NCBI GenBank assembly: GCA_964552475.1 | Contig: CAZKFZ010000006.1 | Coordinates: 27-64,026, forward strand | DNA: 64,000 nucleotides | Source of the DNA: an uncultured Candidatus Saccharibacteria bacterium | Lineage (GTDB): Bacteria; Patescibacteriota; Saccharimonadia; CAILAD01; BJGX01 | Direction: 5' to 3' | Shown here: piece by piece, positions 1 to 64,000 of the stretch | Layout of the letters: the number at the start of each line of letters is the position of its first letter | Position numbering within the stretch: the first letter of the stretch is position 1 | The notes under the pieces: generated by a model | Databases searched by the model: none | What the model was told of the DNA's origin: nothing | The model's input: only the letters and a program-made list of their open reading frames with translations | Translations under genes and position numbers: made by a program

Positions 1-150
1 AGCAACAATCGCTCTACCGAGGTCACATCACCCCACTACCGGGCGATTTCTGAGGTGTAAGCCCAGAATTGTACACAGTTTTACGTCTGCCGACGAACCT
101 TGCCCTACCAATTCTTTTTTCTCTTGATAGAACTTCTGTTGCCAGAGAGG

Positions 151-396
151 TTAGTCCCCCGAAGCGAGCGCAGACAACGCGCTCCCCCACGGGTCGAATC
201 CCGCGAGAGAGTTTGTTGATCCGACTTGCACGGTCGGCTCCCAGTAGTAATCGTCGGGGTCATCCCCGAAGGTACCCGTAGGGTACGCCCGACCACAGTC
301 TGGGCACCACCTTTTGAGCAGGTCACCCGTGCCAGTCGAGACCAGCACGGCGCCGTCCACTGCGCACTTCTCTTCTTCTTGCATGTTGGTTGTCAT
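151..396 (-). CDS. small hypothetical protein (contains CPDC motif), encoded in a GC-rich patch at the window edge
   Basis: 81-aa ORF in the track. Local composition is markedly more G+C-rich than the flanking AT-rich spacer. No recognisable family; overlapping alternative-frame ORFs exist. Confidence 0.2.
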   Translation of the reverse strand: MTTNMQEEEKCAVDGAVLVSTGTGDLLKRWCPDCGRAYPTGTFGDDPDDYYWEPTVQVGSTNSLAGFDPWGSALSALASGD

Positions 397-625
397 ACCA
401 AATACGCAGTCAATGTGTACTTAGAATGACAACCAATTGCAATGGGCTTAAAGGTGCTGTCTGGTAGTATAGCAAATATTACATATTATGTCAATAGTTA
501 TTTACATTTTTTATATATTATATATATCAACTGGTTAACTAATACAATATTTTGTGTCTGTATATTTGTCACTTATGTGTTTTTGGCTACTTTTTTTGCA
601 AAAAATAATGCCATATATTGAAATC

Positions 626-670
626 GCCCTGGTCTTGCTTTTTGCAAGACCAGGGCGTGGTGGTTTTTAT
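626..670. other. perfect 13-bp stem / 5-nt loop hairpin (gccctggtcttgc-ttttt-gcaagaccagggc) followed by a T-run
   Basis: Palindrome read directly in the sequence. It sits at the start of a ~460-bp GC-elevated stretch with no credible ORF. Confidence 0.5.
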
Positions 671-1127
671 GGTACGTCCCTACACTTGTGGCTATATTAG
701 CCTTTTTAGTCCTTATCTGGGACTGAGGCGCGTGGGAATTGATCTCCGTCTGTTAGGAGACGAGTCAACCCTCTATTTAGGGGTGACTGTATTCAGCTTG
801 GCCTCACGTGGCTGTAAGATTAGTCACCGGGTTTGCTGAATGGCGAATACTGCTAATACCGAAGGGCACTATTAATGCTTCTGCAGCAATGCATGGGGCT
901 TCAAATACTTCCCATCCTGAGTAATTCCTTTCAGGAACGCTGTTGGCCCTAACGGCCTTACCCCAGGACCTTCCTGGGGTTCCTCGCCGCCCCCATCTTA
1001 CAGGGGCACTGGAAGGGTTAGATCCCATCCATTTAGTACCCCCTTTTAGATAACGGTTGGCGAGAACAGCTATAAAGTAATATAACATAAAAAATACTAT
1101 TTTGTCAATAGTTGTCAACAAATTATA

Positions 1128-1886
1128 TTATTTTTGGTTTTTCCAGGCCATTTCAAAAAGTTGACGCAAAACACCTGCAATATCCTTACTTTCTATTACC
1201 ACCCCAACCGAGTTTTTTCCATTATATGTCGAAATGACAGCGGCATCTTCGTACAGATTAACATCGGCTTTAATTGGGTAACTAACTTTTTTAGTTTCTC
1301 TAAGCTGAGTACGATCGGATTTAACATCACCTATACTATATGAGTAAATTAGTTTACTTGAAAGTCTTTTTCTAAGCCTCCTCTGTGGATTCTCTTCTAG
1401 AATATTCGGAAATATCTTATGAACTTCGTCTATATTTGTAACTCCATACATCAAAGAGTTGGGTTTGGCTTTTCTACGATAATGAGAGTGTATAGTGTGG
1501 GCACCTTCGTCGCCCTTATAAAACCTTACTACCGGGGTTTCATCTCCGTCGGTAGCACGTGATACTTCTTTAAGACCGGGTAATAAATTCTTTAGCTCAG
1601 ATTGTTTTTGGGTTAGGGCTTGGGTTTGAGCTTCTAGGTATCTTTCGATAGCCTCTGGTGGCTCGGCCACAAAAACGGTTTTTTTACCTTGAGTGCTTTC
1701 ACTCACCAAGCCCATTTGAGCCAGTTCGTCTAGTATTACATAGGCCGTAGCTCGGTTAATTTCGGCTTGTTCAGCAATTTTTTGCACAGCGCTTGGGCCC
1801 AAAAATAAGGCTGCTACATAGACTTTGGCTTGTTTGTCGCTGAGCCCCACCGATTGGAGTTTGGCAGCTAGTTCGATGATTTGCAT
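1128..1886 (-). CDS. TrmB-family transcriptional regulator (N-terminal winged-HTH, C-terminal sugar-binding-like domain)
   Basis: N-terminus MQIIELAAKLQSVGLSDKQAKVYVAALFLGPSAVQKIAEQAEINRATAYVILDELAQMGLV resembles the TrmB HTH domain. 252 aa, typical length for the family. Confidence 0.55.
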   Translation of the reverse strand: MQIIELAAKLQSVGLSDKQAKVYVAALFLGPSAVQKIAEQAEINRATAYVILDELAQMGLVSESTQGKKTVFVAEPPEAIERYLEAQTQALTQKQSELKNLLPGLKEVSRATDGDETPVVRFYKGDEGAHTIHSHYRRKAKPNSLMYGVTNIDEVHKIFPNILEENPQRRLRKRLSSKLIYSYSIGDVKSDRTQLRETKKVSYPIKADVNLYEDAAVISTYNGKNSVGVVIESKDIAGVLRQLFEMAWKNQK

Positions 1887-2285
1887 TTACTGTTACCTCT
1901 TTATGCCTTAGAGCTTAACAGTTTTACACGCTGTTGTCAATAGTTTTCAACAAAATGATATATACGAATACACCCCCTCTTAAACATTTAAGCTTAAGAG
2001 GGGGTGTTAGTTTGAGCCTTGCATGCCAGCAAATTTTCGCTGACAAAATTCGCATGATTCTAGATGGATTTGAGCAAGCTCAAGGTATCGTGCACCTAAG
2101 AACTCGTCTCCTTCCATGTACTCGGGTACTACTATGTCACATCCGGGTGAGGGCTTGGTGAGTCGGATATGAGGAAAGGTGCTATCTTTTTGGCTAGCAA
2201 CCATATCTACCTCCTTTAAAAGGTTTTGTGCTAGTCTTTTTGCGTTACCTACTATATGTTATTAGTTCTAATAAGTCAATACGAT

Positions 2286-3287
2286 CTAGCGTGCCTCTGG
2301 CATATCACACTGGCTACGAATCTTTCTTTCAAGCTCTGACCTATAGGCTTCTATTAACTTGAAGCCTTTTATCCACTTTTGATCAATATCTACCTCTACT
2401 ACTCTTACCCTCTCGCCGTTAATGGTTATCCATTTGTCTGTTGCGCTGTTTCCATCGGTTTGGTGGCCACCAGTCTTAAAGTCGACTCTATATAATCGTC
2501 CAGATTGATGGGTAATTTTTAAGTCAACTTTTTTACGATCTTCTTCTACGGTAGGCTGCCCTGTTCTAATAACATCACTCATACCTTCACAAACTTCTTT
2601 ACCAACAACTTCTGTTACAAAACCAGCTACTATAGCCTCAGCTTTACCATGTGGCCACTCACCTATGCCACTCAACCAACCAACTAATTGGTCACGAGTG
2701 AAAGAACCGTCTTGGTTGTCGATAATTTCTTTTAGCAAATGATTAAAAGCAACCAATCTGTTCATTAATTTATCGTACTGATCTTGTTGTTCTTTAGATC
2801 TATTTTTACGATTCGCGGGTAATTTGTCTTTGGCTTTTTCGGCTTGATAGACCAACGGGGCTTCCAACATAAGTTGACAAAAATGTTGTTGAGCAGGGTT
2901 GGAATGTTCAGGACCTTTTATGAATCTTTCATAAACATTTCTTCTAGCAATCGCATCGGGGCGTGTAGTCATTACTTTTACCCTTTGTCTATCTTGCGGA
3001 TCGTGTATGTCTGCTAGTTTTAGGGGGTGCTGAGAACTACTAACTTGTTGCGCCAAACTTCGCAGACGTTCTTTTTCTTTACCCGGAAGAGTTTCAAGTT
3101 CGAGTTTTTCAGAACGAGCTTTGTCACGCTCCTTTCTAATACTTACTACAACTTCAGCAAATTGCTCAAACTGCGAATCTTCTTTCTTGGCCAATTCACT
3201 TTCTTCGGGTTTATCTTTGGGCTTTTTTATTGGGCTACCTTTAGGCTTGTCTCTGTGACCACTTGGTGTGTGAATCTCAATACTCAT
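2286..3287 (-). CDS. hypothetical protein with a K/E-rich low-complexity N-terminal third
   Basis: 333-aa ORF; N-terminal 100 aa highly charged (KPKDKPEESELAKKED...); no motif recognised. Confidence 0.45.
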   Translation of the reverse strand: MSIEIHTPSGHRDKPKGSPIKKPKDKPEESELAKKEDSQFEQFAEVVVSIRKERDKARSEKLELETLPGKEKERLRSLAQQVSSSQHPLKLADIHDPQDRQRVKVMTTRPDAIARRNVYERFIKGPEHSNPAQQHFCQLMLEAPLVYQAEKAKDKLPANRKNRSKEQQDQYDKLMNRLVAFNHLLKEIIDNQDGSFTRDQLVGWLSGIGEWPHGKAEAIVAGFVTEVVGKEVCEGMSDVIRTGQPTVEEDRKKVDLKITHQSGRLYRVDFKTGGHQTDGNSATDKWITINGERVRVVEVDIDQKWIKGFKLIEAYRSELERKIRSQCDMPEAR

Positions 3288-3423
3288 ATTGCTTATACTA
3301 ACATAACCACCCCAACTACACCAAGTAGACTTTACATATACAACAATTTGCGCTATACTTTCATCTGTTACTAAAAATCTTAAGAAAAGATTTAAAAAAA
3401 TAAGGAAATCAACTTAAAATAAT

Positions 3424-3792
3424 ATGCCAATTATCAAGTCAGCCAAAAAAAGAATGAAACAAGCCCAAAAGCGTCAACAATACAATGTGGCTGTTAAATC
3501 TTCTGTAAAAAAACAAACCAAGATAGTAAGAGCCCAAATTAGTTCTGGTGATATTAAAAGCAACGAAGCTTTAGTTCTTGCTATTGCACAACTCGACACC
3601 GCAGTAAAAAAGGGTGTGCTACACAAACGCACCGCTGCACGCAAGAAATCACGCCTTACAAAAGCCTACAATGCTGTTGCCAAAAAGCCTTTTGGCACAG
3701 AAAACCCCAGCAAGCCGGGTGTAAAAAAGACTACCAAAAAAGTGGTAGCCAAAAAGCCCGCTAGTAAGACTACTAGCGCAAAAAAGAAATAA
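3424..3792 (+). CDS. rpsT: 30S ribosomal protein S20 with a lysine-rich C-terminal extension
   Basis: Starts MPIIKSAKKRMKQAQKRQQYN, the classic S20 N-terminus. Length is 122 aa against ~87 typical; the extra tail is AKKPxxKKTTKKVVAKKPASKTTSAKKK. Confidence 0.85.
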   Translation: MPIIKSAKKRMKQAQKRQQYNVAVKSSVKKQTKIVRAQISSGDIKSNEALVLAIAQLDTAVKKGVLHKRTAARKKSRLTKAYNAVAKKPFGTENPSKPGVKKTTKKVVAKKPASKTTSAKKK

Positions 3793-3807
3793 GGTAGGAA
3801 TTAATAA

Positions 3808-3831
3808 AACCGAGCATTCAGCTCGGTTTTT
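3808..3831 (+). terminator. rho-independent terminator after rpsT
   Basis: ccgagc-attca-gctcgg stem-loop followed by TTTTT. Confidence 0.6.
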
Positions 3832-3986
3832 GCTATTAAATTTCATTTTTTCAACTCAGGGTGTAGAAAAGAGTTTATATATTCTACTGTTGCGAGAACA
3901 TTATCTGCATACCTAGTAATAACAGTCTGTAGAATATGGAGACATCCAACTATTTATTCTATATGAAGGGTGTACACTCCTAATTT

Positions 3987-4202
3987 CTATCTACCACAAT
4001 CATTCTTCTTATATGAGCCTGGCGAGATCCACTGCGAACAGGTTGACTTGTGTTGGCATAAAACTGCTACTCCACCACATTCGTCGCAAAAAACTTTTCT
4101 GGTAGGTTGGTTGCTACTTTCTTGTTCTTCTCTTCGTGTGCATCTAATACATTTACCACTTCCTAGCGATACTCCATGTTCACACGTAAACCGATCGATC
4201 AT
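3987..4202 (-). CDS. small Cys-rich (zinc-ribbon-like) hypothetical protein
   Basis: 71-aa ORF with spacing CEHG...CIRC...CDECGG...C. Uncertain; could be spurious. Confidence 0.2.
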   Translation of the reverse strand: MIDRFTCEHGVSLGSGKCIRCTRREEQESSNQPTRKVFCDECGGVAVLCQHKSTCSQWISPGSYKKNDCGR

Positions 4203-4274
4203 GACAAACTCTCTTTCAGTAGATGGTTCTATACACTTGTGGTATCGGTTTTAGAATAACATACTTACACAACC

Positions 4275-5207
4275 TTACAAACAATGTAACTGGGATAATT
4301 TCATCATCAGATCTATTAGTGCATCGCTTGATTCGAGATCACCAGTCTTGATAGCCATATCGGTATCTATAATTAGTTGATAAGCGGTCTTTAGTTTATT
4401 CATTTCGATATTGTGTACCAAATTTTGAGCCTTGGTAGCAGCGTACGGCGACACCTCGAGTTCTTTTATCCATTTGTTACTACCAGATTGGTTGTCTTTT
4501 GCTAACACCAACACTCTGTATTGATAAACAATAGCGCCCAATATTTTTTGGTCTGGCTCACCAGAAAGAGCTAAGTTGTGGTATAGCTCAACTGCTTTCG
4601 GGGCATTACCTCTCATAATTGCATCGGTCATCATAAAGGCAGTTTGCTGTAGGTTGGGTACTACCAATTTATCAATAGACTCAACAGTGATTTGTGGGCT
4701 ATATAAAGCTAGTTTTTTTATCTCACTGCGTAGTTGCCATTGGTCACCACCCACCCGCTCAATGAGTAAGCTTATTGTGCGATTATCGGTCTTAGCGTGA
4801 CACTTTTCAATCTCACTCTTTACCCAGGCAACCAATTGAGGTGGCGAAAGCAAGGTGTAATTTTTTGAGTTTTTTAGTTGGGATAATTTTTTAAAATATG
4901 CACTACGTTTGTCTACCCTGCTATCGGTAATGATTACATTGGTAGAGTCAGGAATTGTGCTGAGTAATTCTTGTAACTTTTCTGGGCTAAGTTTTTGTGT
5001 ACTTAGATCTCGTACTATCATTAATCGACTACTAACAAACATCGGTACCACAGAAAGTGCATTGAGCAAATCACTTAAACTGCGCTCGCTCATATCAAAA
5101 GTTTCCATGTCTGAGCTACCACCAGTCTTTTTTATGTACTGTTGTTTGATATCGGCTATCCGCTCACTTATAGCAAAACTATTCTCACCAAAAAAGTAAA
5201 ATATCAT
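4275..5207 (-). CDS. holA: DNA polymerase III delta subunit
   Basis: 310 aa with N-terminal MIFYFFGENSFAISERIADIK, typical of the delta subunit N-terminus. Sits in a replication/repair neighbourhood. Confidence 0.6.
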   Translation of the reverse strand: MIFYFFGENSFAISERIADIKQQYIKKTGGSSDMETFDMSERSLSDLLNALSVVPMFVSSRLMIVRDLSTQKLSPEKLQELLSTIPDSTNVIITDSRVDKRSAYFKKLSQLKNSKNYTLLSPPQLVAWVKSEIEKCHAKTDNRTISLLIERVGGDQWQLRSEIKKLALYSPQITVESIDKLVVPNLQQTAFMMTDAIMRGNAPKAVELYHNLALSGEPDQKILGAIVYQYRVLVLAKDNQSGSNKWIKELEVSPYAATKAQNLVHNIEMNKLKTAYQLIIDTDMAIKTGDLESSDALIDLMMKLSQLHCL

Positions 5208-5252
5208 AGTATTAGTATCTGGTAATAATGACTAAGTATCAAGCTAAGCTAG

Positions 5253-6134
5253 TTAGTTCTTTGGTGGTTTTTGGCAATGAGTACATACATGGGTACCTCG
5301 CCCGGCTACTCTAATTTTTTGAATTAGCTTGCCACAGTTGGGGCAAGGTTGGCCATTTAGTCTAAATACCTTGGCAAACTTAAGATAGCTCCCTTTTTTA
5401 CCCTCGGCATCCACATAGTTTCTATCACTACTGCCACCCTGGGCAATACTCAGCTTCATTACGTCTATTATTGCACTAAATAACCTTTTGAGCTTAAAAG
5501 TACTAATATTTGCAACTTTTGTAGCTGGGTGAATGCGAGCTATAAACAAGCTTTCGTCGGCATAAATGTTGCCCACACCAGCTAAAACTGATTGGTCTAG
5601 TATAGCGGCTTTTATTGCTGAGCCACCGCGTTTTTGTAGTGCAGAGTTAAATTGTTCAAATGTATAGTCATCATCTAGAGGTTCAGGGCCAAGTTTGCTT
5701 AAAAACTTATTACTTTTGTAGAGGTCTTTAGATGGCTCTAATTTAACCCAGCCAAATTTACGCTGGTCGTTAAAATACAAAACTGAGCCATTTGTAAATG
5801 CAATTGTCACTCGGGTAGATTTATCAGGCAACTTACTTACTAAGCTATCATTGGGGTGACCCGCTCCAAAGCGTTTTTTGCCATCTACAAACACCAATTG
5901 CCCGGTCATTTTGAGATGAATTAGCAAACTATAGCCACTCTCAAGCACAATAATAACTACCTTACCTCGCCTGTCAACCCTCTCTATTTTGGTGCCGATA
6001 AGTTTTGTGCTTACAAGTTGTTTGGAGTTAGGAAATCCTTTGGGCCAATCAAAGTCGACAGACCTTACTCGTAAGCCGGGTAAAAACTGCTGCAAACCTA
6101 TTCGTACTGTTTCTACTTCTGGTAATTCTGGCAT
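5253..6134 (-). CDS. mutM: formamidopyrimidine-DNA glycosylase (Fpg/MutM)
   Basis: MPELPEVETVRIGL N-terminus (catalytic Pro2) and C-terminal CPNCG...CTHCQ zinc finger. The true start is the second ATG of the tracked ORF. Confidence 0.85.
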   Translation of the reverse strand: MPELPEVETVRIGLQQFLPGLRVRSVDFDWPKGFPNSKQLVSTKLIGTKIERVDRRGKVVIIVLESGYSLLIHLKMTGQLVFVDGKKRFGAGHPNDSLVSKLPDKSTRVTIAFTNGSVLYFNDQRKFGWVKLEPSKDLYKSNKFLSKLGPEPLDDDYTFEQFNSALQKRGGSAIKAAILDQSVLAGVGNIYADESLFIARIHPATKVANISTFKLKRLFSAIIDVMKLSIAQGGSSDRNYVDAEGKKGSYLKFAKVFRLNGQPCPNCGKLIQKIRVAGRGTHVCTHCQKPPKN

Positions 6135-6271
6135 ATAAACATTATAAACCAATCGCTATGTTTTCTCGTATTTACTGAGCTTTCACATATATTTGTAATA
6201 TTTATGTTGTTATGGTATAATACAGCAGTTAGTTCTTTGACAAACCTCTAAACTACGTTGAAAGGCGAGAT

Positions 6272-6907
6272 ATGCCTAGATATTCTGTTGTAGTAGTCTG
6301 TGAAGAAGAGCACCCTCAGCATGCTGAAGTCACACTTAAAGATCTTCGTCTCGGTCGTAAACCCAAAGAGCTGCATACCACCGACCAAACCATTCTCGGG
6401 TATGTGCTACAGACGCACATTGGTAACTTCAAGCGTAACTACGGCTGCCCCGATGCAGGCGGCAGTATCCGTACCGAGCAAGACCTGCCAGAGCTAAAGA
6501 TTCGTAAAGGCACTACTGTTGTTGAGTGTCGGGGTAACGTTGCTAACTACCTGCCGTATTTACAAGTCTGTAGCAACTGTGGGTGGAGGTGTGATAGTGG
6601 TACAGTAATGGGCGACGGTGAATTTTTCTGCTGGAATAAGGCATGTTGGGATAAATCAGTGGAACAATTTGACGCGAAAAAGCGTGTTACTATTGCGAAA
6701 CACCGCTCAGAAGGACTGTGTATATTCGATCAGGCTTGGATAGGCTTATGCTCAAACAAGGCACTCACCGGACATAGCGTCTGTAGCGACCATCTAGGCA
6801 CCAAGTGCCACTGTGGAGCTCAAGCGACCAGAGAATGTAGCCATGCCGGTTCTTTTGTGTGTGGCAGGCCACTGTGCGATGAGCACAAATGCCCGGCACA
6901 TCCTTAA
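6272..6907 (+). CDS. Cys-rich hypothetical protein (20+ cysteines in 211 aa), GC-rich gene
   Basis: ORF with many CxxC/CxC spacings (CSNCGWRCDSG, CHCGAQATREC, CGRPLCDEHKCPAHP). Composition is clearly more G+C-rich than neighbouring genes. Confidence 0.45.
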   Translation: MPRYSVVVVCEEEHPQHAEVTLKDLRLGRKPKELHTTDQTILGYVLQTHIGNFKRNYGCPDAGGSIRTEQDLPELKIRKGTTVVECRGNVANYLPYLQVCSNCGWRCDSGTVMGDGEFFCWNKACWDKSVEQFDAKKRVTIAKHRSEGLCIFDQAWIGLCSNKALTGHSVCSDHLGTKCHCGAQATRECSHAGSFVCGRPLCDEHKCPAHP

Positions 6908-7085
6908 ATGATACCGAGTATTCTACCTATTCAACATGGCCCCGCTCTATAAAAAAACTAGAGCGGGGCCTTATAATTACTGTTATTTATAATAATACTA
7001 CATATTGACTAATAAGTGATATTATGCTACTATTATTCAGATATCCAAACGGATTTGAACCTACTATTGTTGAAAGTGAGAGACC

Positions 7086-7280
7086 ATGAATAAGAGCACT
7101 ATTGTAGCTCTGGTGGTAGGTGTACTGTTGGTGCTGTTTCTAATTTTCGCCGTAAGCAAGTTCACTATTTTGTTCTTGCTACTTTTGTCTGTAACAATCA
7201 ACATCGTGCAGTACAAGATTCGCGACAAGAAAGAAAACGAGCCCAAGAGTGTGTCAGACGAACCTTCTGACTCACCGTAA
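7086..7280 (+). CDS. small two-TM membrane protein
   Basis: 64 aa: hydrophobic stretches VALVVGVLLVLFLIFAV and ILFLLLLSVTINIV, followed by a charged tail. Confidence 0.3.
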   Translation: MNKSTIVALVVGVLLVLFLIFAVSKFTILFLLLLSVTINIVQYKIRDKKENEPKSVSDEPSDSP

Positions 7281-7327
7281 ATAAGCTCGATTACCAAAAA
7301 CCAAATCACACCCGGAAAGGAGTGAAG

Positions 7328-7675
7328 ATGCCTAACATTCTGGTAGTGGATGACGAGCGAGTGCTTGATTTGCCAGGTGCTGTGCATGTGCTAACGTGCA
7401 GCGAGGCGATGGCATTTCTTAAAGGCCACCCAGTTATTGACGAGCTTTGGCTCGATCACGACCTGGGGCCCGACGAGGACGTAATGCGCCTGGTAGATCA
7501 CCTGTGCGAGATGGCTTTCTTTGAGATGGGTTATGAGATTGGCAGAATTGTGGTTCACACCATGAACCCGGTTGGTGCCGAAAACGTAATTCGCGCTCTT
7601 AACCGCTACTACCCTGTGCACCGCGTAAACGTTACACCCTACATTCTTGATATCAACGCAAACGAAAGAGTGTAA
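7328..7675 (+). CDS. stand-alone receiver(REC)-like domain protein
   Basis: NILVVDDE N-terminal strand and an LWLDHDLG acidic pocket resemble the CheY-like fold. GGAAAGGAG Shine-Dalgarno 7 nt upstream of the ATG at 7328. GC-rich. Confidence 0.45.
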   Translation: MPNILVVDDERVLDLPGAVHVLTCSEAMAFLKGHPVIDELWLDHDLGPDEDVMRLVDHLCEMAFFEMGYEIGRIVVHTMNPVGAENVIRALNRYYPVHRVNVTPYILDINANERV

Positions 7676-7676
7676 G

Positions 7677-8198
7677 ATGCTAACACTACGTGATTTGCTG
7701 CCAACTGCAGCCGAAAACGCACTAGTTGTGGTTGAGTGTGAGTTGCAGCAAGACACCACCCCTGAGGCGCTTAAGGGTATGGTGTCGGCGCTAACTCTGG
7801 CTAAAACCTTTGCTTATAGATGGGGTCAAAGTAGCGATACTTTATCGCCAGACACCACTATGAAGCTAGTACTACTTCTTGGTCAGTACGTGAAGCCTGG
7901 TCTCAATGACCGAGGCTGGCGCACCACGCCAGCTAGCTTTGCCGATATGACACAAGCTGTGCAAGCTAGCTCGCTAGAAAATGCCATGCAACAATGGTGC
8001 TTCTTGTTTGCTAGCAAGCTCTGGGATACTGCCGACGAAGCCTACTACGCCTTTGAGCGGATTCATCCGTTTAGAGACGGTAATGGCCGTGTTGGCTGGC
8101 TTCTGTGGCTTATCTATACCTACCTGACTACTGGTGAGTGGCTACAGGAACTCCCCCCGGAGTTTACTGAGCTTAAAACTCGCTTTGGTCACAACTAA
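7677..8198 (+). CDS. Fic/Doc-family protein (putative AMPylator/toxin-like)
   Basis: HPFRDGNGRVGW matches the Fic motif HxFx(D/E)GNGR. ATG lies 1 nt after the stop of the REC-like gene (TAAGATG), indicating translational coupling. Confidence 0.65.
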   Translation: MLTLRDLLPTAAENALVVVECELQQDTTPEALKGMVSALTLAKTFAYRWGQSSDTLSPDTTMKLVLLLGQYVKPGLNDRGWRTTPASFADMTQAVQASSLENAMQQWCFLFASKLWDTADEAYYAFERIHPFRDGNGRVGWLLWLIYTYLTTGEWLQELPPEFTELKTRFGHN

Positions 8199-8202
8199 AC
8201 AA

Positions 8203-8240
8203 CCCCACCTTCAAAACACTGAAGGTGGGGTTTTACTTTT
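8203..8240. terminator. bidirectional rho-independent terminator between the convergent Fic and cca genes
   Basis: ccccaccttc-aaaacact-gaaggtgggg stem followed by TTTTACTTTT. Confidence 0.65.
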
Positions 8241-8245
8241 GTATA

Positions 8246-9700
8246 TTATCGCTCCTGGGCAATAATTTGTTTTGCTATTTCAATTGCTTTGTCGCGGTCA
8301 TCAATAGTCAGTTCGCCGTTGGCGAACATTTCTTCTAGGTGATTTTTTACAATACCTATTAGCTTACCATCGGCCTTGGTAAAATTTGGTATAAGACCCA
8401 TTATTACCCTACCATCTATACCAAGGTCTCTCACTATACTAGGCTTTTGCACCTCTGCAGGCTCGGATTGGTGTTTTTGCCAAAGCTCAACAATAGCATC
8501 AAAGGCTGGTTTTTTGTGGCCAGTAGAGCCGTCTGGCAATGTTGAGTGGCTAGCCATTCCATCGGCCTCATGTAGCCTTACCAAGTCACCAAAAGCTGGG
8601 TGATTCATCATTTTCTTCTGATTAGCAGGGCGCATTTCTGGTAGTTGTTTTATATCTATGTGGTGGTCTATTAGCCACAATATATTCTCTTTTTGAGCAT
8701 TAGAGAATTTAAGTTTATTTAAGATTGGCCTAGCTAGCTCGGCGCTTGTTTGGGCATGACCATAAAATTTAAAATAATTTGGATCTTCGGTGGCTTCTTG
8801 AGTGTGTGGTTTGCCAATATCATGCAATAGCGTTGCCCACAAAAGCTCTTCACTAGCATCTGGCGGCAGAGCCTCCATTATAAGAAGTTGGTGTGTCCAG
8901 ACGTCACCTTCTGCATGAAATTTTGAGCCTTGCTCTACATCTTTTCCAGCGGTAAGCTCTGGTATATAAAAATCTAAAATACCTAGCTCGTCTAAATCTT
9001 CTAAGGCCTCTCGACGAGATAATGCCGTTTTGAAAATTGCTGTGAGCTCAGCTCTCATTCTTTCACCCGATATATCACCTATAGCACCCTCTTTTACAGC
9101 GTCTTTGAGCGCACGGTGCGTGCTTGGCTCGTAGCTAAACCCAAAGCGGTTTTTAAACCGAACTGCTCGCAAAATTCGTAATGGATCTTCTTGTATTCGT
9201 TCAGATGGGTCACCTACAAAACGAATAAGTTTATTATCTAAGTCACTAAGACTTTCACCTACGTAAAGTAGTTGATGAGTTACCGGATCAAGCGCCATAT
9301 TGTTGATCGTGAAATCACGCCTTTCTAGATCGTCCTCTAAAGAAACGTTGTCGGTATAAACCTGGGTAGCTTGACGACCCAAATGCGCATCTACATCTTT
9401 TCTATAGGTAGCTATTTCTAGCTCTACTCCATTCATTATTACCCTAGTAACCACATAGGCCTGCGAAGTGTCTGGAGTTTTAGATTTTTCAAATAGCTTC
9501 TCTATTTGTTCTGGTTTGGCATTGGTGGCAAGATCGTTATCTTTTGGCTCTAAACCAAGTAAAAGATCACGCACCGCACCGCCAACAATGACGGCTTCAA
9601 ATCCTTGGGATTGGAGTTTTTCATAAGCCAAAACTGCCTGATGCCACTCTGGGTGCATTTCGTCCCTAGTTTCGGCTGGATTGTATGGCATTGTCTCCAT
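8246..9700 (-). CDS. cca: CCA-adding tRNA nucleotidyltransferase / poly(A) polymerase-family enzyme with HD domain
   Basis: GGAVRDLLLG...DNDLAT nucleotidyltransferase head and an LLHDIGK HD motif. Confidence 0.8.
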   Translation of the reverse strand: METMPYNPAETRDEMHPEWHQAVLAYEKLQSQGFEAVIVGGAVRDLLLGLEPKDNDLATNAKPEQIEKLFEKSKTPDTSQAYVVTRVIMNGVELEIATYRKDVDAHLGRQATQVYTDNVSLEDDLERRDFTINNMALDPVTHQLLYVGESLSDLDNKLIRFVGDPSERIQEDPLRILRAVRFKNRFGFSYEPSTHRALKDAVKEGAIGDISGERMRAELTAIFKTALSRREALEDLDELGILDFYIPELTAGKDVEQGSKFHAEGDVWTHQLLIMEALPPDASEELLWATLLHDIGKPHTQEATEDPNYFKFYGHAQTSAELARPILNKLKFSNAQKENILWLIDHHIDIKQLPEMRPANQKKMMNHPAFGDLVRLHEADGMASHSTLPDGSTGHKKPAFDAIVELWQKHQSEPAEVQKPSIVRDLGIDGRVIMGLIPNFTKADGKLIGIVKNHLEEMFANGELTIDDRDKAIEIAKQIIAQER

Positions 9701-9824
9701 TAGTAATTATTATACAAGAAATACTGCTTGGGTGGTTTTTTAACATAGTAAGTTAATATTGACTATTTGGTGTATTTATGCTAATATCTAAGCTGTTAAT
9801 AGCACCTACTACTAGGAGTTAAGG

Positions 9825-10364
9825 GTGTCGGTAATGACAAAAAACGATCTTGTATCGGTTCATTTGAGGTTCCGCACCTCGAGGGTGCCAGAAGGTCTAC
9901 CCGAGGCAGAGCCAGAAGATTTAGAAATTATGTTCAAAACTGCCACCGCTGTTCGTGGTGAAGAACTCTGGATGTCTGAAGGACTGGTAGATCTTGAAGA
10001 TCTATACTCCCAGATGAAAGCGGCTGGCTACCAGCTAGTGGCGGGTTATGCTCGCGAGCGCTACAACTCCTTCGGGGGTGTTAGACGTAGTTATGTTCTA
10101 CACTTCCACTTTGTTAGAGTTGAAGAAGCGAAGATTCCTGACAATCTTGAAGATCTGGAAAGTGCTTTGCATCAGCTCGTACAAAGGGCATATTGGAGAA
10201 CTCAGGTTTTTCGTAATCCTGGGGAGAATGGCACTTGGCTCAGCTTTGCCTGCACTAGTCGCGAGCAGCGTTTCGCCATGGAAGATCCGGCAAAGCCACG
10301 AGAAATTACTGCAAATGCAGTAGTTCACTTTAATGGTGGAGATCCTGTCCTAAAGTACAACTAA
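9825..10364 (+). CDS. hypothetical protein, GC-rich ORFan
   Basis: 179-aa ORF, no recognisable motif, followed by a strong terminator. Confidence 0.4.
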   Translation: MSVMTKNDLVSVHLRFRTSRVPEGLPEAEPEDLEIMFKTATAVRGEELWMSEGLVDLEDLYSQMKAAGYQLVAGYARERYNSFGGVRRSYVLHFHFVRVEEAKIPDNLEDLESALHQLVQRAYWRTQVFRNPGENGTWLSFACTSREQRFAMEDPAKPREITANAVVHFNGGDPVLKYN

Positions 10365-10376
10365 CCCCACAACACG

Positions 10377-10420
10377 CCCCGACGTCTTCCCTTACTAGGG
10401 TAGATGTCGGGGCGGTTTTT
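10377..10420 (+). terminator. rho-independent terminator
   Basis: ccccgacgtc...gatgtcgggg 10-bp stem followed by cggTTTTT. Confidence 0.6.
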
Positions 10421-10428
10421 ATTTACAT

Positions 10429-13359
10429 CTAATCTAGATCTCCCCAACTTTGTCCAGTTTTAATACCTACCTCAATAGGTACTTCAAATTTGTGCACACC
10501 AATCATTTCACGCTCCATTATTTTGGCAACCTTTTGTGTTAAGTCGCTTTTGCATTCAACAATAACTTCGTCGTGAATTTGCAATATTAGATTGGCCCCT
10601 AAGGGTAGTTTTTTGTGTATTCTTACCATTGCGAGCTTCATCATGTCGGCAGCCGTACCTTGCAAGGGCATGTTTACCGCTGCTCTCTCGGCGGCTGAGC
10701 GTACAATAAAATTACTCGAGCGAACATCTGGGCAAGGCCGACGACGTCCAAATATGGTTTCAGTATAACCTTTATCGTGCGCCATTTTCTTAATACTAGC
10801 AATGTAGTCGGCTACACCCTTGCGTAACTCGAAATATCTATCTATAAAATCTTTGGCCTGCTCGTAGCTAAAACCGGTAGCTACTGCTAGGCCATGTGTG
10901 TTCATACCGTATAGCACTCCAAAATTTATAGCCTTTGCCGCATAGCGTTGCTCTGGGGTTACATCTTTTGGTTTAATATTAAACATCTCTGCACTAGTAA
11001 GAGTATGGATATCGGTTCCTTCTTTGAAGGCTTTTATCATTGGTTTATCTTTAGCTAATGCTGCAGCAAGCCGCAACTCTATCTGACTATAATCAGCTGA
11101 AACAAAAGTATTACCTGGCTGCACCACAAAAGCTTTTCTGATACGTTTACCCTCTACTGTTCTTACGGGTATATTTTGCAAGTTGGGATTAGTACTGTTT
11201 AATCGTCCAGTTTGAGCGATAGTTTGGTTGTAGCTAGTATGAATCTTGTTATCATGGTCTACGTAACCTGGTAAAGCATCTACATAGGTGCTCATTAGTT
11301 TGGTAAGTTCTCTATACTCAAATAGCTCGTCTATTATTGGGTGTTTGCCTTTGAGCTTCTCGAGTTCGCCAGCCGCAGTGCTTACTCCGGTTTTTATTTT
11401 TTTGAGACCCGTAGTGTCGATTTTGAGATCATCAAACAAAACTACTTTGAGTTGTTGTGTAGAACTAATGTTAAATTCGCGGCCAGCGTGCTTGAAAATA
11501 GCTGATTTTATTCTGCTAAGCTTTGCGTTAAATTCTTTAGCCAAACCTTCAAGATATTTTTTATCTAGAGTAACACCCGTTAGCTCCATGTCCCCCAATA
11601 CCTCAATAAGTGGCCACTCTAGTTGCTCAGCCATTACGGCGAGTTTTTTTGTACCAGTAGGTTCAGTTTTGAGTAAGTGAGATAATTTTTTGTACAAACG
11701 CCAAGCGATATCGGCATCTTCGGCAGCATATTGAGTGGCGGTGGCTACCTCTACTTGGTTAAAAGTAGCTTGGGTTTTGCCTTTTTTGCCTATCAGCTCT
11801 TCAATGTCTATCATAGAAATACCTAGCTCAGAGTATGCTAGCTCTGAGAGGCTTTGTGCTCTACCTATAGGGTTAATTAAAAACGCCGCTATCATAGTGT
11901 CGAAAACAATATTTTGTAGTTTAATACCGTTGCCCGCGAAAACTTCGTAGTCATACTTAAGGTTGTGGCCAATTTTACCAATCTTGGTGCTTTCTAATAT
12001 TGGTCTTAGTTGTCCTAGAACATTTTTTTTATCTAACTGTCCATTGGCTAGTTTAAGATCTTCATATTCATTATCTTTCAATAGATCTAGCTGGCCATTC
12101 TGCGAATTAAGCTCAGAAGCTATTCTAGGATGAGCCGAGGATCGCGAAGGAGACGTAGATTTGCTACGTTGACTGCGACCCACAGGTTTAGACAACGAAG
12201 AGCCCTGAGATTCATTTGTAGATATGGTGTGACCAACCGGAATATAGTAGGCTTCGCCTTCTTTGAAACATATAGAGATACCTACTAAGTGGGCCGATAT
12301 AGCATCGGTACTGGTAGTCTCAGTATCTATCGAGATGACTTTTTGTTTTTTGAGGTTAATCACTAAATCTGTTAGAGATTTTTCGGTATTTACTGTATGG
12401 TATTTAACTTTTCTAAGATGATCTCGAGATTTGTTTGAGCTATTTATCTCTTCAACAGCTTCTTTGGTATTTAATTGCTGCTCTTCGGTGAAAGACTGGT
12501 TGGGTAATTTAGAAAGCAGGCTTTTAAACTCAAGTTTGTGAAATAGGTCGAATACCTTTTTTCTGTTATATTCGTGTAGTGCAGCATCTTTGAGATCAAA
12601 CTTAAACTCTACATCACGCTTAATAGTTGATAAGTCTAAGCTCAAATAAGCATTTTCTTTACCAGCCTCAAGTTTTTTTGCCAGTGCAGGTTTTATTTTG
12701 TCTAAGTTTTTATAAATGTTATCGAGGGTCTTGTAGGTAGCCACAAGCTCAGTAGCACCTTTGTCGCCAATTCCAGCCACGCCCGGAATATTATCGCTAG
12801 AATCGCCTTTTAAAGCTTTATATACAATAAACTCCTGTGGGGTGACCCCGTAGCGCTCTTGTACTGCAGGGGGGTCGTACATAAAAGTGTCTGTAAAACC
12901 TTTGCGCATGGTATAGACACTCACACTATCGCTCACTAGCTGCAACTCATCTAGATCGCCCGTTACTACCACTAAATCGTGCGATTTTTCGTAGTTTTTG
13001 GTGAGTGTACCAATAATGTCATCGGCCTCGTAACCTGCCGACTCAATGAGTGGGATATTAAAGGCACCAACTACATCTTTGGTAAGAGGCATCTGGGCAT
13101 ACAGCTCGTCTGGCGCTTTTACTCGCGTGGCCTTGTAGTTAGTAAACTGATCGTGTCGAAAGGTCTTACCTGGTGCATCCCAGGCCACAATAGCATAGTC
13201 TGGTTTTATCTCACGCAGAGCAAGCAACATCATCATAGTAAATCCATATACCGCGTTGGTAGGCGTGCCATCTTTGGTGGTGAGGTGCGGTATAGCATGA
13301 AATCCTCTGTGCACCAAGGCATGGCCATCAAAAACGACAATTTTTTTACGGTTTTTCAT
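10429..13359 (-). CDS. polA: DNA polymerase I (5'-3' exo, 3'-5' exo and polymerase domains) with an internal low-complexity insertion
   Basis: 976 aa. 5' nuclease N-terminus, ISIDTETT Exo I motif, and C-terminal polymerase motifs (DYSQIELR, QIHDE). S/Q/K-rich insert between the exo and pol domains. Confidence 0.9.
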   Translation of the reverse strand: MKNRKKIVVFDGHALVHRGFHAIPHLTTKDGTPTNAVYGFTMMMLLALREIKPDYAIVAWDAPGKTFRHDQFTNYKATRVKAPDELYAQMPLTKDVVGAFNIPLIESAGYEADDIIGTLTKNYEKSHDLVVVTGDLDELQLVSDSVSVYTMRKGFTDTFMYDPPAVQERYGVTPQEFIVYKALKGDSSDNIPGVAGIGDKGATELVATYKTLDNIYKNLDKIKPALAKKLEAGKENAYLSLDLSTIKRDVEFKFDLKDAALHEYNRKKVFDLFHKLEFKSLLSKLPNQSFTEEQQLNTKEAVEEINSSNKSRDHLRKVKYHTVNTEKSLTDLVINLKKQKVISIDTETTSTDAISAHLVGISICFKEGEAYYIPVGHTISTNESQGSSLSKPVGRSQRSKSTSPSRSSAHPRIASELNSQNGQLDLLKDNEYEDLKLANGQLDKKNVLGQLRPILESTKIGKIGHNLKYDYEVFAGNGIKLQNIVFDTMIAAFLINPIGRAQSLSELAYSELGISMIDIEELIGKKGKTQATFNQVEVATATQYAAEDADIAWRLYKKLSHLLKTEPTGTKKLAVMAEQLEWPLIEVLGDMELTGVTLDKKYLEGLAKEFNAKLSRIKSAIFKHAGREFNISSTQQLKVVLFDDLKIDTTGLKKIKTGVSTAAGELEKLKGKHPIIDELFEYRELTKLMSTYVDALPGYVDHDNKIHTSYNQTIAQTGRLNSTNPNLQNIPVRTVEGKRIRKAFVVQPGNTFVSADYSQIELRLAAALAKDKPMIKAFKEGTDIHTLTSAEMFNIKPKDVTPEQRYAAKAINFGVLYGMNTHGLAVATGFSYEQAKDFIDRYFELRKGVADYIASIKKMAHDKGYTETIFGRRRPCPDVRSSNFIVRSAAERAAVNMPLQGTAADMMKLAMVRIHKKLPLGANLILQIHDEVIVECKSDLTQKVAKIMEREMIGVHKFEVPIEVGIKTGQSWGDLD

Positions 13360-13407
13360 ATGGTTATTATTATAGCATCAAGAGGCGTTATATGATTAAA
13401 TAACAAT

Positions 13408-13779
13408 ATGCCAGAGCCAACAGCACCAGACCCCGCCCGAGGTGTGCCACCTCACCCACCAAGCGAGTACCGAGTAGACGAAGAGACACGTCAAGATATT
13501 GGCTATGTAGAACCAAATGCAGAAACAGACGCCAAACTGGCAAAAATTCGCGACCAAGAAGAAGCCAAACGAAAAGGTAGAGCTTTAAGAAATCCAGATG
13601 CCAAAGCTGCTCAGCAAGAAATAAATAAAGCTGGCGCACAAGCTGCCTGGCTCAACACGCCAGATGGCATGACATTTACCAATTTAAAAGCTAAACAAGA
13701 AGTTGGCATTGCACTTACTAGCGACGAAACTGCCACCCTAGCCCGTATTATCGCAAGGCGCGAAAATCGTCACAGCTAA
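13408..13779 (+). CDS. hypothetical protein, Pro/Ala/Lys-rich, GC-rich ORFan
   Basis: 123-aa ORF divergent from polA; no motif. Confidence 0.3.
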   Translation: MPEPTAPDPARGVPPHPPSEYRVDEETRQDIGYVEPNAETDAKLAKIRDQEEAKRKGRALRNPDAKAAQQEINKAGAQAAWLNTPDGMTFTNLKAKQEVGIALTSDETATLARIIARRENRHS

Positions 13780-13816
13780 TAACTACTCTTAAGTAAATAC
13801 TTAGGAGTTTTTTATT

Positions 13817-14923
13817 TTAGGCAATGTAATCTTTTAGTCGCTTAGAATCTTTGTGTTTGCGTAGCTTTGTGAGTGCTTTGGCTTCTATCTGGCGAATACG
13901 TTCACGAGTAACGCCAAATTCTTGACCTACTTCTTCTAAAGTATGACTACGTCCGTCTTCTAAACCAAATCGCATGCGTAATATTTTTTGCTCTCGAGGT
14001 GTAAGCATGTCTAGAGTGTCATCAATATGTTCTTTTAGGAGTTCAAAAGTTGCAGCCTCGTGCGGACTGACAGTATCTTGATCTTCTATAAAATCACCAA
14101 GGCTAGAGTCTTCATCCTCGCCAACAGTAGCATCTAGGCTGGTGGTATCTTGGCTAATCTTAAAGATATGGTTTACTTTATCTACATCTATTTCTAGCTC
14201 TTTTGCAAGCTCCTCTGGCAAAGGCTCACGCCCCAACTCTGTAGTTAACCGACGTTGTGTACGAACAAGTTTATTGATCGTTTCTACCATATGTACCGGT
14301 ATACGAATTACTCTGGCTTGATCGGCAATCGCTCGGGTGATAGCTTGTCTTATCCACCATGTTGCGTAAGTACTAAACTTAAACCCTCTAGTATAATCAA
14401 ACTTTTCAACCGCTCTAAGTAGTCCAGTATTACCCTCTTCTATAAGATCGAGTAGATCTAGACCACGGCCAATATATTTTTTAGCAATACTAACTACCAA
14501 TCTTAGGTTGGCTTCAGCCAAGGCATCTTTGGCAGCCTTGTCACCTTTTTCAATACGTTTCGCTAACGATACTTCATCTTCTGCAGTTATCAGTGGAATT
14601 TTCCCAATTTCGCGCAAATATAAACGAACTGAGTCGTCTGCTATGTCTTTAATGTAGTCATCACTAGTAGCATTTTCTATATCCTCTTCTGGCTCAGTTT
14701 GCCAGATCATTTTGTCTTTTTGATCAACAACTTCTACACCCTGCTCTATGAGTGCGGAGTATAAATCATCTAATCCTTCAATATTATTTTCGGCATCTGG
14801 AATATCTGAAAGAATTTCTTGTTGGGTGACAAAACCTTTCTGTCGACCTTTGGCAACCAATTTATCAATGGCTTTATGAAGAACATCGTCTTCACTAGAT
14901 ACTGGGTCTTGTTTTTTGGGCAT
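13817..14923 (-). CDS. rpoD: RNA polymerase sigma-70 (primary sigma factor)
   Basis: Regions 1.2-4 are recognisable ([39 protein letters not shown]). Immediately downstream of dnaG, as in the classical operon. Confidence 0.9.
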
Positions 14924-14928
14924 AAAAT

Positions 14929-16719
14929 TTACTCCTCGTTTAATAAGGCTTGATATTTTTGTAGTAGTTTATTTACTTCTATAGTATTTTTCTCTGATTC
15001 GGCTCGTGAAATGTCGCGAGTAAGTTGGCGTTTGGTTTTTTCGCGAGCAATTTTATTGAGACGGTGTATTTGGGTAAAGGCTTCGAGCCGTGCGTCATGT
15101 TCTGACAATGCAGAATACATGTGTTCTCCACGTAATGAGAGTATCTTAACATAATCAGAATATTTAGGCAATAGTTTGGCCAAGCGAATGGAATTAGCTT
15201 TGGGATTAGCTTTGAGTGCCAAGATAATTGGTTTATGTAAATCTGATAAATTTTGCGTTTCAATATCATAGAGCCCGTCGCGTGCCGACATATTGGAAAG
15301 CATTAACTCAAGTATAATTCTCTCTATCTTCTCGCTACGTGTTAGCTGACGTTTGGGTTTATTTAACTGTTTTTCACTATCTTGTTCGTTAGACTTTACC
15401 ACCGTAACCGGCTTGTGATCTAAACCGGTTGCTAGTTTTTTTCTAATACTTAGTTCTTCTACATCTAAAAGTTGGGCAATTTGCTTGGTATAGTGATCTT
15501 TTTCAATTTCGTCTGTCAATACCGCTATGGTTGGTAAAACAAAACCAGCAAATAGTTTTTTGCCATGAGCAGTTTTGATATCAAATTGTTTTTTGGCGAC
15601 CGAAAAAATATAATCTGGTGCATACTCAGCCAACTCTACTGCCCTTGCCCATGCTTGTGGATCTTTAGTAATAAGCTCGTCAGGATCTTTTGCGCCAGAG
15701 TAACTAATAACCATTATTTTTACATCTAGTGTGCTAGCCAACTCCAGAGTTCGCTTGGTAGCCTTTAAACCAGCTGAATCTTGGTCGAAACATAGTTTTA
15801 TATTTTTGGTAAGTCTTGCGATTATTCTAAGTTGCTCTAAAGTAAGTGCTGTTCCACTTGCCGCTATTACATTTTCAACTCCGTTATTTGCCAAAGCAAG
15901 AACATCCATATTGCCCTCTACTAGAATCACTTCGTTAAGATTTCGAATAGCTTCTTTTGCTTGAGTGAGCCCATAAATAACCTGACCTTTGTGATAGACT
16001 AGTGTTTCTGGAGTATTTATGTATTTAGCGCTATCTGTTTGGTGTTTGAGCACCCTAGCCGAAAAGCCCACTACTCTACCTTGGGTGTCAAAAACCGGAA
16101 ACATCAAACGACCACGAAATATGTCGTAAATAGTATTGTTTCCGGTTTTTTGCTTGGCCAAACCAGTATCTTGCAACTCTTTTTGAGTAAAGCCTTTAGA
16201 CAATAGGTATTTACATAAGGTCTCCCAGTCGTCAGGACTATAGCCTAGGCGAAATTTCTTGATAATATTTGAACTTAGATGACGATCTTTAATAAAGTAG
16301 TCTAGCGCTAACGGCGACCTAGACAACGTGAGGTGGTAATATTTCATGGCTTGCTCTAGTGCGTCGTAGAGACGACTCTTCGATTGGCTTTGTGCTTGAT
16401 GTTTAGCACTACGTGGTTTGAGTTCTACACCCGCCTTTTTGGCCAGAAGCTCAAGGGCTTCTCTAAACTCAATACCCTCAATGAGCATAACAAAAGTAAA
16501 TACATCGCCGCCTTGTCCGGTGCTAAAATCATGCCAAATACCCTTTTCAGAGCTAACCATAAAGCTAGGAGTCTTCTCGGTCTTAAATGGGCTCAAACCT
16601 TTAAAATTACTGCCGGCCTGTTTAAGAGGTACGTAGCTACCTATGACGTCGACTATGTCGAGCCTATTTTTTATCTCTTCTACATCATTCATATATCTAA
16701 TAGTATAGCGTTTTTTCAC
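14929..16719 (-). CDS. dnaG: DNA primase
   Basis: Zinc-binding N-terminus and Toprim core (EGNMDVLAL). Start codon ambiguous (alternative ATG 27 nt downstream). Confidence 0.85.
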
Positions 16720-16791
16720 ACTAAAGAGTAAAAAACTCGCATATCGCTAGGATATACGAGTTGTTTTTAGTTCGATTTTGAACTATTAAAT

Positions 16792-17163
16792 CTACGTTCT
16801 AGTTGCAAAGACTACGCCTGAAGGATCGCGATAAGGGGCGGTTTTTTTGGTGCAAACCTTAGGCCTTAGTTCTAAAAAATCTGGTCGATTTCTAAGATAT
16901 GCCTTAACGGCAGCTACGCCCTTGCGCTTACACTTATTACGATCTTTGGTTTGGCCGAGTCCCATAATCGAATTGAAGGCAATTGTGTCTAGAGTACTAG
17001 TACACGACTTTAAGTACATGGACTCGTCGCCCAACTTGAGCTGAGTAAGTGCTAGTTGCATCGCATCGTTGGCAATTCTTATTACTTCATTGCGTGTTAC
17101 GAAGGTTGCCCTATTGTCATAGTCAACTTGCACATCTATTCCCTTCAACGAGGTTAGGTACAA
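16792..17163 (-). CDS. hypothetical protein
   Basis: 123-aa ORF with no recognised motif. Confidence 0.3.
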   Translation of the reverse strand: MYLTSLKGIDVQVDYDNRATFVTRNEVIRIANDAMQLALTQLKLGDESMYLKSCTSTLDTIAFNSIMGLGQTKDRNKCKRKGVAAVKAYLRNRPDFLELRPKVCTKKTAPYRDPSGVVFATRT

Positions 17164-17215
17164 TAAAGTTTATTTATACAAAACAATACAATAAAAATCA
17201 ATGATATTTTGTTAT

Positions 17216-17788
17216 TTAATTGAGTCGCTTAATTATGGATAATAGCTCTGGTAACTGAGGTGTCTGTTTGTTAAGAAAATGACCGTAACCGCTAAGACGT
17301 ATTTTCTCACCTCCAATCTGGTCTGCAAGTTCTATACTCTTAATAGGTTTTACAAGTTTGTCGTCATCTGAGTAGATATTGAATATTTTCTGTGCTCGCA
17401 TTGCTACTTTTTCTATATTCAATATCGGTGGAAAAAATTTTTCTGCATCTCTTCTACCTGGCTGCAAAAAACCCGAAACCAAAATAAGAGCCTTTGCTTG
17501 TTCGGGTTCAGGCCCTTTATATTTAGCTAAATACCTTAGCAGTATATTAGTTCCTAATGAGTGCCCTATAAGGATAGGGTTGTCCCCTAATGTGCCAATA
17601 GCTTCTGTGGCAGTTTCTACCCAACTTTCAATATCTGGGATAGTCGGCGCTGGCATTTGAGGGGCAATAAAACAGTAGCCCATACGTTAGGCTTGTTGAG
17701 ATAACCAACCCATCCAGCCGTAGTTTGGGTGATCGGCCCAGCCGTGTATTAGAACTATTCTATTACTCTTTTTATTCATCTGAGACAT
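17216..17788 (-). pseudogene. YdeN/RBBP9-like small alpha/beta serine hydrolase interrupted by an in-frame TAA
   Basis: An upstream 33-codon ORF (MSQMNKKSNRIVLIHGWADHPNYGWMGWLSQQA) is in the same frame as the tracked ORF. A TAA at 17687-17689 separates them. The HGW oxyanion-hole motif lies upstream of the stop; GHSLG, Asp and His lie downstream. Confidence 0.5.
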
Positions 17789-17867
17789 TATAGCACTATT
17801 TAATTACGCTATATCTTAATATTGTTATGTTTTTGAAAATAGTTAGGATTGTATATAGTATACCTAT

Positions 17868-19820
17868 ATGAAGTATCTAAGATTAAATAAATACATCAAA
17901 GATATTGAGCCACAGACTATTATTGTGGATATTTTTGATACTTTGCTGCTAAGAAGATGGCAACCAGAGCAATGGCGATTTTATTGTATTGCAAAACTAT
18001 TCTCAAAAGAATTTAAAAAAATAAACTTAAATGCCACCGCATACTATCTATACAGACAACGTATTTACTTTAGCAAGGTATTGCGCATACAAAACCATTT
18101 AGACGGCTACGACAATGAAGCTACTCACCAAGCAATTATTAACGCAATAATACTAGATTGCGCGCGGCGACAACGTAAATCACTAAACGCTAAATCTCGC
18201 AATTCTCTATATAAAAAACTACTAAATATAGAATTGAACTTTGAGAAAGATCAGTTGATATTGAATAAAAAACTTTATAAGTTGCTTGTTAATCAAAAGA
18301 GGTCCGGTAAAAAGATATACTTTGTAAGTGATATGTATTTTGAACAAAATGATATCACAAAGTTACTAAGTAGTTTTAAAATAAAGTTTATTTCCGGAGG
18401 TGTAAGCTCGGCAGACAAATTACTTGGTAAATCTAGTGGTCGGTCTTTTGTGGTGCTAGCAAATGAGTACCCCGCTATAAAGCTAAACCTATCACTATAC
18501 ATTGGCGATAATTATCACGCAGACGTATTGCGACCAAAGCAATTTGGTTTGCAATCTGTTTGGCTTTACTTACCATTGCACCGCTTAAAGCTTTTTTTTG
18601 GAAAGGCAGTGTATAAAGTTGCCTTAACTAGTTTGTCTACGAAAGAAAAATATCTACAAAACAAACTACAAAAGAATCAGCTAAGTAAGTTATTTTCAAA
18701 AAAATCTATGAATACCAGAAATGAAGCAAAATATTTAGGCTGGATTTTTGGACCGGCATTAATATATTACTTGCATCGTTTGGGCACTCAGAGTCAAACA
18801 GCTAACAAAAAAATAATCTTTGTCACTAGCGAGAGCCTGATACTTGAAAGTCTATACAAGCAGTTAGGTTCTGGCAAAACAAAAAAACTGCCATATCTCA
18901 ACAGAACCACACTAATAAAGTCTTACGCCCACCTATTATCAAAAAAAGGCTTACAGCTAACCGAAATAGTGCCATTAGTAAAAAAAATTCTTAGGCGAAA
19001 AGACACTACCAACGCTTTGCTTACCTTAGGTATAATTTCAAAATCCAATAAACATCATCATTTGCTTGGTAAATCTATATTAAGTAAAAAATCTTTGAAC
19101 AAAATAGACATATCCAAAGCACAAGAAGATTGGCGTAACCAATATTCATCGGTAATAAAAAGCTGGAAATCTCTTGGCTTAAATAAGCAGCCAAATATAA
19201 TGCTGGCAGATGTTGGCTGGAATGATACCGTCCAAATTTTACTCTCTGAGATATTGATTGATAATGCTATAAGTACCTCAAAAATGAGCGGCTTATACTT
19301 AGGCCGAACTGGCGTGAACATATTTGATCCTCAAATAGTGACAAGCTCTCAGGGCGTAGTATTTAATTCATTAAAAGGTAGAAAAGAAAAATATCTTTAC
19401 CAACCAGAGGTATGGGAAAGCTTTTTAAATCAAGACAATATTAAAACTGAAACCCAATCAGATATTATGATTGGGTTGAGCCAAGCTATTGAATATTACA
19501 ATAAAAGCCAACTCACAGCTGAAGATTTTTGGAGACTTAACAGGCAAACAATTTTTAAAACCTTTAGAAAGCCTACGCACCGAATGATCGAAGTAATGTC
19601 TTCTTTGCAATTCGATTACGGAACTGCAGAAGAACCTATTTGTCCGCTAGTAAATATTTCTAGCACTAAATTACAAACTTACAAGTGGCTACTTTTTGAT
19701 AGGAAAAAGTTTAAATCATTCTATTTTCATCAAGGCTGGAAATGGGGTGCAGCTACTTACTACCGCTTTCGTATGCCTTACCGTTTGTGGCGGTTTATCA
19801 ACAAGAAACCTAGCTACTAA
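17868..19820 (+). CDS. large K/N-rich protein with N-terminal HAD-superfamily phosphatase-like domain plus ~400-aa unknown C-terminal region
   Basis: HAD motif I DIFDTL (DxDxT), motif II FVSD and motif III K...GDNYHAD are present. Extremely AT-rich coding sequence. Confidence 0.5.
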   Translation: MKYLRLNKYIKDIEPQTIIVDIFDTLLLRRWQPEQWRFYCIAKLFSKEFKKINLNATAYYLYRQRIYFSKVLRIQNHLDGYDNEATHQAIINAIILDCARRQRKSLNAKSRNSLYKKLLNIELNFEKDQLILNKKLYKLLVNQKRSGKKIYFVSDMYFEQNDITKLLSSFKIKFISGGVSSADKLLGKSSGRSFVVLANEYPAIKLNLSLYIGDNYHADVLRPKQFGLQSVWLYLPLHRLKLFFGKAVYKVALTSLSTKEKYLQNKLQKNQLSKLFSKKSMNTRNEAKYLGWIFGPALIYYLHRLGTQSQTANKKIIFVTSESLILESLYKQLGSGKTKKLPYLNRTTLIKSYAHLLSKKGLQLTEIVPLVKKILRRKDTTNALLTLGIISKSNKHHHLLGKSILSKKSLNKIDISKAQEDWRNQYSSVIKSWKSLGLNKQPNIMLADVGWNDTVQILLSEILIDNAISTSKMSGLYLGRTGVNIFDPQIVTSSQGVVFNSLKGRKEKYLYQPEVWESFLNQDNIKTETQSDIMIGLSQAIEYYNKSQLTAEDFWRLNRQTIFKTFRKPTHRMIEVMSSLQFDYGTAEEPICPLVNISSTKLQTYKWLLFDRKKFKSFYFHQGWKWGAATYYRFRMPYRLWRFINKKPSY

Positions 19821-19827
19821 TACTTTC

Positions 19828-20709
19828 TCATAAATTTTCTTTATATGTGTAACCCAACAAATTCATAAGATCATTAATAATTGGTGACTGCAAAACTTCT
19901 TGTTTTTGAGATTTACTTAAACTGACTTTTTTAAATCTTTTTACCACACCCTCTTTATAAAATCTGGGGTGGATGAAGAAATCTTCTCCCAAACCTTTAT
20001 TCATCTTTTTAAATATTTTAGAATCGAAGTTCTTACCTTCGTAAGCACCGGCATTACCGCCTATAGCATGCAAAGGACGTTTTGGTGGCAAACTGATTTT
20101 TAGTTTGCCTTCAGCACCTAAAAAGTCTAATACATTTTGGAGTGTAGATTTAGTATCTTCGCTAAAATCTTCGCTCCTTATGACTATAAAAGGTATCTGA
20201 CGCGTGTTTACACTACGCAGAGCGTCATAGTAGGTATCGCGCCAAATATTCGCAAGTTGCCAAATCTCCATTTTGTCGTTTTCAAACCTGGACCTACAAC
20301 TTTCTACAAAAGCAATTGGGTGTTTTACAGTAATTATTGCAAATACTTTAGCACCTCTTGGTCTTTGGTTGAGTGCTGTATTGAGCCAACTAACATACTT
20401 TGTACCGTCTACAACAATTGGCTTATTAGTTTTTTTTGCTAGCTCGCCATGTAGTTTTATTGGGTCTAGGCTAAAAGATTTTTTAACAATGTCTTTGTCG
20501 ATAACCTTACATTCGCGACTAGCAAGTTTGCACTCCATACAATCAGCGGATTGACCGTGTAAGTGGTATTTTTCAAAATATCCTTTAAGTCTGCAGACTT
20601 CTCCGGCATACATAAGTTGATTTTGCAAATCTAAATACCTACCGAGAATTGTAGACCCACTGTATGGCGTACCTAATATAAATACACTTTTATTTAGTAG
20701 TTTTTTCAT
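19828..20709 (-). CDS. sulfotransferase-family protein
   Basis: GTPYSGST PAPS 5'-phosphosulfate-binding loop and an IRSED region resembling the 3'-phosphate motif. AT-rich. Convergent with the HAD-like gene. Confidence 0.5.
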   Translation of the reverse strand: MKKLLNKSVFILGTPYSGSTILGRYLDLQNQLMYAGEVCRLKGYFEKYHLHGQSADCMECKLASRECKVIDKDIVKKSFSLDPIKLHGELAKKTNKPIVVDGTKYVSWLNTALNQRPRGAKVFAIITVKHPIAFVESCRSRFENDKMEIWQLANIWRDTYYDALRSVNTRQIPFIVIRSEDFSEDTKSTLQNVLDFLGAEGKLKISLPPKRPLHAIGGNAGAYEGKNFDSKIFKKMNKGLGEDFFIHPRFYKEGVVKRFKKVSLSKSQKQEVLQSPIINDLMNLLGYTYKENL

Positions 20710-20772
20710 ATCTACTAAGTGTAGTTGTAATTAGTGCCTTATTGCAACAGTACAAAACCAATAGCAACTTAT

Positions 20773-23532
20773 CTACTGAGTAATTTCTTGTACCCTAACA
20801 TTTGCTAGATGCACTCTTCTGGCTTCGCTATCTACACCTACCTCTGTTTGCAAAACTTGGTTTGGTATAGTTTTTTGTAATAGCAGTACGATTTCACCAT
20901 TAGGCCGACGGGCGTTTTGTAAAAACTGATACATAATTGTTTGCACCACCGGATCGCTACATATATTTTCAATTAAATGTCTATATTGCTCGTCTAGTAG
21001 TAGTCCGTTAGGAGTTGATATTGTAACTAAACCATCCTGGTCTGCGTCGAACCGTATAACTATTTCTCTTAGCGTACTTGGGAAGTAATAGTCGTGCATT
21101 GCCTCTGAAACGGCTAGCTTTAGTAGGTCTTCACGTACCGAGTTGATCGGGAACCCATCACTAATATCGCTATAGTCAAGAGATATATCTACTGCATCAT
21201 TTTGACTACTAGTCTCGATTGGTGGTGGCAGTACTACTACAGAACCTTCTGAGTCAGTGTTTCTGTCAATAAATATCTTTCTTTTTTCACTAAGATAGTC
21301 AGGATGTATATGCGAGGGGTCGTGGCTGGCGAGCTGTTTTGCAAGCTTTCTGGTAGCCGGAACAGACATCCAGAGCGGTACCCTTGATCTAATAGGGTTA
21401 CCCATTCTATCTCGACTTTGTACCGCTAAAGAATCTTTAACATAATTAGGCATCTCTGCTTCTCTGTCTTCGGCGAAGGCAATCGGGCCTATTCTATAAA
21501 TATCGGTATCTATATATCTAGAAGCCAACTCTTCTGGGTTACCGGTCTGATCATGTTCGTCTAAAACTTTTTCGGTTCTTAATTTTTGTGATGGCATTTC
21601 AATAGAATCAAATACAAATTCACCAGTATCTAATAGTCTGTCGAAAGAATCTAAGGTTTCGGTTATGGGTATGGTCATTAAAAAACTTTCTGGTTTTGAT
21701 TCTGTTACAAACTCTGGCTTACGTTTTACTAACCAAGTAACAGAGTGGTGTCCTTGAAAAGTAGTTTTTTCTAAAACTTGTAGTGAATCATATTCACATT
21801 CTTCAGAAGCATGTATATAGGCATTTTGGGTCCTTAACGCTTCTTGGAGTCTTAAATATTTCTCACTTTCTTCACTTATAATCTCTGCATTGGCCCTAGC
21901 GCATACTGTATCTAGAAAATCTTGTTCAAAACCAGCAGTAAATACTACGTGGTCTACTATTATATATTCGGTATGTTCATAATCTACTTCCTCGCCATTT
22001 GAGTTAATAAACACTCCCTCTACACCTTTTTTGGGTAGCCCAATATTTACTTTTATTTTACCGTCTGGTGTATATTGCAAACCTAGTGCGTGTCCTGCAT
22101 ATGGATTTATTCTGTGTGGATAGTTGGGGTCGTCAAATCTTGGAAAATCAGCGCCCAGCTGAGAGTAGCGGGGTCTGATTGTACTCACATACTTTTGACC
22201 GTTCTGTGCTTTCTGGCCCACCCAAGATACTTCAATCTGTGTGTCTTGTCGGGTTGTTAATCCTGTAGAACCCTCGTAACCAAGAAGCTTACCTACAGTT
22301 GTTGCACCAGAATCACCAGCACCAATTACAGCCACTGAGTGATAGCTATCAAATGGCCTTTCTCCTTTTTGAACACTTTTTATTATGTGCCTCTGAAATT
22401 GTCCCAAACTTTGTACTCTAGCATCTTGGCCTAACTGTGCCTTCTCAGCTTCTCGAGCAATGACTTTTTGAGATTCTATTTGGGCTTCTTTGGTGCCCTC
22501 AAGTTCAAATTTATCTTTGCCTAGACCGGCAGCAACAATCACTCGATCTGTCTGTAATTCATAGATTTCTCCAGTCTCAGTGTCTATCATTTCAACAATT
22601 GTAGAGCCTAGCCCACCTCCCGAGTGAGGATTTCTTCTTACACTCACCACCTCGGCACATGTCATAGTGTGTCCGGCAAGAACTTGATTTATTCGAGTGG
22701 CAGTAGCAATATTGTCTTGAAAATCATAGGTAACATTATCTAGATCGGGTTCTTGAACATCACCGAGCCCCAAACTATTCTTATTTCCACTTCCGCCAGC
22801 AACATTATCTTCTGGATTGGCGCTCTCCGGACCAGTCTTGGTATTTAAACCATGTATGTCCATGTCGGGCTGAAACTGCCCTCCAATTCTATGACTTGCC
22901 TCAATAGTAAGTGCTGGATGAGCAGCATCTTCGTGTAGACGTTCGGAATTATAAACTTGTGCTTGTGGACCAGAGCCTATTACAATTTCAGCAAAGTACC
23001 TTCTACCAGATTTAATTTGTTCTTTTATCTCGTCACTCTCTCTTTGAACTAATCTATCAATAGCCAAATTTACTAATGCTTGTCCTCTATCAGATTTAGC
23101 TATCCCAGATAAATAAGCTGTTAGGTCTCTATGGGTTTGTCCTTCTAAGTATGATCGGTCGGCGGCAAGTATTGGGTCGGCGAGCATTTTTTGCCTAAGA
23201 ACATTTCTAGCTTCTGTACGAGCACCTGTCGCCTGAGCCTCAGTCCTGCCTCTTTTAATTTCTCTTCTTACTTTGTCGCGTCTAACGTTTTCTGCAACTT
23301 CTTCCATTAACTCATAGCTACTGGCTACCGTTGCGGCCAAAGCTCGTAGTTCTGGTTCACGAAGTCTTTGGGCTTTTACTCGTCTTGCTTCTATCGCCCT
23401 AAATCTCTCTGTAGAAGTAAGTACTCTATCAGCATCCGAACCTTTCTCGTGTTTGGTTAAATCTATAAAAAGTTGTGGTTTGGGTCTTGGCTCTGAGCTG
23501 CCGTGGTGCTGGACTATTGTTGGTTCGTTCAT
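20773..23532 (-). CDS. 919-aa protein with a two-dinucleotide-binding flavoprotein-like core (FAD and NAD(P) Rossmann motifs) flanked by long unique extensions
   Basis: IVIGSGPQA (GxGxxA) and VAVIGAGDSG (GxGxxG) plus a later VFTAGFEQD element. An Arg-rich N-terminal ~180 aa and a ~350-aa C-terminal region have no recognised motif. Confidence 0.4.
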   Translation of the reverse strand: MNEPTIVQHHGSSEPRPKPQLFIDLTKHEKGSDADRVLTSTERFRAIEARRVKAQRLREPELRALAATVASSYELMEEVAENVRRDKVRREIKRGRTEAQATGARTEARNVLRQKMLADPILAADRSYLEGQTHRDLTAYLSGIAKSDRGQALVNLAIDRLVQRESDEIKEQIKSGRRYFAEIVIGSGPQAQVYNSERLHEDAAHPALTIEASHRIGGQFQPDMDIHGLNTKTGPESANPEDNVAGGSGNKNSLGLGDVQEPDLDNVTYDFQDNIATATRINQVLAGHTMTCAEVVSVRRNPHSGGGLGSTIVEMIDTETGEIYELQTDRVIVAAGLGKDKFELEGTKEAQIESQKVIAREAEKAQLGQDARVQSLGQFQRHIIKSVQKGERPFDSYHSVAVIGAGDSGATTVGKLLGYEGSTGLTTRQDTQIEVSWVGQKAQNGQKYVSTIRPRYSQLGADFPRFDDPNYPHRINPYAGHALGLQYTPDGKIKVNIGLPKKGVEGVFINSNGEEVDYEHTEYIIVDHVVFTAGFEQDFLDTVCARANAEIISEESEKYLRLQEALRTQNAYIHASEECEYDSLQVLEKTTFQGHHSVTWLVKRKPEFVTESKPESFLMTIPITETLDSFDRLLDTGEFVFDSIEMPSQKLRTEKVLDEHDQTGNPEELASRYIDTDIYRIGPIAFAEDREAEMPNYVKDSLAVQSRDRMGNPIRSRVPLWMSVPATRKLAKQLASHDPSHIHPDYLSEKRKIFIDRNTDSEGSVVVLPPPIETSSQNDAVDISLDYSDISDGFPINSVREDLLKLAVSEAMHDYYFPSTLREIVIRFDADQDGLVTISTPNGLLLDEQYRHLIENICSDPVVQTIMYQFLQNARRPNGEIVLLLQKTIPNQVLQTEVGVDSEARRVHLANVRVQEITQ

Positions 23533-23595
23533 ACTTAATACTAATTATGTTTATACTTATATTGTACAATCATTTTCAAACTAACAACACAATAA

Positions 23596-25377
23596 CTAAT
23601 CTTTTTTAAGCATAACCATAAAAGCTTCTGGTGGTATATCTACCTTGCCTATTTTTTTGAGTCGCTTTTTACCTTTTTTTTGCTTATCGAGTAGTTTGTT
23701 CTTACGGCTCACATCACCACCGTATAATTTAGCCGTAACGTTTTTGCCCATAGCTTTTATGTCTTCCCGAGCAATTATCTTGCCCCCAATAGCCGCCTGC
23801 AAGCTCACCTCGAATTGTTGACGAGGAATAACATCTTTGAGCTTTTCTACTATTTTCTTACCCAAGCTCTGTGCTTCATTGCGATGAGTAATAAGACTTA
23901 GTGAATCTACCATCTCACCACCTACTAATATATCTACGCGCACCAAGTTTTCTACTCTGTAATCAGAAAAGTCGTAGTTAAAAGAGCCATACCCAGCCGT
24001 AATACTCTTAAGGTCGTCGTAAAAATCTGTCAACACATTGCTAAGTGGCGCCTCAAATTCTACCAACGCCAAAGCCGAATCTATATAACTAAGGTTCTTT
24101 TGAATACCCCGAACGCCATTTACAAGCTGTATTACCGAGCCAAGATATTCACTAGGTACAATGATTTCACCTTTTATCCACGGCTCGGCAATCGATTCTA
24201 TTCGGCCAGCATCGGGTAGATCGGCGGCACTTTTTACTTCTAGATTTTGGCCAGAAGTGGTTTTTACTTGGTAGTCTACACTGGGGTTTGTAATAACCAT
24301 GCTAAGACTAAATTCACGCTCTAAGCGCTCTTTAATAATTTCTAGGTGCAAAAGGCCTAAGAAGCCTAACCTATAACCAAAGCCTAATACTTGTGAATTT
24401 TCTGGTTCATATTTAAGTGCAGCGTCATTAAGAGTGAGCTTAGAGAGGGCGTCTTTAAGCGCTGGATAATCTTCGCCACTACTAGGGAAAAACCCAGCAT
24501 AAACGAATGGCTTAACTACTTTGTAGCCAGGTAGTTGCTCGGTAGCTTGAGCATTATCAAGCGTAACTGTATCACCTACGTTAGCGTCGGCAATAGATTT
24601 TAAATTTGTTACACAATAACCAATTTCACCACAACTAATCTTTGGGCTAGACTGCATAGTGGGCACAAACAAGCCGGTATCTATTGCCAATGTTTTTTTA
24701 CCGGCCGCCATTAACCACAGTTGGTCACTCTTACTTATCTCGCCATCTACTATTCTAAGATATAAAATAACTCCACGATACTCGTCATAAACAGAGTCAA
24801 ATATTAAAGCCCTGGTAGGTTTAGACTTATCACCATTTGGTGATGGAACCTCATTCACAATTTTGTCTAACAACAACTCTATGTTGGTACCATCTTTAGC
24901 AGAAATCTTTAATATTTCGTCAGGCTTACATCCAAGTAGTGAACTAATTTCAGCAGCAACTTTGTCTGGCTCGGCGGCTGGTAGATCAATTTTGTTAAGT
25001 ACCGGAATAATCTTGAGATTAGCCTCGAGCGCCAAGTATACATTGGCTAGGGTTTGGGCTTGAATACCTTGGGCGGCATCGACCACCAATATTGCTCCTT
25101 CACAGGCAGCTAGGCTACGACTTACCTCGTAACTAAAGTCTACATGGCCCGGCGTATCTATTAAATTAAGTTGGTGGTCTTTCCAGTTCATGCGTACTGG
25201 CTGAAGCTTAATAGTAATACCCTTTTCTCGTTCTAGATCCATTGAGTCGAGTAGCTGGGCTTTCATTTCGCGTTTTTGCACCGTCCCAGTTAACTCAAGC
25301 ATTCTATCGGCCAGCGTACTTTTACCATGGTCTATGTGGGCAATAATTGAGAAGTTCCGAATGTTTGACTGGTTCAT
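23596..25377 (-). CDS. lepA: elongation factor 4 (LepA) GTPase
   Basis: NFSIIAHIDHGKSTL G1 motif and DTPGHVDF, with characteristic LepA length. Confidence 0.9.
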   Translation of the reverse strand: MNQSNIRNFSIIAHIDHGKSTLADRMLELTGTVQKREMKAQLLDSMDLEREKGITIKLQPVRMNWKDHQLNLIDTPGHVDFSYEVSRSLAACEGAILVVDAAQGIQAQTLANVYLALEANLKIIPVLNKIDLPAAEPDKVAAEISSLLGCKPDEILKISAKDGTNIELLLDKIVNEVPSPNGDKSKPTRALIFDSVYDEYRGVILYLRIVDGEISKSDQLWLMAAGKKTLAIDTGLFVPTMQSSPKISCGEIGYCVTNLKSIADANVGDTVTLDNAQATEQLPGYKVVKPFVYAGFFPSSGEDYPALKDALSKLTLNDAALKYEPENSQVLGFGYRLGFLGLLHLEIIKERLEREFSLSMVITNPSVDYQVKTTSGQNLEVKSAADLPDAGRIESIAEPWIKGEIIVPSEYLGSVIQLVNGVRGIQKNLSYIDSALALVEFEAPLSNVLTDFYDDLKSITAGYGSFNYDFSDYRVENLVRVDILVGGEMVDSLSLITHRNEAQSLGKKIVEKLKDVIPRQQFEVSLQAAIGGKIIAREDIKAMGKNVTAKLYGGDVSRKNKLLDKQKKGKKRLKKIGKVDIPPEAFMVMLKKD

Positions 25378-26963
25378 CTGCTAATTCTTTTTAGAATTTT
25401 TATTGGATGCATAATTTTAGCCAAGATCTTATCGGTCTCATGTACTTTTAATATTTTAGCGCAGACAAAGAATATCATTATGCCGCTTATTGAGATTGCT
25501 GCAAATTTGGGTGCAATAGTGAGAAACCCTACGTCACTAGCATATAGTGGGAATACTTTTGTAATTAACACATATATCCATAACGACATCACGCTACTGG
25601 CAATTGTTAGTTTAACACCAGATTTAATAATCGACTTATAGCCGTAGTTACCAATTTTTCTAGTTAGTAGTATCATTAGTAAGATTAATTCATAAAAGGT
25701 AGAGATGGTGAGCGCCAGCCCTAGTCCTGATACTCCGTAGCGGGACGAAAATATAATACTAAGAATAATATTAATAATAATTGAGCTCAAGCTAGTGAGT
25801 AGGGGTGTAAGAGTGTCTTCGAGTGAATAATAAACTCTGGCAATCATAAAAAACAGACTTGTAGCTATTATTGACCCGGCCAACCAACCTAGAGTATCTG
25901 ATGTTGCTTGATCACCAAAACCAAAAAGCAATCTCACAATGTAACCACGCATAACTATCGCAATAGCTGCTGAAGGAATTACAAAAAACATGATAAGACA
26001 CATATCGCGAACTATAGCCGATGCCAACCTAGCTCTGTCTTTAGATTTGGCAGCACGAATAAGGCTTGGGAACACAGCTGTAGAAATTGCCATGCCAAAT
26101 ATACCCAATGGCACATTCTTAAGATTATTGGCGTAATAATAAGATGTAAGGCTACCTACGGCTAGCTTAGAGCTTATTGCAGTTTGAATAATCCAATTAA
26201 ACTGATCAATAGCCAAGTCAATTGAGCGTGGTATCATCAGCTTGATAGTTCTAAGTACACCCGGATGAAATAAATTAAAACTAAGCCGATATTTAAAATG
26301 TAATCCAATTATTCCAAAAAATTGTAAAGCGAGTTGTAATGCCGCCCCAAGCGCTACTCCCCAGGCCACCCCGTAGATAGGCTGATTAGGGAAAAACTTG
26401 CTCAAAAATACTATACCTATAATAATACCAACGTTATACATAACGCTGGCCATAGCAAATAGCGTAAATCTATTAAAAGCTTGTTGAATAGCACCTAGTA
26501 CACTAGAAATCGAAAAAAGAAACGGTGTTACTAGCATTATTCTAGTAATATTTACTGTTAGGTTATAGCGCTCGGCATCGAAGCCAGGTGCCAATAGCTT
26601 AACTAACTGTGGCGCAAATATAAATGCAAGTGTACAAAGCGCAATGGTTACTACAGAAAAAATATTTAGTAACGAACTAGCTACATGCCAGGCTTCGTCG
26701 GTTTTTTTATCTTCTATATACCCAATAAAAACTGGTATAAATGATACAGCAAATGCGCCAGATACTAGTATTGTAAAAAGTAGGTCTGGTATTCGAAAGG
26801 CGGCGGTGTAGGCATCGGTACTAGCCGACACACCAAAGTTACTAGCTAGCAACCTGTCTCGCACTAAGCCAAGCAATCTACTTAAAAAATAACTGAGCGA
26901 AATTAAAAACGCCGCTACTGAAAGCGCCCGAGATTTGTTTAGTCTTTTTAAAATATTTTTCAC
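25374..26963 (-). CDS. murJ: lipid II flippase MurJ (MviN)
   Basis: ~14-TM 529-aa protein with a MurJ-like N-terminus (LLGLVRDRLLASNFG). Its stop overlaps the lepA start by 4 nt. Confidence 0.75.
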   Translation of the reverse strand: MKNILKRLNKSRALSVAAFLISLSYFLSRLLGLVRDRLLASNFGVSASTDAYTAAFRIPDLLFTILVSGAFAVSFIPVFIGYIEDKKTDEAWHVASSLLNIFSVVTIALCTLAFIFAPQLVKLLAPGFDAERYNLTVNITRIMLVTPFLFSISSVLGAIQQAFNRFTLFAMASVMYNVGIIIGIVFLSKFFPNQPIYGVAWGVALGAALQLALQFFGIIGLHFKYRLSFNLFHPGVLRTIKLMIPRSIDLAIDQFNWIIQTAISSKLAVGSLTSYYYANNLKNVPLGIFGMAISTAVFPSLIRAAKSKDRARLASAIVRDMCLIMFFVIPSAAIAIVMRGYIVRLLFGFGDQATSDTLGWLAGSIIATSLFFMIARVYYSLEDTLTPLLTSLSSIIINIILSIIFSSRYGVSGLGLALTISTFYELILLMILLTRKIGNYGYKSIIKSGVKLTIASSVMSLWIYVLITKVFPLYASDVGFLTIAPKFAAISISGIMIFFVCAKILKVHETDKILAKIMHPIKILKRISR

Positions 26964-27015
26964 TAGCTAATATTATAACAGCCTAACCTGTAAATCAAAA
27001 TAAAAAAGCCCTAGT

Positions 27016-27405
27016 TTATCTAGGGCTTGAATTGCTTTTTTTGTTTTGTTCTTCAATTTTACTAATGTATTTGTGTGCTCGGAACAATGCAAAACCAGAA
27101 GAAACATAAACTGCAGATATAATAAAAAACAAAAATAGGTTAAATTTTACACCTTCGACTGGTCCTGTAATAAGATAGTACGCTGCAAGTGTAGCTATAA
27201 TTGCAAATGATACATATAGGCCACAGATTCTCTCATAGGTTTTTGCTGTTGTGTCTTTTAGAGTTATTACGCCCCACAAAAAAAGGCCTAAGAATGCAAC
27301 GTTAACTATAATAGTACCAACTAACTCGGGCACAATAAGGCCGAAGAAGACAATAAAACAAATTCCACTGTTCGATGCCAATACTACCTTATCTCTAGCT
27401 CTCAC
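27016..27405 (-). CDS. small 4-TM membrane protein
   Basis: 129-aa hydrophobic ORF. Confidence 0.3.
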   Translation of the reverse strand: MRARDKVVLASNSGICFIVFFGLIVPELVGTIIVNVAFLGLFLWGVITLKDTTAKTYERICGLYVSFAIIATLAAYYLITGPVEGVKFNLFLFFIISAVYVSSGFALFRAHKYISKIEEQNKKSNSSPR

Positions 27406-27470
27406 CTCAGATCCCCATTTCTAGAGTGGTCAAAAGAGATTGTAAACTATAAAAACCTATTATTCAATTG

Positions 27471-29315
27471 TTAGTTTTCTGATATAGCAGTCTTGGTATC
27501 TTTTTTAGGGGCCGTTTTATCGATTCTACTAAAAAGTTTAGTAAATTCTGGACCTTCTAATGTTTCTTTTTCTATTAAGGTCTTAGCGATAAGATCGAGC
27601 ATTTTACGATTTTTGGTAATTGTAGTTCTAGCAACTTTGCTAGCTTCGGCAATTAGTTTTTGTACCTCAGAGTCAATTTTAGCAGCAACTTCCTCTGAAT
27701 AATTTTTGTGCTCACCCATTGTTTTGCCTAAAAATACTGAACCTTCGCTATCACCAAAAACTTGGTTTGATAAACTTGGGCTCATACCATACTCCATTAC
27801 CATGCGCCTTGCTAAGTCATTAGCATGTTTAAGATCGCTACTGGCACCAGTAGTGATGTCACCAAAAACTAGCTCTTCTGCAGTACGACCACCAAGACTC
27901 ATAGCTATATCGTCTTTAAAATCAGCTACTGAATGCAGGTGCTTGTCTTCTTCTGGCAGACTCCAAGTAACGCCACCCGCCATACCACGAGACACAATAG
28001 ATACTTTGTGTACAGGGTTACAATGTGGCAATAAGTGTGAGAGCAGTGCATGGCCAGCCTCGTGGTAAGCAGTAATCTCTTTTTCTTTTTCGTTTAAAAC
28101 ATGACTTTTACGTTCTGGTCCTAGCGCAATCTTTTCTACTGCTTCATGAAAATCACCCTGGGTAATCTTTTTACGATTTTGGCGTGCGGCGAATATTGCA
28201 GCCTCGTTGGCAATATTCGCTAGATCGGCACCAGACACTCCGGGTGTCTTCTTGGCAATTTCACCCAGCTTAACATCTTTTTCTAATGGTTTGTTCTTAG
28301 AATGTACTTCTAGTATTTCTTCTCTAGCTTTCATATCTGGGCTATCTAGAGTAATGCGTCTATCAAACCTTCCTGGTCGCAACAGCGCAGGGTCTAATAC
28401 GTCCGGTCGGTTAGTAGCGGCCATTACTATTACATTGGTGCCTTGCTCAAAACCATCCATTTCTGTAAGTATTTGGTTGAGGGTTTGCTCACGTTCATCG
28501 TGACCACCACCTAGGCCTGTCCCACGTTGACGACCAACAGCATCAATTTCGTCAATAAAAATTATACAAGGTGAATTCTTCTTTGCCTTACTAAATAAGT
28601 CTCTTACCCTACTTGCACCAACACCCACAAACATTTCTACAAATTCTGAGCCCGATATTGAGAAAAACGGCACATCTGCCTCGCCAGCAACTGCTCGCGC
28701 TAGCAAAGTCTTACCGGTACCCGGGGCGCCAAACATCAATACACCTTTTGGAATTTTTGCACCTAAAGCTTCAAACTTAGACGGAAATTTAAGAAACTCT
28801 ACTACCTCTTGCAGTTCTGTTTTGGCTTCAATTGCACCGGCTACATCAGAAAACTTCACCTTTTCTTTTTCTAAACCAAACACTCTTGCCTTGCTTTTTC
28901 CAAAGCTCATAGCTTGGTTGTTGCTACCTTGTGCTTGGCGCATTATAAAGTAGAAAAAGCCAATAATAATTACAATAGGCAAAATTCCTAACAATATATC
29001 AAACCACTTACTAGAACCATCGTCTGGGTTTTTTACATCAACTACTACCTTAGAATAGTCTAGCCCGTAGTCTTTTAGGCTACTTGTGCGTTCCTTGTAG
29101 CCAACTTCTTTACCACCATCTTTTAGAAAAACGGTAATTTGGTCGTTAACAACTTCAATTTTGTCTACTTGTCCTTGCGAAGTTTGTTCAATTATTTTGC
29201 TAAGACTCACTTGAGCAGGTTTTTGTTCGTTGTAGTTGGCGAACACCAAAAGACCAGCCAGCACAAGAACGCCAACCGCTACATATATAAATTGTTTGGG
29301 AATCTTTTTAAACAT
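27471..29315 (-). CDS. ftsH: ATP-dependent zinc metalloprotease FtsH
   Basis: Walker [12 protein letters not shown] region, HEAGHA zinc motif, and an N-terminal TM pair. Confidence 0.9.
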
Positions 29316-29318
29316 ATA

Positions 29319-30656
29319 CTATTTAAGCACCTCGAAATTTACTCGAATATTATTTTCACTTAAGGGGTCTGCCACCGCTCGCCTATCTACAACTAGATTA
29401 GGTAGCCACACAATCTCATTATTTCTGTTAATTAGCACCGGCCAAATATCTCGCTTATCACGCGGTACTTTTTTATCTACAAAAACATCCTGCAATTTTT
29501 TACTTCCAGACATACCAACTGGATAAATTCTATCACCTTCTTGGCGATGTCTTACCATCAATCTTTGTTTGGCAACAACAATATTGTCTACGTTATTATT
29601 ATTAAAAGATTGGGGTTGAATTGTAACTCTAAACGTTTCATTTTCAAATGGCGACTGAGGTGTAAGAATGTGTGTAGACCTATCGCTATACCTTGCTGTG
29701 TTATCTGATTGACAGGTGACTTTTAGATTATCATAACCTATAGCCAGGTGCAAGCCATTTTTAAAGTGTTGGCTAGCACCGCTACGACCTTCTAGTAAAA
29801 ATTTTTCAGCCTGAGCAATATTGCTTTTGCTTAAATTTACGCCTGGCTTAATTTGTCGTACAACATACACTAGTAAGCTGGTGGCAATTTGTGGTGGCAA
29901 CTCTCTAAACTCTTTTTTGTCTATTAGAATAGTTTTTTCAGATCTTTCAGATTGAATCCTACCTAGTAGATCTTCTAGTTGATAATCTATTTGTTGATTG
30001 AGACGGCTTAGCTTGTGCAGACTTTGGGTAAAAGAATGGTGAAAATTGCGATACAACATACTGCCCTGGGGTACCAGTACATGGCGTACAAAATTTCGAC
30101 TAAAGCCAATATCTACATTGGTACTGTCTTCGTTGTATGGTAGTTTTTGTAACTGTGCGTAGGTAATAAGTTCGGCTTTATGAAATGGCAGTAGCGGCCT
30201 TACTAACACGCCACGGCGGGCTCGCATAGCTGTAATACCATGTCTGTCTGATCCTCTAATGGTGTTAAATATAGCTGTCTCAATGGCGTCGTCGGCATGA
30301 TGAGCGGTAACTATGTTGTCAAAGTTGATATCTTGTCGCAAGCTTTCTAGGTAATTGTAGCGAGCTTTGCGCAATTCTGCCTCACTCGTTTTTTTACCGC
30401 TGTATTTTTCTAGGTTAAACCTCATACCATACTTTTCGGCCAATTGTGCAGTTAGTTCGGCATCTTTATAGCTGTCTGGGCGAATTTTATGATCAAAGTG
30501 AGCTACTATAAATTGCCAGTTGTAAAATTGCTTGAGTTCAGCCAATAGGTGTAAGAGTGTCACAGAGTCTACCCCACCACTAACAGCCACCACTAGCTTA
30601 GATTGCGGGGGCAGCAAATCGGTGTTTTGAATATGGTTTTGAAACTTAGTTAGCAT
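29319..30656 (-). CDS. tilS: tRNA(Ile)-lysidine synthetase
   Basis: PP-loop VVAVSGGVDSVTLLHLL. Conserved position immediately upstream of ftsH. Confidence 0.8.
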   Translation of the reverse strand: MLTKFQNHIQNTDLLPPQSKLVVAVSGGVDSVTLLHLLAELKQFYNWQFIVAHFDHKIRPDSYKDAELTAQLAEKYGMRFNLEKYSGKKTSEAELRKARYNYLESLRQDINFDNIVTAHHADDAIETAIFNTIRGSDRHGITAMRARRGVLVRPLLPFHKAELITYAQLQKLPYNEDSTNVDIGFSRNFVRHVLVPQGSMLYRNFHHSFTQSLHKLSRLNQQIDYQLEDLLGRIQSERSEKTILIDKKEFRELPPQIATSLLVYVVRQIKPGVNLSKSNIAQAEKFLLEGRSGASQHFKNGLHLAIGYDNLKVTCQSDNTARYSDRSTHILTPQSPFENETFRVTIQPQSFNNNNVDNIVVAKQRLMVRHRQEGDRIYPVGMSGSKKLQDVFVDKKVPRDKRDIWPVLINRNNEIVWLPNLVVDRRAVADPLSENNIRVNFEVLK

Positions 30657-30736
30657 CTATACTTATTATACAAGAAAACAGCTTAGCTTGCTCTTGTGGT
30701 AAATAAAAAAGCCAGCACAATATGCTGGATTATCTA

Positions 30737-30813
30737 TGGTGGCTGCGGTAGGAATTGAACCTACGACCTCGGGCTTATGAGTCCCGCGCTCTAACCAACT
30801 GAGCTACGCAGCC
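30737..30813 (-). tRNA. tRNA-Met (anticodon CAU), elongator type
   Basis: Cloverleaf read on the minus strand: acceptor GGCTGCG/CGCAGCC, anticodon loop CTCATAA, CCA encoded. G1-C72 is paired and Y11:R24 is present. Acceptor and D-arm are near-identical to E. coli elongator tRNA-Met. Confidence 0.8.
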
Positions 30814-30953
30814 GCACTTACCTTTATTGGCTAATACATTTGGTTTTCTAAGCTGTTATTTTTGCACAAAAAACTAAAATATTCAACCTAAGACACTTGA
30901 TATACTAATCATAAGCGTTTAGTATAGTAAATATTGAATTAAAGGAAATATCA

Positions 30954-31115
30954 ATGCCAGCCAAGAAAACTACAAAAAAATCTACCCCTCTTGCCCGTAA
31001 ACAAAAATCTTTTGTCGACCCTGTAATAGTTGTAACTATTGCTTGTATTGTAATGGGTGGTCTCATATTTGTACTCTATGCAAGTGCTGCTACTGTCAAC
31101 ACACTTGCTCACTAA
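30954..31115 (+). CDS. unannotated 53-aa small membrane protein (K-rich N-terminus plus one TM helix)
   Basis: ATG preceded by AAAGGAAA 6 nt upstream. Encodes MPAKKTTKKSTPLARKQKSFVDPVIVVTIACIVMGGLIFVLYASAATVNTLAH. Below the ORF-track length cut-off. Confidence 0.35.
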   Translation: MPAKKTTKKSTPLARKQKSFVDPVIVVTIACIVMGGLIFVLYASAATVNTLAH

Positions 31116-31154
31116 AATTCTAGAATACTTTAGCACTCCTGCTATACTGTCTTA

Positions 31155-32048
31155 ATGACAAGCGTTAGAAGCAAAGCAATTTTATTGGCCCTACGTACCT
31201 CAAAGATATTTAGTGAGCCTATTACGCTAGAAAATATTAATCACAAACGCGAAGCCGTGGCCAAGCTAGCCAAGTTTGCTATTGTAGATAAAGATGTAAA
31301 AATTACGCCACACAAAACTGATAGATTTAATGGCGAGTGGATAGTTGTTCCAGAGTCAAGAGCCAACAAAGTGCTGTTATATTTTCATGGCGGTGGGTTT
31401 ATTTTTAATTTTACCCCACATCATCGTGATTATATTTCACGCCTTGCCAAAGCCGGGCAAATAAAAGCCTTTTCGCTAGACTATAGCTTGGCGCCAGAGC
31501 ACCCTTACCCTGTTGCACTCAATGAAGCGCTAGCCGCTTACAAGTGGCTACTCAAAACTTACAACGCCAGTGACATTGTTATTATGGGCGACTCAGCCGG
31601 TGGTGCCATGACTCTCTCGCTTCTACAAATGATTAAGCGCGACAAGTTACCTATGCCAGCCTGCGCCATCGCTATTGCCCCGCCCACAGACGCCACGTTG
31701 GAGAGCTACCAAAAATATGCCAAGCCCAATGATTATATTATTAAAGACGAAAACTTAGAATTTTTTATTAATTTGTATTTTGGTAGCACACCCCACAACG
31801 ACCCCATTGCATCACCATTTTTTGGTGACTACAAAGGTTTGCCGCCGCTACAGCTGCATATTGATAAAAGTGAGATACTCTACGGCGATGCGGTAGCTGT
31901 GGTAAAAAAAGCCCAGGCTGCCGGGATAGATGCCGAGCTCTATGAAGAAAAAGACCTTTGGCACGTATGGCATATTTTTGCGCGTTACGTACCAGAGGCA
32001 CAAAAAGCTGTAGACCACATTGGCAAATTTATACTAAAAAATACTTAA
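31155..32048 (+). CDS. alpha/beta-hydrolase esterase/lipase (hormone-sensitive-lipase family)
   Basis: HGGGF oxyanion motif and GDSAGG nucleophile elbow. Confidence 0.7.
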   Translation: MTSVRSKAILLALRTSKIFSEPITLENINHKREAVAKLAKFAIVDKDVKITPHKTDRFNGEWIVVPESRANKVLLYFHGGGFIFNFTPHHRDYISRLAKAGQIKAFSLDYSLAPEHPYPVALNEALAAYKWLLKTYNASDIVIMGDSAGGAMTLSLLQMIKRDKLPMPACAIAIAPPTDATLESYQKYAKPNDYIIKDENLEFFINLYFGSTPHNDPIASPFFGDYKGLPPLQLHIDKSEILYGDAVAVVKKAQAAGIDAELYEEKDLWHVWHIFARYVPEAQKAVDHIGKFILKNT

Positions 32049-32069
32049 GTAGTCTGTTATTATATTTTT

Positions 32070-32525
32070 ATGGAAAAACACGACTCACACCCTACTCCAA
32101 GTAAACACCGTTCCAAAACTGGCTGGCGCCCAAGCAAAAAATTGATATTTACCACTGTCATTTTGCTAGTTGTGGCCGGCACGGGCTTTTACTTTGGTAC
32201 CGTGTACCAAAAGAACCGCGATACTGCCGACGCTGAAGCTCAAAAAAAAGCCGCTCAAGTTGCTGCCACACCTATTATTGGCAAGGTGACTGACATTTCA
32301 GACAAAAAAGTAACTGTAAAAATCACCAAGACCAACGAGACCAAAGGCTACGACATTACTAGCAATACCCAAATACTATTAAATGGCAAAAAGGTGGGCG
32401 CCGGCGATATTAAAAAAGACCAGTCGGTAATTATACTCACCGAGCCCGGCAAGCCAAATGTTGCCCGACGTATCACTGCCTCTACTCCGCCAGCTACTAA
32501 CCCCTCTGTGAAAAAGACCGACTAG
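32070..32525 (+). CDS. membrane-anchored hypothetical protein
   Basis: N-terminal TM helix (LIFTTVILLVVAGTGFYFG), then a K-rich extracytoplasmic domain. Confidence 0.4.
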   Translation: MEKHDSHPTPSKHRSKTGWRPSKKLIFTTVILLVVAGTGFYFGTVYQKNRDTADAEAQKKAAQVAATPIIGKVTDISDKKVTVKITKTNETKGYDITSNTQILLNGKKVGAGDIKKDQSVIILTEPGKPNVARRITASTPPATNPSVKKTD

Positions 32526-32617
32526 TCTCTTTATACAAGCAATAGACAAGGCATAAGCATTAATAGTATGCTTATGTTAGCACCTGTACTACACACTACC
32601 TCAAGGGGGCTAGTTAA

Positions 32618-33202
32618 GTGCAAACCAAGTTCAAGATAATCCTACTGGTAACACTATTAGCCGGTCTGCTACTAACCGGCTGCAATGGTTTCGCTTACCA
32701 GCGGATATCCAATGGCCAGCCTGTTGGCTGGGGCTGTGCTACCGTGCACTATCGCATTGATGTGAGTGGCATGCCTAGCTTAGCCTGGGGTCAACACATA
32801 CACGATGCTTTCAGGGCCGCCTCGGCCGCCACGGGCATACCGGTGCACTACGATGGCCGTTTGCCGGCGGGTTACGCAGCTACCCACGGCTGGCAATCCA
32901 GCCCAGGCGACCCTGTGTGGGTTGGGTACAAACCGTTTGACGACCCACCGGTTGCTAGTAGTGGCTTCACCGAGCCGACCTTTTCTGGCAATCGCATTAC
33001 TGGTGGTAAGATTTGGTTCAACACCCTCTGGCGCTGGACTCGAACCAATCACAAACAGACACTTTGGCACGAGGTTGGCCATCTATTTGGTTTAGCCCAC
33101 CCTGTTGACAGCACCAATCAAGTTATGGGTGTTCATAGCCCACCCTATCAGTCTGGCGACTTGTTGGGATTTAGGGGTCTAAGACGGCCAAGCAACTGCT
33201 AA
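32618..33202 (+). CDS. metzincin-type zinc metalloprotease lipoprotein, GC-rich gene
   Basis: GTG start with AAGGGGG Shine-Dalgarno. LLLTGC lipobox. HEVGHLFGLAH matches the HExxHxxGxxH metzincin signature. Confidence 0.55.
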   Translation: MQTKFKIILLVTLLAGLLLTGCNGFAYQRISNGQPVGWGCATVHYRIDVSGMPSLAWGQHIHDAFRAASAATGIPVHYDGRLPAGYAATHGWQSSPGDPVWVGYKPFDDPPVASSGFTEPTFSGNRITGGKIWFNTLWRWTRTNHKQTLWHEVGHLFGLAHPVDSTNQVMGVHSPPYQSGDLLGFRGLRRPSNC

Positions 33203-33270
33203 CTATCACTTAGCCATTAGAAGTGGCAAACCTCGACGAGAGTCGGGGTTTTTGCTTGTTTGAATTAACT

Positions 33271-33777
33271 CTACGTAAGCTCATTTACCATCTGCTCAAG
33301 TACTACTTGTGTTGCAGCGTCATTGCGAATAACCTTTACATCAAGCTTCTGCGCCTCCTCTATCAAATACTCTTGTATCATTCGCACTGCTGTAAAGTTC
33401 TGTTCTGATTCATCTGTTTCTTTTCTTTTTTCGAAAAACTGTCTTTTGTGTATGGCCTCATCAAGACAAACCAACAAAAATACTTTTGCTTTATTGCGAT
33501 ACGGCGCTGGGTCTATAAACACTGCCTCAAGAATCACTTTATCATGCTCAACAAGCACTCTATCTACATCTTTGCGCATATAGTCTCTTACGTAGAGAAG
33601 TCCTTTCACAGTATTCTCTTTTGTAAGTGAACCATACTTTCGCCAAACAAACTTTGTGGCTGGGTACGGCCTAATATAATCACCTTCTATAAATGGAATC
33701 CCAGTTTTATATTGTAGTGCTTTGCTAATAGTAGTTTTCCCTGCGTCGGGAACACCGTATATCAAAACTTGGCTCAT
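33271..33777 (-). CDS. P-loop NTPase / small kinase-like protein
   Basis: Walker A GVPDAGKTT at the N-terminus. 168 aa. Its start overlaps the stop of the upstream surface-protein gene by 4 nt. Confidence 0.5.
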   Translation of the reverse strand: MSQVLIYGVPDAGKTTISKALQYKTGIPFIEGDYIRPYPATKFVWRKYGSLTKENTVKGLLYVRDYMRKDVDRVLVEHDKVILEAVFIDPAPYRNKAKVFLLVCLDEAIHKRQFFEKRKETDESEQNFTAVRMIQEYLIEEAQKLDVKVIRNDAATQVVLEQMVNELT

Positions 33778-36700
33778 ATCCTACTATTTCGTTTATTGGC
33801 ATAGAGACTTTGATAACCAGCTATGACTAGCCCAGCAATACCTGCGCTAACTAAAGCAATAGAAAAAATAACAAATATAGTTTTGTGTATATTTATACCG
33901 GTTTTTGCTAGCAACGATTCACCAACTGCTAACCCGATGGGGTCAGTAATTTTGCCGTCGGTAACGCCATCGGTGTCTAAGTTGCTGCCGTCAGTTATTT
34001 GATAGCTGGCTTTGGTGGCACTTTGGCCACCAACACTTACGCCGATGATGTTAGCACCATCTAAATTGGTGTAGGTATTACTATTAGGGTTGTACTTACG
34101 GGCGACAAAGCCTTGTGTAGCTACACCATAATAGTATTGAGTAACTGTAGTAGTTATACCGGGAGTGCCACAACTGAGGCTAAAGTTCATTAGCCCAGCT
34201 GGATAGTTGTAGTTAAGGTCTGGGGTGGTATTTACTGATTCTGCGGCTGTTGAAGCGGCGGTAATAGAGCACTCACTGCCTACCTCGAGAGTGGCATACT
34301 GCCCGGTGACAGGGTCAACAAAACTCGCTACATTGGCTTGCTCAGAGTCCGGGGTGTTGTCGCCGTTGGCATCGCCATTGTTGGGGGCGGCGGATTCGAT
34401 TTCGCTAGGTACTCCATCGTTGTCGTCTACTGGCGCGTTTGGGTCGTAAGTGTGTGTTACCAGACTATTGTTACTGAGAGTACTGAATGGATCTGTTCCG
34501 GTACCAAAAGCCTGACCAAATGTTTGAGCTTCTGGGTCTAGCTCATAGAACACCATAGCGCGGTTAAGAGTTGGTTGAGTTTCATCTATAGACTCTATGT
34601 TCACAACTATCTTAAAACTTACTGTCTGCCCGTTTGCGATGCTATCAAATCCAAAAACACAGGCTATAAAATGGCCAACGGTGCCCGGAAATGGCCAATC
34701 TTCGTGCGGGTCCTCGCAGCTCACATTGTCACCTATTACAGCGCTATACTCAACACCGTGAGGCAGAACATCAAAAATATACGTGCCACCAACTGCTGTG
34801 TCGGGCCCATGGTTGGTAAGACCAATAGTATAGGTAGCTTGTTGACCATTTTTGATTGTACCTGGCGCATCAAGAGTCTTAGTGATCTCAATGTCTACAA
34901 CTGGTGTAGGTACAAATGTATCATCGTCGGTGCCGCAATTATTGCTTTCGTCGATATCAATAATAGTTTGGCCCCCTAACCGGATAGGAGGGTCTATACA
35001 TACTTGACTTGTATCTAAGTTTCCAAAATTTTGCACATCACCACTCAATATCAAGGTAAGTGTTTCGCCAGACTTCAATAGACCAGACCAGGTATTACCA
35101 TCAAAGCTACCAGGCGATGTCGCGGTGGTGTTGTCGGAGTCTACTGAATACATATATGGATAAAGTACATTATTTGCACCCTGGAATGTAAAATGGTCAA
35201 CGTCACCCGGCCCGTTATTAGTGACGGTAAAGGTGTATTGATTCGGTTCTCCAAATACAGCGCTCGTAGTGCCATCGTCGCTTGTTACGGCCAAGTCTGC
35301 TTGCGGTTCATATTTACCAAATTCACTAGTTGGGCCAAAACCCGTAGGACTATCTGGATCAATCAGTGTGGCTGTCGCTGCAAGGTGTGTGTGACCTGTA
35401 CCGCTAACAGTAGTGGTAAAGTTTTGGCTACCGGTGCCGGTACTGGTGGCTTCGTCGTAGCCAAGGAAGGTTTCCCCCTCACCATAACCTGTCGGGTCAG
35501 CCTCTGTATTACTAAAGAATTCTATACGATAGTCGCCAGCGGGCACATCTAAGCTAAACCCTATATCGGTATTACCAGCGTTTTCGGTGGCCTGAGTAAT
35601 AATTGGGAAATTGAGCAAATCATTTGGGCCTGAATCGCCATCACCGGAATCATTTGCGGTTGGATAATTGTCGCCACCAGAACCGCCGCCTAGTTTTATA
35701 CCTGTGTAATTATTACTAAAAATAGAGTTGCCTAGAAATGGACTGTGTCCACTACCATAAAAAATCATACCAATACCATTAGCACCATTGAAGGCAATAA
35801 TATTACCTTCGCCCTGGTTTGTACCGCCAATCAGTGGTGCGGCTAAGGACGTCAAATGCACACCGTACTCTCCATTCCCAAGATCTATGGTATTTGTAAG
35901 ATCTGTACCTATGTGATTACCCTGTATTCTTGCACCAACTCCATCACCCATCCAAATCCCACTCGCTGTGTTACCACCTATTACATTATCTTTTATTAAT
36001 ACTCCGCTACAATCACCGCTACAACCTATTGATAGCCCGTGACCAGCATTTGGTATCTTAGCCGTGCCTGTCGAGTTAGTTCCAATTAGATTATTCTCGA
36101 TAGTTGCGACATTAAATGAAAGTGCCACCCCATAATTACTATTGCCAGAAATAACATTGCCATCATTTATGCCTGGCCCCCCAATCATTAGATTAATAAA
36201 CCCACCATAGGCCCCAATACCGTTATTTGTATTTGGTAGAGCTGCCGTACCGGCATGGTTTGTGCCAATCTTGTTACCCTTAATTATTGTATTTGTGTGC
36301 GTACCATACCAAAAGCTAATACCCCTACCTATTACTCCAGATATCAAATTGTTAGCAATAGTGGTGCCTGTGCTAGGGGCTACATTTATACCGCCGTAAC
36401 TATCTATTCCTAATGATGTTGTACCAGCAATATCTGTGCCAACAATGTTATTTTTAAACATTGTGTTATTACCGTTAATCCAAAGGCCATATTTACCAAA
36501 TAGATTCATGTCGGTAGAATTATTTCCACCAACCGTTGAGTCATTTCCAGATACGCTTAGACCGATGCGTGTTACCGTGCTAACAGCTGTTGTACCATCT
36601 GCGCTCGTTCCAAAAAAATTACATCTTACTATATTGGTGTCGCTTTGGGTCTCCAAATATGCATTGCCAGTGCCAAACACCAGCCCATTGATCTCTGAGC

Positions 36701-37070
36701 CAGCAGCATTTGCGCTAGTAGTAATCAATGGGCTATTTTCTATAACAACTTTTAGGGTTGAGCTAGTGCCGTTACAAACAGACCCAGATTGAGACATCCC
36801 ATTTATTTTGAGTTGATCGGTAATAGTAATCCCGCCTGTTGTGAGTGCAATAGTATGCGGGCCGGCGCCGGAAATATTAAAGTCTATTTGGTCTGCTCCA
36901 GCATTATTGTTGGCATCGGTAATAGCTTGCCTTAAACTACCGGCACCAGCATCGTCGGTAGTAGTAACGGTATAAGTTGCAGCCTTGGCGGCGTGCGGCA
37001 GTGTTAAAAATCCAAAAGCTAGAGCAATGACCGGTAGTACTAAGAGGAGTTTGATCTTTGTTCCTGTCAT
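33774..37070 (-). CDS. 1098-aa secreted right-handed beta-helix surface protein with C-terminal LAxTG-type sortase signal
   Basis: Signal peptide. Dozens of G/N/T-rich parallel-beta-helix-like repeats (NNLISG, IKGNKIGTN...). C-terminal LAKTG plus hydrophobic segment plus KRNSRI tail. Confidence 0.6.
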   Translation of the reverse strand: MTGTKIKLLLVLPVIALAFGFLTLPHAAKAATYTVTTTDDAGAGSLRQAITDANNNAGADQIDFNISGAGPHTIALTTGGITITDQLKINGMSQSGSVCNGTSSTLKVVIENSPLITTSANAAGSEINGLVFGTGNAYLETQSDTNIVRCNFFGTSADGTTAVSTVTRIGLSVSGNDSTVGGNNSTDMNLFGKYGLWINGNNTMFKNNIVGTDIAGTTSLGIDSYGGINVAPSTGTTIANNLISGVIGRGISFWYGTHTNTIIKGNKIGTNHAGTAALPNTNNGIGAYGGFINLMIGGPGINDGNVISGNSNYGVALSFNVATIENNLIGTNSTGTAKIPNAGHGLSIGCSGDCSGVLIKDNVIGGNTASGIWMGDGVGARIQGNHIGTDLTNTIDLGNGEYGVHLTSLAAPLIGGTNQGEGNIIAFNGANGIGMIFYGSGHSPFLGNSIFSNNYTGIKLGGGSGGDNYPTANDSGDGDSGPNDLLNFPIITQATENAGNTDIGFSLDVPAGDYRIEFFSNTEADPTGYGEGETFLGYDEATSTGTGSQNFTTTVSGTGHTHLAATATLIDPDSPTGFGPTSEFGKYEPQADLAVTSDDGTTSAVFGEPNQYTFTVTNNGPGDVDHFTFQGANNVLYPYMYSVDSDNTTATSPGSFDGNTWSGLLKSGETLTLILSGDVQNFGNLDTSQVCIDPPIRLGGQTIIDIDESNNCGTDDDTFVPTPVVDIEITKTLDAPGTIKNGQQATYTIGLTNHGPDTAVGGTYIFDVLPHGVEYSAVIGDNVSCEDPHEDWPFPGTVGHFIACVFGFDSIANGQTVSFKIVVNIESIDETQPTLNRAMVFYELDPEAQTFGQAFGTGTDPFSTLSNNSLVTHTYDPNAPVDDNDGVPSEIESAAPNNGDANGDNTPDSEQANVASFVDPVTGQYATLEVGSECSITAASTAAESVNTTPDLNYNYPAGLMNFSLSCGTPGITTTVTQYYYGVATQGFVARKYNPNSNTYTNLDGANIIGVSVGGQSATKASYQITDGSNLDTDGVTDGKITDPIGLAVGESLLAKTGINIHKTIFVIFSIALVSAGIAGLVIAGYQSLYANKRNSRI

Positions 37071-39025
37071 ACTCTACCCCGTTGTTTCTTTTTGGAATAA
37101 ACTCTGTGTCCTGTAAGGCCAGCGACACCTAATACTCCTGCGGCAATGAGAGTTAGTGCGATGAATAATCGTTGGTTGGTGTGCTGTGGCTGCCCGGTGT
37201 TGGCTAGTGAGCTGGAGTTGCCAGAGGGGCTAGGAGTAGGTGTTGGGGTTGGTGGTACTGGTACTGGTGCGGCAATGGCTTGTACTGGAGCTGAGAATTC
37301 TGAGCTGTGGCCATAACCATCACTAGATACATCGGTCATGGTAGTTACGGCAGTAACATAGTAGTCGGCAGGCACAGAACCGGGGAGATTAAGAGTAGCC
37401 GATTGGCCAGTGACAGAGCCTGGCACAATATCTGAGCCAAGATAAATAGCCCCTTCACGATCACTTGTTGAATTGGCATAAAAATCTACACTGTAGCCAG
37501 TAGCCCCTACCTCGGCTGGATTAATGTCGAGGTCGTAATTGACAGTTACTTGGCCACTACCCTTTGTGGCAGAGTTGATGACAGGGAAGTTCATAAACAT
37601 ATTGGGGCCAACATCGGGGTCGCCAGCATCATTGGGATAAGGCTCAGGGGTGTCGCAGACAAAATTACTGTCTGTGTCGTTACATAAGCGTATGCCACTC
37701 TCAGTGTTTTGTTCTATGTCGTTACCGATGATGGTATTGTTTAATGGTGCATCACCAAAGCCAGCAATATTTATTGCAAACACACCGCTGCCAGTACTAC
37801 CGGCAATCTTATTGCCTTCACCCACGCCAGTACCACCAATAAGGATATCGTGACTATTATTGGCCATTGCGACACCAGAGGTATTACTTAAACCTGGGGT
37901 AACATCACCATTCTTATCAGTGCCAAAGTAGTTACCCTGAATAGTATTACTAGAGGATTCGAACATAAGTATGCCACCCCATATAGCAGTATTGTTTGTT
38001 ATGACATTACGGGCTGCTACTGATGTGCCTCCAATAATATTGTTGCTACCACCCGATAAGCAAATACCGCCTATGCCATCATTTGAAAGCGGCGCAAGCC
38101 CAGTAGCATCTAACCCAATATAGTTACCTTGAATAGTATTATTGGACGCCCCTTCCCCTTGTATACCGCAATTACCATTACCCGATATAACATTCATTGC
38201 ACCCGTTGCTGTACCCCCGACAGTAACATTCCCTGAGCTCATAAATATACCATCATCGACATTACCTATATCGGCAATACCATTAGCTGCTACACCGATA
38301 TAATTACCTTGTATTACAGTACCCATACTAGTGGACATACCAAACCCCGAATTTCCCGAAACCAAGTTCCGTTCGGCAGGGTTTGTACTACCCACATGTA
38401 CCCCTGTACCCCCGGTTGAATTTGATATACCTCTTTTATTACCCAAATCTACTAAACCGGTGGTATCTGTCCCTAAGTAATTACCAAAGACATTGATGTT
38501 GTTGTTGACACCATTACTAATACGTATGCCATTATTATCAAACCGGTTTATAACTAAACCTCTAATAGTCGAGTTGCTAGTATTTATATTAAGACCATCA
38601 CACCCATTACCGGCACTTCCCCCATCAATCTCAATCGTTAGTGTGCCATTAAAAGGGTTAGGTGATATGGCAGTATTGACAGCTGAGCCGGGTTGAGAGT
38701 AACCGTCTATAGTCACAGACTGAGTAATGTCATCAAAACAAGAAGCTGGTTGAATGGTGTGTACCCCAGTGCCAGATATACCAAAGTCTATGGTATCGCC
38801 ACCAGTGCCAGCATTCACTTCTTGAATGGCCGCCCTAAGAGTACAAGTATCTAGGGCTGTATGGCAGGCCAGGTCGCCAGGATTGTCGTCGGCTTCATCG
38901 CCAATAGAATCGACAGTGTAAGTAGTAGCGGCTTTGGCAGAGTGTGGTTGTAATACAAAAGCAATGGCTAATGCAATAGCACACATTAGTAGTGTTAGCG
39001 AAATTGTTTTATTATGTATCCTCAT
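37067..39025 (-). CDS. 652-aa secreted beta-helix surface protein with Pro/Thr linker and C-terminal LANTG sorting signal
   Basis: Signal peptide, beta-helix-type repeats, and a PVPVPPTPTPTPSPS linker. LANTG plus TM plus KKKQRGRV tail. Overlaps the downstream gene by 4 nt. Confidence 0.6.
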   Translation of the reverse strand: MRIHNKTISLTLLMCAIALAIAFVLQPHSAKAATTYTVDSIGDEADDNPGDLACHTALDTCTLRAAIQEVNAGTGGDTIDFGISGTGVHTIQPASCFDDITQSVTIDGYSQPGSAVNTAISPNPFNGTLTIEIDGGSAGNGCDGLNINTSNSTIRGLVINRFDNNGIRISNGVNNNINVFGNYLGTDTTGLVDLGNKRGISNSTGGTGVHVGSTNPAERNLVSGNSGFGMSTSMGTVIQGNYIGVAANGIADIGNVDDGIFMSSGNVTVGGTATGAMNVISGNGNCGIQGEGASNNTIQGNYIGLDATGLAPLSNDGIGGICLSGGSNNIIGGTSVAARNVITNNTAIWGGILMFESSSNTIQGNYFGTDKNGDVTPGLSNTSGVAMANNSHDILIGGTGVGEGNKIAGSTGSGVFAINIAGFGDAPLNNTIIGNDIEQNTESGIRLCNDTDSNFVCDTPEPYPNDAGDPDVGPNMFMNFPVINSATKGSGQVTVNYDLDINPAEVGATGYSVDFYANSTSDREGAIYLGSDIVPGSVTGQSATLNLPGSVPADYYVTAVTTMTDVSSDGYGHSSEFSAPVQAIAAPVPVPPTPTPTPSPSGNSSSLANTGQPQHTNQRLFIALTLIAAGVLGVAGLTGHRVYSKKKQRGRV

Positions 39026-39095
39026 AAACTATTATTTATGATATATATTTTAGCATAAGAGTAATAGGTAGCGAAAGGTTAGGGCAGATTTATAT

Positions 39096-40754
39096 TTAAT
39101 GCCTGCCTTTGGGAGTTTTGGTGGGGTTACCAAAGAACTCCAAGCCTTTGGCGTTTTTTAGTGTCTCTTTTAGTTCTTTTTGATGAGTGAGCATATAAAG
39201 CAAACTGCCTATGCGACGAGGCAATGATGCAGTATTGTTGGTAATAACTTTTTTGAGCTTGGGGTTGCCACTTAGCCCAGACATCTTTAACGCATTGTCA
39301 GTAGTATCGGCATACTGCACAGCCTCGGCAAAACCTCGGCCAATATCTTTGCCTTCTCTATTTTTGAGAATTACTGCGCCCTCATTATACTGTGCTCCAT
39401 TGGCAAAAAAGTTGGTTTGCCCTCCAGGTACTATTTGAGTCATGCTAAATCGCCGGATGTCGGCTGGCATAGTATGGTCAAAACTAAAGTGCCACTCGTT
39501 GGGGTGCCATACATTGGTGATTGGATACAGTTCAGGATTCGAACTTAGCTTGGCCTGTATCCACTTGGTAATCTTAAGATTTCCCCAAGTGTTATGCATT
39601 TCACCGTTCTCATCCATATATTTGCCAGCTACCGGTATAGTCATAGTAGGCGGTGAGTCTGGGCCAGTCTGAAAATAATAGCTGAGGTATTTTTTGCTAT
39701 GTGCAGCAAACATAGTAATTTGTCTGTCGCCATCGAATTGCGCCATGTACCAATCCCAACCAGCTGGGCCAGGAGCCGAAATATTGTTGGCAGCCCTCAA
39801 CACTTCTGATTGCGGATTACCGCTCAAAAATCCCCATTGATGATCAAACCACATTAAGCCCTTTTTGAGCTTTACTGTCTCGTCGCCATACTGCAAAGTG
39901 CTGCCGGCACTTACTTGTATATTGGGAATAGAATAATAAAGTGAGCCGGTGCCAGCCACTGATGGCATAGCGCCATCATCGCCTTGCAATAAATAATCTT
40001 TGCCGCCAGTGAGCTTGAGATCTAGCGCTATAATGAATGGTTTGTCGGTAGAACGGTCTACTCCACGAGCTTGTATAGTGAGTGGTGTAAGTTCTTTGCC
40101 GCCAGTACCAACTATGCTGTTTTTGCCCAACACATATTTGAATGGTTTGGCTTGGAATTCTATGAGTCCTGAAGTACCAGCAATAACTGTTGGGTCGGCC
40201 TGGTGATGCATATCACCGGCTTTGGATATACCTAGCTGGATTTCTACTACTTGGTTTTCGATATCGGTTAGGCCAAATTTCTTGGCTAGCTCTGGTGCCA
40301 AAATAGTTTGGCGAAAGAACATCAGCTCTACCCCATACTCTTGGCCGTCTTCAGCCCAAACGCTACCCACAAAGAAGTGCCAACCAACTTGGCTAGTAAA
40401 TTTGGGCTGGTGATCGCGCGGAAACTGCAAGTTGGCAGACTCTGGCATTTGGTCAAAAAACTGCGTGGTGTTGTTACCCAAAAATCTGGTAGAGATAATA
40501 TAGGCTTGGTGCGGTGTAAGACCATCAATAGCTTTTGATAGCTCGGTATATCTTTCTTGGTAATTTGGGTTGTGGCTTTGTTGTTTATCTAATAATAATT
40601 TAAGATAGGCACGCATGCGCTCGCCATAAGCCTCTGGTGAGTGTTTTTCTGATTGGATTTTTTCTTGAATATCTTTTGGAATTTTATTTATATCAAAATC
40701 TTCTAGCCAAAGAGAGTCGGCTATATATTGAGAGTTTGGGATATTGTTATGCAT
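39096..40754 (-). CDS. AttH/CrtC-like (hydroxyneurosporene-synthase / lipocalin-like) domain protein with N-terminal extension
   Basis: WFDHQWG motif resembles the conserved W-[FY]-DH-[EQ]-W-G element of the CrtC/AttH family. 552 aa; no obvious signal peptide. Confidence 0.35.
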   Translation of the reverse strand: MHNNIPNSQYIADSLWLEDFDINKIPKDIQEKIQSEKHSPEAYGERMRAYLKLLLDKQQSHNPNYQERYTELSKAIDGLTPHQAYIISTRFLGNNTTQFFDQMPESANLQFPRDHQPKFTSQVGWHFFVGSVWAEDGQEYGVELMFFRQTILAPELAKKFGLTDIENQVVEIQLGISKAGDMHHQADPTVIAGTSGLIEFQAKPFKYVLGKNSIVGTGGKELTPLTIQARGVDRSTDKPFIIALDLKLTGGKDYLLQGDDGAMPSVAGTGSLYYSIPNIQVSAGSTLQYGDETVKLKKGLMWFDHQWGFLSGNPQSEVLRAANNISAPGPAGWDWYMAQFDGDRQITMFAAHSKKYLSYYFQTGPDSPPTMTIPVAGKYMDENGEMHNTWGNLKITKWIQAKLSSNPELYPITNVWHPNEWHFSFDHTMPADIRRFSMTQIVPGGQTNFFANGAQYNEGAVILKNREGKDIGRGFAEAVQYADTTDNALKMSGLSGNPKLKKVITNNTASLPRRIGSLLYMLTHQKELKETLKNAKGLEFFGNPTKTPKGRH

Positions 40755-40839
40755 AAGAGTTATTATAGCAAACTTATGTTTTTAACAATCTCTTTTGTAT
40801 CGAAAAGAAAAAGAACTCAACATAATATTGAGTTCTTTT

Positions 40840-40859
40840 CTTGGTAGCGGGGGCAGGAT
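40840..40859 (-). repeat. partial copy 1 of the tRNA-fMet 3' end (T-stem 3' half, acceptor 3' strand, ACCA, AG) with adjacent terminator-like hairpin
   Basis: Exact 20-nt match (cttggtagcgggggcaggat) to the 3' end of the tRNA gene at 41188-41262. Preceded by hairpin gaactcaa...ttgagttc and a T-run. Confidence 0.7.
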
Positions 40860-41009
40860 GGTTCGGCTTACGCCGTACCTCCGTAAAGTGCTTGGTCAAA
40901 GCGCAAATCAATTTGCTTTTGACGCTGCGCGCTTTACTCTACCGAACCTTTGGGTTTCGAACCGCACACATTATGCAAGATAAAAGCACAACCGTAGTTG
41001 TGCTTTTAT

Positions 41010-41029
41010 CTTGGTAGCGGGGGCAGGAT
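41010..41029 (-). repeat. partial copy 2 of the tRNA-fMet 3' end with adjacent hairpin
   Basis: Exact 20-nt match. Preceded by hairpin gcacaac-cgta-gttgtgc and a T-run. It lies 170 bp from copy 1 and 176 bp from the copy inside the tRNA gene. Confidence 0.7.
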
Positions 41030-41187
41030 AGCGGCTACGCCTTCTCCGCTCATTCGTGCTCGAAACAAGTTTCTGTGCGCGAAATCGCTACGCCGAACCA
41101 GCGACATGCCAAATAAATTTGGCGTCGCAGAACCGTATCTAGCTCAATACCAAGAAAAAGACTCAACACAAGGTTGAGTTCTTTTCT

Positions 41188-41262
41188 TGGTAGCGGGGGC
41201 AGGATTCGAACCTGCGACCTCCAGGTTATGAGCCTGACGAGCTGCCACTGCTCTACCCCGCG
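41188..41262 (-). tRNA. initiator tRNA-fMet (anticodon CAU)
   Basis: CGCGGGGTAGAGCAG...GCTCATAACC...GGTTCGAATCCTGCCCCCGCTACCA is collinear with E. coli tRNA-fMet. Positions 1:72 are mismatched (C:U). A11:U24 is present in the D-stem. CCA is encoded. Confidence 0.8.
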
Positions 41263-41339
41263 TTGTCGTCAGACAACGATACATTGACCGTTGAAATATT
41301 GGTGATACTTGGAAATTATAGCGCAAAAACTATAATTAT

Positions 41340-41856
41340 TCAACCCTTGCAGCTCCCCGACCCTTAAAAGTATCAGAAAAGAAAAGCAGTTGGCTGCTTC
41401 TGTTTTGAGGACTTGCCTGACGCTTCTTAAACTTGTTTAAGAAAGGAGTCCCGCAGAAACAGAAAAGGCAACTGGTTTTATGCTTCTATATACTTTTACG
41501 GTGTCGATAGCTTTGGTTCTTTGGCTTATCAAAGAACCGCTGTCTGCGTAGGACATAAAGTCTGTGCGAACAGCACAATAAGATAAAATTTAAATTAAAA
41601 AAGGTTTCGCTCTTTTAGGGAGCAATCTTCTTTTGTATGGTTAAACCCTTACATGGAAAACTAGATCCCGGATCTGGAGCGCTCCGCTTCCAGTCCGGGA
41701 TGACGGTGAGGGGTGTTGCTGCGGGACTCCTTCCGACTTCGTTCGGAGCGTTAGACAGTCCTCACATCTAGCAATGAGATGTATTCTATTCACGTTAGGG
41801 TAGCTCGATAGCCAGGGGGAATTAGCTTTATGATATTCGAGAGTTGAGGAGGAAAG
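41340..41856. ncRNA. structured non-coding element 1, bounded by nested imperfect inverted repeats (candidate novel ncRNA or MITE-like element)
   Basis: Outer inverted-repeat arm gaggacttgcctgacgct (41407-41424) pairs with agcgttagacagtcctc (41746-41762). Inner arm ggagtcccgcag (41445-41456) pairs with ctgcgggactcc (41718-41729). Internal hairpin ggttctttg...caaagaacc (41514-41538). No ORF. Confidence 0.45.
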
Positions 41857-41862
41857 ATTGTA

Positions 41863-42255
41863 TTAACCGCCAAACAAAAAGTCTCGCCATTGTTGCCAAT
41901 TGGACTTTTCGGCGTCTATTTCTTCTTGGGTTTTTAAATTAACAGCCTCGACCTGTACTGATTGTGTGCCAACACTATCTTTTTTGACAATTACCACCGA
42001 CTCACCAGGCTTTTGCATGCCCAAGTTTTCACGCGCTAACTTGTCTTGATAACTATCAGTACGATAATAAGTAATTTTGTAACCCAATTCTTCTATTTGG
42101 GATTGCATTTGGGCAATTTGAGCTTCTAGCTCTTCAGACTTAGAGCGCAACTGATAATTCTTGCCGGTTTCGTTGGTAAGAATTGCAAACATATACAAGA
42201 TGATGATGAGGCCTATCCAAAAGGCGGCTTTGGTAAAGTTGAAAACTTTTTTCAT
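41863..42255 (-). CDS. FtsB/DivIC-like septum-formation initiator (N-terminal TM plus coiled coil)
   Basis: 130 aa. TM AAFWIGLIIILYMFAIL, then a heptad-rich segment (EELEAQIAQMQSQIEELGYKI) typical of the FtsB/DivIC family. Confidence 0.5.
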   Translation of the reverse strand: MKKVFNFTKAAFWIGLIIILYMFAILTNETGKNYQLRSKSEELEAQIAQMQSQIEELGYKITYYRTDSYQDKLARENLGMQKPGESVVIVKKDSVGTQSVQVEAVNLKTQEEIDAEKSNWQQWRDFLFGG

Positions 42256-42432
42256 TAAACTACGCCTCTGGCTTCGCTTAATAGAAAAGATTGAAAATTA
42301 TGATGCATTTTTAATAAATGGCCTAAATAAGCGAAATGGAGATGCAGAGACTTTGTTGTACTATGAAGGATAAACGATTTATTTTTCATATGTTTATTTT
42401 ACCATAAGCTTTGATAATTATTAGTTGGAATT

Positions 42433-42952
42433 GAATTTACCACCTCCTCTCGACTCTCGAACTACATTCGGTCCTCTTCCGGCTATCGAACTACTAACTC
42501 CTGTACTTGCCCTCACTTCTCGGCTCTCGAGTATCAGAAAACTAAATACCAACAAGTGTTTATTGTTCGAGGACTTGTCTGAAGCTTAGCGAGTCCCGCA
42601 GAACAGAAAGCTTATTGGTATTGAGTGCTTCTAGATATGAGCCCGAGTCGTAAGTTTTTGTCTCATCTCAATGCTTATCAAAAAGTGAGTTGGCCCTAAA
42701 GGGCCGAAACCTTTTTATTTATCAAATAATAAATTATTTATTTTATGCACTTCCTGTGCAGGGGTTCTTTGTATGAGCAAAGAACCAAACTCACCAACTC
42801 GAACTCACAACTTTATGGATTGCTCTGAATTTTCTAAGATGAAGCTGCGGGACTCCTTCCGTCTTCGATCGGAGCGTCAGACAAGTCCTCGCTTCTATCT
42901 TTAGAAAATATCTTCACAATCTTTCAGGTTGCTCGAGAGTCGGGGAGGAGGA
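42433..42952. ncRNA. structured non-coding element 2, paralogous to element 1 (same nested inverted-repeat architecture)
   Basis: gaggacttgtctgaagct (42569-42586) pairs with agcgtcagacaagtcctc (42872-42889). gagtcccgcag (42591-42601) pairs with ctgcgggactcc (42844-42855). Outermost pair cctcctctcgactctcg (42445-42461) with cgagagtcggggaggagg (42933-42950). Hairpin ggttctttg-tatgag-caaagaacc (42763-42786). Confidence 0.45.
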
Positions 42953-42965
42953 AGGAAGGGACAAA

Positions 42966-44222
42966 TTAGTATTTAAAAGTGTGTTTGTGCGACGCACGCA
43001 ACGGCTTGTCTAGTTGAGTTGGCTTAGTAGCCAATCGCTCCAACCTGGTTTGTTTATGATTGTCTTCGCTCATTTGCCACAACACAATATTTACCTGGTC
43101 TTTATCAAGAGTCAGCTCTAGCCAACTCAGCTGATTAAGCGAGACATAAGTATTGGGTAAGCCCAGGTGAGCCTTGGTGGTATATATCATCTCTACCCCG
43201 CAGCCACTATTGGCAAAAAAGCCCTCACCAAAATCATTTATAACTGGGCGGTGAGTGTGGCCGGTAATAAGGCCGATGGTATTAGACTTGTTGATCTCGG
43301 ACTTAGCTTTGGTGCGGGCAGCTTCATTGTGACCTTCACCAGCATGACCACCAGGCATTGTCTTGGCCCGAGCAAGTATTTTGCGCGCAATAAGTGCAAT
43401 AGCTGTCAATATTACTGCAATACTGCTTATAACTACGAGACTGGTATAAATAATTATGCGAATTACTTCGTTGGCAGGCATACCATAATAAGCAAATGCA
43501 CCATAGCCAACTAACAATAGTAGACCAAAGATAATAACTAGCGGTACAATCAACCACCACAGACGATTGAATATTTCTCTATACATTAGTCGTGAGGCTA
43601 CAAACTTAGCAAACTTATGTGGCTCAGCCAGATGATTAATGCCATCTAGCATACTACCTTGAGTGGCTTGAGCCATAGGTAGAGCCTCTTGTACCAAGTA
43701 TTGACCAAAAGGCTTATCGTTGGGGTCGCGCGGGTCAGTAAATGCATTGTCGCTGTCTAGCATATGACCATGCTCAAATAAAATCGACCTTGTGGACTTA
43801 CCAGTTTTGATTTTTAATTGCAGCGAAAAACATATTTGCGCGTCAAACTTGTCTATTAGTATTTGTTGCTGAGTATTGTCCCAACCCAGTCTGCCGTCGT
43901 GATTACCAACTGTAAAAATAACTCCATGATGAGATTTTTGACCAAATTCTTGGAGAGCTTTGGTTAGTCTGGGGTGAGCCAATAAAGCCTTGGTGACACT
44001 AGGTTCTTTACCAGCCCACAACTCAAAGATATCACCATTGAGAACAATATTAGCCGACTTTAGCTTGGTCAGTTCGGCAATTCTTTGCCCTATCACTTTC
44101 TCAACATTATGACTAGCCTTGGTGGCCTGACCACTCAAATGGATATCACTAATAACCAAGACCGATGTTGGCAACGTAACATTGAGAGTGAGTTGGTCTT
44201 CAACTATGTTCTTTGATTGCAT
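42966..44222 (-). CDS. membrane-associated calcineurin-like metallophosphoesterase
   Basis: VLVISDIHL and GNHDGRL metallophosphoesterase motifs. Two to three TM helices in the middle (LWWLIVPLVIIFGLLLLVGYGAFAYY...). Confidence 0.6.
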   Translation of the reverse strand: MQSKNIVEDQLTLNVTLPTSVLVISDIHLSGQATKASHNVEKVIGQRIAELTKLKSANIVLNGDIFELWAGKEPSVTKALLAHPRLTKALQEFGQKSHHGVIFTVGNHDGRLGWDNTQQQILIDKFDAQICFSLQLKIKTGKSTRSILFEHGHMLDSDNAFTDPRDPNDKPFGQYLVQEALPMAQATQGSMLDGINHLAEPHKFAKFVASRLMYREIFNRLWWLIVPLVIIFGLLLLVGYGAFAYYGMPANEVIRIIIYTSLVVISSIAVILTAIALIARKILARAKTMPGGHAGEGHNEAARTKAKSEINKSNTIGLITGHTHRPVINDFGEGFFANSGCGVEMIYTTKAHLGLPNTYVSLNQLSWLELTLDKDQVNIVLWQMSEDNHKQTRLERLATKPTQLDKPLRASHKHTFKY

Positions 44223-44296
44223 ATCTAGTAATGTATCAGTTATAGGCCAATAAAAAAAGCTGTAAGGTTATTAATCTTGACTCTAGCGATTATTAA

Positions 44297-46243
44297 CTAG
44301 GCTTTTTTAGCAGCTTTTCTTAATCGTCTTCTTATTTCTTCAGAATTGAGAGCATAGACCGAGCCAAGTATTAGTAAGCCCGCCAAGCCACCGCTCGCTA
44401 GATTACCTCCAGCGTTAGCCAAAGATCCGCCGCCAGGTGTAGTAGGTATTGTAACTGTTGCAGAACACCCCCCAGTTGTTTGTCCAGAGCCCGTTACGGT
44501 GGCTGTATAAGTTGTCGTGGCGGTAGGCGCTACTTCTACCTCACCCCCACCTACTGGCGTAACTGTACCTATGTCTTGGTTTATAGACATACTTGTGGCA
44601 TTTGTAGATGTCCATGTAAGAAATGAGCTTTCACCACTAGTAATAGAGGCGGGGTCGGCTGTAAGTGTACAGCTAGGACTTGCCGGAGTATCATTGACAG
44701 TAATAGTCGTCGTACTAGAGCCCTCCCCTCCAGGGCCCGTCACCTTACATGTATACACTCGCGTAGCCGCCGGCGTCACCGTAACACTACCGCTGGCTAC
44801 TGGATTGACTGACACGTCAGTGCCTGCCGTTACAGTATCTATAGTAACATCTGTGGCATCTGTGGTTGTCCAGCCTAGGGCTGAACTACCGCCTGCACCA
44901 ATGGTGCTTGGGGTGGCTGTCAGCGTACAAGTAGGTGCCGGGGTATCGGTAACCGTAACAGTAACGGCATTACAGTCAGCTGTTCCACCAGGGCCCTCTA
45001 CAGTGCCAGAATAGGTAGTGGTAACGACAGGACTCACCGATGTACTACCACTAGCTACTGGATTAACTTCGCCTATGCCGTTGTCGAGTGTAAGTGTTGT
45101 GCCATCAGTGGTTGTCCAGCCAATCGACGAGCTCCCACCACTCGCAATAGTACTCGGTGTAGCCGTCAGCGTACAGGTAGGTGCGGTGATAAAACTAGTT
45201 TGATCAGTACTCCAAAATGGGCGGTAGCTATAACTTGATAGAGCACCACTATTGAGCACGCCCGGGCCACCATCGGCAGCGGGCACATTGGCCACCAACT
45301 GTATATTGCTACCATCGGCGTCCATGGTAACAAGCTCGGTCAAATTATTACTGGGGTTGAAGCGCACCGCAACTATTTGTGTTCCATCTGGAGAATAATA
45401 GCCACCTATATAGTCATTGTTGTCGTTGGTAATGGCTGTCGCAACACCACCAGGCGTTCTAGTGGTTGTCATTAATTGATCGCCTTGGCCTGATACCTTA
45501 CTATTACAATTAAATTGATCGTTACTTGTATAGAGTAATGTTTTTCCATCATTAGGGTGAATATCGTTGAGTCGGCAAACTAAGTCTTGTGTTGAAGCAT
45601 CTGTAGTAACATCTAGCGCCGTAACTTGGTTGGGCGTAGAAGCGTCAACGCGTCTTATATTATTTTGGTTGGCAATATACACATGTGCCCCACCGGGGCC
45701 CCATACAGGGTTTTGGCTATTAGTGCCGTTAATTTGATTGGTTAAGGTAATATTGTTGCTACCATCGGCATTCATCACATGTACTTCGCGTTCGCCACCA
45801 TTATTGGTAGTGTAGACTGCAAATGCTATTTTGGAGCCATCATTGTATACCGCTGGTTCTTGCATGCTTCTAGTACCGCTACCAGAAGGGCAGGTAATTT
45901 GAGTACCAGCTGGCGTAAGGGCATTGGTAACGCTAAACATACCCACGTTGCTTAGAGTACCAGAAGTACATTGGTTGGGATAATATATATCTGTTCCGGC
46001 CGGGTTATACACCGCCGCCCATTTGTTCGAACTGACAGTACTTGGTATATTGGTGTCTTTTATATCAGTGCCGTCGGCAAATATGGAGTAGTGAGTGCTT
46101 GGTGCGGCCCAAAGAATACGGCCATTTACGCCAGGAGTTTGAGCGCGTGCAACGCCAAAAGGTGTAAGCAAAAGCGTTACACCCACAATTGTAGAGATAC
46201 TTAATCTAAATAATTTCTTGATATGATTCTGTATTTTTTTCAC
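44297..46243 (-). CDS. secreted surface protein: TolB-like beta-propeller repeats plus three ~70-aa Ig-like repeats, C-terminal TM anchor with variant sorting-like motif
   Basis: Signal peptide. DGS/NADGSN repeats. Three repeats sharing TCTLTATPSTI.GGSS.LGWTTTD. C-terminal SLANAGG...LAGLLILGSVYAL plus RRRLRKAAKKA. Confidence 0.5.
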   Translation of the reverse strand: MKKIQNHIKKLFRLSISTIVGVTLLLTPFGVARAQTPGVNGRILWAAPSTHYSIFADGTDIKDTNIPSTVSSNKWAAVYNPAGTDIYYPNQCTSGTLSNVGMFSVTNALTPAGTQITCPSGSGTRSMQEPAVYNDGSKIAFAVYTTNNGGEREVHVMNADGSNNITLTNQINGTNSQNPVWGPGGAHVYIANQNNIRRVDASTPNQVTALDVTTDASTQDLVCRLNDIHPNDGKTLLYTSNDQFNCNSKVSGQGDQLMTTTRTPGGVATAITNDNNDYIGGYYSPDGTQIVAVRFNPSNNLTELVTMDADGSNIQLVANVPAADGGPGVLNSGALSSYSYRPFWSTDQTSFITAPTCTLTATPSTIASGGSSSIGWTTTDGTTLTLDNGIGEVNPVASGSTSVSPVVTTTYSGTVEGPGGTADCNAVTVTVTDTPAPTCTLTATPSTIGAGGSSALGWTTTDATDVTIDTVTAGTDVSVNPVASGSVTVTPAATRVYTCKVTGPGGEGSSTTTITVNDTPASPSCTLTADPASITSGESSFLTWTSTNATSMSINQDIGTVTPVGGGEVEVAPTATTTYTATVTGSGQTTGGCSATVTIPTTPGGGSLANAGGNLASGGLAGLLILGSVYALNSEEIRRRLRKAAKKA

Positions 46244-46361
46244 GGTTTATTTTTGGTTTTTCTTACACCTATGTGCTTATGTTTAATTCTACTCTACACA
46301 CTATCTGAACGTCAAGTGCTTTTGCATTGAAAAGCAAGCGTAACCTGTATACTATATAAGT

Positions 46362-47591
46362 ATGGACAAATATCGGTTATTCAATGACGACATGGCTCCT
46401 CTAAGCCACAACTTATCTTCGGGTGTTTCTAGATTTATAAAACCAATAGACGAAGATAGTGAGCAGATTGAGGGTTATTTTGTATCGCAAAGTGACACCA
46501 ATCAAGTACAGATGTCGCCACAAGCTATGGAAAAAATAGCCTTATATTTTGCTGAAGAACAAGATAATATCGACTATAGCCCTAGCGAAGCATCAGCCAG
46601 AACAATTGCGCTTCAGGCCAGATTACGTGAGTCGCGCAAATCAAATCGTCACTCTGCGGTGCCTAGCTACTTCTCCCCTCCATCGGCCACTACCACTCAC
46701 CACAATAGTGGCAAAAAAAGAACCAACACCGCCAAGGCTGATTTTTTGCGCGCCAAACGTACCCATACTGCCATGCAAGACGACTACCAGCTTGCAGCTA
46801 GCTCGGCAGAGGTGGACTTAATGGTGAGTATTCCTGGGCAAGTCTATACCCCCGGTAAGTCTGGCCACGAGCAACACCTGCAGCGGCGGGCTCAAGCTAG
46901 CTATCAGCGTACGCACGGCCATAAACGCCATGCCTATGTGCCCGATACTGACGAGCGAAACCTCATTAATAAACACATCAAAAACCCTCACGCCAAAACC
47001 ATCCTTACCGCCGTGGCCACACTGACCGGGCTGTACTTAATTTTTGGCCCAATGCTACCTGGCCTGCTCAAGGTATCATCATCTGTGGTAGGAACTGGCA
47101 ATAAAAATCATGCACAAGCTGACCAGTCTGAGTCTAAGGCCATTGCCCAAAGTGGCCTCACCCCACCGGCCGAGGCCCCCAAAGAGTTGGCGGTCAATCA
47201 GGTAGGTTGGCTCAACATACCAGTTATTGGCGTTGGCGCACCCATAGTAGAGGGTAAAGACGACAATGCTATGACTTATGGCATTTGGCACCGCCCCGGC
47301 ACCGGCACCCCTCTTACAGATAGCAACACGGTTTTGGCTGGTCATAGATATCAATATGTAAACGGTCCGCGCACCTTTTATTCGCTAGACAAAGTAAAGG
47401 TGGGTGATCCTGTAGAGGTAAAATGGGGTGAGCAGACTTTTCGTTACAAGGTAGTGCGCACCTTTGTGGTAGAAAAAGACAAGATGTATATTGAAGCTCC
47501 CACTACCGTGCCACTTTTAACTATCTATACCTGTACTCCGCTCTGGACGTCTACCAATCGCTTAGTAGTGCAAGCTACACCAATTACATAA
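46362..47591 (+). CDS. sortase (transpeptidase; class E-like by substrate motif) with ~210-aa cytoplasmic low-complexity N-terminal region
   Basis: C-terminal catalytic domain has His in VLAGHR, Cys in LLTIYTCTP (TLxTC) and Arg in TNRLVV. A TM helix (ILTAVATLTGLYLIFGPMLPGL) precedes it. Confidence 0.7.
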   Translation: MDKYRLFNDDMAPLSHNLSSGVSRFIKPIDEDSEQIEGYFVSQSDTNQVQMSPQAMEKIALYFAEEQDNIDYSPSEASARTIALQARLRESRKSNRHSAVPSYFSPPSATTTHHNSGKKRTNTAKADFLRAKRTHTAMQDDYQLAASSAEVDLMVSIPGQVYTPGKSGHEQHLQRRAQASYQRTHGHKRHAYVPDTDERNLINKHIKNPHAKTILTAVATLTGLYLIFGPMLPGLLKVSSSVVGTGNKNHAQADQSESKAIAQSGLTPPAEAPKELAVNQVGWLNIPVIGVGAPIVEGKDDNAMTYGIWHRPGTGTPLTDSNTVLAGHRYQYVNGPRTFYSLDKVKVGDPVEVKWGEQTFRYKVVRTFVVEKDKMYIEAPTTVPLLTIYTCTPLWTSTNRLVVQATPIT

Positions 47592-47603
47592 GATTTTTAG
47601 TTA

Positions 47604-47939
47604 ATGCAAGAACTCGACTCTAACCAGGCTAGGCCCAAAATACAAAAGTTTGTGCCGCACAAATCTCTACAAGAAATACGCGAACAAGAATCGCCTTATC
47701 ATAGCTATGTAGATTTTGAAGGCAGCGAGATAATATCGCCCAACCAAATGCAATTGGTCTCTCCAGACAAGCTCCCTGCAGGCAACGTAACACCTTCGGC
47801 TACTCAAACTGCATATTTACAGGCAAGGGTAAATCAAGCTCGCCGGTTGCACCCACCCGAGCCAGACCAAACAGTAGTAGACCCAGTGGGTGTTACCGCT
47901 CAAATTCAAGCCAAGATAGACGCTCAAAAGAAAAAATAA
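47604..47939 (+). CDS. hypothetical protein, probably co-transcribed with the sortase
   Basis: 111-aa ORF starting 13 nt after the sortase stop; no motif. Confidence 0.3.
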   Translation: MQELDSNQARPKIQKFVPHKSLQEIREQESPYHSYVDFEGSEIISPNQMQLVSPDKLPAGNVTPSATQTAYLQARVNQARRLHPPEPDQTVVDPVGVTAQIQAKIDAQKKK

Positions 47940-47986
47940 AAAGCGGCTTAATGTTATTTAAACCGCTTGAGTTTGCTATTTAGTAG

Positions 47987-48331
47987 TTACCACCTAGATG
48001 CTTGACGTTGCCTCTGGGCAATAATTTCGGGATGTCGACTTTCCATATGCACGGCCTGAGATCTTAGGTCGTCTTTTGCCAGCGATACCCCACAACCAGG
48101 TGCTGGGCAGGCAATAGTGCTGGGGTCTTGTTGTGTTACACTTTCTACCCTCTCGCCCAAAGCTTGTTTAATGAGCTCATGATCGCGAGTTGCAGTTGCG
48201 CTATGTCCTTCCCAGCATTGTAGTTTTACCACCGCTGGATCGTCGGTTTCTTCAATGCAAATATAGTTGCCGCCACAATTGCCACAATTGATTGGCCCAT
48301 ATGTGTAACCTTGCAAGACAGCCAAGGCCAT
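47987..48331 (-). CDS. Cys-rich hypothetical protein, GC-rich
   Basis: 114 aa with CGNCGGNYIC and CPAPGC. Confidence 0.3.
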   Translation of the reverse strand: MALAVLQGYTYGPINCGNCGGNYICIEETDDPAVVKLQCWEGHSATATRDHELIKQALGERVESVTQQDPSTIACPAPGCGVSLAKDDLRSQAVHMESRHPEIIAQRQRQASRW

Positions 48332-48561
48332 CTCCTTTGTCTAGTTACTATTACTTAAAGAATCATACTACTTCTCAAGACATTTACAAGCATAACAAAA
48401 AACAACTTTTAAGGTCTGTTATTAATATAGTGCGTCTGTCGGCTGATATTTGGAATCAAATCAAGAAAGACTTGGTTGAATTTTTGTAGTTGGTGGAGTA
48501 ACAGAGTATTAGTTACAATTGTGATTTATTTGAACTTGGTATTTAAAAAAGCATCTTAGGG

Positions 48562-49248
48562 CTATAGCGAACTTAAGTTTCCACGTTCGATAGTTCGGTT
48601 TGTGCCTTTGCGTTTTACGGCTCTCGCCACGCCCCAATGAATCAAGCTAGTTCTAACTTTTCCTACTGTGACAGCCTTGGATAATTCTTGATAAATTTGC
48701 TTTTTTGTATCTTCATCCCAGTCATCAAAATCGGCCGGTTTAGTGATAATTAATGTAGGTAAGAGCACTCTTGAATTATCTTCTTTTTGGCTTATACTAG
48801 TAACTTTTATTAAAGGGTTTGCAGGATAAATCATAGCTTCACCGCCAATTTTTAGTGTGCGTAGCATTTCACTTATTGCCTCAGAGCCTTTATCACGACC
48901 CAAGTAGTACATCATGTTGTGACTCACTATCCTATCAACGCTGTTGTTTTTAAAAGGCATGTGAGTGGCATCACCAGTAACTGCAGGCGCTACCCCTTCA
49001 GGATGAGAATTGTTATAGTCCCGGTCAAACCTTATTACTTTAGCCCTGTGATTAGTTAATGCCTCTATTTCGTCTGCCATTGTTTCATCACCTGCGCCAA
49101 CATCTAGAATTATCTCTTCATCTATACCAAATCCTTCGCCAAACACTCTTTTATAAGACTCTAGATTACGAGCAGAACGAATAACACTCTTGTCTTTATC
49201 TTTACCACTAACTATTTTCTCAGGAAGACTAGGACCAGTTTCTATCAT
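48562..49248 (-). CDS. class I SAM-dependent methyltransferase
   Basis: ILDVGAGDE motif I (GxGxG-type) followed by an acidic motif II region. Confidence 0.6.
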   Translation of the reverse strand: MIETGPSLPEKIVSGKDKDKSVIRSARNLESYKRVFGEGFGIDEEIILDVGAGDETMADEIEALTNHRAKVIRFDRDYNNSHPEGVAPAVTGDATHMPFKNNSVDRIVSHNMMYYLGRDKGSEAISEMLRTLKIGGEAMIYPANPLIKVTSISQKEDNSRVLLPTLIITKPADFDDWDEDTKKQIYQELSKAVTVGKVRTSLIHWGVARAVKRKGTNRTIERGNLSSL

Positions 49249-49262
49249 GTATAAAGTATATC

Positions 49263-49290
49263 AAAAAAGACCTTTTAAGGTCTTTTTAAT
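49263..49290. terminator. bidirectional hairpin terminator downstream of the tRNA at 49297
   Basis: aaaaaagacc-tttt-aaggtcttttt: the palindrome is flanked by an A-run and a T-run. Confidence 0.55.
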
Positions 49291-49296
49291 AATTTC

Positions 49297-49372
49297 TGGT
49301 GGGCCTGGTAGGAATTGAACCTACGACCAATCGGTTATGAGCCGACTGCTCTAACCACTGAGCTACAGGCCC
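49297..49372 (-). tRNA. tRNA with anticodon CAU, most similar to tRNA-Ile2 (lysidine-modified)
   Basis: GGGCCTGTAGCTCAGTGGTTAGAGCAG...CTCATAA...TTGGTCGTAGGTTCAATTCC. The D-arm and variable/T-arm closely resemble E. coli ileX. G1-C72 is paired, so it is not an initiator. Confidence 0.55.
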
Positions 49373-49483
49373 TGGTCGTTAGCAAAGCAATAATCACTCC
49401 TCTAACCTGATAATAATAACGTATTTTTTTCTATAACGCAAAAAGCGCCATGTGAGGCGCTTTTGCGATTTGAATAAAAAAAC

Positions 49484-49687
49484 TTACTTGTTGCTTTTTT
49501 TCAAAATAGGCAGGCCAGTTCGAGTGTTTTCAATCACTTCGTAACCTTCTGGTAGTGCATCAATTGCACCTTCTTTGGCTTCGCGACCGAAGAAGTAAAT
49601 AACTTGCTTTCGTCCACCTTTAAGTGTAACTTCGCGTTCGTGTAAATAATATGTTTGACCTTTTGAGTTTACTTGTGTAAATGCCAT
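49484..49687 (-). CDS. small hypothetical protein (67 aa)
   Basis: ATG at 49687 with a strong GAGGAGG Shine-Dalgarno 8 nt upstream. The tracked ORF's longer N-terminal extension lacks an RBS. Confidence 0.45.
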   Translation of the reverse strand: MAFTQVNSKGQTYYLHEREVTLKGGRKQVIYFFGREAKEGAIDALPEGYEVIENTRTGLPILKKSNK

Positions 49688-49865
49688 AAAATGGTTCCTC
49701 CTCTTAATGTTACTTCTGTACTCTAGGTTACGAAACCTAAAATTCATTGTCAAGAGCCTCAACCAGATTTTATTAAGCCAACAGGTTAGAACAGTAGGAA
49801 TAATACTTGTGTTAATAGCAAGACTTAAGTTTATATACCAGTAAAAATGATTGCCTTAAAAGTGC

Positions 49866-49895
49866 TTGACATGTTCGTATGCTGTTCGTTATACT
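49866..49895 (+). promoter_or_regulatory. lexA promoter (-35 TTGACA, -10 TATACT) with an embedded GTTC-N7-GTTC direct repeat, a candidate LexA operator
   Basis: TTGACA at 49866-49871. GTTCgtatgctGTTC at 49873-49887. TATACT at 49890-49895. GGAGGG Shine-Dalgarno before the ATG at 49927. Confidence 0.4.
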
Positions 49896-49926
49896 AATAA
49901 ATAAGAAATAAAATATTGGAGGGAAA

Positions 49927-50553
49927 ATGACCAAACAGGCACTTACTAAAAAACAGCGTAAAACACTAGATTTTATATCAACTTTTATTGAGCAACACGG
50001 CTATTCCCCTAGCTATCGCGAGATTGCTAATGGTCTTAAGCTAAATTCTGTAGCAACTATTGCCCAACACATAGATACTCTAGTAGCTAAGGGCTTGCTG
50101 GTAAAAGGCAATAACTCAGCTCGCTCTCTTATGCCCGTTGAAGAGCTACAAGAAGAGATGAGCAAGCCTCGTGTTGGCTTACCTATACTAGGCATGATAG
50201 CCGCTGGTAGCCCCATAGAGACCCTCTCTGGCCACACAGATACCCTAGAGGTACCACCTTTTATGGTAGGTAGTAAAAATTCCTACGTCCTTCAGGTAAA
50301 AGGTCAGAGTATGATAGACGACGGCATACACGACGGCGACTACGTGGTGGTTCAAGAAAAAGAAGTTCCTTCTAATGGTGATGTGGTGGTTGCTCTTGTA
50401 AACAATTCTGAAGCCACTCTTAAGCGTTACTACAAAGAAGCTCGTCGTATTCGCTTACAACCTGCTAACTCTACTATGGAACCAATCTATGTAGAGGCTG
50501 GCACTCCTTTAAAAATTCAAGGTGTAGTTATTGGCCTTATTCGTAAGTACTAA
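49927..50553 (+). CDS. lexA: LexA repressor
   Basis: N-terminal wHTH. An Ala-Gly cleavage site in MIAAGSPIE. S24 peptidase Ser (KGQSM) and Lys (TLKRY). Confidence 0.85.
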   Translation: MTKQALTKKQRKTLDFISTFIEQHGYSPSYREIANGLKLNSVATIAQHIDTLVAKGLLVKGNNSARSLMPVEELQEEMSKPRVGLPILGMIAAGSPIETLSGHTDTLEVPPFMVGSKNSYVLQVKGQSMIDDGIHDGDYVVVQEKEVPSNGDVVVALVNNSEATLKRYYKEARRIRLQPANSTMEPIYVEAGTPLKIQGVVIGLIRKY

Positions 50554-50567
50554 ACCAAGACTATTTA

Positions 50568-51155
50568 TTACTCTAAAACTAACATAGTACTAATAACTAT
50601 TTTGAATAAATAAATAGTAACAAACATACCTACCATGGCGCCTATTAGTTCTATTATTGCCAGCCCAATATTACTTGGTATATCAAAAATAAAGCCTACA
50701 AACCAAGTATTCCATAAAGGAAAAAGTACGGTAAGTGTAAGGATTGCTAAGGCAAGTAAAACTAGTAGTAAACCTAGCTCTTTTATAGGCCACTTTTTTT
50801 GGTCTTTTTTAGTTTGCTTATTTACATAATCTTTCTCTACTACTATCTCGTTTTGAGCTTCGCTAAACACACTATAAAGCCAAAACAGCACCATATAGGC
50901 AACTAGCCCCACTACTACCCAAAAAGCTACAAGGGTAATTTTGCTAAAAATTGGCGAAGAAAACCAACTACTTAACTGCTCTGAAATACTGGCTTGTACA
51001 TCCGACTTTGACAATATTGTGCCCTTAGTAAAGTGTAGAGAAATAGCACTAATATTTACTACCACAAATATACCAAGCCCAAACAAAAACATTATAGCTA
51101 CCTGGTGAAGATCGAGCGCAAAAACTCGTTTTTTTTGTTCGCTATCTAAGTGCAT
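50568..51155 (-). CDS. polytopic membrane protein, hypothetical
   Basis: 195 aa with 4-5 hydrophobic helices. Confidence 0.35.
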   Translation of the reverse strand: MHLDSEQKKRVFALDLHQVAIMFLFGLGIFVVVNISAISLHFTKGTILSKSDVQASISEQLSSWFSSPIFSKITLVAFWVVVGLVAYMVLFWLYSVFSEAQNEIVVEKDYVNKQTKKDQKKWPIKELGLLLVLLALAILTLTVLFPLWNTWFVGFIFDIPSNIGLAIIELIGAMVGMFVTIYLFKIVISTMLVLE

Positions 51156-51170
51156 TAAAAACAGGCCAGA

Positions 51171-51893
51171 TTATTGGTTCATATTATTGGTAACAGTAAG
51201 GTTAATGGCAGTATCGGTACTTTTTTGTGTGTCTTGAGCAATAAGTACCGTAAGCATCTGGTCGCCCTTCATAAAGCTCTGTGCGGTTAGCCCGCTACCA
51301 AAACTAATTGACTGACCGTCTTCACTACTCCAACCTTTTGCCTTTAGTTGATCTGTGTAAAAAGTTTTAACTTTATCTGGACTATCTGTAGTAGATAGCG
51401 TTACATTGTAACCATCATTGCTCTTAACGGCAATCTTTATAGAGGATGGCTGGTAAATAGGCACATCGCTAGGAAACCCACTTGGTAGTTTGGTGTTGTC
51501 ACCAAAGCTGGCCGATTCACCATCTTTGTTTTGTACTGTTAAGCTTTTACCATCGGTACTAAGACCATTGTCTTTGGCAGCTTTCTGGACTCCAGCTATA
51601 AAAAGGAATGTAAAGAGTAACATAAATAACATAAATATTGTCGACAATACTATGGCTGCAACCGCTAGACCCTTACCGTTGTCACCGTTTTTCTTAATAG
51701 AGCTAAGCGCTACAATACCGAGTATTAAACCTACTAGAGGCACAAAAAAGCTCAAAATAAGCGCAGCTATAGCAAGTCCGTTGGTTTTTTTTGGTGACGC
51801 CGAACCATTACTAGCTGTTGAAGTGGTTGGAGCTTCAGTGGCAGCTGGTTCACTAGTTTTTGTAGATGCAGGTTTTACTGGTTTCTCTTCCAT
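51171..51893 (-). CDS. membrane protein with Thr/Ala-rich N-terminus, TM hairpin and extracytoplasmic domain
   Basis: 240-aa ORF; no motif. Confidence 0.35.
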   Translation of the reverse strand: MEEKPVKPASTKTSEPAATEAPTTSTASNGSASPKKTNGLAIAALILSFFVPLVGLILGIVALSSIKKNGDNGKGLAVAAIVLSTIFMLFMLLFTFLFIAGVQKAAKDNGLSTDGKSLTVQNKDGESASFGDNTKLPSGFPSDVPIYQPSSIKIAVKSNDGYNVTLSTTDSPDKVKTFYTDQLKAKGWSSEDGQSISFGSGLTAQSFMKGDQMLTVLIAQDTQKSTDTAINLTVTNNMNQ

Positions 51894-52014
51894 TATTATT
51901 TAAATCTCCTTTTAGTTGTTCTTAAGCTTAATAGTAATGCTTTTCTTGATAGTAAACAAGTCTAACCTTATAGTTCTGTAAGTTTTAGCAATTAAATAGT
52001 ATTATTTAAGTTAT

Positions 52015-52644
52015 ATGAAAAAAACCAATAAGAAAAATGTTTTCAACCAACAAATAATACTCATTTTATTATTAGGGCTTTTGCTAGGACTAATAATTTT
52101 TTCTGCAATTAGGCTGTATAAATACTCACCCGAAGACCATGTACACTACCATGCAAACTTTCAGGTGTGGGTAAATGGCGAACAGGAAAAGTTTGAGAGC
52201 CCGCTCAACTACCAGGAGGTTAATGTTTGCACAGTAGGTTTTAAGAATTCTCCATTGCATCGTACTCACATGCACGACGATGTCTATGACATTATTCATG
52301 TTCATGCCAGTGCTGTAACATGGGGACACTTTTTTGAAAATATAAATTCTTCGGCTCAGCCAGGTTACTTACGTTTGGGTGAAAAAATCTACCAAAACAA
52401 TTTAAATAATAAAGTTAGCTATATCCTTAATGGAAAAGAAGTGCCTACCCTTAACGGTTTGGTTATAAATAGCGAGGATACTCTACTAATAAACTACGGT
52501 GTTGAAGACAAAGATGTTTTACAAGCTAGATATAAATATATAGAAAACAAGGCGCATAGCTACAATCTAAAAAACGACCCTGCAAGTTGTGGCGGTAGTG
52601 ACAGCCCCAGCTTGTCGGAGCGCTGGAACCACCTATTCAACTAG
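52015..52644 (+). CDS. membrane-anchored His-rich hypothetical protein
   Basis: N-terminal TM; HYHANF...HMHDDVYDIIHVHA histidine cluster. Confidence 0.35.
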   Translation: MKKTNKKNVFNQQIILILLLGLLLGLIIFSAIRLYKYSPEDHVHYHANFQVWVNGEQEKFESPLNYQEVNVCTVGFKNSPLHRTHMHDDVYDIIHVHASAVTWGHFFENINSSAQPGYLRLGEKIYQNNLNNKVSYILNGKEVPTLNGLVINSEDTLLINYGVEDKDVLQARYKYIENKAHSYNLKNDPASCGGSDSPSLSERWNHLFN

Positions 52645-53635
52645 TAGTTGGCAATTTAATGATAAATGTCGATCCTTTACCCTCCTTACTCTGAGCTTTT
52701 ATTGATCCTCCGTTTAGCTCAACAATATTTTTAGCCAGAGCCAAGCCCAAACCAAAACCTTTTACATTGCTTTGACTCCTAGAATTGTCTGCTCTATAAA
52801 ATCTTTCAAATATGTGCGGTAGGTCAGAAGATTTTATACCTATGCCGTTATCCTGCACTATAATACATGCAGATTTAGACGATTTTTTTGAGCTCATAAT
52901 AACTTTGCCTTTGGGCTTACTGTACTTTACAGCATTATCAAGCAGAATAGTGACGGCATCTACAATGTTTTCAAAATTACCACAAACAGATACGTCTGAT
53001 ACTTTGTTTTCTACCGATATTTTGTTTGTGCTAGCAACTTTTAGTACGTTGTTTAACGACTTAATTGCGATTTGCTCTAAAGATATTTTGGTTTTTACAA
53101 TATCTACCTTGTCTTGGCGAGCCAACTGTAACAATCTATCAGATAAAGTTTTGAGCTTGTTGGCTTCTTCTAGATTACTTTTTAGTAGTTCTACAGCTTC
53201 GGCTTTGGTAAGGTGTTTGTCTCGCAATGCAACTTCTATTTCGGTTTGCATAGCGGTAAGTGGTGTGCGCAACTCATGACTAGCATCTGCGGTAAATCGG
53301 CTTTGGGCAGCAAATGCATCTTCAATAGGCTGTAGTGTTCTTCGGGCCGAAACATTACCAACTACAGCTGCCAGCACGAACGTAATTGCATTAAATATTA
53401 GTAAACTGTTTTTTAGACTACTAGTAGCCTCTACTATTCTGGCATGTCGAAAATCTTCATAATTTATAGGGTTAAGTTGAGTGATAAAAAAATCTGGCGG
53501 CCTTCTTAATCCTCTATCTAGCTCTGTAGAATATATGCCATACAATAAAAGGCTAAAGCAAATGCTTAAAAGCATTATGGCTGCAATATAATAAAGCGTT
53601 AGTTTAAAAACTGCCGATTTTATCATAGTAAACAT
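52637..53635 (-). CDS. sensor histidine kinase
   Basis: Two N-terminal TM helices; H-box SHELRTPL; N, G1 and G2 boxes (DNGIGI, GFGLGLA). Confidence 0.75.
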   Translation of the reverse strand: MFTMIKSAVFKLTLYYIAAIMLLSICFSLLLYGIYSTELDRGLRRPPDFFITQLNPINYEDFRHARIVEATSSLKNSLLIFNAITFVLAAVVGNVSARRTLQPIEDAFAAQSRFTADASHELRTPLTAMQTEIEVALRDKHLTKAEAVELLKSNLEEANKLKTLSDRLLQLARQDKVDIVKTKISLEQIAIKSLNNVLKVASTNKISVENKVSDVSVCGNFENIVDAVTILLDNAVKYSKPKGKVIMSSKKSSKSACIIVQDNGIGIKSSDLPHIFERFYRADNSRSQSNVKGFGLGLALAKNIVELNGGSIKAQSKEGKGSTFIIKLPTTS

Positions 53636-53636
53636 A

Positions 53637-54314
53637 TTAGATAGTTCCTATCTTGTAGCCAAACCCGCGCACAGTATGGACTAGCTCTGGACCTTTAAAT
53701 GGTTTGTCAATTTTGTTACGCAAATAACCAATATACACCTCTACAGTATTTGGAAGTATATCTGCATCAAAATTCCAGACATGACTAATAATATTGGTCT
53801 TGGAAAGTACTTGTCCGGCATTTCTAAGCATGTATTCTAACAAAGCAAACTCTTTACTAGAAAGTGTTATATTCTTACCAGCTCTCGTAACCTCGTAAGT
53901 TATAGTGTTAAGTTTTAGATCTTCTACTTCTAAAACAGTACCTGTAACATCTTTTGGTCGGCGCAGTAGTGCGTGTACTCTAGCGATAAGTTCATCGAAA
54001 GAAAATGGCTTCACAAGGTAATCGTCTGCCCCTGAGTTCAACCCCTCTACCCTATCACCAATTTTATCTTTGGCAGTAAGCATTAGAACCGGGGTGTGAA
54101 TGCCGTTTTTTCTAATTCGCTCGCATATATCAATACCGTCAAGTGTACCTGGTAGCATCCTATCTAGGATAATAAGGTCGTACTCTATGTTTAAGATAGT
54201 AGCTAGGCCTTCGTCACTGTCGTGCTCTATATCTACAGCAAAGTGTTCTTGTTCTAAACCCCGTTTGATTGCTGCAGCAATTTTGTGTTCGTCTTCTACA
54301 ACCAAAATTTTCAT
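53637..54314 (-). CDS. OmpR-family response regulator
   Basis: MKILVVEDE receiver domain, then a winged-helix C-terminal domain. 1-nt intergenic gap to the kinase. Confidence 0.85.
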   Translation of the reverse strand: MKILVVEDEHKIAAAIKRGLEQEHFAVDIEHDSDEGLATILNIEYDLIILDRMLPGTLDGIDICERIRKNGIHTPVLMLTAKDKIGDRVEGLNSGADDYLVKPFSFDELIARVHALLRRPKDVTGTVLEVEDLKLNTITYEVTRAGKNITLSSKEFALLEYMLRNAGQVLSKTNIISHVWNFDADILPNTVEVYIGYLRNKIDKPFKGPELVHTVRGFGYKIGTI

Positions 54315-54503
54315 AATTCTATTCTACCTGTAAACTACTGAGAATACACTGAGAAAAAATAGTTTGATTTTTCAGCCGTTTTTAAGACTAGGTGTGTAGT
54401 CTTGGTAGTGATGCACTTAGTTGCTTTATGTGGGCCAGTAATAAGTCATAGGCCGAGCAAAAAAGTGTAATAAATATTAAAAGAATAAGGAGAACTATAC
54501 TAT

Positions 54504-54983
54504 ATGAGAAAAAAAGCACTAATAGCAAGTATTGCAACAGCCGGAGTTGCTGCCTCTGTTTTGGTTGGCGGAGTAACATTTGCCCAAACAAATGGCCAAA
54601 ACGCAAACCCCAGAGCAAGTCTAGCTCAAGCAATTGCTTCAAAGTTTAATCTTAATAAAGACGAGGTGGTCAAGGTAATGGATGAACAGCATCAAGCCGA
54701 AATGAATGAACGACTTTCGCAGGCTGTAAAAGACGGTAAACTTACCGAGGACCAAAAAAATAAAATAATAGCAAAACAGGCTGAAATGAAACCAAAGTTT
54801 GATGCCGCTCACGCCGAGACAGACTCTGCAAAACGCAAAGAAGCTCTAGATGCTTTACATAAAGAAATGCAACAATGGGCTAAAGATAATGGTATTCCTA
54901 AAGGACCTGGCGCAATTGGTAATGGGCCTATGGGGCATGGTGGACATCACGGAATAAGAGATGGAGGTGACACCTCGCAATAA
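54504..54983 (+). CDS. secreted CpxP/Spy-like (LTxxQ-motif) periplasmic protein
   Basis: Signal peptide; LTEDQ motif in a helical K/E-rich region. Divergently transcribed from the two-component operon. Confidence 0.4.
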   Translation: MRKKALIASIATAGVAASVLVGGVTFAQTNGQNANPRASLAQAIASKFNLNKDEVVKVMDEQHQAEMNERLSQAVKDGKLTEDQKNKIIAKQAEMKPKFDAAHAETDSAKRKEALDALHKEMQQWAKDNGIPKGPGAIGNGPMGHGGHHGIRDGGDTSQ

Positions 54984-55089
54984 CAACTATAACTTTCTAG
55001 TACTTTAGTATTTGGTTGGTCACTCACTCTTGGTCAGGGTGAGTGACTTTTGTATAATTAAAAACCCCGAAAATAATTCGAGGTAATAA

Positions 55090-55473
55090 TTAGTTTTCAG
55101 TTCCAGGTGCCTCAGTTTTAAAAAAATATGTAGAACTAATTAATTCTGAACACAAAGTCGATCCAACTATATAGATACTAGTAATTATTAGTCCAATATC
55201 TACTAAATAACGATTACTTAGTTGGTACGTTTCGGTAAATAACATGAGTCCACTAAAAATAGTAACAAGAACAAAAACAATAAGAGCAGAAACTTCCTCA
55301 TAAACTGAACCGCCGTTGTTTATAAAAACCAATATTACCCATACAACTGTACTTGCTACTATGCTACACAACAGCAGGCTAGAATACTGTTGGTTGCTAT
55401 CCAAGCCATAGATAATTGTGCAAAACATACTAATCATAGTAATTAGCCCAAAAGTAATTTTATAGAATAACAA
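55090..55473 (-). CDS. small polytopic membrane protein
   Basis: 127 aa with 4 hydrophobic helices. Confidence 0.3.
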   Translation of the reverse strand: MLFYKITFGLITMISMFCTIIYGLDSNQQYSSLLLCSIVASTVVWVILVFINNGGSVYEEVSALIVFVLVTIFSGLMLFTETYQLSNRYLVDIGLIITSIYIVGSTLCSELISSTYFFKTEAPGTEN

Positions 55474-55538
55474 GGTGCTCCCTCTTTTCAGGTGATAATA
55501 CTATATCATTTTATTAATAAAAAACAAATTGTATTATG

Positions 55539-56804
55539 CTAGTTATTTGCTGGTGCAATTGGTAATGGTTGAGAGCATGTGGAGTTATTGGGTTTATTTG
55601 AGAATCTATCGTTTATCCAACTTATTACCTGGGGCGATGTGACTTGCGGAATCTTTAAATGACCCACATCATTTATCCATAAGGATGTAAGATTGGATCC
55701 ACCCTGACAGGCTCTTTGTATGTATAGAGCAGTAGTGTTTGGTAAAACTACTGTGTCGCTTAAACTTTCTACTACCATTACTGGTTGTGATGGTGCTAGT
55801 ACCGGAGCGGTTTGTAGTTTCGCTACCTCGGCCCAGGCAGGTACACTAATTGGGTTTTGGGAGAAAATGTGTTGGTCTAAATCATTTCTTACCATACCAA
55901 TTATTGCAGCCTGACTAATACACTTGTCGGCAATTTGTTGATAATTTTTAAGCCCTTGAGGAGTAGTAATAGTGTTAATATCTAGATTCTTATAAACGTC
56001 TGGCCAAGAAATAAGTATCTCTGGTCCTATTACCCAGTCAATAGCGGTTCCATATTGTTCATTCAATAAAGCAGTAAGTTCGGCTGCAGGTGCAGAGGCT
56101 ACAGTACTTACTAGTTGTAGTTCTGGCGAATAGCTACTAGCAAACTGTGATGTAAAAAGAGCCGAGTGACCACCTTGTGAATGTCCCCATACAGCGAACT
56201 GATTACCCGCCCCCGAACCAGGTATTTGACGTGCCGCTCTCACACTATTCAATACATCGTGGGCCTCACTTTCACCTACTAAATATTGTTCCGTGCCTTC
56301 AGTTCCCAGACCAGCATAGTCTGTTGCAGTCACTACCCAGCCAAGTTTGAGCATAGAGCTTATCCAGTCTAGGTTTGCTATTGGATCGCTTAACCTAGTA
56401 GGTGCGCATCTATCACCCATGCCAATTGTTCCATGCGCCCAAGCCACAATAGGCCTTGGCGAGCTAGTTGGTAGACTGGGTATGAAAACCATGCCAGAAG
56501 AAAATGTAAAACTACCATCAGCTTTTTGGGTTCTATATAAAACTCTTACACCATTGCCGCCATCAACAGGTATTCCAAGAGGTTCTTGTTTAACAACTTC
56601 ACCGGCTTGACCTTGCAAACTTAGCCCTTGAGTGTCGTAAAAAGGCTGAAGCTCTGCTTGGTATCTATCCGCTCGAATACTAGCAAAAATTAACCAGGCT
56701 ACCAACAACACTATAGCCACTGCAAACATTATAATAAATGTTCTAAAAACTTCATGTTTTTGCCAAAAACTTAAAGTTGATTTGTCTTGGCTTTTTTGAC
56801 TCAT
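55539..56804 (-). CDS. secreted lipase/esterase (secretory-lipase-like alpha/beta hydrolase)
   Basis: N-terminal TM/signal; GHSQGG nucleophile elbow; 421 aa. Confidence 0.5.
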   Translation of the reverse strand: MSQKSQDKSTLSFWQKHEVFRTFIIMFAVAIVLLVAWLIFASIRADRYQAELQPFYDTQGLSLQGQAGEVVKQEPLGIPVDGGNGVRVLYRTQKADGSFTFSSGMVFIPSLPTSSPRPIVAWAHGTIGMGDRCAPTRLSDPIANLDWISSMLKLGWVVTATDYAGLGTEGTEQYLVGESEAHDVLNSVRAARQIPGSGAGNQFAVWGHSQGGHSALFTSQFASSYSPELQLVSTVASAPAAELTALLNEQYGTAIDWVIGPEILISWPDVYKNLDINTITTPQGLKNYQQIADKCISQAAIIGMVRNDLDQHIFSQNPISVPAWAEVAKLQTAPVLAPSQPVMVVESLSDTVVLPNTTALYIQRACQGGSNLTSLWINDVGHLKIPQVTSPQVISWINDRFSNKPNNSTCSQPLPIAPANN

Positions 56805-56832
56805 GTAATAATTTTATCACAAAAGCCTATGC

Positions 56833-58092
56833 TTATTGTTTGTCAATAAACTCCTTACACAGATACTCAAAAATAGAGTTAGTCCAGCCAAACCCCACTT
56901 GGGTGGGATACACGCCCTTCACGGGCGGTTTTTCTGGATTAACTACATTGTATTTTTCTATAAAATTACCATGTTCTTTAAACCAATTAAGATTATTATT
57001 GAGCCACTTCATTGCAATACGTCTAGCCTGGGAGTGGTAACCATACCTCTGAAGTGCCGTAATAACGATAAAGTGAAGTGGCGCCCAACCGTTTGGATAA
57101 GCCCACTGAGTAGGTACCGAACTTCTTCCTACCTTATTCATATTTGGAAACTCTGTGCAAGACAGTCCACCAATGTGCTCAAATCTTCTCAAGTTTCGAA
57201 CTAATAGCTCTGCCGTTCTGGTATCAACCATTCCAGCCCACATTGGAAAGTAACTCGCAAGTGAATTAACTAATGAGCGACGATGCTTAACATAGTTGTA
57301 GTCAAAGTATGTTTTGTGCAAATTGTCCCACATAAGATGGTTCATTACTCGTTTTCTATAGTGAGCTTTTTTAAGCCATTCTTTTTGGGCTGCTGTATTA
57401 CCGAGTATCTCGGCAGTTTTGGCAAAATCTGTTTCATACTTGTATAGTAATGCATTCAAATCTACTGGCAGATATTCTAAGCACTTTCTATTAAACCGCG
57501 TAGTCATATCCCAGCCACTTTCGGCCTCGGCTAAATCATTTAATACATTAATGTCATAATACCTACTCAAACCTAAATACTGTTTACGAACATTGGGTTT
57601 ATGGGTGCCCAACCAAACCACCCGATACTCTTTCTCTGCAGTGCTCATCATTTTTTTGAGCCATTCTTTGTCCATATCGTAAGTATTATATACATCTAGA
57701 ATGTAGCTTGTTAAAAATGGTGGATGAGATCGGCCGGTAAGATAATTGCGACTTGCGTTTGGAATAATATGGAATCTATCAAACATAAATATAAGATTCT
57801 CTAACATACCCACGACGTCTTTTTTGTGCTTACCATCTAGTATGCCTTGAGCAATAAAATAACTATCCCAGTAATATTGTTCTGGAAAATCAAACTCCCT
57901 ACCTGGTTCATAAGCAGGTACAATATATGGCTTTGGTAGGGCGATAAGCGTTGAATCTTCTTGTGGGTTGAATCTTCGCAAGTGCTTCCAATACGACTCA
58001 ACGTATTCTCTTGCCTTAGCCACGTCTTTTTGACTTAAGTCAAAACTTTTTCGTTGAAAAATATGTAATAGTTGTCTAGTTCTTCCTAACAT
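56833..58092 (-). CDS. trehalase (GH37-like)
   Basis: PGREF..PEQYYWDSYF approximates trehalase signature 1 (PGGRFxExYYWDSY). QWAYPNGWAPL approximates signature 2 (QWDxPxGWxP). Confidence 0.55.
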   Translation of the reverse strand: MLGRTRQLLHIFQRKSFDLSQKDVAKAREYVESYWKHLRRFNPQEDSTLIALPKPYIVPAYEPGREFDFPEQYYWDSYFIAQGILDGKHKKDVVGMLENLIFMFDRFHIIPNASRNYLTGRSHPPFLTSYILDVYNTYDMDKEWLKKMMSTAEKEYRVVWLGTHKPNVRKQYLGLSRYYDINVLNDLAEAESGWDMTTRFNRKCLEYLPVDLNALLYKYETDFAKTAEILGNTAAQKEWLKKAHYRKRVMNHLMWDNLHKTYFDYNYVKHRRSLVNSLASYFPMWAGMVDTRTAELLVRNLRRFEHIGGLSCTEFPNMNKVGRSSVPTQWAYPNGWAPLHFIVITALQRYGYHSQARRIAMKWLNNNLNWFKEHGNFIEKYNVVNPEKPPVKGVYPTQVGFGWTNSIFEYLCKEFIDKQ

Positions 58093-58251
58093 CAGTTTTA
58101 TAGTATCAGAAACAAAACAAAAGAGCTAAGGCAAAAAATGTATAACTATATTCCAACTTTTCTTATAATTACTAATCTTGTTTTTACAAGTAGCTTTGTC
58201 TATATAGCCTAACAAGCTGTGCTAAACTGATGATATGGTAAATACAGCAAT

Positions 58252-59520
58252 ATGATTATAAAAAACTTAGAACAATTGGCAAAAAATAAACTCAGAAAAG
58301 ATGCCTTAGAAATTGTTGAAGCTGGCTACGAGGCTATAGAAGTTGAGAATATTTACAACACACAGATATCGCTAAAAAATGATATGTTAAAAATTCAAAA
58401 CCAAACATTTAACCTCAAAAAATACAATAATGTTTATGTGGTAGGGGTTGGAAAAGGCTCCGACCACGCTGCCATGGCGCTTGAGAAGATATTAACTCCT
58501 AATAAAATTGCCGCTGGTTTTGTTATTGACACCGTATCTATCAAACTTAAAAAAATTACTACTCTAAAAGGTACTCATCCCCTACCTTCAGAACAAAACA
58601 TAATAGCGACAAAAAAAATCACCGACTTACTCAAGCGAGCAAAACAAGATGACTTGGTAATAGTTATTGTTTGCGGTGGTGGGTCGTCGCTATTTTGCAA
58701 ACCTGGTGGACTCACCTGCTTAGAACTCCAATTTATTTCTAGTTTCTTACTAAGAGCAGGTGCTAGTATCCAAGAGATAAATACCGTACGAAAGCACGTG
58801 TCTTTAATACATGGTGGGTATCTGGCCAAATATGCCTTCCCAGCAGAAGTGGTATCGTTGGTTATATCAGATGTGGTGGGTGACGACTTAAATTTTATTG
58901 CCTCAGGGCCTACAACTCTAGACAAAACTACTAAAGAAGATGCTCAAAAAATAATTAATCGTTACCAGCTACCCAATATTGAATTAGTGGATACACCAAA
59001 AGATCATAAATACTTCAAAAAGGTTACAAATATTATTCTAGCAAGTGGCAGTACTGCGGTAGAAGGAATGAAAACCAAGGCAATAAAACTGGGTTACAAA
59101 CCAAAAATTTTTAGTACAAAAATAGCCGGTATGGCCAACAAAATTGGCCCAGAGTTAGCAAGCAAAGCAAAGCCTGGCATAGCCCTTTTGGGTTGTGGTG
59201 AAACTCAAGTAGTTGTTAAACATCCTGGCATAGGAGGTCGAAATCAAGACGTAGTACTATCGGCTATTCCAAAGCTCCCAATAAATAGTGTAATTATTTC
59301 TGCTGCTAGCGATGGAAAAGACAATGTTGACGTTGCTGGTGCAATTGCTGATAGCGACATTAGTGTAAAAGTTCTTCTCGACAATAAAATTGATCCTATA
59401 AAATCGGTGCAACTTAATAATGGATATGATTTACTGAAATCTATGAATGATCATTTGCATATCAATAAAGTTACCGCAAACGTTTCTGATTTTATGTTAG
59501 TGCTAGGAGAAAAAGAGTGA
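58252..59520 (+). CDS. glycerate 2-kinase (MOFRL family)
   Basis: GIGGRNQ and ASDGKDNVDVAGA motifs, characteristic of the MOFRL glycerate kinase family. Confidence 0.7.
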   Translation: MIIKNLEQLAKNKLRKDALEIVEAGYEAIEVENIYNTQISLKNDMLKIQNQTFNLKKYNNVYVVGVGKGSDHAAMALEKILTPNKIAAGFVIDTVSIKLKKITTLKGTHPLPSEQNIIATKKITDLLKRAKQDDLVIVIVCGGGSSLFCKPGGLTCLELQFISSFLLRAGASIQEINTVRKHVSLIHGGYLAKYAFPAEVVSLVISDVVGDDLNFIASGPTTLDKTTKEDAQKIINRYQLPNIELVDTPKDHKYFKKVTNIILASGSTAVEGMKTKAIKLGYKPKIFSTKIAGMANKIGPELASKAKPGIALLGCGETQVVVKHPGIGGRNQDVVLSAIPKLPINSVIISAASDGKDNVDVAGAIADSDISVKVLLDNKIDPIKSVQLNNGYDLLKSMNDHLHINKVTANVSDFMLVLGEKE

Positions 59521-60728
59521 AAATCACAAAGCTGATTGCTACCGAAGTATTAGATTCACGTGGTGAGCCCACTATAGAAATAAGTATGTATTGCAATGAT
59601 ATTCAAGAAACTTTTGGAGTACCGGCAGGTGCTAGTACTGGCAAAAACGAAGCCCACGAGCTTCGTGATGGTGGTGAAAGATATGAAGGTAAAGGTGTAA
59701 AAAGTGCTATCAAAAAGATATTAGAAATTACCCCAAAGATTATTAATTTATCTCTCAGCAACCAAGAAGCTTTTGATAGTCTACTGATAGACTTAGATGG
59801 CACACCAAATAAGTCAAATCTTGGTGGAAATGTAATAGTTGGACTAAGCTTGGCCTACGCCCAATTAACAGCTAGAGTCAACCAACTGCCATTATGGCAA
59901 TATTTGGCCCAACACTATGCTACAACCCCCAACCTTCCTAAGCTCTACGCCAACCTCGTAAATGGTGGCAAACACGCCCCTGGCCTAGACATACAAGAAT
60001 TTATGATTGTACCCAAAACCATTAGTATTGAAGATAACATTGAAAAGATACATGGCTTCAGAACTTTACTATCTCAAACCCTAACACAAGAATTTGGTGA
60101 AGGTGCCAAACTTGTGGGTGACGAAGGTGGTTTCGCTCCTGCTGGTGCTACTGCCGAACAAATTTTAGATTTGTACCAACTCACAAACAACAAAATGAAT
60201 AACTATTTTGATTTCGCCTTAGACGCAGCAGCAAGTTCATTTTACAAAGACGGTAACTACATATATGAAAAAAGTATACTAACATCTAAACAGTTGTCTG
60301 ATCTATATAATAATTACAACAATAAGTATGGCCTTCTCTCTTTGGAAGATCCTTTTTCTGAAGATGACATAAAAGCATGGGAAGAGCTTTCTAAAACTGA
60401 TCATTCTTTTTTCGTGGTTGGCGACGACCTAACTGTAACCAACTCTGTTTATACAGAAAAATACTCCAAGCAAAAAATAATTGATGGAGTTATTATTAAA
60501 CCCAACCAAATAGGCACACTCACCGAAACTATGCAAACTGTAAAGGTGGCGAATACAAACAACATAAAGGTAATAGTAAGCCATCGCAGTGGCGAAACAA
60601 TGAGTACGTTTATAAGTGACTTGGCTTATGCAGCTGGAGCGTATGGAATAAAAATTGGTGCTCCAGTGAGGGGTGAGCGGGTCGCTAAGTATGATAGGTT
60701 CTTAGAAATAGTAAAGGAGGTAAAATGA
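59517..60728 (+). CDS. eno: enolase
   Basis: EVLDSRGEPTIE, VPAGASTGKNEAHELRD and GDDLTVTN enolase signatures. Start overlaps the glycerate kinase stop (GTGA). Confidence 0.8.
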   Translation: MKITKLIATEVLDSRGEPTIEISMYCNDIQETFGVPAGASTGKNEAHELRDGGERYEGKGVKSAIKKILEITPKIINLSLSNQEAFDSLLIDLDGTPNKSNLGGNVIVGLSLAYAQLTARVNQLPLWQYLAQHYATTPNLPKLYANLVNGGKHAPGLDIQEFMIVPKTISIEDNIEKIHGFRTLLSQTLTQEFGEGAKLVGDEGGFAPAGATAEQILDLYQLTNNKMNNYFDFALDAAASSFYKDGNYIYEKSILTSKQLSDLYNNYNNKYGLLSLEDPFSEDDIKAWEELSKTDHSFFVVGDDLTVTNSVYTEKYSKQKIIDGVIIKPNQIGTLTETMQTVKVANTNNIKVIVSHRSGETMSTFISDLAYAAGAYGIKIGAPVRGERVAKYDRFLEIVKEVK

Positions 60729-61729
60729 AAGTAGCACTATTTGACGTTGATCAAAATGAAACAGGAATATATAAACAGCTATTATCTACTAAAGGAGTAG
60801 TCGACTGTTTTAATGAATCGCTCAACGAAGATTCTATTAAGCTAGCTAGTAATGCCGAGGTGGTATCGGTTTTTGTTACTTCTAAAATATCAGCTAAAAT
60901 GTTTAGCGATTTACCAAAGCTTAAATACATTGTTTGTAGATCTACGGGATACGACAACATAGATATAGAGTCTGCCAAAAAACACGGTATTGTGGTGTGT
61001 AATGTTCCAAACTATGGTGAGCACACAGTCGCAGAGTACGCCTTTGCCCTACTACTAACGGTTACGAGAAGAATACAAGAATCATCTAAGCAAGTTAGTC
61101 AGGGGCAGATTGACCACACCAAGCTGGTTGGGACCGACTTAGCTAGCTCTACTCTTGGAGTGGTAGGAGCAGGTAGAATTGGTCAACGAGTGATTAAAAT
61201 AGCTCGTGGTTTTGAAATGAACGTGGTAGCCTACGACCCCTACCCCAAGCCAGAAGTTGCCAAAACGCTCGGCTTTGAATATTTAGAACTTGACGATCTT
61301 TTTGCCAAGGCCGACGTAGTGACCCTACACGTGCCAGGCGGTAAAAATAATGAAAAGTTAATCAATAAAAATTCTCTTAGCAAATTTAAAGATGGCGCAA
61401 TACTAATAAACACAGCTCGGGGTGATTTAGTAGATAATCTTGCACTTATTGAAGCTCTGCAGAGCGGTCAGTTAGCTGGTGCTGGCCTGGATGTTCTTGA
61501 CGGCGAAGCGATGATAGACATTGACCACGAAACTGCCTTACTACAAAAACCTACTATCAAAGATCTCAAACTATCTGCAGAGCTTGATATATTAGAGAAA
61601 ATGCCCAACGTTATTATTAGCCCGCACAACGCCTACAATACCCGTCAGGCACTGCAAAGAATTAGACAATCAACCGTAGAAACTATAATTGGTTTTGAGA
61701 GTTCCAAAGTTCAAAACCAAGTCAATTAA
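60725..61729 (+). CDS. D-isomer-specific 2-hydroxyacid dehydrogenase (glycerate dehydrogenase / hydroxypyruvate reductase-like)
   Basis: NAD-binding GVVGAGRIGQ and catalytic-region motifs. Start overlaps the enolase stop (ATGA). Confidence 0.7.
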   Translation: MKVALFDVDQNETGIYKQLLSTKGVVDCFNESLNEDSIKLASNAEVVSVFVTSKISAKMFSDLPKLKYIVCRSTGYDNIDIESAKKHGIVVCNVPNYGEHTVAEYAFALLLTVTRRIQESSKQVSQGQIDHTKLVGTDLASSTLGVVGAGRIGQRVIKIARGFEMNVVAYDPYPKPEVAKTLGFEYLELDDLFAKADVVTLHVPGGKNNEKLINKNSLSKFKDGAILINTARGDLVDNLALIEALQSGQLAGAGLDVLDGEAMIDIDHETALLQKPTIKDLKLSAELDILEKMPNVIISPHNAYNTRQALQRIRQSTVETIIGFESSKVQNQVN

Positions 61730-61879
61730 TTATTTCAATTCTTTTGATATTTTTCTATAGCAAACTTTACATAAGTGAAATTTCTTCACCTCATTTTTTG
61801 TGTTTGGTGGGCTAAGTAGAATTCCACCAAACTCAATTAGTTCCTTACCGCACTTGTCGCATTTAGGTTTTATTGTCAT
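61730..61879 (-). CDS. unannotated 49-aa zinc-ribbon protein
   Basis: MTIKPKCDKCGKELIEFGG...FHLCKVCYRK: two CxxC pairs. No strong Shine-Dalgarno. Below the ORF-track cut-off. Confidence 0.3.
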   Translation of the reverse strand: MTIKPKCDKCGKELIEFGGILLSPPNTKNEVKKFHLCKVCYRKISKELK

Positions 61880-61979
61880 TGCTTAATACTAGCATATAAA
61901 TATGATATTTATGCTTGACAACCAATAGATACTTCTATAGATTTATAAGGCACACATATGTACCTACATAAGGAGCGTC

Positions 61980-62354
61980 ATGCACGAGGATCAATGCGAC
62001 CCCGTAGTATTTAGAGATGGTGAATCAATAGCTGTTCTAGAAGAAGGAAGGCTTCAGCCACAAGCCGTAACCGACTGGCTGAAAGAAGTTTCTAAGTTGG
62101 CCAATGCCACACTCGACTGGCACTATAGCGGTGGTTGGGCACACGTTTTGCACCTAGGTGATTCTGAAAGCCGCGAACGTGCCGAAAAAGCCCTAAGAAG
62201 CTTTAGCGGTAAACACGGCATAGTGTTGGTTAGAATTATACCTAGTGGATCACCAGGACTCTTCCGTGCAGGAGTCACTTCTGTCCCCGAAGGCACTACC
62301 GCCGTTGCATATGATGGTGGAGATGGCTCTACGGTATTTGTTGAGAATATTTAA
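61980..62354 (+). CDS. hypothetical protein, GC-rich ORFan
   Basis: 124-aa ORF; no motif. Confidence 0.3.
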   Translation: MHEDQCDPVVFRDGESIAVLEEGRLQPQAVTDWLKEVSKLANATLDWHYSGGWAHVLHLGDSESRERAEKALRSFSGKHGIVLVRIIPSGSPGLFRAGVTSVPEGTTAVAYDGGDGSTVFVENI

Positions 62355-62395
62355 TTGTACACAAACCTATTTTAGATAAAGTAGGTTTTTTATTT

Positions 62396-63412
62396 TTACG
62401 ATCTTGCACAATTACTGTAGCCTTGGTCAAGTACCTGGCCAGTAGTGGTATTAAATCTCCAATTATAGCTGTTATATCCAAGTGATAGTTGTAAATAACC
62501 AAAATTAGTGTTATCAAAAAACTCACTATTGGGCTTAGTGGCAACTTTTTTATACAGATCTTTACCACCCGTTCCAACAGTAAATTGTCTTATACTATTG
62601 GCGTTGGCTTGGCTAAGACTGTTTTGTGGAGCAAATCTCTCATAAACATGGTCGTGCCCATTTAGTACCAAAGATGTCTTATGGGCATCTAGTAATGAAT
62701 AAATGCTTACCATTCTAGATGTCTCCTCGGGCTGTGCGCCATGCTCGGATGAGCTAACAATAGGATGATGCCAAAACGCCAACTTGCAGTTATTCTTATC
62801 TTTGGCAAGCTCGGCCTCTAGCCAAGTATACTCTGGGCTACCAGGCTCACAACCACCAATGTTTTTACAGTTAGAGTTAAGTGAGTACAAAGACCAACTG
62901 CCTACACTTGTTTTATAAAATCCTTGAGTCCTACTCCCAGCTATACCGCTATCTACATTAACTCCATTGAAATAATCAAAATATCCACTCGCACCTTTGG
63001 TTTCGTACTCATGATTGCCTGGTGCTGGCAAGAAGTACGGCATTAACCCGCCCCAGTTTTTGTTAAAGGCTTGTTGAAATTTGGTTAGATTGCCGTTGTC
63101 GTATTGAATATCACCTAACAGTAGTATTTTCTCTGCACCAGCGGCGCTAATAGCACTAGCTACTTTGGTATCTTGGCATTTTATAGGATTTTCTCCGCCA
63201 GCGTACTGACTGGTAGGATCGCAACTAATATCACCCACCGCAACAACTATCTTGGGAATATAAATATTCACCGGCTGTATTTTGGCTGCAATAACAAATT
63301 TTGGCCTACCACATACATAGTATGCAGCGGTAGCATAAGCTATGATTACAAAAATTGCTAGCAAAACAAAGGTAAATATAAATCTAGGGTTTGAACGCTT
63401 ATGGTGTTTCAT
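62396..63412 (-). CDS. membrane-anchored calcineurin-like metallophosphoesterase (purple-acid-phosphatase-like)
   Basis: GDISCD, GDIQYDNG, GNHEY and GHDHVYERF motifs; N-terminal TM. Confidence 0.7.
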   Translation of the reverse strand: MKHHKRSNPRFIFTFVLLAIFVIIAYATAAYYVCGRPKFVIAAKIQPVNIYIPKIVVAVGDISCDPTSQYAGGENPIKCQDTKVASAISAAGAEKILLLGDIQYDNGNLTKFQQAFNKNWGGLMPYFLPAPGNHEYETKGASGYFDYFNGVNVDSGIAGSRTQGFYKTSVGSWSLYSLNSNCKNIGGCEPGSPEYTWLEAELAKDKNNCKLAFWHHPIVSSSEHGAQPEETSRMVSIYSLLDAHKTSLVLNGHDHVYERFAPQNSLSQANANSIRQFTVGTGGKDLYKKVATKPNSEFFDNTNFGYLQLSLGYNSYNWRFNTTTGQVLDQGYSNCARS

Positions 63413-63458
63413 TATCTAAATTATAGCCCATATTAAGAATTTTTAAGTAGTATTGTTC

Positions 63459-63995
63459 TTAAGATAGACTGAGGTCTTTGGCGGTGTATCTCCACACAGC
63501 CAATGCGACAAGTAAGATGCATGTCGCTAAAATCGCTAATACATACCACCAGTCAGTGCTACTAAACCTAAGTCCTGCTATTTCGGTTTGAAACATAAAG
63601 TAAGGCGATAGGTATTTAAGTTTTTCTAATTTGGGTAATAGTTCCGCAGCAATACCGGCTAGATAGCTAGCAAAAAATATCGATACAACAACTAGTGTAC
63701 TTTTAGATGAGCGTTTAGAAATAGCTGCAAGAGAAAATGCTAGCGTACCAAATAGTAAATACTCCAAAAAAACCTTGAAAAATAGTCTCAACATTTCGCC
63801 AAAGTACGATACTTTGTCGGCATTAAACACATAGACCGATACATAACCTACTAATAGTAAGGCCAGACTAAAGAGTATTAAATAAGTAACCAACACCTTG
63901 TATTTAGCGAGTATTATATAGCCTTTACTAATAGGTTTGGTTGCTAAATAGTCTATGTAAGTGATGCAATAGGTGTAGATATTATTAATACTCAA
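63459..63995 (-). CDS. polytopic membrane protein (ABC-2-type permease-like), hypothetical
   Basis: 178 aa with 5-6 hydrophobic helices. Confidence 0.3.
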   Translation of the reverse strand: MSINNIYTYCITYIDYLATKPISKGYIILAKYKVLVTYLILFSLALLLVGYVSVYVFNADKVSYFGEMLRLFFKVFLEYLLFGTLAFSLAAISKRSSKSTLVVVSIFFASYLAGIAAELLPKLEKLKYLSPYFMFQTEIAGLRFSSTDWWYVLAILATCILLVALAVWRYTAKDLSLS

Positions 63996-64000
63996 ACAGA

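Follow-up and report, generated by a model that had tools for sequence, protein, structure and literature searches.

The locus and its two cassettes

In this Candidatus Saccharibacteria genome, mutM and cca bracket a variable slot, which holds the locus described here. The DNA analysed is a continuous stretch of 64 kb, called the window below, and all coordinates refer to it. The region at 6272-8198 (plus strand) was confirmed to contain the three genes of a preliminary description of this DNA, together with a fourth gene (7086-7280) that had been overlooked. The slot contents in the window are two separate, unrelated cassettes, one with a Cys-rich gene and the other an operon for a small protein with two hydrophobic segments (TM64), a receiver-fold protein (cREC) and a Fic protein. 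The features are as follows.

6193-6221, plus strand: promoter-like site of the Cys-rich gene, TTGTAA-17-TATAAT with TG extension (consensus scan, 10/12; pattern match only)
6272-6907, plus strand: Cys/His-rich protein, 211 aa (ORF)
6938-6970, plus strand: perfect 12-bp GC-rich hairpin with a 9-nt loop, 3' of the Cys-rich gene (inverted-repeat search)
7005-7033, plus strand: promoter-like site of the TM64-cREC-Fic operon, TTGACT-17-TACTAT with TG (consensus scan, 9/12; pattern match only)
7086-7280, plus strand: TM64, 64-aa protein with two hydrophobic segments and a charged tail (ORF, hydropathy profile)
7328-7675, plus strand: stand-alone cREC of divergent receiver fold, 115 aa (117 aa if started at GTG 7322), PF20274
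7677-8198, plus strand: single-domain Fic protein, 173 aa, PF02661
8201-8232, both strands: bidirectional intrinsic terminator with a 13-14 bp stem and T-rich tails (terminator scan)

The earlier impression that these genes are richer in G+C than their surroundings was borne out when composition was computed. The GC content of 6272-8198 is 0.475 (47.5%) versus 0.409 (40.9%) for the whole window, which corresponds to the 99.2nd percentile of equal-sized windows. GC and GC3 are 0.494 and 0.46 for the Cys-rich gene, 0.509 and 0.57 for the cREC gene, and 0.504 and 0.49 for the Fic gene, against a GC3 of 0.34-0.37 for the flanking mutM, holA, cca and polA. Minus-strand ORFs at 7391-7759 and 7064-7387 were taken as shadow ORFs opposite GC-rich coding sequence.

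The strong bidirectional terminator that had been noted is indeed present at 8201-8232 when both strands are scanned (-24.6/-27.8 kcal/mol, z ~ -6.2), and it is common to the convergent Fic and cca genes. The left flank of the islet is a divergent promoter region with no terminator. An Rfam search of 5800-8600 returned nothing at E<=1. The three tRNAs of the whole window all lie away from the locus, and neither an integrase nor a tRNA adjoins the islet. An exact 12-nt repeat, TTTACTGAGCTT, is found at 6171 and 8163 and brackets the islet. It was considered as an att site, and this reading was dropped because the repeat is missing from a sister genome that carries the same islet, and because a single pair of this kind would be no surprise in 2.7 kb.

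The preliminary description had treated the three genes as a single islet. This unity did not hold: in relatives, the Cys-rich gene and the cREC-Fic operon can each be found without the other, and in the window a hairpin and a promoter-like site lie between them. The hairpin at 6938-6970 (-25.4 kcal/mol, z -5.98) is probably a terminator that divides the two cassettes; the terminator scan, which accepts loops of up to 8 nt, did not call it. Relatives, whose loci carry L-numbers as labels (L001, L076 and so on), have either cassette, both or neither. The Cys-rich gene is present without cREC-Fic in L021, cREC-Fic is present without the Cys-rich gene in L018 and L020, and L022 has neither cassette and a different 126-aa ORF in the slot.

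The Cys-rich protein has no recognisable family, as stated before, with zero matches in Pfam, NCBIfam, PHROGs and PADLOC. A word search found only 3 clusters, and an exhaustive profile search gave 573 matches, mostly to the C-terminal module. These C-terminal ~60 aa (about residues 148-210) are a probable Zn-binding module that occurs in several hundred unannotated proteins. A structure model of the Cys-rich protein, based on a 3-sequence alignment, reached a pLDDT of 32 and was unusable.

Organization of the TM64-cREC-Fic operon

TM64 is encoded by the first gene of the operon and is followed by cREC and then Fic. It is kept in L001 and L015-17 (E ~1e-27), including the sister genome, and small transmembrane proteins of like build are found next to cREC in L003, L004, L020 and L230. 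For cREC, the ATG at 7328, with AGGAG 5 nt upstream, is preferable as the start; lengths of 112-116 aa are found for the database copy and for every homologue. The TAAgATG junction between cREC and Fic can be read directly from the sequence, as claimed earlier, with TAA at 7673-7675, a gap of 1 nt (g) and the ATG at 7677. A purine-rich stretch, GAAAGAG, lies 6 nt 5' of this ATG. cREC and Fic are small adjacent genes with a common promoter-like site and terminator, which is the layout of type II toxin-antitoxin loci.

cREC is a receiver-like protein

The preliminary description took the cREC product for a phosphoacceptor receiver domain. Its receiver-like character is well supported by Pfam, where PF20274 (cREC_REC) matches model positions 3-87 of 88 at E=1.5e-16, scoring 61.3 bits where the cut-off is 27. 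The same domain is found in all 18 homologues, phrog_1479 matches at E=9e-17, and cREC also matches proteins of Gordonia, Bacillus and Streptomyces phages. Invariant in 18 cREC sequences are D8, D9, R11, W41-L-D43-H-D45-L-G, H77 and N80, and the acidic residues of receivers (DD after strand 1, Asp after strand 3) are present as D8, D9, D43 and D45. Neither a solved structure nor, in the searched literature, an experimental study of cREC was found.

Phosphoacceptor signalling is unlikely, in spite of these similarities. In a model along the lines proposed earlier, a phospho-accepting cREC would sense a signal via a kinase or small phosphodonor and switch a Fic AMPylase, in keeping with the conserved receiver fold, the acidic pair, the Asp at the acceptor position and the placing of a stand-alone receiver beside an enzyme. 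We consider this model highly improbable. According to its describers, histidine kinases are never associated with cREC (Iyer et al. 2021, Viruses 13:63, PMC7824862), and kinase domains are absent from the 25 commonest families among 81 sampled neighbours of cREC relatives. Response_reg (PF00072) does not match cREC even at E<=1, and solved response regulators match weakly (E=0.015-0.7), with D43 aligned on the acceptor Asp. No conserved Lys is seen near the C-terminal end in the cREC alignment. In addition, AMPylation is itself uncertain for a Fic protein without the second motif Arg (PMC3667792).

Instead, cREC has been predicted to be a counter-signal phosphoesterase, with cyclic phosphates of nucleotides, ADP-ribose derivatives or RNA ends as substrates, and not modified proteins; its published contexts are NAD+/ADP-ribose-processing enzymes, RNA ligases (2',3'-cyclic ends) and WYL proteins (PMC7824862). 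The window operon, which consists only of TM64, cREC and Fic, has no NAD+/ADP-ribose-processing, RNA ligase or WYL genes. Ligase and WYL domains are also absent from the 25 commonest families among the 81 sampled neighbours of cREC relatives. One of these neighbours is a NUDIX protein, and, Fic apart, no neighbour family occurs in more than 2 of the 81.

The Fic protein lacks the second motif arginine

Profile and structure searches agree with the earlier identification of the downstream gene as Fic. PF02661 matches at E=2e-9 (38.6 bits versus a cut-off of 24), and a profile search against the PDB finds FICD at 3.6e-12. The AF2 model has a pLDDT of 94.1 and a pTM of 0.90, and its best Foldseek match is FICD (TM ~0.6), followed by SoFic and NmFic (probability 1.00, TM 0.5-0.6). 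On the strength of the model, we are confident that the protein adopts the Fic fold. A GWRTTPASF stretch, the candidate for the beta-hairpin flap ahead of the active-site helix, aligns with GRFRTTQVLVG of FICD, and the model has short strand residues at ~87 and ~93. A BFVD fold search gave generic Fic matches only, a tblastn search against cultured phages gave no match, and an exact-sequence look-up of the protein returned no record.

The motif HPFRDGNGRVGW (IHPFRDGNGRVGW, read directly from the sequence) comprises H130-P-F-R-D-G-N-G-R138-V-G-W141, and the reported replacement of the final Arg by Trp is confirmed (W141). H130, F132, D134, G135, N136, G137 and R138 are invariant in 16 aligned Fic sequences. 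None of the 16 has the second motif Arg, and its position is occupied by W, D, Q, K, A or F. It is also non-Arg in many viral Fic relatives, and such short Fic proteins are common in viral contigs.

In canonical Fic AMPylators, the second motif Arg holds the ATP gamma-phosphate (PMC3667792), and this role and the docking of the inhibitory Glu are both documented (PMC3667792, PMC8401265). Phosphorylation and phosphocholination are known for non-canonical Fic variants (PMC8401265). AMPylation, as proposed for the module before, is not assured, since the Arg for the ATP gamma-phosphate is missing throughout the subfamily. A regex search for the strict (S/T)xxxE(G/N) motif found none in Fic, cREC, TM64, the Cys-rich protein, or homologous or intervening ORFs; only a TAAEN-type helix-capping motif was present. 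The absence of an inhibitory helix, first noted for the two proteins, extends to every component and to the homologues, and the contrast that had been drawn with the usual pairs of Fic toxin and short antitoxin stands.

Recurrence of the cREC-Fic pair

The cREC-Fic pair co-occurs elsewhere, in close relatives as well as in distant phage-like and viral contigs, and in both gene orders. In every close relative with genomic context, cREC adjoins Fic. The adjacent pair is found in L001, L015-17 and L019, with proteins about 85-89% identical, and in L018/L025, L020, L004 and L003, with Fic 38-51% identical; cREC identity is 62-65% in L018, L020 and L004, and L003 is more diverged. On a phage-like contig (L076), Fic precedes cREC with an ATGA overlap, and cREC and Fic are 45% and 33% identical to those of the window. 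In L097, two small genes lie between Fic and cREC. Two viral loci have Fic followed by a cREC-like gene (L105) and a cREC-like gene followed by Fic (L143). We found no published description of the pairing, and Fic/Doc is unmentioned in the main text of PMC7824862.

Fic is near cREC in 3 of 80 metagenomic cREC loci, the other 77 having no Fic nearby, and 3 of 80 viral Fic loci have a cREC-like neighbour. Most cREC relatives are thus without a nearby Fic, and most short phage Fic proteins are without cREC nearby, so that the link is not obligatory for either family. Nor is it general, as Fic was found within 5 kb in 0 of 45 viral cREC loci.

Loss of the two genes is asymmetric. In the Saccharibacteria clade, where flanking DNA was available, an intact Fic without a cREC or cREC-like gene was never seen. 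The reverse is represented by L230, where cREC is present without Fic, and by L020, where cREC is intact and Fic no longer has its catalytic His (IRPFEDGNGR) and lacks further conserved residues. In L005, an intact Fic is followed by a degenerate cREC-like gene whose product no longer has the acidic residues (DD to DR, D43 to G, D45 to C). The pattern, with Fic lost or inactivated and cREC kept and the opposite not seen in the clade, fits Fic as the dangerous partner.

These observations bear on the possibility that cREC and Fic are independent accessory genes of phage type that travel together, cREC degrading signals derived from cyclic phosphates or ADP-ribose and Fic separately modifying a cellular or viral protein, with neither controlling the other. 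Such a reading would be in line with the predicted counter-signal phosphoesterase role of cREC (PMC7824862), with the heterogeneity of cREC neighbours otherwise, and with the occurrence of both families in viral contigs, where they are common and usually apart. However, stop-start coupling is seen in two gene orders (TAAgATG in the window, ATGA in L076), Fic of the Saccharibacteria clade is never seen without cREC, the loss pattern is asymmetric, and L005 keeps a catalytically dead cREC-like gene beside an intact Fic. We therefore regard independence as rather unlikely.

Age, selection and origin

Compared with the sister genome, dS is 0.71-1.09 for the flanking genes and 0.54-1.26 for cREC, Fic and the Cys-rich gene. 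The dN/dS values are 0.094 for cREC (dS 0.54), 0.093 for Fic (dS 0.93) and 0.155 for the Cys-rich gene; cREC and Fic are under strong purifying selection. Furthermore, the cREC-Fic cassette holds the same slot in lineages with cca proteins that are only 60-66% identical. Since dS matches the flanks and dN/dS is ~0.09, cREC and Fic are long-resident and functional, and not recently acquired. Of the horizontal acquisition suggested in the preliminary description, the compositional anomaly is real, whereas a recent entry is contradicted by dS within the range of the flanks, the low dN/dS and the shared slot in diverged lineages.

Adjacency within Saccharibacteria could partly reflect shared descent of one locus. 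Taken further, the adjacency might have no functional meaning at all, being inherited synteny in one lineage together with chance neighbours in gene-dense phage regions. Most adjacent pairs do come from one Saccharibacteria locus type, and the other cases are few (three in each of the two samples of 80 loci). Nevertheless, chance is an unlikely source of the pairing: the Fic subfamily is rare (15 clusters among 5.8 billion), and yet three co-occurrences were found in ~0.5 Mb, which makes a chance origin of these very unlikely. The tight coupling was kept despite the changed gene order, and both genes are under strong purifying selection. An adjacency devoid of function is, in our view, very improbable.

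The position of the slot invites another explanation, namely that the pair serves in RNA damage or repair alongside the CCA-adding/HD enzyme, with cREC opening 2',3'-cyclic phosphates and Fic modifying RNA or a nucleotide with a nucleotidyl or phosphoryl group. The cca gene (PolyA_pol and HD domains) lies next to the pair in convergent orientation in the window, L015, L018 and L020, cREC has been linked to RNA ligases and 2',3'-cyclic ends (PMC7824862), and the missing second Arg permits a non-ATP donor (PMC3667792, PMC8401265). We gave the cca link less weight because the slot also carries unrelated cargo (the Cys-rich gene only in L021, the 126-aa ORF in L022). Phage-like cREC-Fic loci have no cca nearby, and we know of no Fic protein that has been shown to act on RNA. 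Overall, this explanation seems quite improbable.

A possible phage-derived conflict module

Together, the above observations lead us to propose, tentatively and with slightly less than even confidence, that TM64-cREC-Fic is a phage-derived, long-resident and selected conflict module, with cREC either in control of Fic or reversing it, in the manner of a toxin and its controller. The phage link is suggested by the phage matches of cREC and by the abundance in viral contigs of short Fic proteins without the second Arg. In this proposal, Fic would be the effector, a minimal enzyme in which the catalytic His, the Mg-binding Asp and the GNGR anion nest are intact, and as such should use a nucleotide donor to attach a phosphoryl-linked group to a target hydroxyl. 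The missing second Arg, the docking point of the inhibitory Glu, would fit the absence of an inhibitory helix or FicA-type antitoxin. The control function would be assumed by cREC, translationally coupled to Fic, either as a binding partner of Fic or as a hydrolase of the phosphodiester that Fic puts in place. cREC would then be an antidote or eraser, as in toxin-antitoxin pairs with an enzyme as antitoxin, and a small two-TM protein of TM64 type is a frequent third member.

We infer the physical or functional interaction of cREC and Fic from gene context. Their action on each other or on one target is proposed likewise, as are the harmful role of one of them, a donor and a target for Fic, and any catalysis by cREC; Fic toxicity is assumed. 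The degenerate cREC of L005 argues against a purely catalytic eraser and is compatible with control by binding. Moreover, the published substrate prediction (nucleotides, ADP-ribose derivatives, RNA ends; PMC7824862) counts against cREC acting on modified proteins.

A more far-reaching version, which we hold to be rather unlikely, is that cREC and Fic without the second Arg represent an unrecognised class of Fic regulation. Here, the place of the inhibitory helix would be taken by a phosphoesterase of receiver fold, the donor of Fic would be a compound other than ATP (for example NDP-X or NAD+/ADP-ribose), and cREC would reverse or gate the modification. A donor of the NAD+/ADP-ribose type would fit the other cREC contexts.

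The prevailing view is that nearly all Fic enzymes are held in check by an inhibitory glutamate, the partner of the second arginine of the motif. A whole Fic subfamily, mostly from phage contigs, has neither, and one clade always encodes this Fic with cREC. If cREC is the controller, this would be a different way to keep Fic safe and a first handle on cREC function, and if the proposed regulatory class is real, it would offer the first concrete cREC substrate. The ultra-small Saccharibacteria would, in that case, have domesticated a phage writer-eraser pair. The reduced genome of an epibiont retains the module under strong selection between housekeeping genes, and the system is small (64 + 115 + 173 aa) and easily testable.

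Comparison with known systems

The window Fic shares its fold with Fic classes I-III (VbhT-VbhA, SoFic, NmFic, FICD/HYPE), and its His, Asp and GNGR nest are intact. It differs from them in the second Arg, which is Trp in the window and Lys, Ala, Gln, Asp or Phe in relatives, in the lack of an (S/T)xxxE(G/N) helix in cis or trans, and in its length of only 173 aa, without wHTH or TPR extensions. Like FicTA, the window pair is a small, translationally coupled two-gene system, but FicA is a three-helix antitoxin, whereas the partner here is a 115-aa receiver-fold protein.

With the published cREC systems, the window protein shares clear PF20274 membership, the acidic residues, the phage association and the lack of a kinase partner (PMC7824862). 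Its own partners are different, a Fic enzyme and a small membrane protein.

The anti-phage defence protein SoFic (NF046030) shows a local likeness around the active-site loop (PADLOC 1.8e-9, NCBIfam 2e-5). Membership was rejected, as NF046030 scores 23.7 against a cut-off of 550 and covers residues 122-147 only, and the PADLOC match is confined to residues 93-147. The window Fic is half the length of SoFic, matches it over 26-55 residues and has no N-terminal inhibitory motif.

A non-canonical motif is shared with Doc/Phd of phage P1 and with AnkX, and the phage connection with the Doc/Phd group. The protein is not a Doc member, as HxFx(D/N)(A/G)NKR is not present and GNGR is found instead; phrog_577 matches weakly (E=0.003). 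The partner is not Phd-like.

Toxin-antidote pairs of a writer and an eraser are known from DarT-DarG and from the Legionella pairs AnkX-Lem3 and SidM-SidD. The logic proposed here is alike, with a transferase of a phosphodiester-linked group and a protein of hydrolase fold as its potential remover. There is no homology between these pairs and that of the window, and cREC as an eraser is a pure hypothesis; to judge from the degenerate cREC-like gene of L005, binding may be enough.

Gene content of the mutM-cca gap

The window comes from a Candidatus Saccharibacteria genome, and its cca protein shares 90%, 66%, 64% and 60% identity with those of four Saccharibacteria MAGs. The preliminary description listed three plus-strand genes; all three are present in the mutM-cca gap, together with a fourth, TM64.

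Features of the mutM-cca locus
5253-6152, minus strand: mutM, divergent left neighbour
6193-6221: promoter-like site 5' of the Cys-rich gene
6272-6907, plus strand: Cys/His-rich gene, 211 aa
6938-6970: strong, perfect 12-bp hairpin 3' of the Cys-rich gene
7005-7033: promoter-like site 5' of TM64
7086-7280, plus strand: TM64, 64 aa, two hydrophobic segments
7328-7675, plus strand: receiver-like gene (cREC), 115 aa
7677-8198, plus strand: Fic gene, 173 aa
8201-8232, both strands: hairpin with a terminator score on each strand, z about -6.2
8246-9700, minus strand: cca, convergent right neighbour

The TAAgATG junction between cREC and Fic, the Fic motif IHPFRDGNGRVGW and the strong bidirectional terminator (8201-8232) were found as first described. 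The receiver-like product had been given 117 aa; with AGGAG 5 nt upstream of the ATG at 7328, and homologues all of 112-116 aa, 115 aa is more likely. An Rfam search of the locus matched no family.

Gap contents differ among relatives (L numbers denote related loci or contigs from database searches; L015 is the sister genome used for comparison).

Genes at this position, by genome or locus
Window, L015-17, L019: Cys-rich gene, TM64, cREC, Fic
L021: Cys-rich gene alone
L020: TM70, cREC, TM73, Fic
L018: cREC, 58-aa ORF, Fic
L022: unrelated 126-aa ORF
L230 (Saccharibacteria contig, 4619-6171): mutM, cREC, 74-aa two-TM protein, ORF179 homologue; Fic and cca both missing

It follows that the Cys-rich gene is a unit separate from the cREC-Fic operon, and that the islet consists of two cassettes occupying a variable slot. 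Between cca and polA lies a 179-aa ORF (9825-10364, 47.6% GC) without family match, whose position is shared by conserved copies in L015, L018, L022 and L230.

Composition and age of the locus

The higher G+C noted earlier was borne out: the locus has 47.5% GC versus 40.9% for the window (99.2nd percentile among equal-sized windows), and GC3 of its genes is 0.46-0.57 versus 0.34-0.37 in flanking housekeeping genes. This, together with the flanking terminator, had been read as a signal of horizontal acquisition. Selection and age were assessed by comparing the window with L015.

Divergence between the window and L015
cREC: dN/dS 0.094, dS 0.54
Fic: dN/dS 0.093, dS 0.93
Cys-rich gene: dN/dS 0.155, dS 1.26
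Flanking genes: dN/dS 0.04-0.11, dS 0.71-1.09

The cREC, Fic and Cys-rich genes are functional and have diverged in step with their flanks; a recent transfer is thereby ruled out. Every lineage examined shows the excess of GC3. The window's other GC-rich patches likewise carry genes of accessory or surface type: an unknown 194-aa ORF (32618-33202), a DUF11/beta-helix protein (33774-37070), an unknown 648-aa protein (44297-46243) and a sortase-domain protein (46362-47591). High GC thus appears to be a mark of the genome's accessory gene pool and not of a new insertion.

The slot is flanked neither by an integrase or tRNA gene nor by a conserved att repeat. The islet is bracketed by an exact direct repeat of 12 nt, TTTACTGAGCTT (6171-6182 and 8163-8174, the sole two copies in the window); its reading as an att site was rejected, as it is absent from L015, and it is probably due to chance.

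The Cys-rich protein

Four profile libraries left the Cys-rich protein unmatched, in line with its initial description as lacking a recognisable family. A word search returned only 3 clusters and an exhaustive profile search 573 relatives, a few of them full length and likewise without Pfam or PHROG family. Most share only a C-terminal Cys/His module of about 60 residues (window 6720-6907, the C-terminal third of the ORF) with the pattern C-x-F-x3-W-x-G-x-C ... C-x2-H ... C-x-C-G-x-Q-A ... VCG-x-P-x-C. This module, often found in stand-alone proteins of 60-130 aa, may be an undescribed zinc-binding domain.

The cREC and Fic proteins

Profile searches upheld both family assignments. The 115-aa protein matches Pfam cREC_REC (PF20274; E=1.5e-16, 61 bits, cut-off 27) and also phrog_1479, and D8, D9, R11, W41-L-D43-H-D45-L-G, H77 and N80 are invariant across 18 homologues. 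Cultured phages of Gordonia, Bacillus and Streptomyces contain homologues (13 matches, H1-H13, 31-42% identity), annotated solely as hypothetical proteins. Actinobacteria, Gordonia among them, include bacteria on which Saccharibacteria live as epibionts.

Phospho-gated signalling would fit the position of D43 on the acceptor Asp when cREC is aligned with solved response regulators, which match weakly (E≥0.015). The domain was defined as a divergent receiver that is never histidine-kinase-linked (Iyer et al., 2021; PMC7824862), and we regard such signalling as highly improbable. The same work predicts that cREC processes cyclic phosphates (cADPR, 2',3'-cyclic ends) and reports it beside NAD+/ADP-ribose enzymes, RNA ligases and WYL proteins; its main text does not mention Fic. 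An RNA-end pathway together with cca would suit this predicted chemistry; the slot beside cca carries unrelated genes in L021 and L022, and we consider the pathway quite improbable.

The 173-aa protein matches Pfam Fic (E=2e-9) and yields an AlphaFold model of pLDDT 94 and pTM 0.90; FICD/HYPE, SoFic and NmFic are its top structural and profile matches. SoFic or Doc membership was rejected, the model matches being local and far below threshold. The catalytic His, Asp and GNGR nest are invariant in the alignment. The final Arg of HxFx(D/E)GNGRxxR is missing in 16/16 aligned members, as in many short Fic proteins of viral contigs; the Saccharibacteria clade has Trp at this position, and the others have Lys, Ala, Gln, Asp or Phe. 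In a competent Fic this Arg contacts the gamma-phosphate of ATP, and in an inhibited one it is the partner of the inhibitory Glu (PMC3667792; PMC8401265); its loss makes a donor other than ATP plausible. No (S/T)xxxE(G/N) motif occurs in the module proteins, as stated previously for the receiver-like and Fic products, nor in their homologues, which is consistent with the missing Arg.

Association of cREC with Fic

The window-type Fic subfamily is very rare, at 15 clusters among 5.8 billion, and cREC adjoins Fic in all close relatives having context. The pair also recurs elsewhere, where its absence would have spoken against the preliminary description: 3/80 metagenomic loci picked for cREC carry a Fic of this subfamily (including L076 and L097), and 3/80 viral loci picked for Fic carry cREC or cREC-like genes, two directly adjacent. 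These recurrent loci share 28-45% identity with the window proteins, and on the phage-like contig L076 the order is Fic then cREC, with an ATGA overlap. Chance synteny might be suggested by the 77/80 metagenomic cREC loci without a nearby Fic; among 81 sampled cREC neighbours every other Pfam family occurs in at most 2, and we judge chance very unlikely. Independent phage accessory genes would accord with the lack of Fic near cREC at 45/45 viral cREC loci and with several short phage Fic genes without cREC; given the tight coupling in both gene orders, we hold this to be unlikely. The link is real, facultative for both families and fixed in the Saccharibacteria clade.

Small TM proteins built like TM64 adjoin cREC in L003, L004, L020 and L230, in some cases separating it from Fic, and TM64, first gene of the operon, may be a third component. 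Our literature search returned no paper that connects cREC with Fic, and none that reports Fic in Saccharibacteria.

Proposed working and comparison with known systems

The module combines a Fic with an intact catalytic core and without the usual brake, a conserved and tightly coupled cREC partner, and a small membrane protein as frequent companion. We infer that Fic would be a potentially harmful effector restrained by cREC, because decay is asymmetric. The L020 Fic orthologue (8493-9008) reads IRPFEDGNGRVGW, with the catalytic His replaced by Arg (IRPFEDGNGR) and further changes at conserved positions (E121G, and a flap Pro to Val); beside an intact cREC, this gene seems to encode an enzyme that is decaying or has been inactivated. 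In L230 cREC is kept and Fic is gone, and among loci with flanking DNA every intact Trp-clade Fic had a neighbour of cREC type.

Restraint might be enzymatic, with cREC hydrolysing the phosphodiester installed by Fic, which agrees with its predicted phosphoesterase chemistry, or cREC might control Fic by binding. Binding is favoured by L005, where a 120-aa cREC-like gene (634-996) downstream of an intact Fic gene has lost the acidic positions conserved in other cRECs (DD to DR; WLDHDL to WLGHCF) and possibly encodes a pseudo-enzyme partner; strict conservation of the acidic pocket outside L005 favours catalysis or ligand sensing.

The module is rare, small, clean and testable, and bears on both Fic regulation and cREC function. 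Its cREC falls outside the contexts described for the domain (PMC7824862), and neither class I-III Fic regulation nor SoFic or Doc matches it in their defining features. Its nearest working likeness, as judged entirely from gene context, would be a Fic toxin-antitoxin or writer-eraser pair.

Follow-up and report, generated by a model that had tools for sequence, protein, structure and literature searches.

The 64-kb window, i.e., the whole stretch of Candidatus Saccharibacteria DNA that was analysed (64,000 nucleotides), contains two adjacent genes that we read as encoding a cytoplasmic ribofuranosyltransferase and its dedicated sulfotransferase partner, an old pair next to which an independent gene for a 919-aa flavoprotein now lies; we put the probability of this joint reading at roughly 65%. 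The three open reading frames are located exactly where a first-pass annotation of the sequence had placed them, at positions 17868-19820 on the plus strand (650 aa), 19828-20709 on the minus strand (293 aa), and 20773-23532 on the minus strand (919 aa), and translation recovered the motifs it had listed. Saccharibacteria are epibionts of Actinomycetota. To our knowledge, the surface glycans of the Candidate Phyla Radiation are essentially unknown, though they mediate an obligate epibiotic lifestyle, and sulfated bacterial glycans are rare. It was only in 2022-2023 that PRPP-dependent ribofuranosyltransferases were recognised, chiefly in Gram-negative pathogens, and a conserved Saccharibacteria clade would extend this family to the Candidate Phyla Radiation.

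Identity of the 650-aa protein

The 650-aa protein is best described as a putative bipartite ribofuranosyltransferase, joining an N-terminal HAD phosphoribose phosphatase (PRP) to a PRPP-dependent glycan phosphoribosyltransferase (gPRT) at the C terminus. Single-sequence searches of NCBIfam and Pfam gave sub-threshold HAD matches only; a near-match to DUF5772 spanning just a 39-residue stretch was disregarded. The family profile (A2) matched the 'Ribofuranosyl transferase' of Thermobacillus composti (PDB 7shg) with an E value of 7.7e-50 over positions 2-506, and it also matched Bcs3 (8a0c) with an E value of 3e-22. When an AF2 model of the protein (pLDDT 88.8) was searched with Foldseek, 7shg was matched over the full length (644 columns, E 1e-17) and Bcs3 with an E value of 1e-13, and the N terminus matched plain HAD phosphatases as well. 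The HAD phosphatase that the first-pass annotation had recognised at the N terminus is thus genuine, as supported by TIGR02252 (E 1.3e-5, residues 17-232) and by conserved motifs, but the remainder, which had been taken for an unknown domain of ~400 aa, has by profile and Foldseek a known fold, the gPRT/CriT fold, placed C-terminal to the phosphatase and sharing homology with the T. composti enzyme of known structure.

The PRP domain (17910-18572, plus strand) carries catalytic motifs I to IV of HAD phosphatases, which translation places at 17928-17942 (DIFDT, residues 21-25), 18324-18338 (VSDMY), 18429-18431 (K188), and 18504-18524 (GDNYHAD). In the family alignment, D155, K188, G213, D214, and D219 are invariant, and D21, F23, D24, and T25 are nearly so. 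The corresponding DIFDT, SDxYL, K, and GDNxxxD motifs are common to the 650-aa family, 7shg, and the CrpP domain of Bcs3 in the profile alignment.

The gPRT, or CriT-like, domain covers approximately residues 283-650 (18714-19820, plus strand), in which E322, D448, G450, Q456, G475, Y477, and D583 are invariant. Two of its loops were traced, loop 1 with T320-S321-E322 (18825-18833) and the DVGWNDTVQ loop (19209-19235). In the family, loop 1 ('fvtsEs') aligned to FLSREG of 7shg and FISRDG (S678-R679-D680) of Bcs3, so that E322 corresponds to D680 of Bcs3 and to the Glu of FLSREG, whereas a Ser takes the place of the pyrophosphate-binding Arg679 of Bcs3. Likewise, the family loop DVGWNDTIQ aligned to DVGWKGTIQ of 7shg. 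In Bcs3, D680 of loop 1 and E818 of loop 3 position the ribose of PRPP (PMC10299916). We infer that D448, at the head of the DVGWNDTIQ loop, is the equivalent of E818, the alignment with Bcs3 itself ending at position 334; the 650-aa protein would then have both the split acidic pair for holding the ribose of PRPP in position and the 5-phosphate loop.

The mechanism of the gPRT-PRP family has been described (PMC10299916, PMC12096443, PMC11127046, PMC11231755). PRPP-dependent transfer of ribofuranose-5-phosphate to a glycan, followed by dephosphorylation, has been demonstrated for Bcs3, Cj1432, and Klebsiella ORF5/ORF7, and all members characterised so far add ribose to a surface glycopolymer. 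The donor and acceptor of the 650-aa enzyme are predicted from these homologues at only 18-25% identity. A surface-glycan assembly locus, a setting that is typical of the family and not strictly defining, does not surround the gene in the window, where its neighbours are RpoD, DnaG, a hydrolase, the sulfotransferase, the 919-aa gene, and LepA. Among gPRT relatives, those of loci L008/L009, L036, and L113 do lie in surface-glycan loci; distant relatives reside within glycan clusters with DegT, methyltransferase, and GT1/2/4 genes, one of them is fused to RgpF, and another adjoins PRPP synthetase.

The sulfotransferase-fold protein and its pairing with gPRT genes

The 293-aa gene (19828-20709, minus strand) converges on the gPRT gene with a gap of 7 bp. 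Its product scored 29.2 bits with Pfam Sulfotransfer_3 (cut-off 27), several of its homologues have no Pfam match, and the family profile (A3) matched the solved CurM sulfotransferase domain (CurM ST; 4gbm, E 1e-11; 4gox, E 1e-9). These matches bear out the earlier view of this neighbour as sulfotransferase-like, and we classify the protein as a putative, divergent member of the CurM-ST-like sulfotransferase fold. The gene encodes a PSB-like GTPYSGST loop (20650-20673), E37 (20599-20601), a Cys cluster of C57/C60/C67 (20509-20541), and a 3'-PB-like KHPIAFVES motif (20299-20325). The 5'-phosphosulfate loop with its conserved basic residue (P-R/K-S-G-S/T-T) is altered; the family loop reads GT(A/P)Y16SGST, with Tyr, or Phe in one member, at the position where CurM ST and TPST1 have Arg. 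Because Tyr replaces Arg in the loop, we use the terms sulfotransferase-fold or sulfotransferase-like, not canonical sulfotransferase. The 3'-phosphate-binding motif and the catalytic base after the loop both have counterparts in the family, in which (K/R)129-x-P131-x5-S137 aligned to RHPYxVIES of CurM ST and the invariant G36-E37 to its PPE; K104 and R157 are also invariant.

The 293-aa family almost always adjoins a gPRT gene, in Saccharibacteria, in Actinomycetota, and in an Rml/Wzm/Wzt cluster. The sulfotransferase gene was found next to gPRT in 7/7 close orthologue loci with room for it; in three Actinomycetota loci it is co-directional with and directly downstream of gPRT. When the search was started from the sulfotransferase side, gPRT was adjacent in 11 of the 16 metagenome loci, and in 4 of the other 5 the contig ends at or within ~250 bp of the sulfotransferase gene. 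Overall, the pair occurs in three different gene arrangements. Within Saccharibacteria, where the two genes are convergent and not an operon, adjacency by itself argues only weakly for coupling, since the whole neighbourhood is syntenic. A further point against coupling is that a rough neighbour-joining tree, which serves qualitative use only, placed the two sulfotransferase-linked gPRT clades apart, not as sisters. The module is common to Saccharibacteria and Actinomycetota, and the linkage of genes in other genomes, which the first-pass annotation had named as a test of its reading, breaks down for the trio and holds strongly for the HAD-gPRT and sulfotransferase pair.

The company of the pair differs among these loci. 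The Actinomycetota gPRT-sulfotransferase operons adjoin CysNC (an APS kinase fusion), CysD, and TauE; locus L113 has the order TauE-RmlA-RmlC-Wzm-Wzt-gPRT-ST-GT2; and relatives of the pair are also accompanied by LCP, Rml, Wzm/Wzt, and GT2 genes. Around the pair itself, the window yielded no glycosyltransferase, flippase, ABC exporter, or other export genes. Likewise, APS kinase, ATP sulfurylase, and TauE were found neither in the 64-kb window nor within 10 kb of the Saccharibacteria orthologues, so the source of PAPS in this reduced genome is unproven, and the pairing itself poses the question of PAPS supply in such a genome. A literature search on Saccharibacteria together with sulfotransferase or PAPS genes returned nothing relevant. 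Altogether, the near-obligate pairing of gPRT and sulfotransferase leads us to predict a sulfated, ribose-containing glycopolymer.

Composition, synteny, and the 919-aa flavoprotein

The one-kb bins at 18-20 kb have a GC content of 0.339-0.340, the lowest of the 64 bins in the window, whose mean is 0.409. The first-pass annotation had called this region far more AT-rich than its flanks; the minimum is real, but the wording was too strong, as other bins fall to 0.351-0.352 and small ORFs elsewhere in the window to 0.315-0.351. GC1 of the 650-aa and 293-aa genes is 0.384 and 0.439 compared to a median of 0.514, and GC3 is 0.324 and 0.293 compared to a median of 0.344 and a minimum of 0.279. The proteins of these low-GC genes contain 11.5% Lys and little Gly, Ala, Pro, Asp, or Glu, and the dip at codon positions 1 and 2 is therefore attributed to a Lys-rich, Gly/Ala/Pro-poor composition. 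The 919-aa gene, with a GC content of 0.413, is not AT-rich, so the low-GC block consists of two genes and not three.

The same GC1-driven dip was seen in five orthologous loci. Orthologues at 42-61% identity show an equal AT shift and keep the PolA-RpoD-DnaG-hydrolase neighbourhood, and synteny around the pair was retained at 42-46% identity. With GC3 typical, the orthologues equally AT-shifted, and the PolA-RpoD-DnaG neighbourhood the same, a recent transfer is not supported and the acquired origin proposed by the first-pass annotation falls. From these sequence comparisons, the gPRT-sulfotransferase pair appears to have been inherited vertically for a long time within a conserved housekeeping neighbourhood and not to be an island. 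This case also holds a methodological lesson, as Lys-rich composition can produce a GC dip that mimics a horizontally acquired island.

Comparison of the window with loci L001, L005, and L010 identified positions 20710-20772 as a junction of two separately conserved syntenic blocks, PolA-RpoD-DnaG-hydrolase-gPRT-ST on one side and 919aa-LepA-MurJ-FtsH-TilS on the other, an arrangement common only to L012, a 92%-identical relative. Across this junction, the sulfotransferase and 919-aa genes lie on the same strand, 63 bp apart. In most other Saccharibacteria, the position of the 919-aa gene is occupied by an unrelated membrane protein of 444 aa; we considered the 444/422-aa gene as a shortened 919-aa homologue and rejected it (BLASTP E >3), as it encodes a Pro-rich, membrane-anchored protein instead. 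On the other flank, a Ser_hydrolase-family gene (17216-17761, minus strand; Pfam Ser_hydrolase, E 1e-10) is a conserved divergent neighbour of gPRT. It is broken in the window by an in-frame TAA at 17687-17689, where the L012 orthologue has a Glu codon, and tblastn gave a single-frame alignment over 17761-17219. A promoter and terminator scan of 17.1-23.7 kb yielded counts no better than those of shuffled sequence, and PADLOC defence models matched none of the three proteins nor the 919-aa relatives.

The 919-aa protein (20773-23532, minus strand) is a two-dinucleotide-binding flavoprotein, as the first-pass annotation had it, and belongs to an unnamed family. Its motifs map to 22960-22977 (GSGPQA), 22870-22884 (GGQFQ), 22306-22323 (GAGDSG), and 21928-21954 (DHVVFTAGF), and GSGPQA and GAGDSG are kept across 151 family members. 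An AF2 model of moderate confidence (pLDDT 69, pTM 0.71) gave the SidA and DfoA N-hydroxylases as the best Foldseek matches (E 4e-10, TM ~0.5), with the top 26 all SidA/DfoA, pointing to FAD and NADPH dinucleotide-binding domains in an NMO-type fold. The protein matched only Pyr_redox_2 in Pfam (E 0.022) and reached no Pfam cut-off, and PF13434 (Lys_Orn_oxgnase) was weakly matched by three of seven family members (best E 2.3e-5); no sequence-level relative was found in the PDB. The family comprises 865 representative clusters at 50% identity, and the source names of ten of these were all blank or 'hypothetical protein'. It thus draws attention to a large flavoprotein family that has neither a name nor a Pfam model.

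In relatives, the 919-aa gene is linked to LepA/MurJ/FtsH, and it is syntenic with LepA in L010 and L011; in L004 it lies elsewhere. It is missing from 79 of 80 gPRT loci and from all 16 sulfotransferase loci, and besides the window it adjoins the pair only in L012. The contexts of family members in L004, L010, L092, L093, and L094 were variable and contained no biosynthetic partners. A search of viral contigs yielded only four relatives, weak and restricted to the core, which lends no support to a mobile origin. Together with the modelled fold, these data suggest that the protein is a FAD/NAD(P)H-binding, class-B-monooxygenase-like (SidA-like) protein separate from the gPRT/ST module. Of the modification pathway that had been suggested for the three genes, the first two are best read as dephosphorylating and sulfating a glycan, and the 919-aa gene has no part in it.

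Proposed pathway, alternatives, and known systems

From the fold and family of each protein, its conserved motifs, and the linkage of the genes, all described above, we predict the donor, the acceptor, the order of steps, and sulfation as follows. The gPRT domain would transfer ribofuranose-5-phosphate from PRPP to a hydroxyl of an acceptor glycan, and the PRP domain would next strip the 5-phosphate, leaving a beta-ribofuranosyl residue. The 293-aa enzyme, most likely using PAPS, would place a sulfate on the ribofuranose-containing glycan or on its immediate acceptor. In this way, the pair may build a sulfated, ribose-bearing cell-envelope glycopolymer, and a sulfated, ribofuranose-containing envelope glycan is our best inference for this Saccharibacteria lineage. 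The 919-aa gene was probably placed beside the pair by a lineage-specific rearrangement.

As an alternative, the 293-aa protein, having lost the catalytic Arg/Lys, may not depend on PAPS, acting instead as a non-catalytic, acceptor-binding or scaffold partner of gPRT or drawing on a different donor, for example APS or some other nucleotide-activated group. The nearly invariant Tyr16 in place of the Arg of CurM ST and TPST, the lack of PAPS-synthesis genes in the window and the Saccharibacteria flanks, the marginal Pfam score and Pfam-negative homologues, and a family-specific triad of Cys residues that CurM ST lacks all speak for this reading. We nevertheless consider it unlikely, because the (K/R)xPx5S motif and the CurM-aligned Glu are kept, the missing charge could come from K104 and R157, both invariant, and CysNC, CysD, and TauE adjoin the pair in Actinomycetota, with TauE also in L113. 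Very unlikely, in our judgement, is a non-glycan acceptor, whether a lipid, a teichoic-acid-type polyol phosphate, or a small metabolite. It would fit the lack of glycosyltransferase, flippase, and ABC exporter genes near the pair in the window; moreover, the CriT domain of Bcs3 targets ribitol, not a sugar, and CurM ST, the nearest solved sulfotransferase, works on a polyketide intermediate. Against it stand the surface glycopolymers ribosylated by all characterised members and the LCP, Rml, Wzm/Wzt, and GT2 genes that accompany relatives of the pair.

By far the least credible reading takes the three genes for an island gained by horizontal transfer, whose single pathway would dephosphorylate, sulfate, and oxidise a small molecule or glycan. 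The GC minimum at 18-20 kb, the contiguity of the genes here and in L012, and the 63-bp spacing of the co-stranded sulfotransferase and 919-aa genes can be cited for it, but the typical GC3 and the compositional cause of the dip, the constant position of 42-61%-identity orthologues by DnaG and the hydrolase, and the LepA-linked, dispersed, or missing 919-aa gene of other loci have largely refuted it. An extension of the preferred reading, speculative and distinctly improbable as a whole, would unite the gPRT-PRP enzyme with an obligate partner, the Tyr-loop sulfotransferase, in an undescribed two-gene module that puts a sulfated ribofuranose epitope on envelope glycans, possibly a host-like glycan at the attachment interface. 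Genes for PAPS supply (CysNC/CysD/TauE) accompany only the actinobacterial version of the module, so that activated sulfate for the epibiont would need to come from the host.

Compared to known systems, the 919-aa protein shares with SidA, DfoA, and PvdA/IucD a two-Rossmann FAD/NADPH core with GxGPxA, GGxF, GxGxSG, and D(x)3xATGF-type motifs. Unlike these class B N-hydroxylases, it has double the length, with an N-terminal helical region (approximately residues 40-175) and a C-terminal half of about 400 residues; the conserved LN(T/S)(K/R)xGPE...N loop of its family has no counterpart in SidA-type enzymes, and its gene has no siderophore context. The 293-aa family falls by profile in the fold family of the CurM and OLS sulfotransferase domains (4GBM, 4GOX) and shares with CurM ST the GxxGST loop, the post-loop Glu, (R/K)HPxxxxES, and a C-terminal 'ED(F/L)...LG(V)'. 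It differs in the change of the loop Arg to Tyr, in a Lys after the VD motif that is displaced by two residues, and in features of its own, i.e., three conserved Cys and the WRDTYYD and HAIGGN motifs; its partner is a glycan ribosyltransferase, whereas CurM ST belongs to a polyketide synthase.

The CrpP-CriT part of Bcs3, the Haemophilus influenzae type b capsule polymerase (8A0C/8A0M), and Cj1432 M/C of Campylobacter jejuni likewise consist of a HAD phosphatase followed by a PRPP-dependent ribose-5-phosphate transferase. The split acidic pair of Bcs3 is retained as E322/D448, sequence-level alignment with the 650-aa family being limited to positions 19-334. These modules sit inside three-enzyme polymerases with a CroT or GT4 domain and an SH3b domain, whereas the 650-aa protein is the two-domain enzyme alone. 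In this it resembles Klebsiella pneumoniae O4 ORF5 and O7 ORF7 and the T. composti enzyme 7SHG, which are stand-alone proteins of ~600-650 aa with the HAD PRP first and the gPRT second and which share with it the DIFDT, SDxYL, GDNxxxD, SxE, and DVGW..TIQ motifs at only 18-19% identity. Compared to genes of this type, which lie in O-antigen or capsule loci, the Saccharibacteria (Patescibacteria) gene has Ser for Arg in loop 1, resides in a housekeeping neighbourhood, and is paired with a sulfotransferase-family gene.

Composition and gene order of the region

The gene set of the window (mean GC, 40.9%) is typical of a Saccharibacteria genome. The reading frames encoding the 650-aa (17868-19820, + strand), 293-aa (19828-20709, - strand), and 919-aa (20773-23532, - strand) proteins, which were confirmed in position and, by translation, in every motif quoted by the first-pass annotation, lie between genes for TrmB, HolA, Fpg, CCA/poly(A) polymerase, PolA, RpoD, and DnaG on one side and LepA, MurJ, FtsH, and TilS on the other, with surface proteins, a sortase, trehalase, and enolase encoded farther along. 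That annotation described an AT-rich stretch at 17.9 to 20.7 kb with the 919-aa gene adjacent and suggested that the three genes are an acquired pathway. The 18- to 20-kb bins do have the lowest GC in the window (0.339 to 0.340 compared to 0.351 for the next lowest), but the dip is limited to the 650-aa and 293-aa genes, the GC of the 919-aa gene being 0.413. Codon positions 1 and 2 carry the dip, with a GC1 of 0.384 in the 650-aa gene compared to the window median of 0.514; GC3 of the 650-aa and 293-aa genes is ordinary (0.324 and 0.293, respectively; window median, 0.344; minimum, 0.279). Both proteins contain ~11.5% Lys, and Gly, Ala, Pro, Asp, and Glu are scarce. Because orthologous genes in four other Saccharibacteria loci exhibit the same GC1-driven deficit with typical GC3 in each, the low GC is a property of the protein families and not a mark of foreign DNA.

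Two other features of the window were observed. A Ser_hydrolase gene (17216-17761, - strand), divergent from the 650-aa gene, contains an in-frame TAA at 17687-17689, a codon specifying Glu in the 92% relative L012 and Asn or Ser in other orthologues; this could be a nonsense mutation, giving a pseudogene or re-initiation at an ATG two codons later (a 155-aa ORF), or a sequencing error. Near the sortase gene, large probable surface proteins are encoded at 33774-39025 (-), 44297-46243 (-), and 46362-47591 (+). One, of 1098 aa, carries DUF11 and beta-helix repeats; the others, of 652 and 648 aa, have no Pfam match and an unusually high GC2. All are candidate sortase substrates on the surface of the epibiont.

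A predicted PRP-gPRT enzyme and a sulfotransferase-like protein

Single-sequence searches with the 650-aa protein returned weak HAD matches alone, while a word-indexed search recovered 17 full-length relatives (42 to 91% identity, Saccharibacteria wherever named), along with distant members carrying HAD or RgpF domains. An AlphaFold model built on the relatives was confident (pLDDT 88.8, pTM 0.88), and its best PDB match, over the full length, was 7SHG, the Thermobacillus composti "polysaccharide ribofuranosyl transferase" (E 1e-17, 644 columns). Bcs3, the Haemophilus influenzae type b capsule polymerase, also matched full-length (E 1e-13); ordinary HAD phosphatases matched the N-terminus only. 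Searching PDB sequences with the family profile gave 7SHG at E 7.7e-50 (positions 2-506) and Bcs3 at E 3e-22. By these profile and structure matches, the domain of ~400 aa previously labeled unknown has the fold of the gPRT glycosyltransferases. The chemistry is established for the family: with PRPP as the donor, the gPRT/CriT domain attaches ribofuranose-5-phosphate to a glycan acceptor, whereupon the HAD PRP/CrpP domain strips the 5-phosphate (PMC10299916, PMC12096443, PMC11127046, PMC11231755).

The 293-aa protein narrowly passed the Pfam Sulfotransfer_3 threshold (29.2 versus 27 bits), and a profile of eleven relatives matched the CurM/OLS sulfotransferase domains (4GBM, E 1e-11; 4GOX, E 1e-9). 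Conservation and alignment with these enzymes extend to the GxxGST loop, to a Glu that closely follows the loop, and to the C-terminal segment, and the (K/R)xPx5S of the family corresponds to the RHPYxVIES 3'-phosphate motif. In the same alignments, however, nearly all family members have a Tyr (Tyr16) at the Arg of the P-R-S-G-S-T loop of CurM ST and TPST1, and the family further possesses three invariant Cys residues and the WRDTYYD and HAIGGN motifs. Given these family features and the replacement of the loop Arg by Tyr16, we call the protein sulfotransferase-like: it has the sulfotransferase fold but is not a canonical member. The invariant C57, C60, and C67 (CxxCx6C; 20509-20541, - strand) are family specific, missing from CurM ST, and may bind a metal or engage in a disulfide.

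The 919-aa protein, a separate flavoprotein family

A word search with the 919-aa protein found an identical NCBI entry and a handful of relatives; an exhaustive profile search found 865 representative clusters (E <= 1e-30 for 322), with many full-length matches in proteins of 800 to 1300 aa and some proteins reaching 2700 aa. No Pfam domain or source name was found among the clusters checked, and no PDB entry matched by sequence. The best structural matches to the model (pLDDT 69, pTM 0.71) were the N-hydroxylating monooxygenases SidA and DfoA (E 4e-10, TM ~0.5, 12 to 14% identity), followed by AIF and NADH oxidases; three of seven relatives weakly matched Pfam Lys_Orn_oxgnase. Among 151 members, the common core spans residues ~121 to 480, and the C-terminal half is found in fewer than half. 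Conserved are G186/G188 (GSGPxA), G217-G218-x-F220, an LN(T/S)(K/R) loop, G404/D407 (GAGDSG), R453/R455/Y456, and D527...G534 (DHVVxATGF). No Cys is conserved among these members, which argues against a disulfide reductase. Our best guess is an FAD/NAD(P)H-dependent, class-B-monooxygenase-like enzyme. The flavoprotein family to which it belongs has no name and merits a study of its own. The most conserved stretch, LN(T/S)(K/R)xGPE...G..N (residues 224-252; pLDDT < 50), probably forms a mobile loop for a substrate or cofactor. Two distant members (L092 and L093) have a LemA gene divergently upstream, and four IMG/VR contigs classed as viral (L095 to L098) encode relatives with 26 to 38% identity to only the FAD/NAD(P) core of the family; these may be phage genes or misclassified host DNA.

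The proposal that this gene completes a three-gene pathway did not survive comparison of loci. A 38% orthologue (L010/L011) lies in the order TilS-FtsH-MurJ-LepA-DUF3828-[gene]-HrcA-GrpE-DnaK, homologues in L004, L092, L093, and L094 are in other locations, and the gene is missing from all gPRT and sulfotransferase loci examined except L012. The 919-aa gene is outside the gPRT/sulfotransferase module, and since it sits elsewhere in other loci, the 63-bp gap at 20710-20772 is the joint of two separately conserved blocks. In most other Saccharibacteria, the position directly upstream of the sulfotransferase gene holds an unrelated gene on the same strand for a 422- to 444-aa Pro-rich, membrane-anchored protein (L001, 10876-12210, -; L005, 8782-10050, -; also L015, L017, L018, and L099 to L109). 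The N-terminal half of this protein is Pro/Gln rich, a single segment is hydrophobic, and the C-terminal domain (~170 aa) is conserved. The module may include it as a third component; the window lacks its gene and has the 919-aa gene in its place.

Conservation of the pair and comparison with known enzymes

Loci with 46% and 42% identical orthologues share the window's order of PolA, RpoD, DnaG, small ORFs, Ser-hydrolase, gPRT-PRP (+), and sulfotransferase (-), so that a recent insertion is ruled out. The entire neighborhood is syntenic, however, and adjacency in Saccharibacteria alone says little on function. Three other lines of results do bear on it: a species-level survey, a search from the sulfotransferase, and gene contexts. 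The survey, of one genome per GTDB species, found 380 relatives of the 650-aa protein, with gene context taken from the best 80. Among these 80, the sulfotransferase is present at each of the seven close orthologues whose flanks are long enough, and in three Actinomycetota-type loci (L022, L023, and L036), whose gPRT is only 24 to 25% identical, it is directly downstream and co-directional, unlike the Saccharibacteria arrangement. Searching from the sulfotransferase gave 16 metagenome loci, 11 with an adjacent gPRT; in four of the remaining five, the contig stops at the sulfotransferase gene or no more than ~250 bp from it. In three loci, this search revealed a third arrangement, co-directional and low in GC.

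The actinobacterial operon (gPRT-PRP, sulfotransferase, a 234-aa protein, TauE) comes just after an LCP ligase gene and converges on genes for the PAPS-making machinery, a CysN-APS-kinase fusion and CysD. In L113, the order is TauE, RmlA, RmlC, Wzm, Wzt (with a C-terminal glycan-binding domain), gPRT-PRP, sulfotransferase, and GT2; other distant gPRT relatives have DegT, methyltransferase, and GT1/2/4 genes around them or PRPP synthetase next to them. These contexts point to sulfur and surface glycans. Two side observations were made. The 234-aa protein (L036, 12812-13516, +; L022, 3859-4560, +; L023, 3377-4069, +) has no Pfam match and starts "...LQISETGGTSIRRLL", which resembles the HIPKTGGTS loop of Sulfotransfer_2 enzymes except that the Lys is replaced; the operon may thus encode two sulfotransferase-like proteins, this one degenerate as well. 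Another gPRT-PRP clade of Saccharibacteria (L007, 4888-8034; L024 to L032), paralogous and 23 to 27% identical to the 650-aa protein, is without an adjacent sulfotransferase and in L007 is directly downstream of PRPP synthetase, maker of its presumed donor.

Our best inference from sequence and gene context is that the pair would act as a two-enzyme module, adding ribofuranose to an envelope glycan and sulfating the glycan. Glycan modification by dephosphorylation and sulfation, as first suggested, is plausible; its acquired, three-gene character is contradicted by the shared gene order, the typical GC3, and the location of the 919-aa gene elsewhere. For the Saccharibacteria pair, weaknesses are that the genes are convergent, that no glycan genes neighbor them, and that no PAPS-synthesis gene was found in the 64-kb window or the 10-kb flanks of the Saccharibacteria loci.

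Compared to characterized enzymes, the 650-aa protein shares an identical HAD motif I, DIFDT, with 7SHG and Bcs3, Phe replacing the second Asp of classical HADs, and the family retains the aligned (V/A)SDxYL, motif III Lys, and GDNxxxD. In the second domain, f-v-t-s-E-s aligns with FISRDG of Bcs3 (S678-R679-D680) and FLSREG of 7SHG, and DVGWNDTIQ aligns with DVGWKGTIQ of 7SHG. In Bcs3, the PRPP ribose is held by D680 and E818, a split PRTase "DD" motif (PMC10299916); their predicted counterparts here are the invariant E322 and D448. Loop 1 has Ser in place of the pyrophosphate-contacting Arg679 of Bcs3. Altogether, the 650-aa protein adds a new, divergent member to an enzyme family that is already known; the novelty lies in the conserved partnership of gPRT-PRP with a Tyr-loop sulfotransferase family and in the presence of this module in Saccharibacteria.

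Follow-up and report, generated by a model that had tools for sequence, protein, structure and literature searches.

The question raised by this locus is whether a single sortase and three large signal-peptide proteins with C-terminal sorting signals, encoded together at positions 33271-47939, make up an ordinary wall-anchoring system or a modular, mobile cassette, as a preliminary description of this DNA had proposed. The segment lies in a 64-kb window (the whole stretch analyzed, 64,000 nts) of contig CAZKFZ010000006.1 (assembly GCA_964552475.1) from an uncultured, ultrasmall CPR/Patescibacteria bacterium, Candidatus Saccharibacteria, and the same window contains the gene for the lipid II flippase MurJ. 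All ORFs claimed for the segment are present at their coordinates, and the ORF, domain and tail analyses bear out one sortase and three substrates with cell-wall sorting signals. Taken together, the segment probably represents a chromosomal sortase-dependent wall-anchoring system operating by the mechanism proposed below. The system is an ordinary Gram-positive-style one, set among housekeeping genes, and not a mobile adhesion cassette; this is ordinary biology, but from an understudied phylum.

The sortase gene (46362..47591, plus strand) encodes a 409-aa protein that matches Pfam PF04203 over aa 284-407 (E=1.7e-25; 89.6 bits against a cut-off of 26.6; 124 of 125 profile positions) and TIGR01076 (74 bits against 39.35). 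Its catalytic domain (aa ~279-409, nt 47196-47588) contains H328, C391 (within a TCTP motif) and R400, the His/Cys/Arg triad pointed out previously. Across alignments of 11 and 51 sequences these residues either never change or are conserved to at least 90%. An AlphaFold2 (AF2) model of the domain has pLDDT values of 87-97 over aa 279-409, and Foldseek retrieves PDB sortases of classes A, C, D and E with E values of 1e-10 to 1e-12, so that the C-terminal domain is predicted to adopt the eight-stranded sortase beta-barrel. Hydropathy analysis places a single TM helix at aa 214-236 (nt 47001-47069), preceded by basic residues and followed by a linker and the catalytic domain. No second sortase was found in the 64-kb window, in agreement with the preliminary description. 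Among the fetched loci, two sortase loci per genome were seen in several other CPR MAGs.

The assignment to class E that had been drawn from the LAxTG motif does not hold. The enzyme scores 59.4 bits against the NCBIfam class E model NF033747 (cut-off 160) and its CPR relatives score 58-68, while class E controls from Acidimicrobiales (P0027 and P0052) reach 166 and 172. Class E sortases carry GPGHY in the beta3/beta4 loop, with the specificity Tyr at Y229 of SrtE1; the window sortase has GIWHR, with Arg311 in that position, and its CPR relatives have W-[HRA]-R-P, the arginine being near-invariant across the CPR sortase clade. On the substrate side, the motif expected for class E is present (LAKTG and LANTG), and LAxTG predominates among CPR homologs. 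Substrates adjoining other CPR sortases of the clade have L-[A/P/V/T/H]-x-T-G signals, and in the 80 fetched loci some 25 large proteins next to CPR sortases have an L-x-x-T-G tail. Streptomyces coelicolor SrtE1 and SrtE2 (PDB 5CUW; PMC5148588) likewise act on LAxTG substrates, share the topology of a TM anchor at the N-terminus and a catalytic domain outside the cell, and match the catalytic fold (Foldseek E=1e-10), but they differ in having Tyr229 in the S3 subsite instead of Arg311 and in belonging to Actinobacteria rather than CPR. By sequence, the closest solved structures are class C and D sortases (e.g. PDB 8T28, 4D7W and 4D70; 52.8 bits), and the highest-scoring NCBIfam class models are of the same classes (SrtD, 76.6 bits; class C, NF033745, 72.6 bits, cut-off 160); the window sortase also has their TCTP active-site motif. 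However, these scores are far under the class cut-offs of 140-165 bits, the lid motif DP[FWY] is absent from aa 237-283, between TM helix and catalytic domain, a C-terminal TM helix is missing (the sole TM helix by hydropathy being that at aa 214-236), and none of the three substrates contains the pilin motif [YFW]PK; identity as a class C (pilus) sortase was therefore rejected as well. The window sortase falls within a CPR clade that lies outside all of the curated class models.

All three substrates begin with a signal-peptide-like N-terminus and end, as had been described, with a pentapeptide, a hydrophobic stretch and a K/R-rich tail. The pentapeptides are LAKTG (nt 33897-33911) in the 1098-aa protein, LANTG (nt 37193-37207) in the 652-aa protein and LANAG (nt 44408-44422) in the 648-aa protein; the hydrophobic segment after LANAG is short (~14 residues), under the 19-residue TM threshold. 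Three such tails exceed chance, since three matches were reached in none of 2000 tail shuffles, and no further ORF of the window combines a signal peptide with a sorting tail. The motifs are also conserved in orthologs of the propeller protein and in homologs of the 652-aa protein. Of the two outcomes that the preliminary description had named as counting against it, lack of a sortase fold and lack of motif conservation, neither was obtained. LANAG or LANSG is retained in four propeller orthologs, in which the propeller domain has diverged to 58-62% identity, and a sorting-signal tail is found in 69 of the best 119 homologs of the 652-aa protein, nearly all of them LAxTG with a few LANSG or LAESG. 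Alanine at position 4 has a precedent in the LPxAG proteins of S. aureus, which are substrates of SrtA (PMC3436756); in the present case, however, position 2 is Ala and the enzyme is of a different clade, and LANAG and LANSG are predicted cleavage signals.

The 648-aa gene (44297..46243, minus strand) is divergent from the sortase gene, with a spacer of 118 nt, and harbors the DNA repeat family D1. Its product consists of a signal peptide, a TolB/YVTN-like beta-propeller, three Ig/PKD-like repeats of ~85 aa, LANAG, the hydrophobic segment and the K/R tail. PD40 and TolB HMM matches, together with an AF2 model (mean pLDDT 78.8) for which Foldseek returns 1L0Q and TolB at E values of 1e-12 to 1e-10, agree with the earlier reading as a TolB-propeller/Ig-repeat protein, the model comprising a TolB-like propeller and three Ig/PKD-like domains. 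The archaeal S-layer YVTN beta-propeller plus PKD protein (PDB 1L0Q) has the same order of propeller and Ig/PKD-like domains (E=1.2e-12), and TolB aligns with the model over 320 columns at an rmsd of 4-5 A. In contrast to both, the 648-aa protein carries a sortase-type signal and stands outside any Tol-Pal system, and the identity is 14-18%. The order of propeller, sortase and 111-aa ORF is kept in three related loci (L001-L003), and the sortase/111-aa pair also occurs in four others (L004-L007); this is the only unit in the segment that is constantly linked.

The other two substrates are encoded in a separate slot, and Pfam and NCBIfam matches uphold their description as beta-helix proteins. 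The 652-aa protein (37067..39025, minus strand) is composed of a signal peptide, a CSLREA motif (TIGR04214, 29.7 against a cut-off of 25), a right-handed beta-helix with a weak NosD match (21.3, under the cut-off of 23.6), a P/T linker, LANTG, a TM segment and a K/R tail. The 1098-aa protein (33774..37070, minus strand) has a signal peptide, a beta-helix (Pfam Beta_helix), two DUF11 repeats and a choice-of-anchor U domain (NCBIfam choice_anch_U) before LAKTG, the TM segment and the K/R tail. These domains connect the pair with CSLREA beta-helix proteins (TIGR04214), whose N-terminal domain the 652-aa protein matches, and with choice-of-anchor proteins (NF041766), given that choice-of-anchor U directly precedes the anchor signal in the 1098-aa protein. 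Homologs of these groups number in the thousands; those of Gram-negative phyla among the hits have, for example, TSEFS-type C-termini without a sorting tail, whereas CPR members have LAxTG. ATGA start/stop overlaps connect the 652-aa, 1098-aa and kinase-like genes. The slot holds one to three beta-helix genes in relatives, and the 1098-aa gene is absent from the equivalent slot in the related locus L205. The kinase-like gene (33271..33777, minus strand; 168 aa) has a P-loop (AAA_18) match of 29.8 bits against a cut-off of 29.4 and weak partial matches to small-molecule kinases. Its translational coupling to the end of the beta-helix pair was correctly noted, the ATGA overlap with the 1098-aa stop codon being present. 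A role in the system was not borne out, as the gene is absent from the same slot in L205 and in a second relative, L208, and has no homolog in any fetched locus; it probably lies outside the anchoring system. A conserved neighbor of the slot is a 552-aa CrtC/AttH-like lipocalin protein (39096..40754, minus strand; PF07143 at 1.1e-18), which is 88-95% identical and in the same position in L205 and L208. It has no signal peptide and is not a sortase substrate.

Upstream of the TM helix, aa 1-213 of the sortase are hydrophilic by hydropathy analysis. The preliminary description had seen here an unusual, low-complexity cytoplasmic region of ~210 residues. The length is right, with 213 residues before the TM helix, but the low complexity is not: at 3.3-3.8 bits per 30 aa, the region matches the catalytic domain in entropy. 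The region is coding, because its orthologs are free of stops and substitutions are in excess at the third position (41/35/85 and 63/44/104 for the three codon positions). It is mostly predicted to be disordered, with AF2 pLDDT mostly below 50, is confined to a few close relatives, and has no detectable relatives outside its own lineage among 1.84 billion representatives. Nor is such an extension unusual, as Streptomyces SrtE1 has a cytoplasmic N-terminal extension of 100-200 aa that is required for function (PMC5148588). Twelve nt downstream of the sortase gene lies a hydrophilic 111-aa ORF (47604..47939, plus strand) with no Pfam or NCBIfam match and no TM helix by hydropathy. It is found only beside N-terminally extended sortases, namely downstream of the sortase in L001-L007, and is absent from 77 other CPR sortase loci; the loci in which the two features co-occur are close relatives of a single lineage. 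By analogy with the SrtE1 tail, the 213-residue extension may act inside the cell on stability, localization or partner binding, and the co-transcribed 111-aa protein could possibly act alongside it. SafA (PMC9282373) is a small membrane protein whose gene is likewise genetically linked to actinobacterial housekeeping sortases. The 111-aa ORF is no analogue of SafA in topology, since it has neither a TM segment nor a family match and would be cytoplasmic.

From the sequences we propose that the three precursors would be exported through Sec via their N-terminal signal peptides and held in the membrane by the C-terminal hydrophobic segment and K/R tail. The sortase, predicted to sit in the membrane with the N-terminus facing the cytoplasm and the catalytic domain facing outward, would cut after position 4 of LAx[T/A/S]G, with Cys391 forming a thioester with the substrate, and the protein would then be passed to a peptide amino group of lipid II or peptidoglycan. 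The proteins displayed on the surface would be the propeller-Ig protein, encoded by the conserved divergent neighbor of the sortase gene, and two beta-helix, adhesin-like proteins from a nearby slot whose content is variable between relatives. The C-terminal segments might instead be plain membrane anchors in which L-A-x-x-G is left uncleaved, the sortase having other substrates. LANAG does lack the canonical Thr, the hydrophobic stretch after it in the 648-aa protein is short, and the substrate status of the tails is a prediction. Nevertheless, across dozens of diverged homologs the pentapeptide keeps a fixed distance from the hydrophobic segment while the neighboring linkers vary, the chance expectation of such tails is near zero, and one of the genes adjoins the sortase, and we consider plain anchors very improbable.

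A less remote alternative, which we still regard as unlikely, is a dedicated pair, in which the sortase serves only the propeller-Ig protein (LAN[A/S]G) and another, housekeeping sortase serves the LAxTG beta-helix proteins. The constant linkage of only the propeller/sortase/111-aa unit agrees with this, as do the beta-helix slot, which lies 7 kb off, behind housekeeping genes, and varies independently, and the propeller signal, with A or S rather than T at the cleavage position. Since several CPR MAGs have two sortase loci and 64 kb of this genome were seen, another sortase could serve the LAxTG proteins. Against it, a second sortase was seen neither in the window nor, within the 80 loci kept, for the two related MAGs. 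Beta-helix homologs sometimes carry LANSG or LAESG, so a single enzyme may accept any of T, S and A in position 4. One sortase for all three substrates remains the preferred reading.

The idea that a tRNA gene had served as integration site for a mobile adhesion island rested on real features. A tRNA-Met(CAT) gene lies at 41188-41262 (ARAGORN and Rfam; minus strand), and its last 18 nt recur in two further exact copies at 41012-41029 and 40842-40859 (repeat family D3; whole array 40842..41262), three exact matches against none expected. Behind each copy stands a hairpin resembling a terminator, and the copies are spaced 170-176 nt apart. L205 carries two copies of the tRNA 3' end and differs in gene content just 3' of the repeats, where two orphan genes (470 and 189 aa) are found, and lacks the 1098-aa and kinase-like genes; G+C in the segment is also slightly higher than in the flanks (0.43-0.47 versus ~0.38-0.42). 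However, the three repeats are confined to 420 nt rather than bracketing the block, with no distal copy in the rest of the window at up to three mismatches, and none of the 44 scanned ORFs encodes an integrase, transposase or relaxase. Housekeeping genes (LepA, MurJ, FtsH, TilS, DivIC and LexA) make up the flanks and are collinear with those of relatives, and the sortase, propeller, CrtC-like and 652-aa genes occur on this same backbone there. Gly/Ala/Thr-rich surface proteins would give such a G+C shift. A mobile island is thus largely refuted and, in our estimation, highly unlikely; of the suggested tRNA integration site, the 3'-end repeats and the local variation next to them stand, and integration of the whole locus does not.

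Two non-coding elements of ~0.5 kb that had been described as structured RNA-like elements lie on the minus strand at 42440..42960 (element 1) and 41349..41860 (element 2). Both are real, with fold z scores of -8.8 and -9.5, respectively. Element 1, for which no Rfam family was found, is located between a metallophosphoesterase gene and DivIC and has long terminal inverted arms (repeats D7 and I11). Element 2 is located between DivIC and the tRNA promoter and is paralogous to element 1 in the arms only. Element 1 occurs in L001; in L205 it is missing and the gap measures 37 nt. Element 2 is absent at the orthologous site in L001, and only a 3'-half remnant is left in L205. The element junctions align poorly with L001, and a target-site duplication is unreadable there. 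With their terminal inverted arms (I10, I11 and D7), no ORF, and presence or absence among relatives, the two copies seen behave like MITE-type repeats.

The locus at 33271-47939 contains one sortase together with three proteins carrying C-terminal sorting signals, as the preliminary description had proposed, and all of the ORFs named there are present as described. Genes for the 652-aa protein (37067-39025), the 1098-aa protein (33774-37070) and a 168-aa P-loop (kinase-like) protein (33271-33777) form an operon-like trio on the minus strand, with ATGA start/stop overlaps. A second minus-strand group, further up from the trio, comprises a 552-aa CrtC/AttH-like gene, tRNA-Met (41188-41262), a DivIC/FtsB gene (between the CrtC-like and 648-aa genes), a membrane metallophosphoesterase gene and the gene for the 648-aa protein (44297-46243). 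The 409-aa sortase gene (46362-47591) is divergent from the latter and is followed after 12 nt by a 111-aa ORF. The window also encodes PolA, RpoD, DnaG, LepA, MurJ, FtsH, TilS, LexA, enolase and a two-component system and is ordinary chromosome; the presence of MurJ, a lipid II flippase, fits a peptidoglycan-containing envelope. The nearest loci were found in MAGs labelled uncultured Candidatus Saccharibacteria, and sortase relatives further off occur in Dojkabacteria, Berkelbacteria, Peribacteria and other Patescibacteria.

The 409-aa protein matches Pfam Sortase across the full profile (E=1.7e-25), and His328, Cys391 (in TCTP) and Arg400 are conserved in sortase alignments. In a test set beforehand, AlphaFold predicted a sortase fold for the C-terminal domain (aa 279-409, pLDDT 87-97), and Foldseek agreed, its top matches being exclusively sortases of classes A, C, D and E (E 1e-10 to 1e-12). 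A metagenome scan with the sortase protein yielded no confirmed relative. The assignment to class E, suggested earlier, was not upheld. NCBIfam models scored the protein far below their cut-offs (SrtD, 76.6 of 140 bits; class C, 72.6 of 160; class D, 70.5 of 165; class E, 59.4 of 160), as they did four CPR relatives for every class, whereas two Acidimicrobiales class E sortases used as controls passed the class E model with 166 and 172 bits. Moreover, the preference of SrtE1 for Ala at position 2 of LAxTG is proposed to depend on a Tyr, Y229 of its GHY motif (PMC5148588); this residue aligns to Arg311 in the window sortase and to W-x-R-P throughout the CPR clade. Because the class-model scores fail and Arg311 replaces the Tyr, class E membership was ruled out, and the likeness to class E is limited to the signal that is probably read. 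The CPR sortases thus form a clade outside the curated classes, in which the specificity Tyr of class E is replaced by Arg. A role as a class C or pilus sortase was also ruled out, since the sortase has neither a lid nor a C-terminal TM helix and no pilin motif was found in the three substrates. In the literature searched, sortases in CPR genomes receive only passing mention (PMC7143001). As a separate observation, the Acidimicrobiales class E sortases P0027, P0052, P0100 and P0015 carry a ~90-residue extension C-terminal to the catalytic domain, which has hydrophobic segments (…WGF…LLWFFFGA…), unlike the N-terminal extension of the window sortase.

The sortase has one TM helix (aa 214-236), and aa 1-213 were placed in the cytoplasm because basic residues stand N-terminal of this helix. 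The region reported before the TM helix is therefore present and cytoplasmic, but it is not low-complexity; most of it was modelled at pLDDT <50, with four isolated helices. Judged by its orthologs, the extension is real coding sequence, since the frame is kept without stops and substitutions by codon position (41/35/85 and 63/44/104) show a third-position excess; the corresponding counts for the catalytic domain are 2/1/44 and 14/8/69. The extension changes faster, with amino-acid identities of 72% and 63% versus 98% and 87% for the catalytic domain. When 1.84 billion representatives were searched, nothing came up beyond its own lineage, P0004 and the 180-aa protein P0357, and the remaining CPR sortases align only from about aa 205 on; the extension is an orphan region. 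Having such a region is, however, not as unusual as had been supposed: SrtE1 and its Streptomyces homologs likewise carry a cytoplasmic N-terminal extension, of 100-200 aa, the deletion of which impairs function (PMC5148588). The 111-aa ORF, in which neither a TM helix nor a family match was detected, occurs solely beside extended sortases among the fetched loci; this link is suggestive only, because all such loci are close relatives. BLASTP revealed no similarity between the 111-aa ORF and the extension (E=22). The same extended sortase (75% identity) was also seen in L006, a 3.5-kb contig (CAYMKU010000110.1) of a MAG labelled Ignavibacteriaceae, which is probably a mis-binned CPR contig.

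All three substrates have signal-peptide-like N-termini and end in LAKTG (1098 aa), LANTG (652 aa) or LANAG (648 aa), with a hydrophobic segment and then a K/R tail behind the motif. Among the ORFs of the window they alone have tails of this architecture, and none of 2000 tail shuffles reached three matches. The 648-aa protein was modelled as a TolB/YVTN-like propeller with three Ig/PKD-like domains (mean pLDDT 78.8), its top structural matches being the archaeal S-layer propeller-PKD protein 1L0Q and TolB. Its orthologs retain the end motif (LANSG in P0119 and in the related loci L001-L007, LANAG in P0120 and P0121), with the propeller domain diverged to 58-62% identity. The conserved partner of the sortase thus bears a LAN[A/S]G signal; two S. 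aureus LPxAG proteins are a precedent for Ala at position 4 (PMC3436756). The 652-aa protein is a CSLREA-type right-handed beta-helix. A sorting-signal tail is present in 69 of its 119 best homologs, nearly always LAxTG (x = N, D, S, T, G, A, P) with a few LANSG or LAESG, and homologs from Gram-negative phyla are without it. Conservation of the C-terminal motifs in orthologs, the second test set beforehand, was therefore borne out for both protein types. The 1098-aa protein has DUF11 repeats and a choice-of-anchor U domain as additions, and the C-terminal pattern of large proteins adjoining other CPR sortases is L-[A/P/V/T/H]-x-T-G. Many Patescibacteria proteins (P0122-P0144) share the Ig-like repeats of the 648-aa protein but end differently, in a conserved 'LSQIPYTG(L/F)D', a TM helix and a cytoplasmic C-terminal domain of 200-300 aa; the motif is LPxTG-like, yet it is no classical sorting signal.

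We consider it likely that the sortase anchors all three proteins via their sorting signals. Precursors would be exported through Sec, their sorting signals would keep them in the membrane, Cys391 would cut after position 4 of LAx[T/A/S]G, and the cleaved proteins would be passed to lipid II or peptidoglycan; all three substrates would be displayed by this route, and the cytoplasmic extension may serve as a SrtE1-like accessory region. The sequence features are observed, and from them we infer the cleavage and transfer chemistry and the pairing of enzyme with substrates. That the tails are plain membrane anchors appears very improbable. A more serious, though still unlikely, alternative is that the sortase is dedicated to the propeller protein linked to it, with the LAxTG proteins handled by another sortase elsewhere. 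The window, 64 kb of the genome, contains a single sortase; several other CPR MAGs have two sortase loci each. The system is essentially a conventional one, following the textbook scheme in an understudied phylum; what exceeds routine annotation is the position of the CPR clade outside the curated classes, with Arg for the class E Tyr, the LAN[A/S]G signal of the conserved partner and the orphan cytoplasmic extension. Attachment to other bacteria is the way of life of cultivated CPR bacteria, with surface proteins as the likely points of contact. The locus supplies a concrete set of enzyme and substrates, namely a sortase, a propeller-Ig protein constantly linked to it and an array of beta-helix proteins that varies; with the signal consensus, wall-anchored surface proteins could be catalogued across CPR genomes, and the Tyr-to-Arg difference from class E makes recognition of Ala at position 2 a small but testable question. 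More speculatively, and doubtful at present, CPR/Patescibacteria sortases might represent a separate class with an Arg-containing S3 subsite (W-H-R-P) and a relaxed L-[A/P/V]-x-[T/S/A]-G signal; in the lineage of the window the enzyme would further have acquired an orphan 213-residue cytoplasmic domain which, with the co-transcribed 111-aa cytoplasmic protein, would control from inside the time or place at which surface proteins are anchored. If true, such control could matter for the attachment of an epibiont to its host.

The locus was compared in three relatives: MAG CAYZYH01 (loci L205/L206 and L005), L208 and L001. CAYZYH01 is collinear over LepA, MurJ, FtsH, TilS, an abhydrolase, one beta-helix gene, the CrtC-like gene, the tRNA, DivIC and the metallophosphoesterase, with about 95% identity in housekeeping proteins, and is devoid of the 1098-aa, kinase and 194-aa genes. 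In L208 the stretch from the CrtC-like gene to the 194/151/297-aa genes is occupied by three beta-helix genes together with a G5 protein, and in L001 the propeller/sortase/111-aa unit adjoins a dihydroorotase-like gene and a restriction-modification system. It follows from this comparison that propeller, sortase and 111-aa ORF are the sole constant linkage, that the beta-helix slot is variable and that the kinase is peculiar to the window genome. The number of beta-helix genes with sorting signals in this slot, between the CrtC/AttH-like and 194/151/297-aa genes (window 33271-39025; L205 8859-10799; L208 2543-9332), rises from one in L205 to two in the window and three in L208; the slot resembles an array of surface proteins that varies while the backbone stays fixed. 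Although the kinase-like gene is indeed coupled to the trio by ATGA overlap, it probably does not belong to the anchoring system: it has no homolog in any fetched locus and is missing from the L205 and L208 slot. The proposed modular mobile cassette was not supported either, as the backbone is collinear with relatives and no integrase or transposase was found in the window. A G+C shift was discarded as evidence of transfer, being too small and explicable by amino-acid composition. Separately, window 45103-46408 shows mosaic identity to L001 4675-5980 (at the DNA level, 92% in the 5' half of the propeller gene and the intergenic region, 77.5% in the sortase gene and 70% in the metallophosphoesterase gene), a pattern suggestive of a recent exchange between lineages by recombination.

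The last 18 nt of tRNA-Met, ATCCTGCCCCCGCTACCA, recur exactly at 41012-41029 and 40842-40859, giving three minus-strand copies within 40842-41262, spaced by 170-176 nt and each followed by a terminator-like hairpin. In L001 this array has 92-96% identity, versus 70-78% nucleotide identity of neighbouring genes; in L205 (4577-4845), two copies precede a pair of orphan genes (470 and 189 aa) absent from the window. The site looks like a local insertion/deletion hotspot. Thus, of the postulated tRNA integration site, the 3'-end repeats and differing content in L205 are real, but the locus is not bracketed by the repeats, and a mobile island seems highly unlikely. Reading the ~170-nt units between copies as structured RNAs was unconvincing (fold z-scores -0.6 and -2.5).

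Two minus-strand non-coding elements of ~0.5 kb flank DivIC (element 1, ~42440-42960; element 2, ~41349-41860). They have long inverted terminal arms, which alone are common to both, and fold strongly (z-scores -8.8 and -9.5, respectively). Their description as structured RNA-like elements holds in that they are real and strongly folding, but Rfam searches over 40700-43000 (gathering and E<=1) returned only tRNAs and noise and matched neither. Element 2 is absent in L001 and element 1 in L205, where a 3'-half remnant is retained; MITE-like repeats are the best reading, because presence varies at orthologous sites in relatives. The 120 metagenome matches to their 16-mer core were all attributed to chance, none having a second arm or extended similarity.

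Three CAT-anticodon tRNA genes lie within 19 kb (30737-30813, 41188-41262 and 49297-49372). One directly adjoins tilS (29319-30656) and may encode a lysidine-modified tRNA-Ile2; the acceptor stem of the tRNA at 41188-41262 contains a C1/U72 mismatch. A 114-aa Cys-rich ORF (47987-48331, minus strand) with the motifs CGNCGG...C and CPAPGC, for which no family match was found, is kept at 82% identity beside the sortase unit in L005.

Follow-up and report, generated by a model that had tools for sequence, protein, structure and literature searches.

Both ARAGORN and Rfam call a single tRNA at the locus described here, an intact 75-nt tRNA(CAU) gene at 41262..41188 on the minus strand of a 64,000-nucleotide stretch of DNA (the window), which its neighbouring proteins place in Candidatus Saccharibacteria. 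One intact tRNA-fMet gene is also what the sequence-only reading had expected ARAGORN to return. The gene is read as the initiator tRNA-fMet because the alignment places a C1xU72 mismatch at the end of the acceptor stem and the D-arm carries an A11:U24 pair, a combination that we take, from established knowledge, to mark an initiator. A sigma-70-like promoter (TTGAAT-17-TATAAT, 41315..41343, minus strand) precedes it, with a box, GCGCTATAAT, that is kept in relatives.

The last 18 nt of the tRNA (ATCCTGCCCCCGCTACCA) are present as exactly three copies in the window, all on the minus strand. Tail copy 1 is the end of the gene itself (41188-41205), and copies 2 and 3 lie downstream at 41012-41029 and 40842-40859. 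Counting the AGA that follows the 18-mer, the exact repeat is 21 nt long, and the start-to-start spacing is 176 nt from the tRNA to copy 2 and 170 nt from copy 2 to copy 3, as had been noted from the letters. No further site was found in the window with up to three mismatches allowed, and the 18-mer did not appear in any of 100 shuffled sequences. The repeat starts in the T-loop, at about nt 58-60 of the tRNA (copy 2 matches from T-loop nt 59), which confirms the boundary first proposed. Furthermore, every copy runs into a terminator-type hairpin with flanking A/T runs, again as first described. Hairpin T1 (41148..41192, located by the hairpin and terminator scans) follows the tRNA and overlaps its ACCA end, T2 (40976..41013) has a perfect 17-bp stem, and T1' (40809..40839) is 90% identical to T1; all three are on the minus strand. 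Strain-level contigs all break at the repeat.

The concern that these copies could be an assembly artefact can be dismissed, because arrays with the same architecture are found in the independently assembled genomes L011, L012 and L016 and because short-read contigs of the same species end within the 18-mer, as a true repeat predicts. The array is real, and it consists of one intact tRNA gene with displaced 3' fragments in direct orientation, which is the pattern by which island arrays are recognized. It had been read as stacked attL/attR scars, left by serial integration and excision or by decay of integrase-borne islands, with the DNA in between a non-functional remnant. Several points favor such an origin: a regenerated target with a displaced 3' fragment is the known result of tRNA-gene integration (PMC4383910), tandem arrays are on record (PMC4383910; 10.1101/2020.12.28.424599), the block of identity begins in the T-loop/T-stem region, which is the commonest sublocation (PMC4383910), and a variable island adjoins the array. 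The 152-158 bp spacers between the tail copies speak against it. They hold no integrase remnant, and each is occupied by a conserved, base-paired element.

We refer to these two elements as units A and B. A unit consists of a folded body of ~115 nt, a copy of the 18-nt tail of the tRNA directly upstream and a tRNA-type terminator (~135 nt for the element), and the junction between body and tail falls at the position of T-loop nt 58/59. The common body plan begins with a 5' hairpin and ends with a 3' hairpin; in between come a two-helix core around CGCRCAG/GAGCAC and a conserved stretch of the GAUGAGCGGAGAAG type. Including its tail, unit A extends over 41145..41012 (body 41030..41145), all on the minus strand, with the P1 hairpin of the alignment structure at 41135..41094, P3/P4, the core helices around the conserved CGCACAG...GAGCAC, at 41084..41052, and P5 at 41047..41026. 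Unit B extends over 40974..40842 on the same strand (body 40860..40974) and is laid out as a 5' hairpin, a GUAAAG/CUUUAC helix around CGCGCAG...AAGCAC, a long inner hairpin and a 3' hairpin, with P1 at 40960..40942, the core helices at 40937..40883 and P5 at 40882..40856. A covariance model built from A (R1, from alignment A1) scores the unit A body at 156.6 bits and also finds both B copies at full length, with E = 0.002 and, for the body in the window, E = 0.01; A and B are therefore paralogs.

The bodies are strongly conserved. The DNA of the A body in the window is 92-97% identical, and that of the B body 90-96%, to its counterparts in L011, L012, L016 and L159, compared with 66-82% for the DivIC, AttH, Metallophos and abhydrolase genes of the same genomes and 97-100% for the tRNA. 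The unit bodies thus evolve far more slowly than the neighboring genes.

Comparative folding shows what is being conserved. For unit A, RNAalifold gives a structure of 36 pairs in six helices, in which 95.7% of the cells are standard pairs and nine pairs have changes on both sides, in what is a small alignment of six sequences. None of 500 shuffles matched these values, and slid controls were only 31-47% paired. In the window, L013 and L147, for example, the helix around the core reads UUCG/CGAA, GAAAG/CUUUC and AAGGCAA/UUGCCUU, respectively, and the inner hairpin GAAAC/GUUUC, GAAAU/AUUUC and GAAGC/GCUUC. The alignment has 23 G·U cells and 3 A·C cells, from which it follows that the tRNA-sense strand is the one that folds. 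The fold is therefore kept by compensatory changes, on the tRNA-sense strand, although such pair statistics do not separate an RNA from folded single-stranded DNA of the same strand, and many of the loops in the units are of the GNA/GNNA kind that is stable in DNA too. Unit B yields no covariation in its equally small alignment of four sequences because it is almost invariant. A longer-range helix, GGTTCGG/CCGAACC, had been suggested to close the spacer next to the first downstream copy. The complementary segments are present in the sequence, but the comparative data favor two local hairpins, and L016 breaks the long helix while retaining the local hairpin.

Taken together, spacer conservation and covariation largely refute the plain-scar reading. 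Remnants of islands would not be expected to keep four helices through compensatory changes, nor to have the same boundaries in many genomes and, as described below, with the tails of other tRNAs. We consider it very unlikely that the units are such scars.

The relatives also show how the array changes. In tRNA-sense order, the window reads tRNA-A-B, L011 tRNA-B-A, L012 tRNA-A and L016 tRNA-B. L013 and L147 carry A-type units whose tail ends after ATCCTGC(CCC), L159 has a B-type unit whose tail ends after ATCCTA, and the A of L162 is short, with a single mismatch in its tail. No units were found at the locus in L148, L156, L019, L160 or L166; being missing from several relatives, they are dispensable. 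All units are co-oriented with their tRNA, and a terminator follows most of them. Where the resident tRNA is a variant, the tail mirrors it (CCTAC in L016 and L159).

In the comparison of related genomes that had been suggested, the presence/absence and order polymorphisms fall exactly at the repeat, both between L160/L166 and L012 and between the window and L011, L016 and L159. L160 and L166 read tRNA|T2|flank, as against tRNA|T3-A-tail|T2|similar flank in L012, a clean presence/absence at the tail. The A-B order of the window becomes the B-A order of L011 by a shift of the module formed by T1 and A, and L159 is an A/B hybrid, with an A-type 5' flank that meets B at a TTCG common to both. A body moves together with the terminator that precedes it (T2 and B in three genomes, T1 and A in two), and T2 lies directly 3' of the tRNA in L011, L016, L160 and L166. 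The array is thus reshuffled at its tail and terminator repeats, in patterns that slippage or homologous exchange between direct repeats of 21-55 bp would also produce. The acceptor part of the tail is not needed for the body to be retained, since L013, L147 and L159 keep a conserved body without it.

The same comparison bears on whether the array could be a decayed tandem triplication of the tRNA-fMet gene, the other explanation offered by the sequence-only reading. Each unit does keep a T-arm 5' remnant, GGTTCG, before its body and the full 3' part after it, and tRNA positions 39-58 are kept in some metagenome units (L125, L145). However, at the ~20 related loci compared, wherever the contig reaches the gene, there is a single intact tRNA-fMet, and on this ground we set the triplication aside. 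Neutral decay would not account for a tail that matches at 18/18 positions beside a wholly replaced 5' part, or for a conserved fold. A faint likeness of the spacer to the 5' half of the tRNA had also been reported; GGTAGAG and GGTTCG are indeed present, but they are all that the spacer shares with the 5' two-thirds of the tRNA, the likeness is not significant, and the Rfam tRNA model has no match in the units at E <= 10. The probability that remains for a triplication is slight in the extreme.

Beyond the units lies DNA that is itself variable. In L148, L156, L147, L013 and L019 the order is Metallophos - DivIC - tRNA-fMet - 0.3-0.6 kb - tRNA(CAU, 77 nt) - TilS - FtsH, and the 0.3-0.6 kb segment of the relatives carries a small 53-aa ORF on the opposite strand. 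Between the last tail copy and this small ORF, where the conserved small ORF/tRNA(CAU)-tilS block begins, the window has ~9.7 kb of extra DNA (about 31104-40808, with no strand assigned; context outside the units). This island is missing from several relatives. Its AttH-like and abhydrolase genes are common to L012, L016, L159, L160 and L166, and the genes between these two vary among genomes. No distal repeat was found at the far end of the island. The sortase gene had been considered possible inserted cargo; it lies on the other, syntenic side of the tRNA, away from the island.

A search for the enzyme that might act here was negative in the window and beside the units. Among 36 window ORFs, none was found to encode a serine recombinase, a transposase or an integrase (Phage_integrase and Resolvase domains are lacking, and phmmer gave nothing), and no recombinase gene was found adjoining the units in L090, L128 and L109. 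The unit region had no BLAST match in phage and plasmid collections, and three body motifs had no match in viral contigs. The 18-mer alone does occur near recombinases elsewhere: ~450 bp from a tyrosine integrase gene on the viral contig L023 and, in L020 and L024, within a gene for a large serine recombinase, at its 3' end. The idea that the repeat is an att core is thus borne out to the extent that the same 18-mer accompanies integrases, but not by any integrase in the window. Likewise, the proposal of an integration hot spot is supported by the variable island and by gain, loss and permutation of units at the repeats, and it agrees with how tRNA-targeted islands and their arrays are known to behave (PMC4383910; 10.1101/2020.12.28.424599); a recombinase and a distal repeat are missing from the picture. 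Overall, the first interpretation of this locus is partly supported.

The family extends beyond Saccharibacteria and beyond tRNA-fMet, a range that the metagenome and genome scans only sample. A metagenome scan for tails that lack the T-loop A in front of them returned at least 120 loci. Some of the matches are coding coincidences, such as the DPAPATTF motif of ATP synthase beta, and others are ordinary att fragments. Many of the non-Saccharibacteria loci listed have one to three hairpin-rich units, spaced 147-240 nt, behind an intact tRNA-fMet, and these analogous units end in the tail, mostly with a terminator of their own. Loci with tRNA-fMet and units include L029, L037, L046, L052, L064, L078, L086, L090, L094, L096, L099, L109, L111, L125, L139, L142 and L145. 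In L109, the T-loop of the first unit is uninterrupted, and units 2 and 3 have the same body plus a 53-nt module at the T-loop. In 19 sequences, the hairpin of this module, CUGA[stem]GAAG, shows G-C to C-G covariation at four positions. The one-strand compensatory changes expected of a structured RNA gene were thus found both in unit A and in the module of the metagenome units. In some metagenome loci, kilobase-sized ORF cassettes without an integrase inside lie between the tails.

Model R1 recognizes units in L090 (36 bits) and L128 (20 bits), although the scores of such distant metagenome units come partly from the shared tail. The most informative contig is L030 (2.2 kb), in which a unit at 966-1107 (R1 score 32.7 bits) follows a tRNA-Thr gene and ends in the 3' end of tRNA-Thr. 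This unit sits between two tRNA genes without a terminator, and so lies inside a tRNA operon. The same contig has a further unit, with the core CGCGCC...GAGCAC, after tRNA-Gly(CCC), and here the tail is the tRNA-Gly 3' end. As these Thr- and Gly-tailed units show, the body is conserved and the tail is whatever the resident tRNA ends with, be it an fMet variant, Thr or Gly. No units accompany the window's two other tRNA(CAU) genes, and a tail-less core HMM (nhmmer) found no further copies in the 1 Mb of DNA compared here.

Searches for a described counterpart returned nothing. Rfam 15 at gathering score gave only tRNAs in the window and 20 metagenome loci, as did its E-value mode at the locus and in L030, L096, L078 and L125. 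Full-text literature searches found no described tRNA-tail, T-loop-insertion or Saccharibacteria RNA family, only general papers on tRNA islands. By eye, the core motifs do not fit the hammerhead, the K-turn, SRP domain IV, RNase P CR-IV or group II domain V, none of which has Rfam support here.

Because the units appear and disappear so cleanly, we considered whether they are miniature non-autonomous integrative cassettes, each made of terminator, body and tail, that a recombinase supplied in trans moves at the tRNA 3' end. Presence/absence and permutation are clean at the tail boundaries, the upstream terminator travels with the body, integrase-less ORF cassettes of kilobase size occupy the space between the same tails in metagenome loci, the 18-mer is found beside or within recombinase genes on other contigs, and the body is joined to the tails of three different tRNAs. 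Yet no recombinase is encoded in the 64-kb window or beside the units in the three metagenome loci named above, a duplex circle of 170 bp is an implausible intermediate, and deletion or duplication between the 21-55-bp direct repeats accounts for the polymorphisms without a site-specific enzyme. A-type units are also found at the same place across deep Saccharibacteria lineages, which resembles vertical inheritance. We regard mobile cassettes as unlikely, if worth keeping in mind. In a cassette, by analogy with the attC site of integrons, the folded body could be a DNA-level structured recombination site, and the frequent GNA loops would suit this; attC-type sites, however, do not have long conserved unpaired motifs shared by very distant taxa, and we rate the chance of such a role as similarly low.

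The tail itself raises the question of tRNA mimicry. A small RNA in which the tail and an upstream strand pair as an acceptor/T-arm minihelix might be processed, CCA-repaired or aminoacylated, or might act as a decoy for factors that bind tRNA-fMet. The tail does contain the discriminator base and CCA, by inspection AGCGGAG of unit A can pair with CCCCGCU and GAAGG with CCUGC, and L057 has a perfect hairpin, GGGGCAGG/CCUGCCCC. Moreover, some units carry upstream an anti-tail, the reverse complement of the T-loop/T-stem 3' segment, which varies with the type of tRNA: GGGCAGGAGCCGAACC in L128, GGGGAU in the L030 Thr unit and GGGAAUCGAACC in the L030 Gly unit. The units of the window have no strong anti-tail. 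On the other side, ARAGORN gives no tRNA or tmRNA call at the units, and AGCGGAG is unchanged in the Thr-tailed unit and does not co-vary with the acceptor strand, by which the acceptor-stem pairing is out. Because of this constancy, and because L013, L147 and L159 have lost the acceptor part of the tail and kept the body, a minihelix or aminoacylation role of the tail appears unlikely from the sequences compared. Mimicry as a whole, and with it any of these fates, seems to us very improbable indeed.

The explanation that we prefer, held with about as much confidence as doubt, is that A and B belong to a so far uncatalogued family of non-coding tRNA-trailer elements, structured and set in att-like tRNA-3'-end repeats. 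The units would be made as non-coding RNA in the direction of the tRNA. Against this, a promoter scan found no strong promoter before unit A or B, the sole strong one preceding the tRNA; the units would be transcribed by read-through, or from weak promoters that overlap the terminator before them. The functional part would be the body. Such a unit could originate when a copy of the tRNA 3' end undergoes insertion or recombination at its T-loop, which would leave that copy as the tail, and continuing recombination or gene conversion with the resident tRNA would maintain the tail's identity. The tail segment would be the one that tRNA-targeting integrases use, and it would have to stay functional because with any exchange the only initiator tRNA gene would acquire it as its 3' end.

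A bolder version is that the units are a new class of tRNA-gene-targeting RNA element, a structured RNA that inserts at T-loop 58/59, which we think quite unlikely. It may take one of two forms: a T-loop-specific mobile intron-like RNA, or a guide-tailed scaffold in which the tail matches the tRNA gene for an RNA-guided recombinase or nuclease that may be encoded elsewhere. Such targeting would explain why fMet, Thr and Gly tails are all joined to one body at an identical T-loop position, why the 53-nt module of L109 is present or absent in otherwise identical units, and why the adjacent DNA is a hot spot of insertion.

Repeats of tRNA 3' ends are usually dismissed as integration scars, whereas at this locus they enclose a conserved folded element, under constraint comparable to that of a structural RNA. 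It is spread over Saccharibacteria and further uncultured lineages, is joined to more than one kind of tRNA and has no Rfam entry. If the units are RNA genes, they are a new family tied to tRNA operons in minimal-genome organisms. If they are mobile modules, they are very small elements aimed at the most conserved sequence of tRNA genes, at a hot spot of gene gain. Either way, the model and sequence set can be used for a database-wide search.

The units can be compared with four known systems. With tmRNA, Y RNA (YrlA; PMC4201824) and small RNAs from tRNA 3' trailers they share T-arm/acceptor-derived sequence, a CCA end and a place beside or within tRNA transcription units. They differ in that, of the acceptor and T stems, they contain the 3' strand alone, with no conserved partner strand, and in escaping detection by ARAGORN and Rfam. 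The omegaRNA of TnpB/IS200-IS605 elements is a scaffold followed by a 3' guide that is copied from the flanking DNA. The units likewise have a structured scaffold of ~115-130 nt followed by 16-20 nt identical to the adjacent target, and the guide-like part varies with the neighboring tRNA. However, no tnpB or tnpA, and no other nuclease gene of this type, was found near the units in the window, L090, L128 or L109; neither Rfam nor HMM searches give a match; such a guide would be directed at an essential tRNA gene of the cell itself; and in several lineages the tail is truncated and the body retained. Integron cassettes and other non-autonomous elements are small recombinase-less modules arrayed behind a fixed site, with a structured repeated end. 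The units resemble them as small modules without a recombinase, each ending in a repeated sequence and conserved in structure. They differ in that neither IntI nor another recombinase is present, the GTTRRRY core is missing, a stretch of 18-21 bp from a tRNA serves as the boundary repeat, and the bodies, unlike attC, have long conserved unpaired sequence motifs. A further parallel in layout is with Islander-type islands and the tycheposon arrays of Prochlorococcus, in which an intact tRNA is followed by direct repeats of its 3' part (PMC4383910; 10.1101/2020.12.28.424599). As in those arrays, the repeats here begin in the T-loop/T-stem, stand several in a row and adjoin variable DNA. In contrast to them, the inter-repeat segments are ~155 bp rather than kilobases and contain no integrase, and they are conserved, base-paired and recurrent across genomes and tRNA types.

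The tRNA-fMet gene of the window (41262..41188, minus strand) is preceded by a leader of only ~40 nt (41263-41314, minus strand), whereas a leader of ~150 nt, containing …AATGAAACCGAATGAAC…GGAAGAGGAGAGTGACTTG…, is kept between the promoter and the tRNA in six related loci (L001, L005, L011, L012, L016 and L166). Relatives with this longer leader include strains that are 94-100% identical to the window and, judged by this comparison of sequences, ~110 nt of the leader is deleted in the window. Farther upstream, a non-coding stretch of ~520 nt (41344-41862) separates DivIC from the tRNA-fMet promoter and contains a 19-nt inverted repeat (41443-41461/41714-41732) as well as several terminator-like hairpins. 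This stretch had no matches in Rfam and is only patchily conserved in relatives, the equivalent stretch in the related locus L148 being just 50 nt.

On the other side of the tRNA, the region between unit B and a conserved small ORF (31104-40808) forms an island that is variable relative to the related loci. Its AttH-like gene (39096-40754) and abhydrolase gene (31155-32048) are common to L012, L016, L159, L160 and L166, and the NosD-like, DUF11/beta-helix and AAA_18 genes found between these two are specific or divergent. Neither a distal repeat of the tRNA tail at the island nor an integrase within it was found. Directly adjacent, 30844-31103 matches, within the spacer that runs from tRNA-fMet to tRNA-Ile2 in relatives, the part bearing the small ORF. 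This ORF, predicted on the opposite strand to the tRNAs, encodes ~53 residues, rich in lysine and with one hydrophobic segment.

Two further tRNA(CAU) genes are present in the window (30737-30813 and 49297-49372), and downstream of both a copy of the tail is absent. The tRNA(CAU) of 77 nt is probably tRNA-Ile2 because it is located directly upstream of tilS, a pairing that is kept in relatives.

The 18-nt tail of tRNA-fMet occurs in four IMG/VR contigs (L020, L022, L024 and L025), where a gene for a large serine recombinase contains it, in antisense orientation, within its 3' end. In these contigs it may represent an attP that overlaps the recombinase gene.

An ORF at 8246-9700 is probably a CCA-adding enzyme, as suggested by its PolyA_pol head together with RNA-binding and HD domains. 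This predicted enzyme may bear on the units, if these end in CCA as RNA.

Analogous units were found in metagenome loci. A 2247-bp contig, L030, carries four (876-1370, plus strand, and 1-330, minus strand): one after tRNA-Thr(CGU), which is situated between two tRNA genes and has no terminator, one after tRNA-Gly(CCC), and two on the other strand that are fMet-tailed. A second locus, L109, holds an array of three (3650-4480, minus strand). Unit 1 of this array has an intact T-loop (GGGTTCAAATCC). Its body is shared by units 2 and 3, in which GGGTTCAT is followed by an inserted module of 53 nt that comprises two hairpins. This module recurs in at least two further body contexts, for example in the loci L078 and L138.
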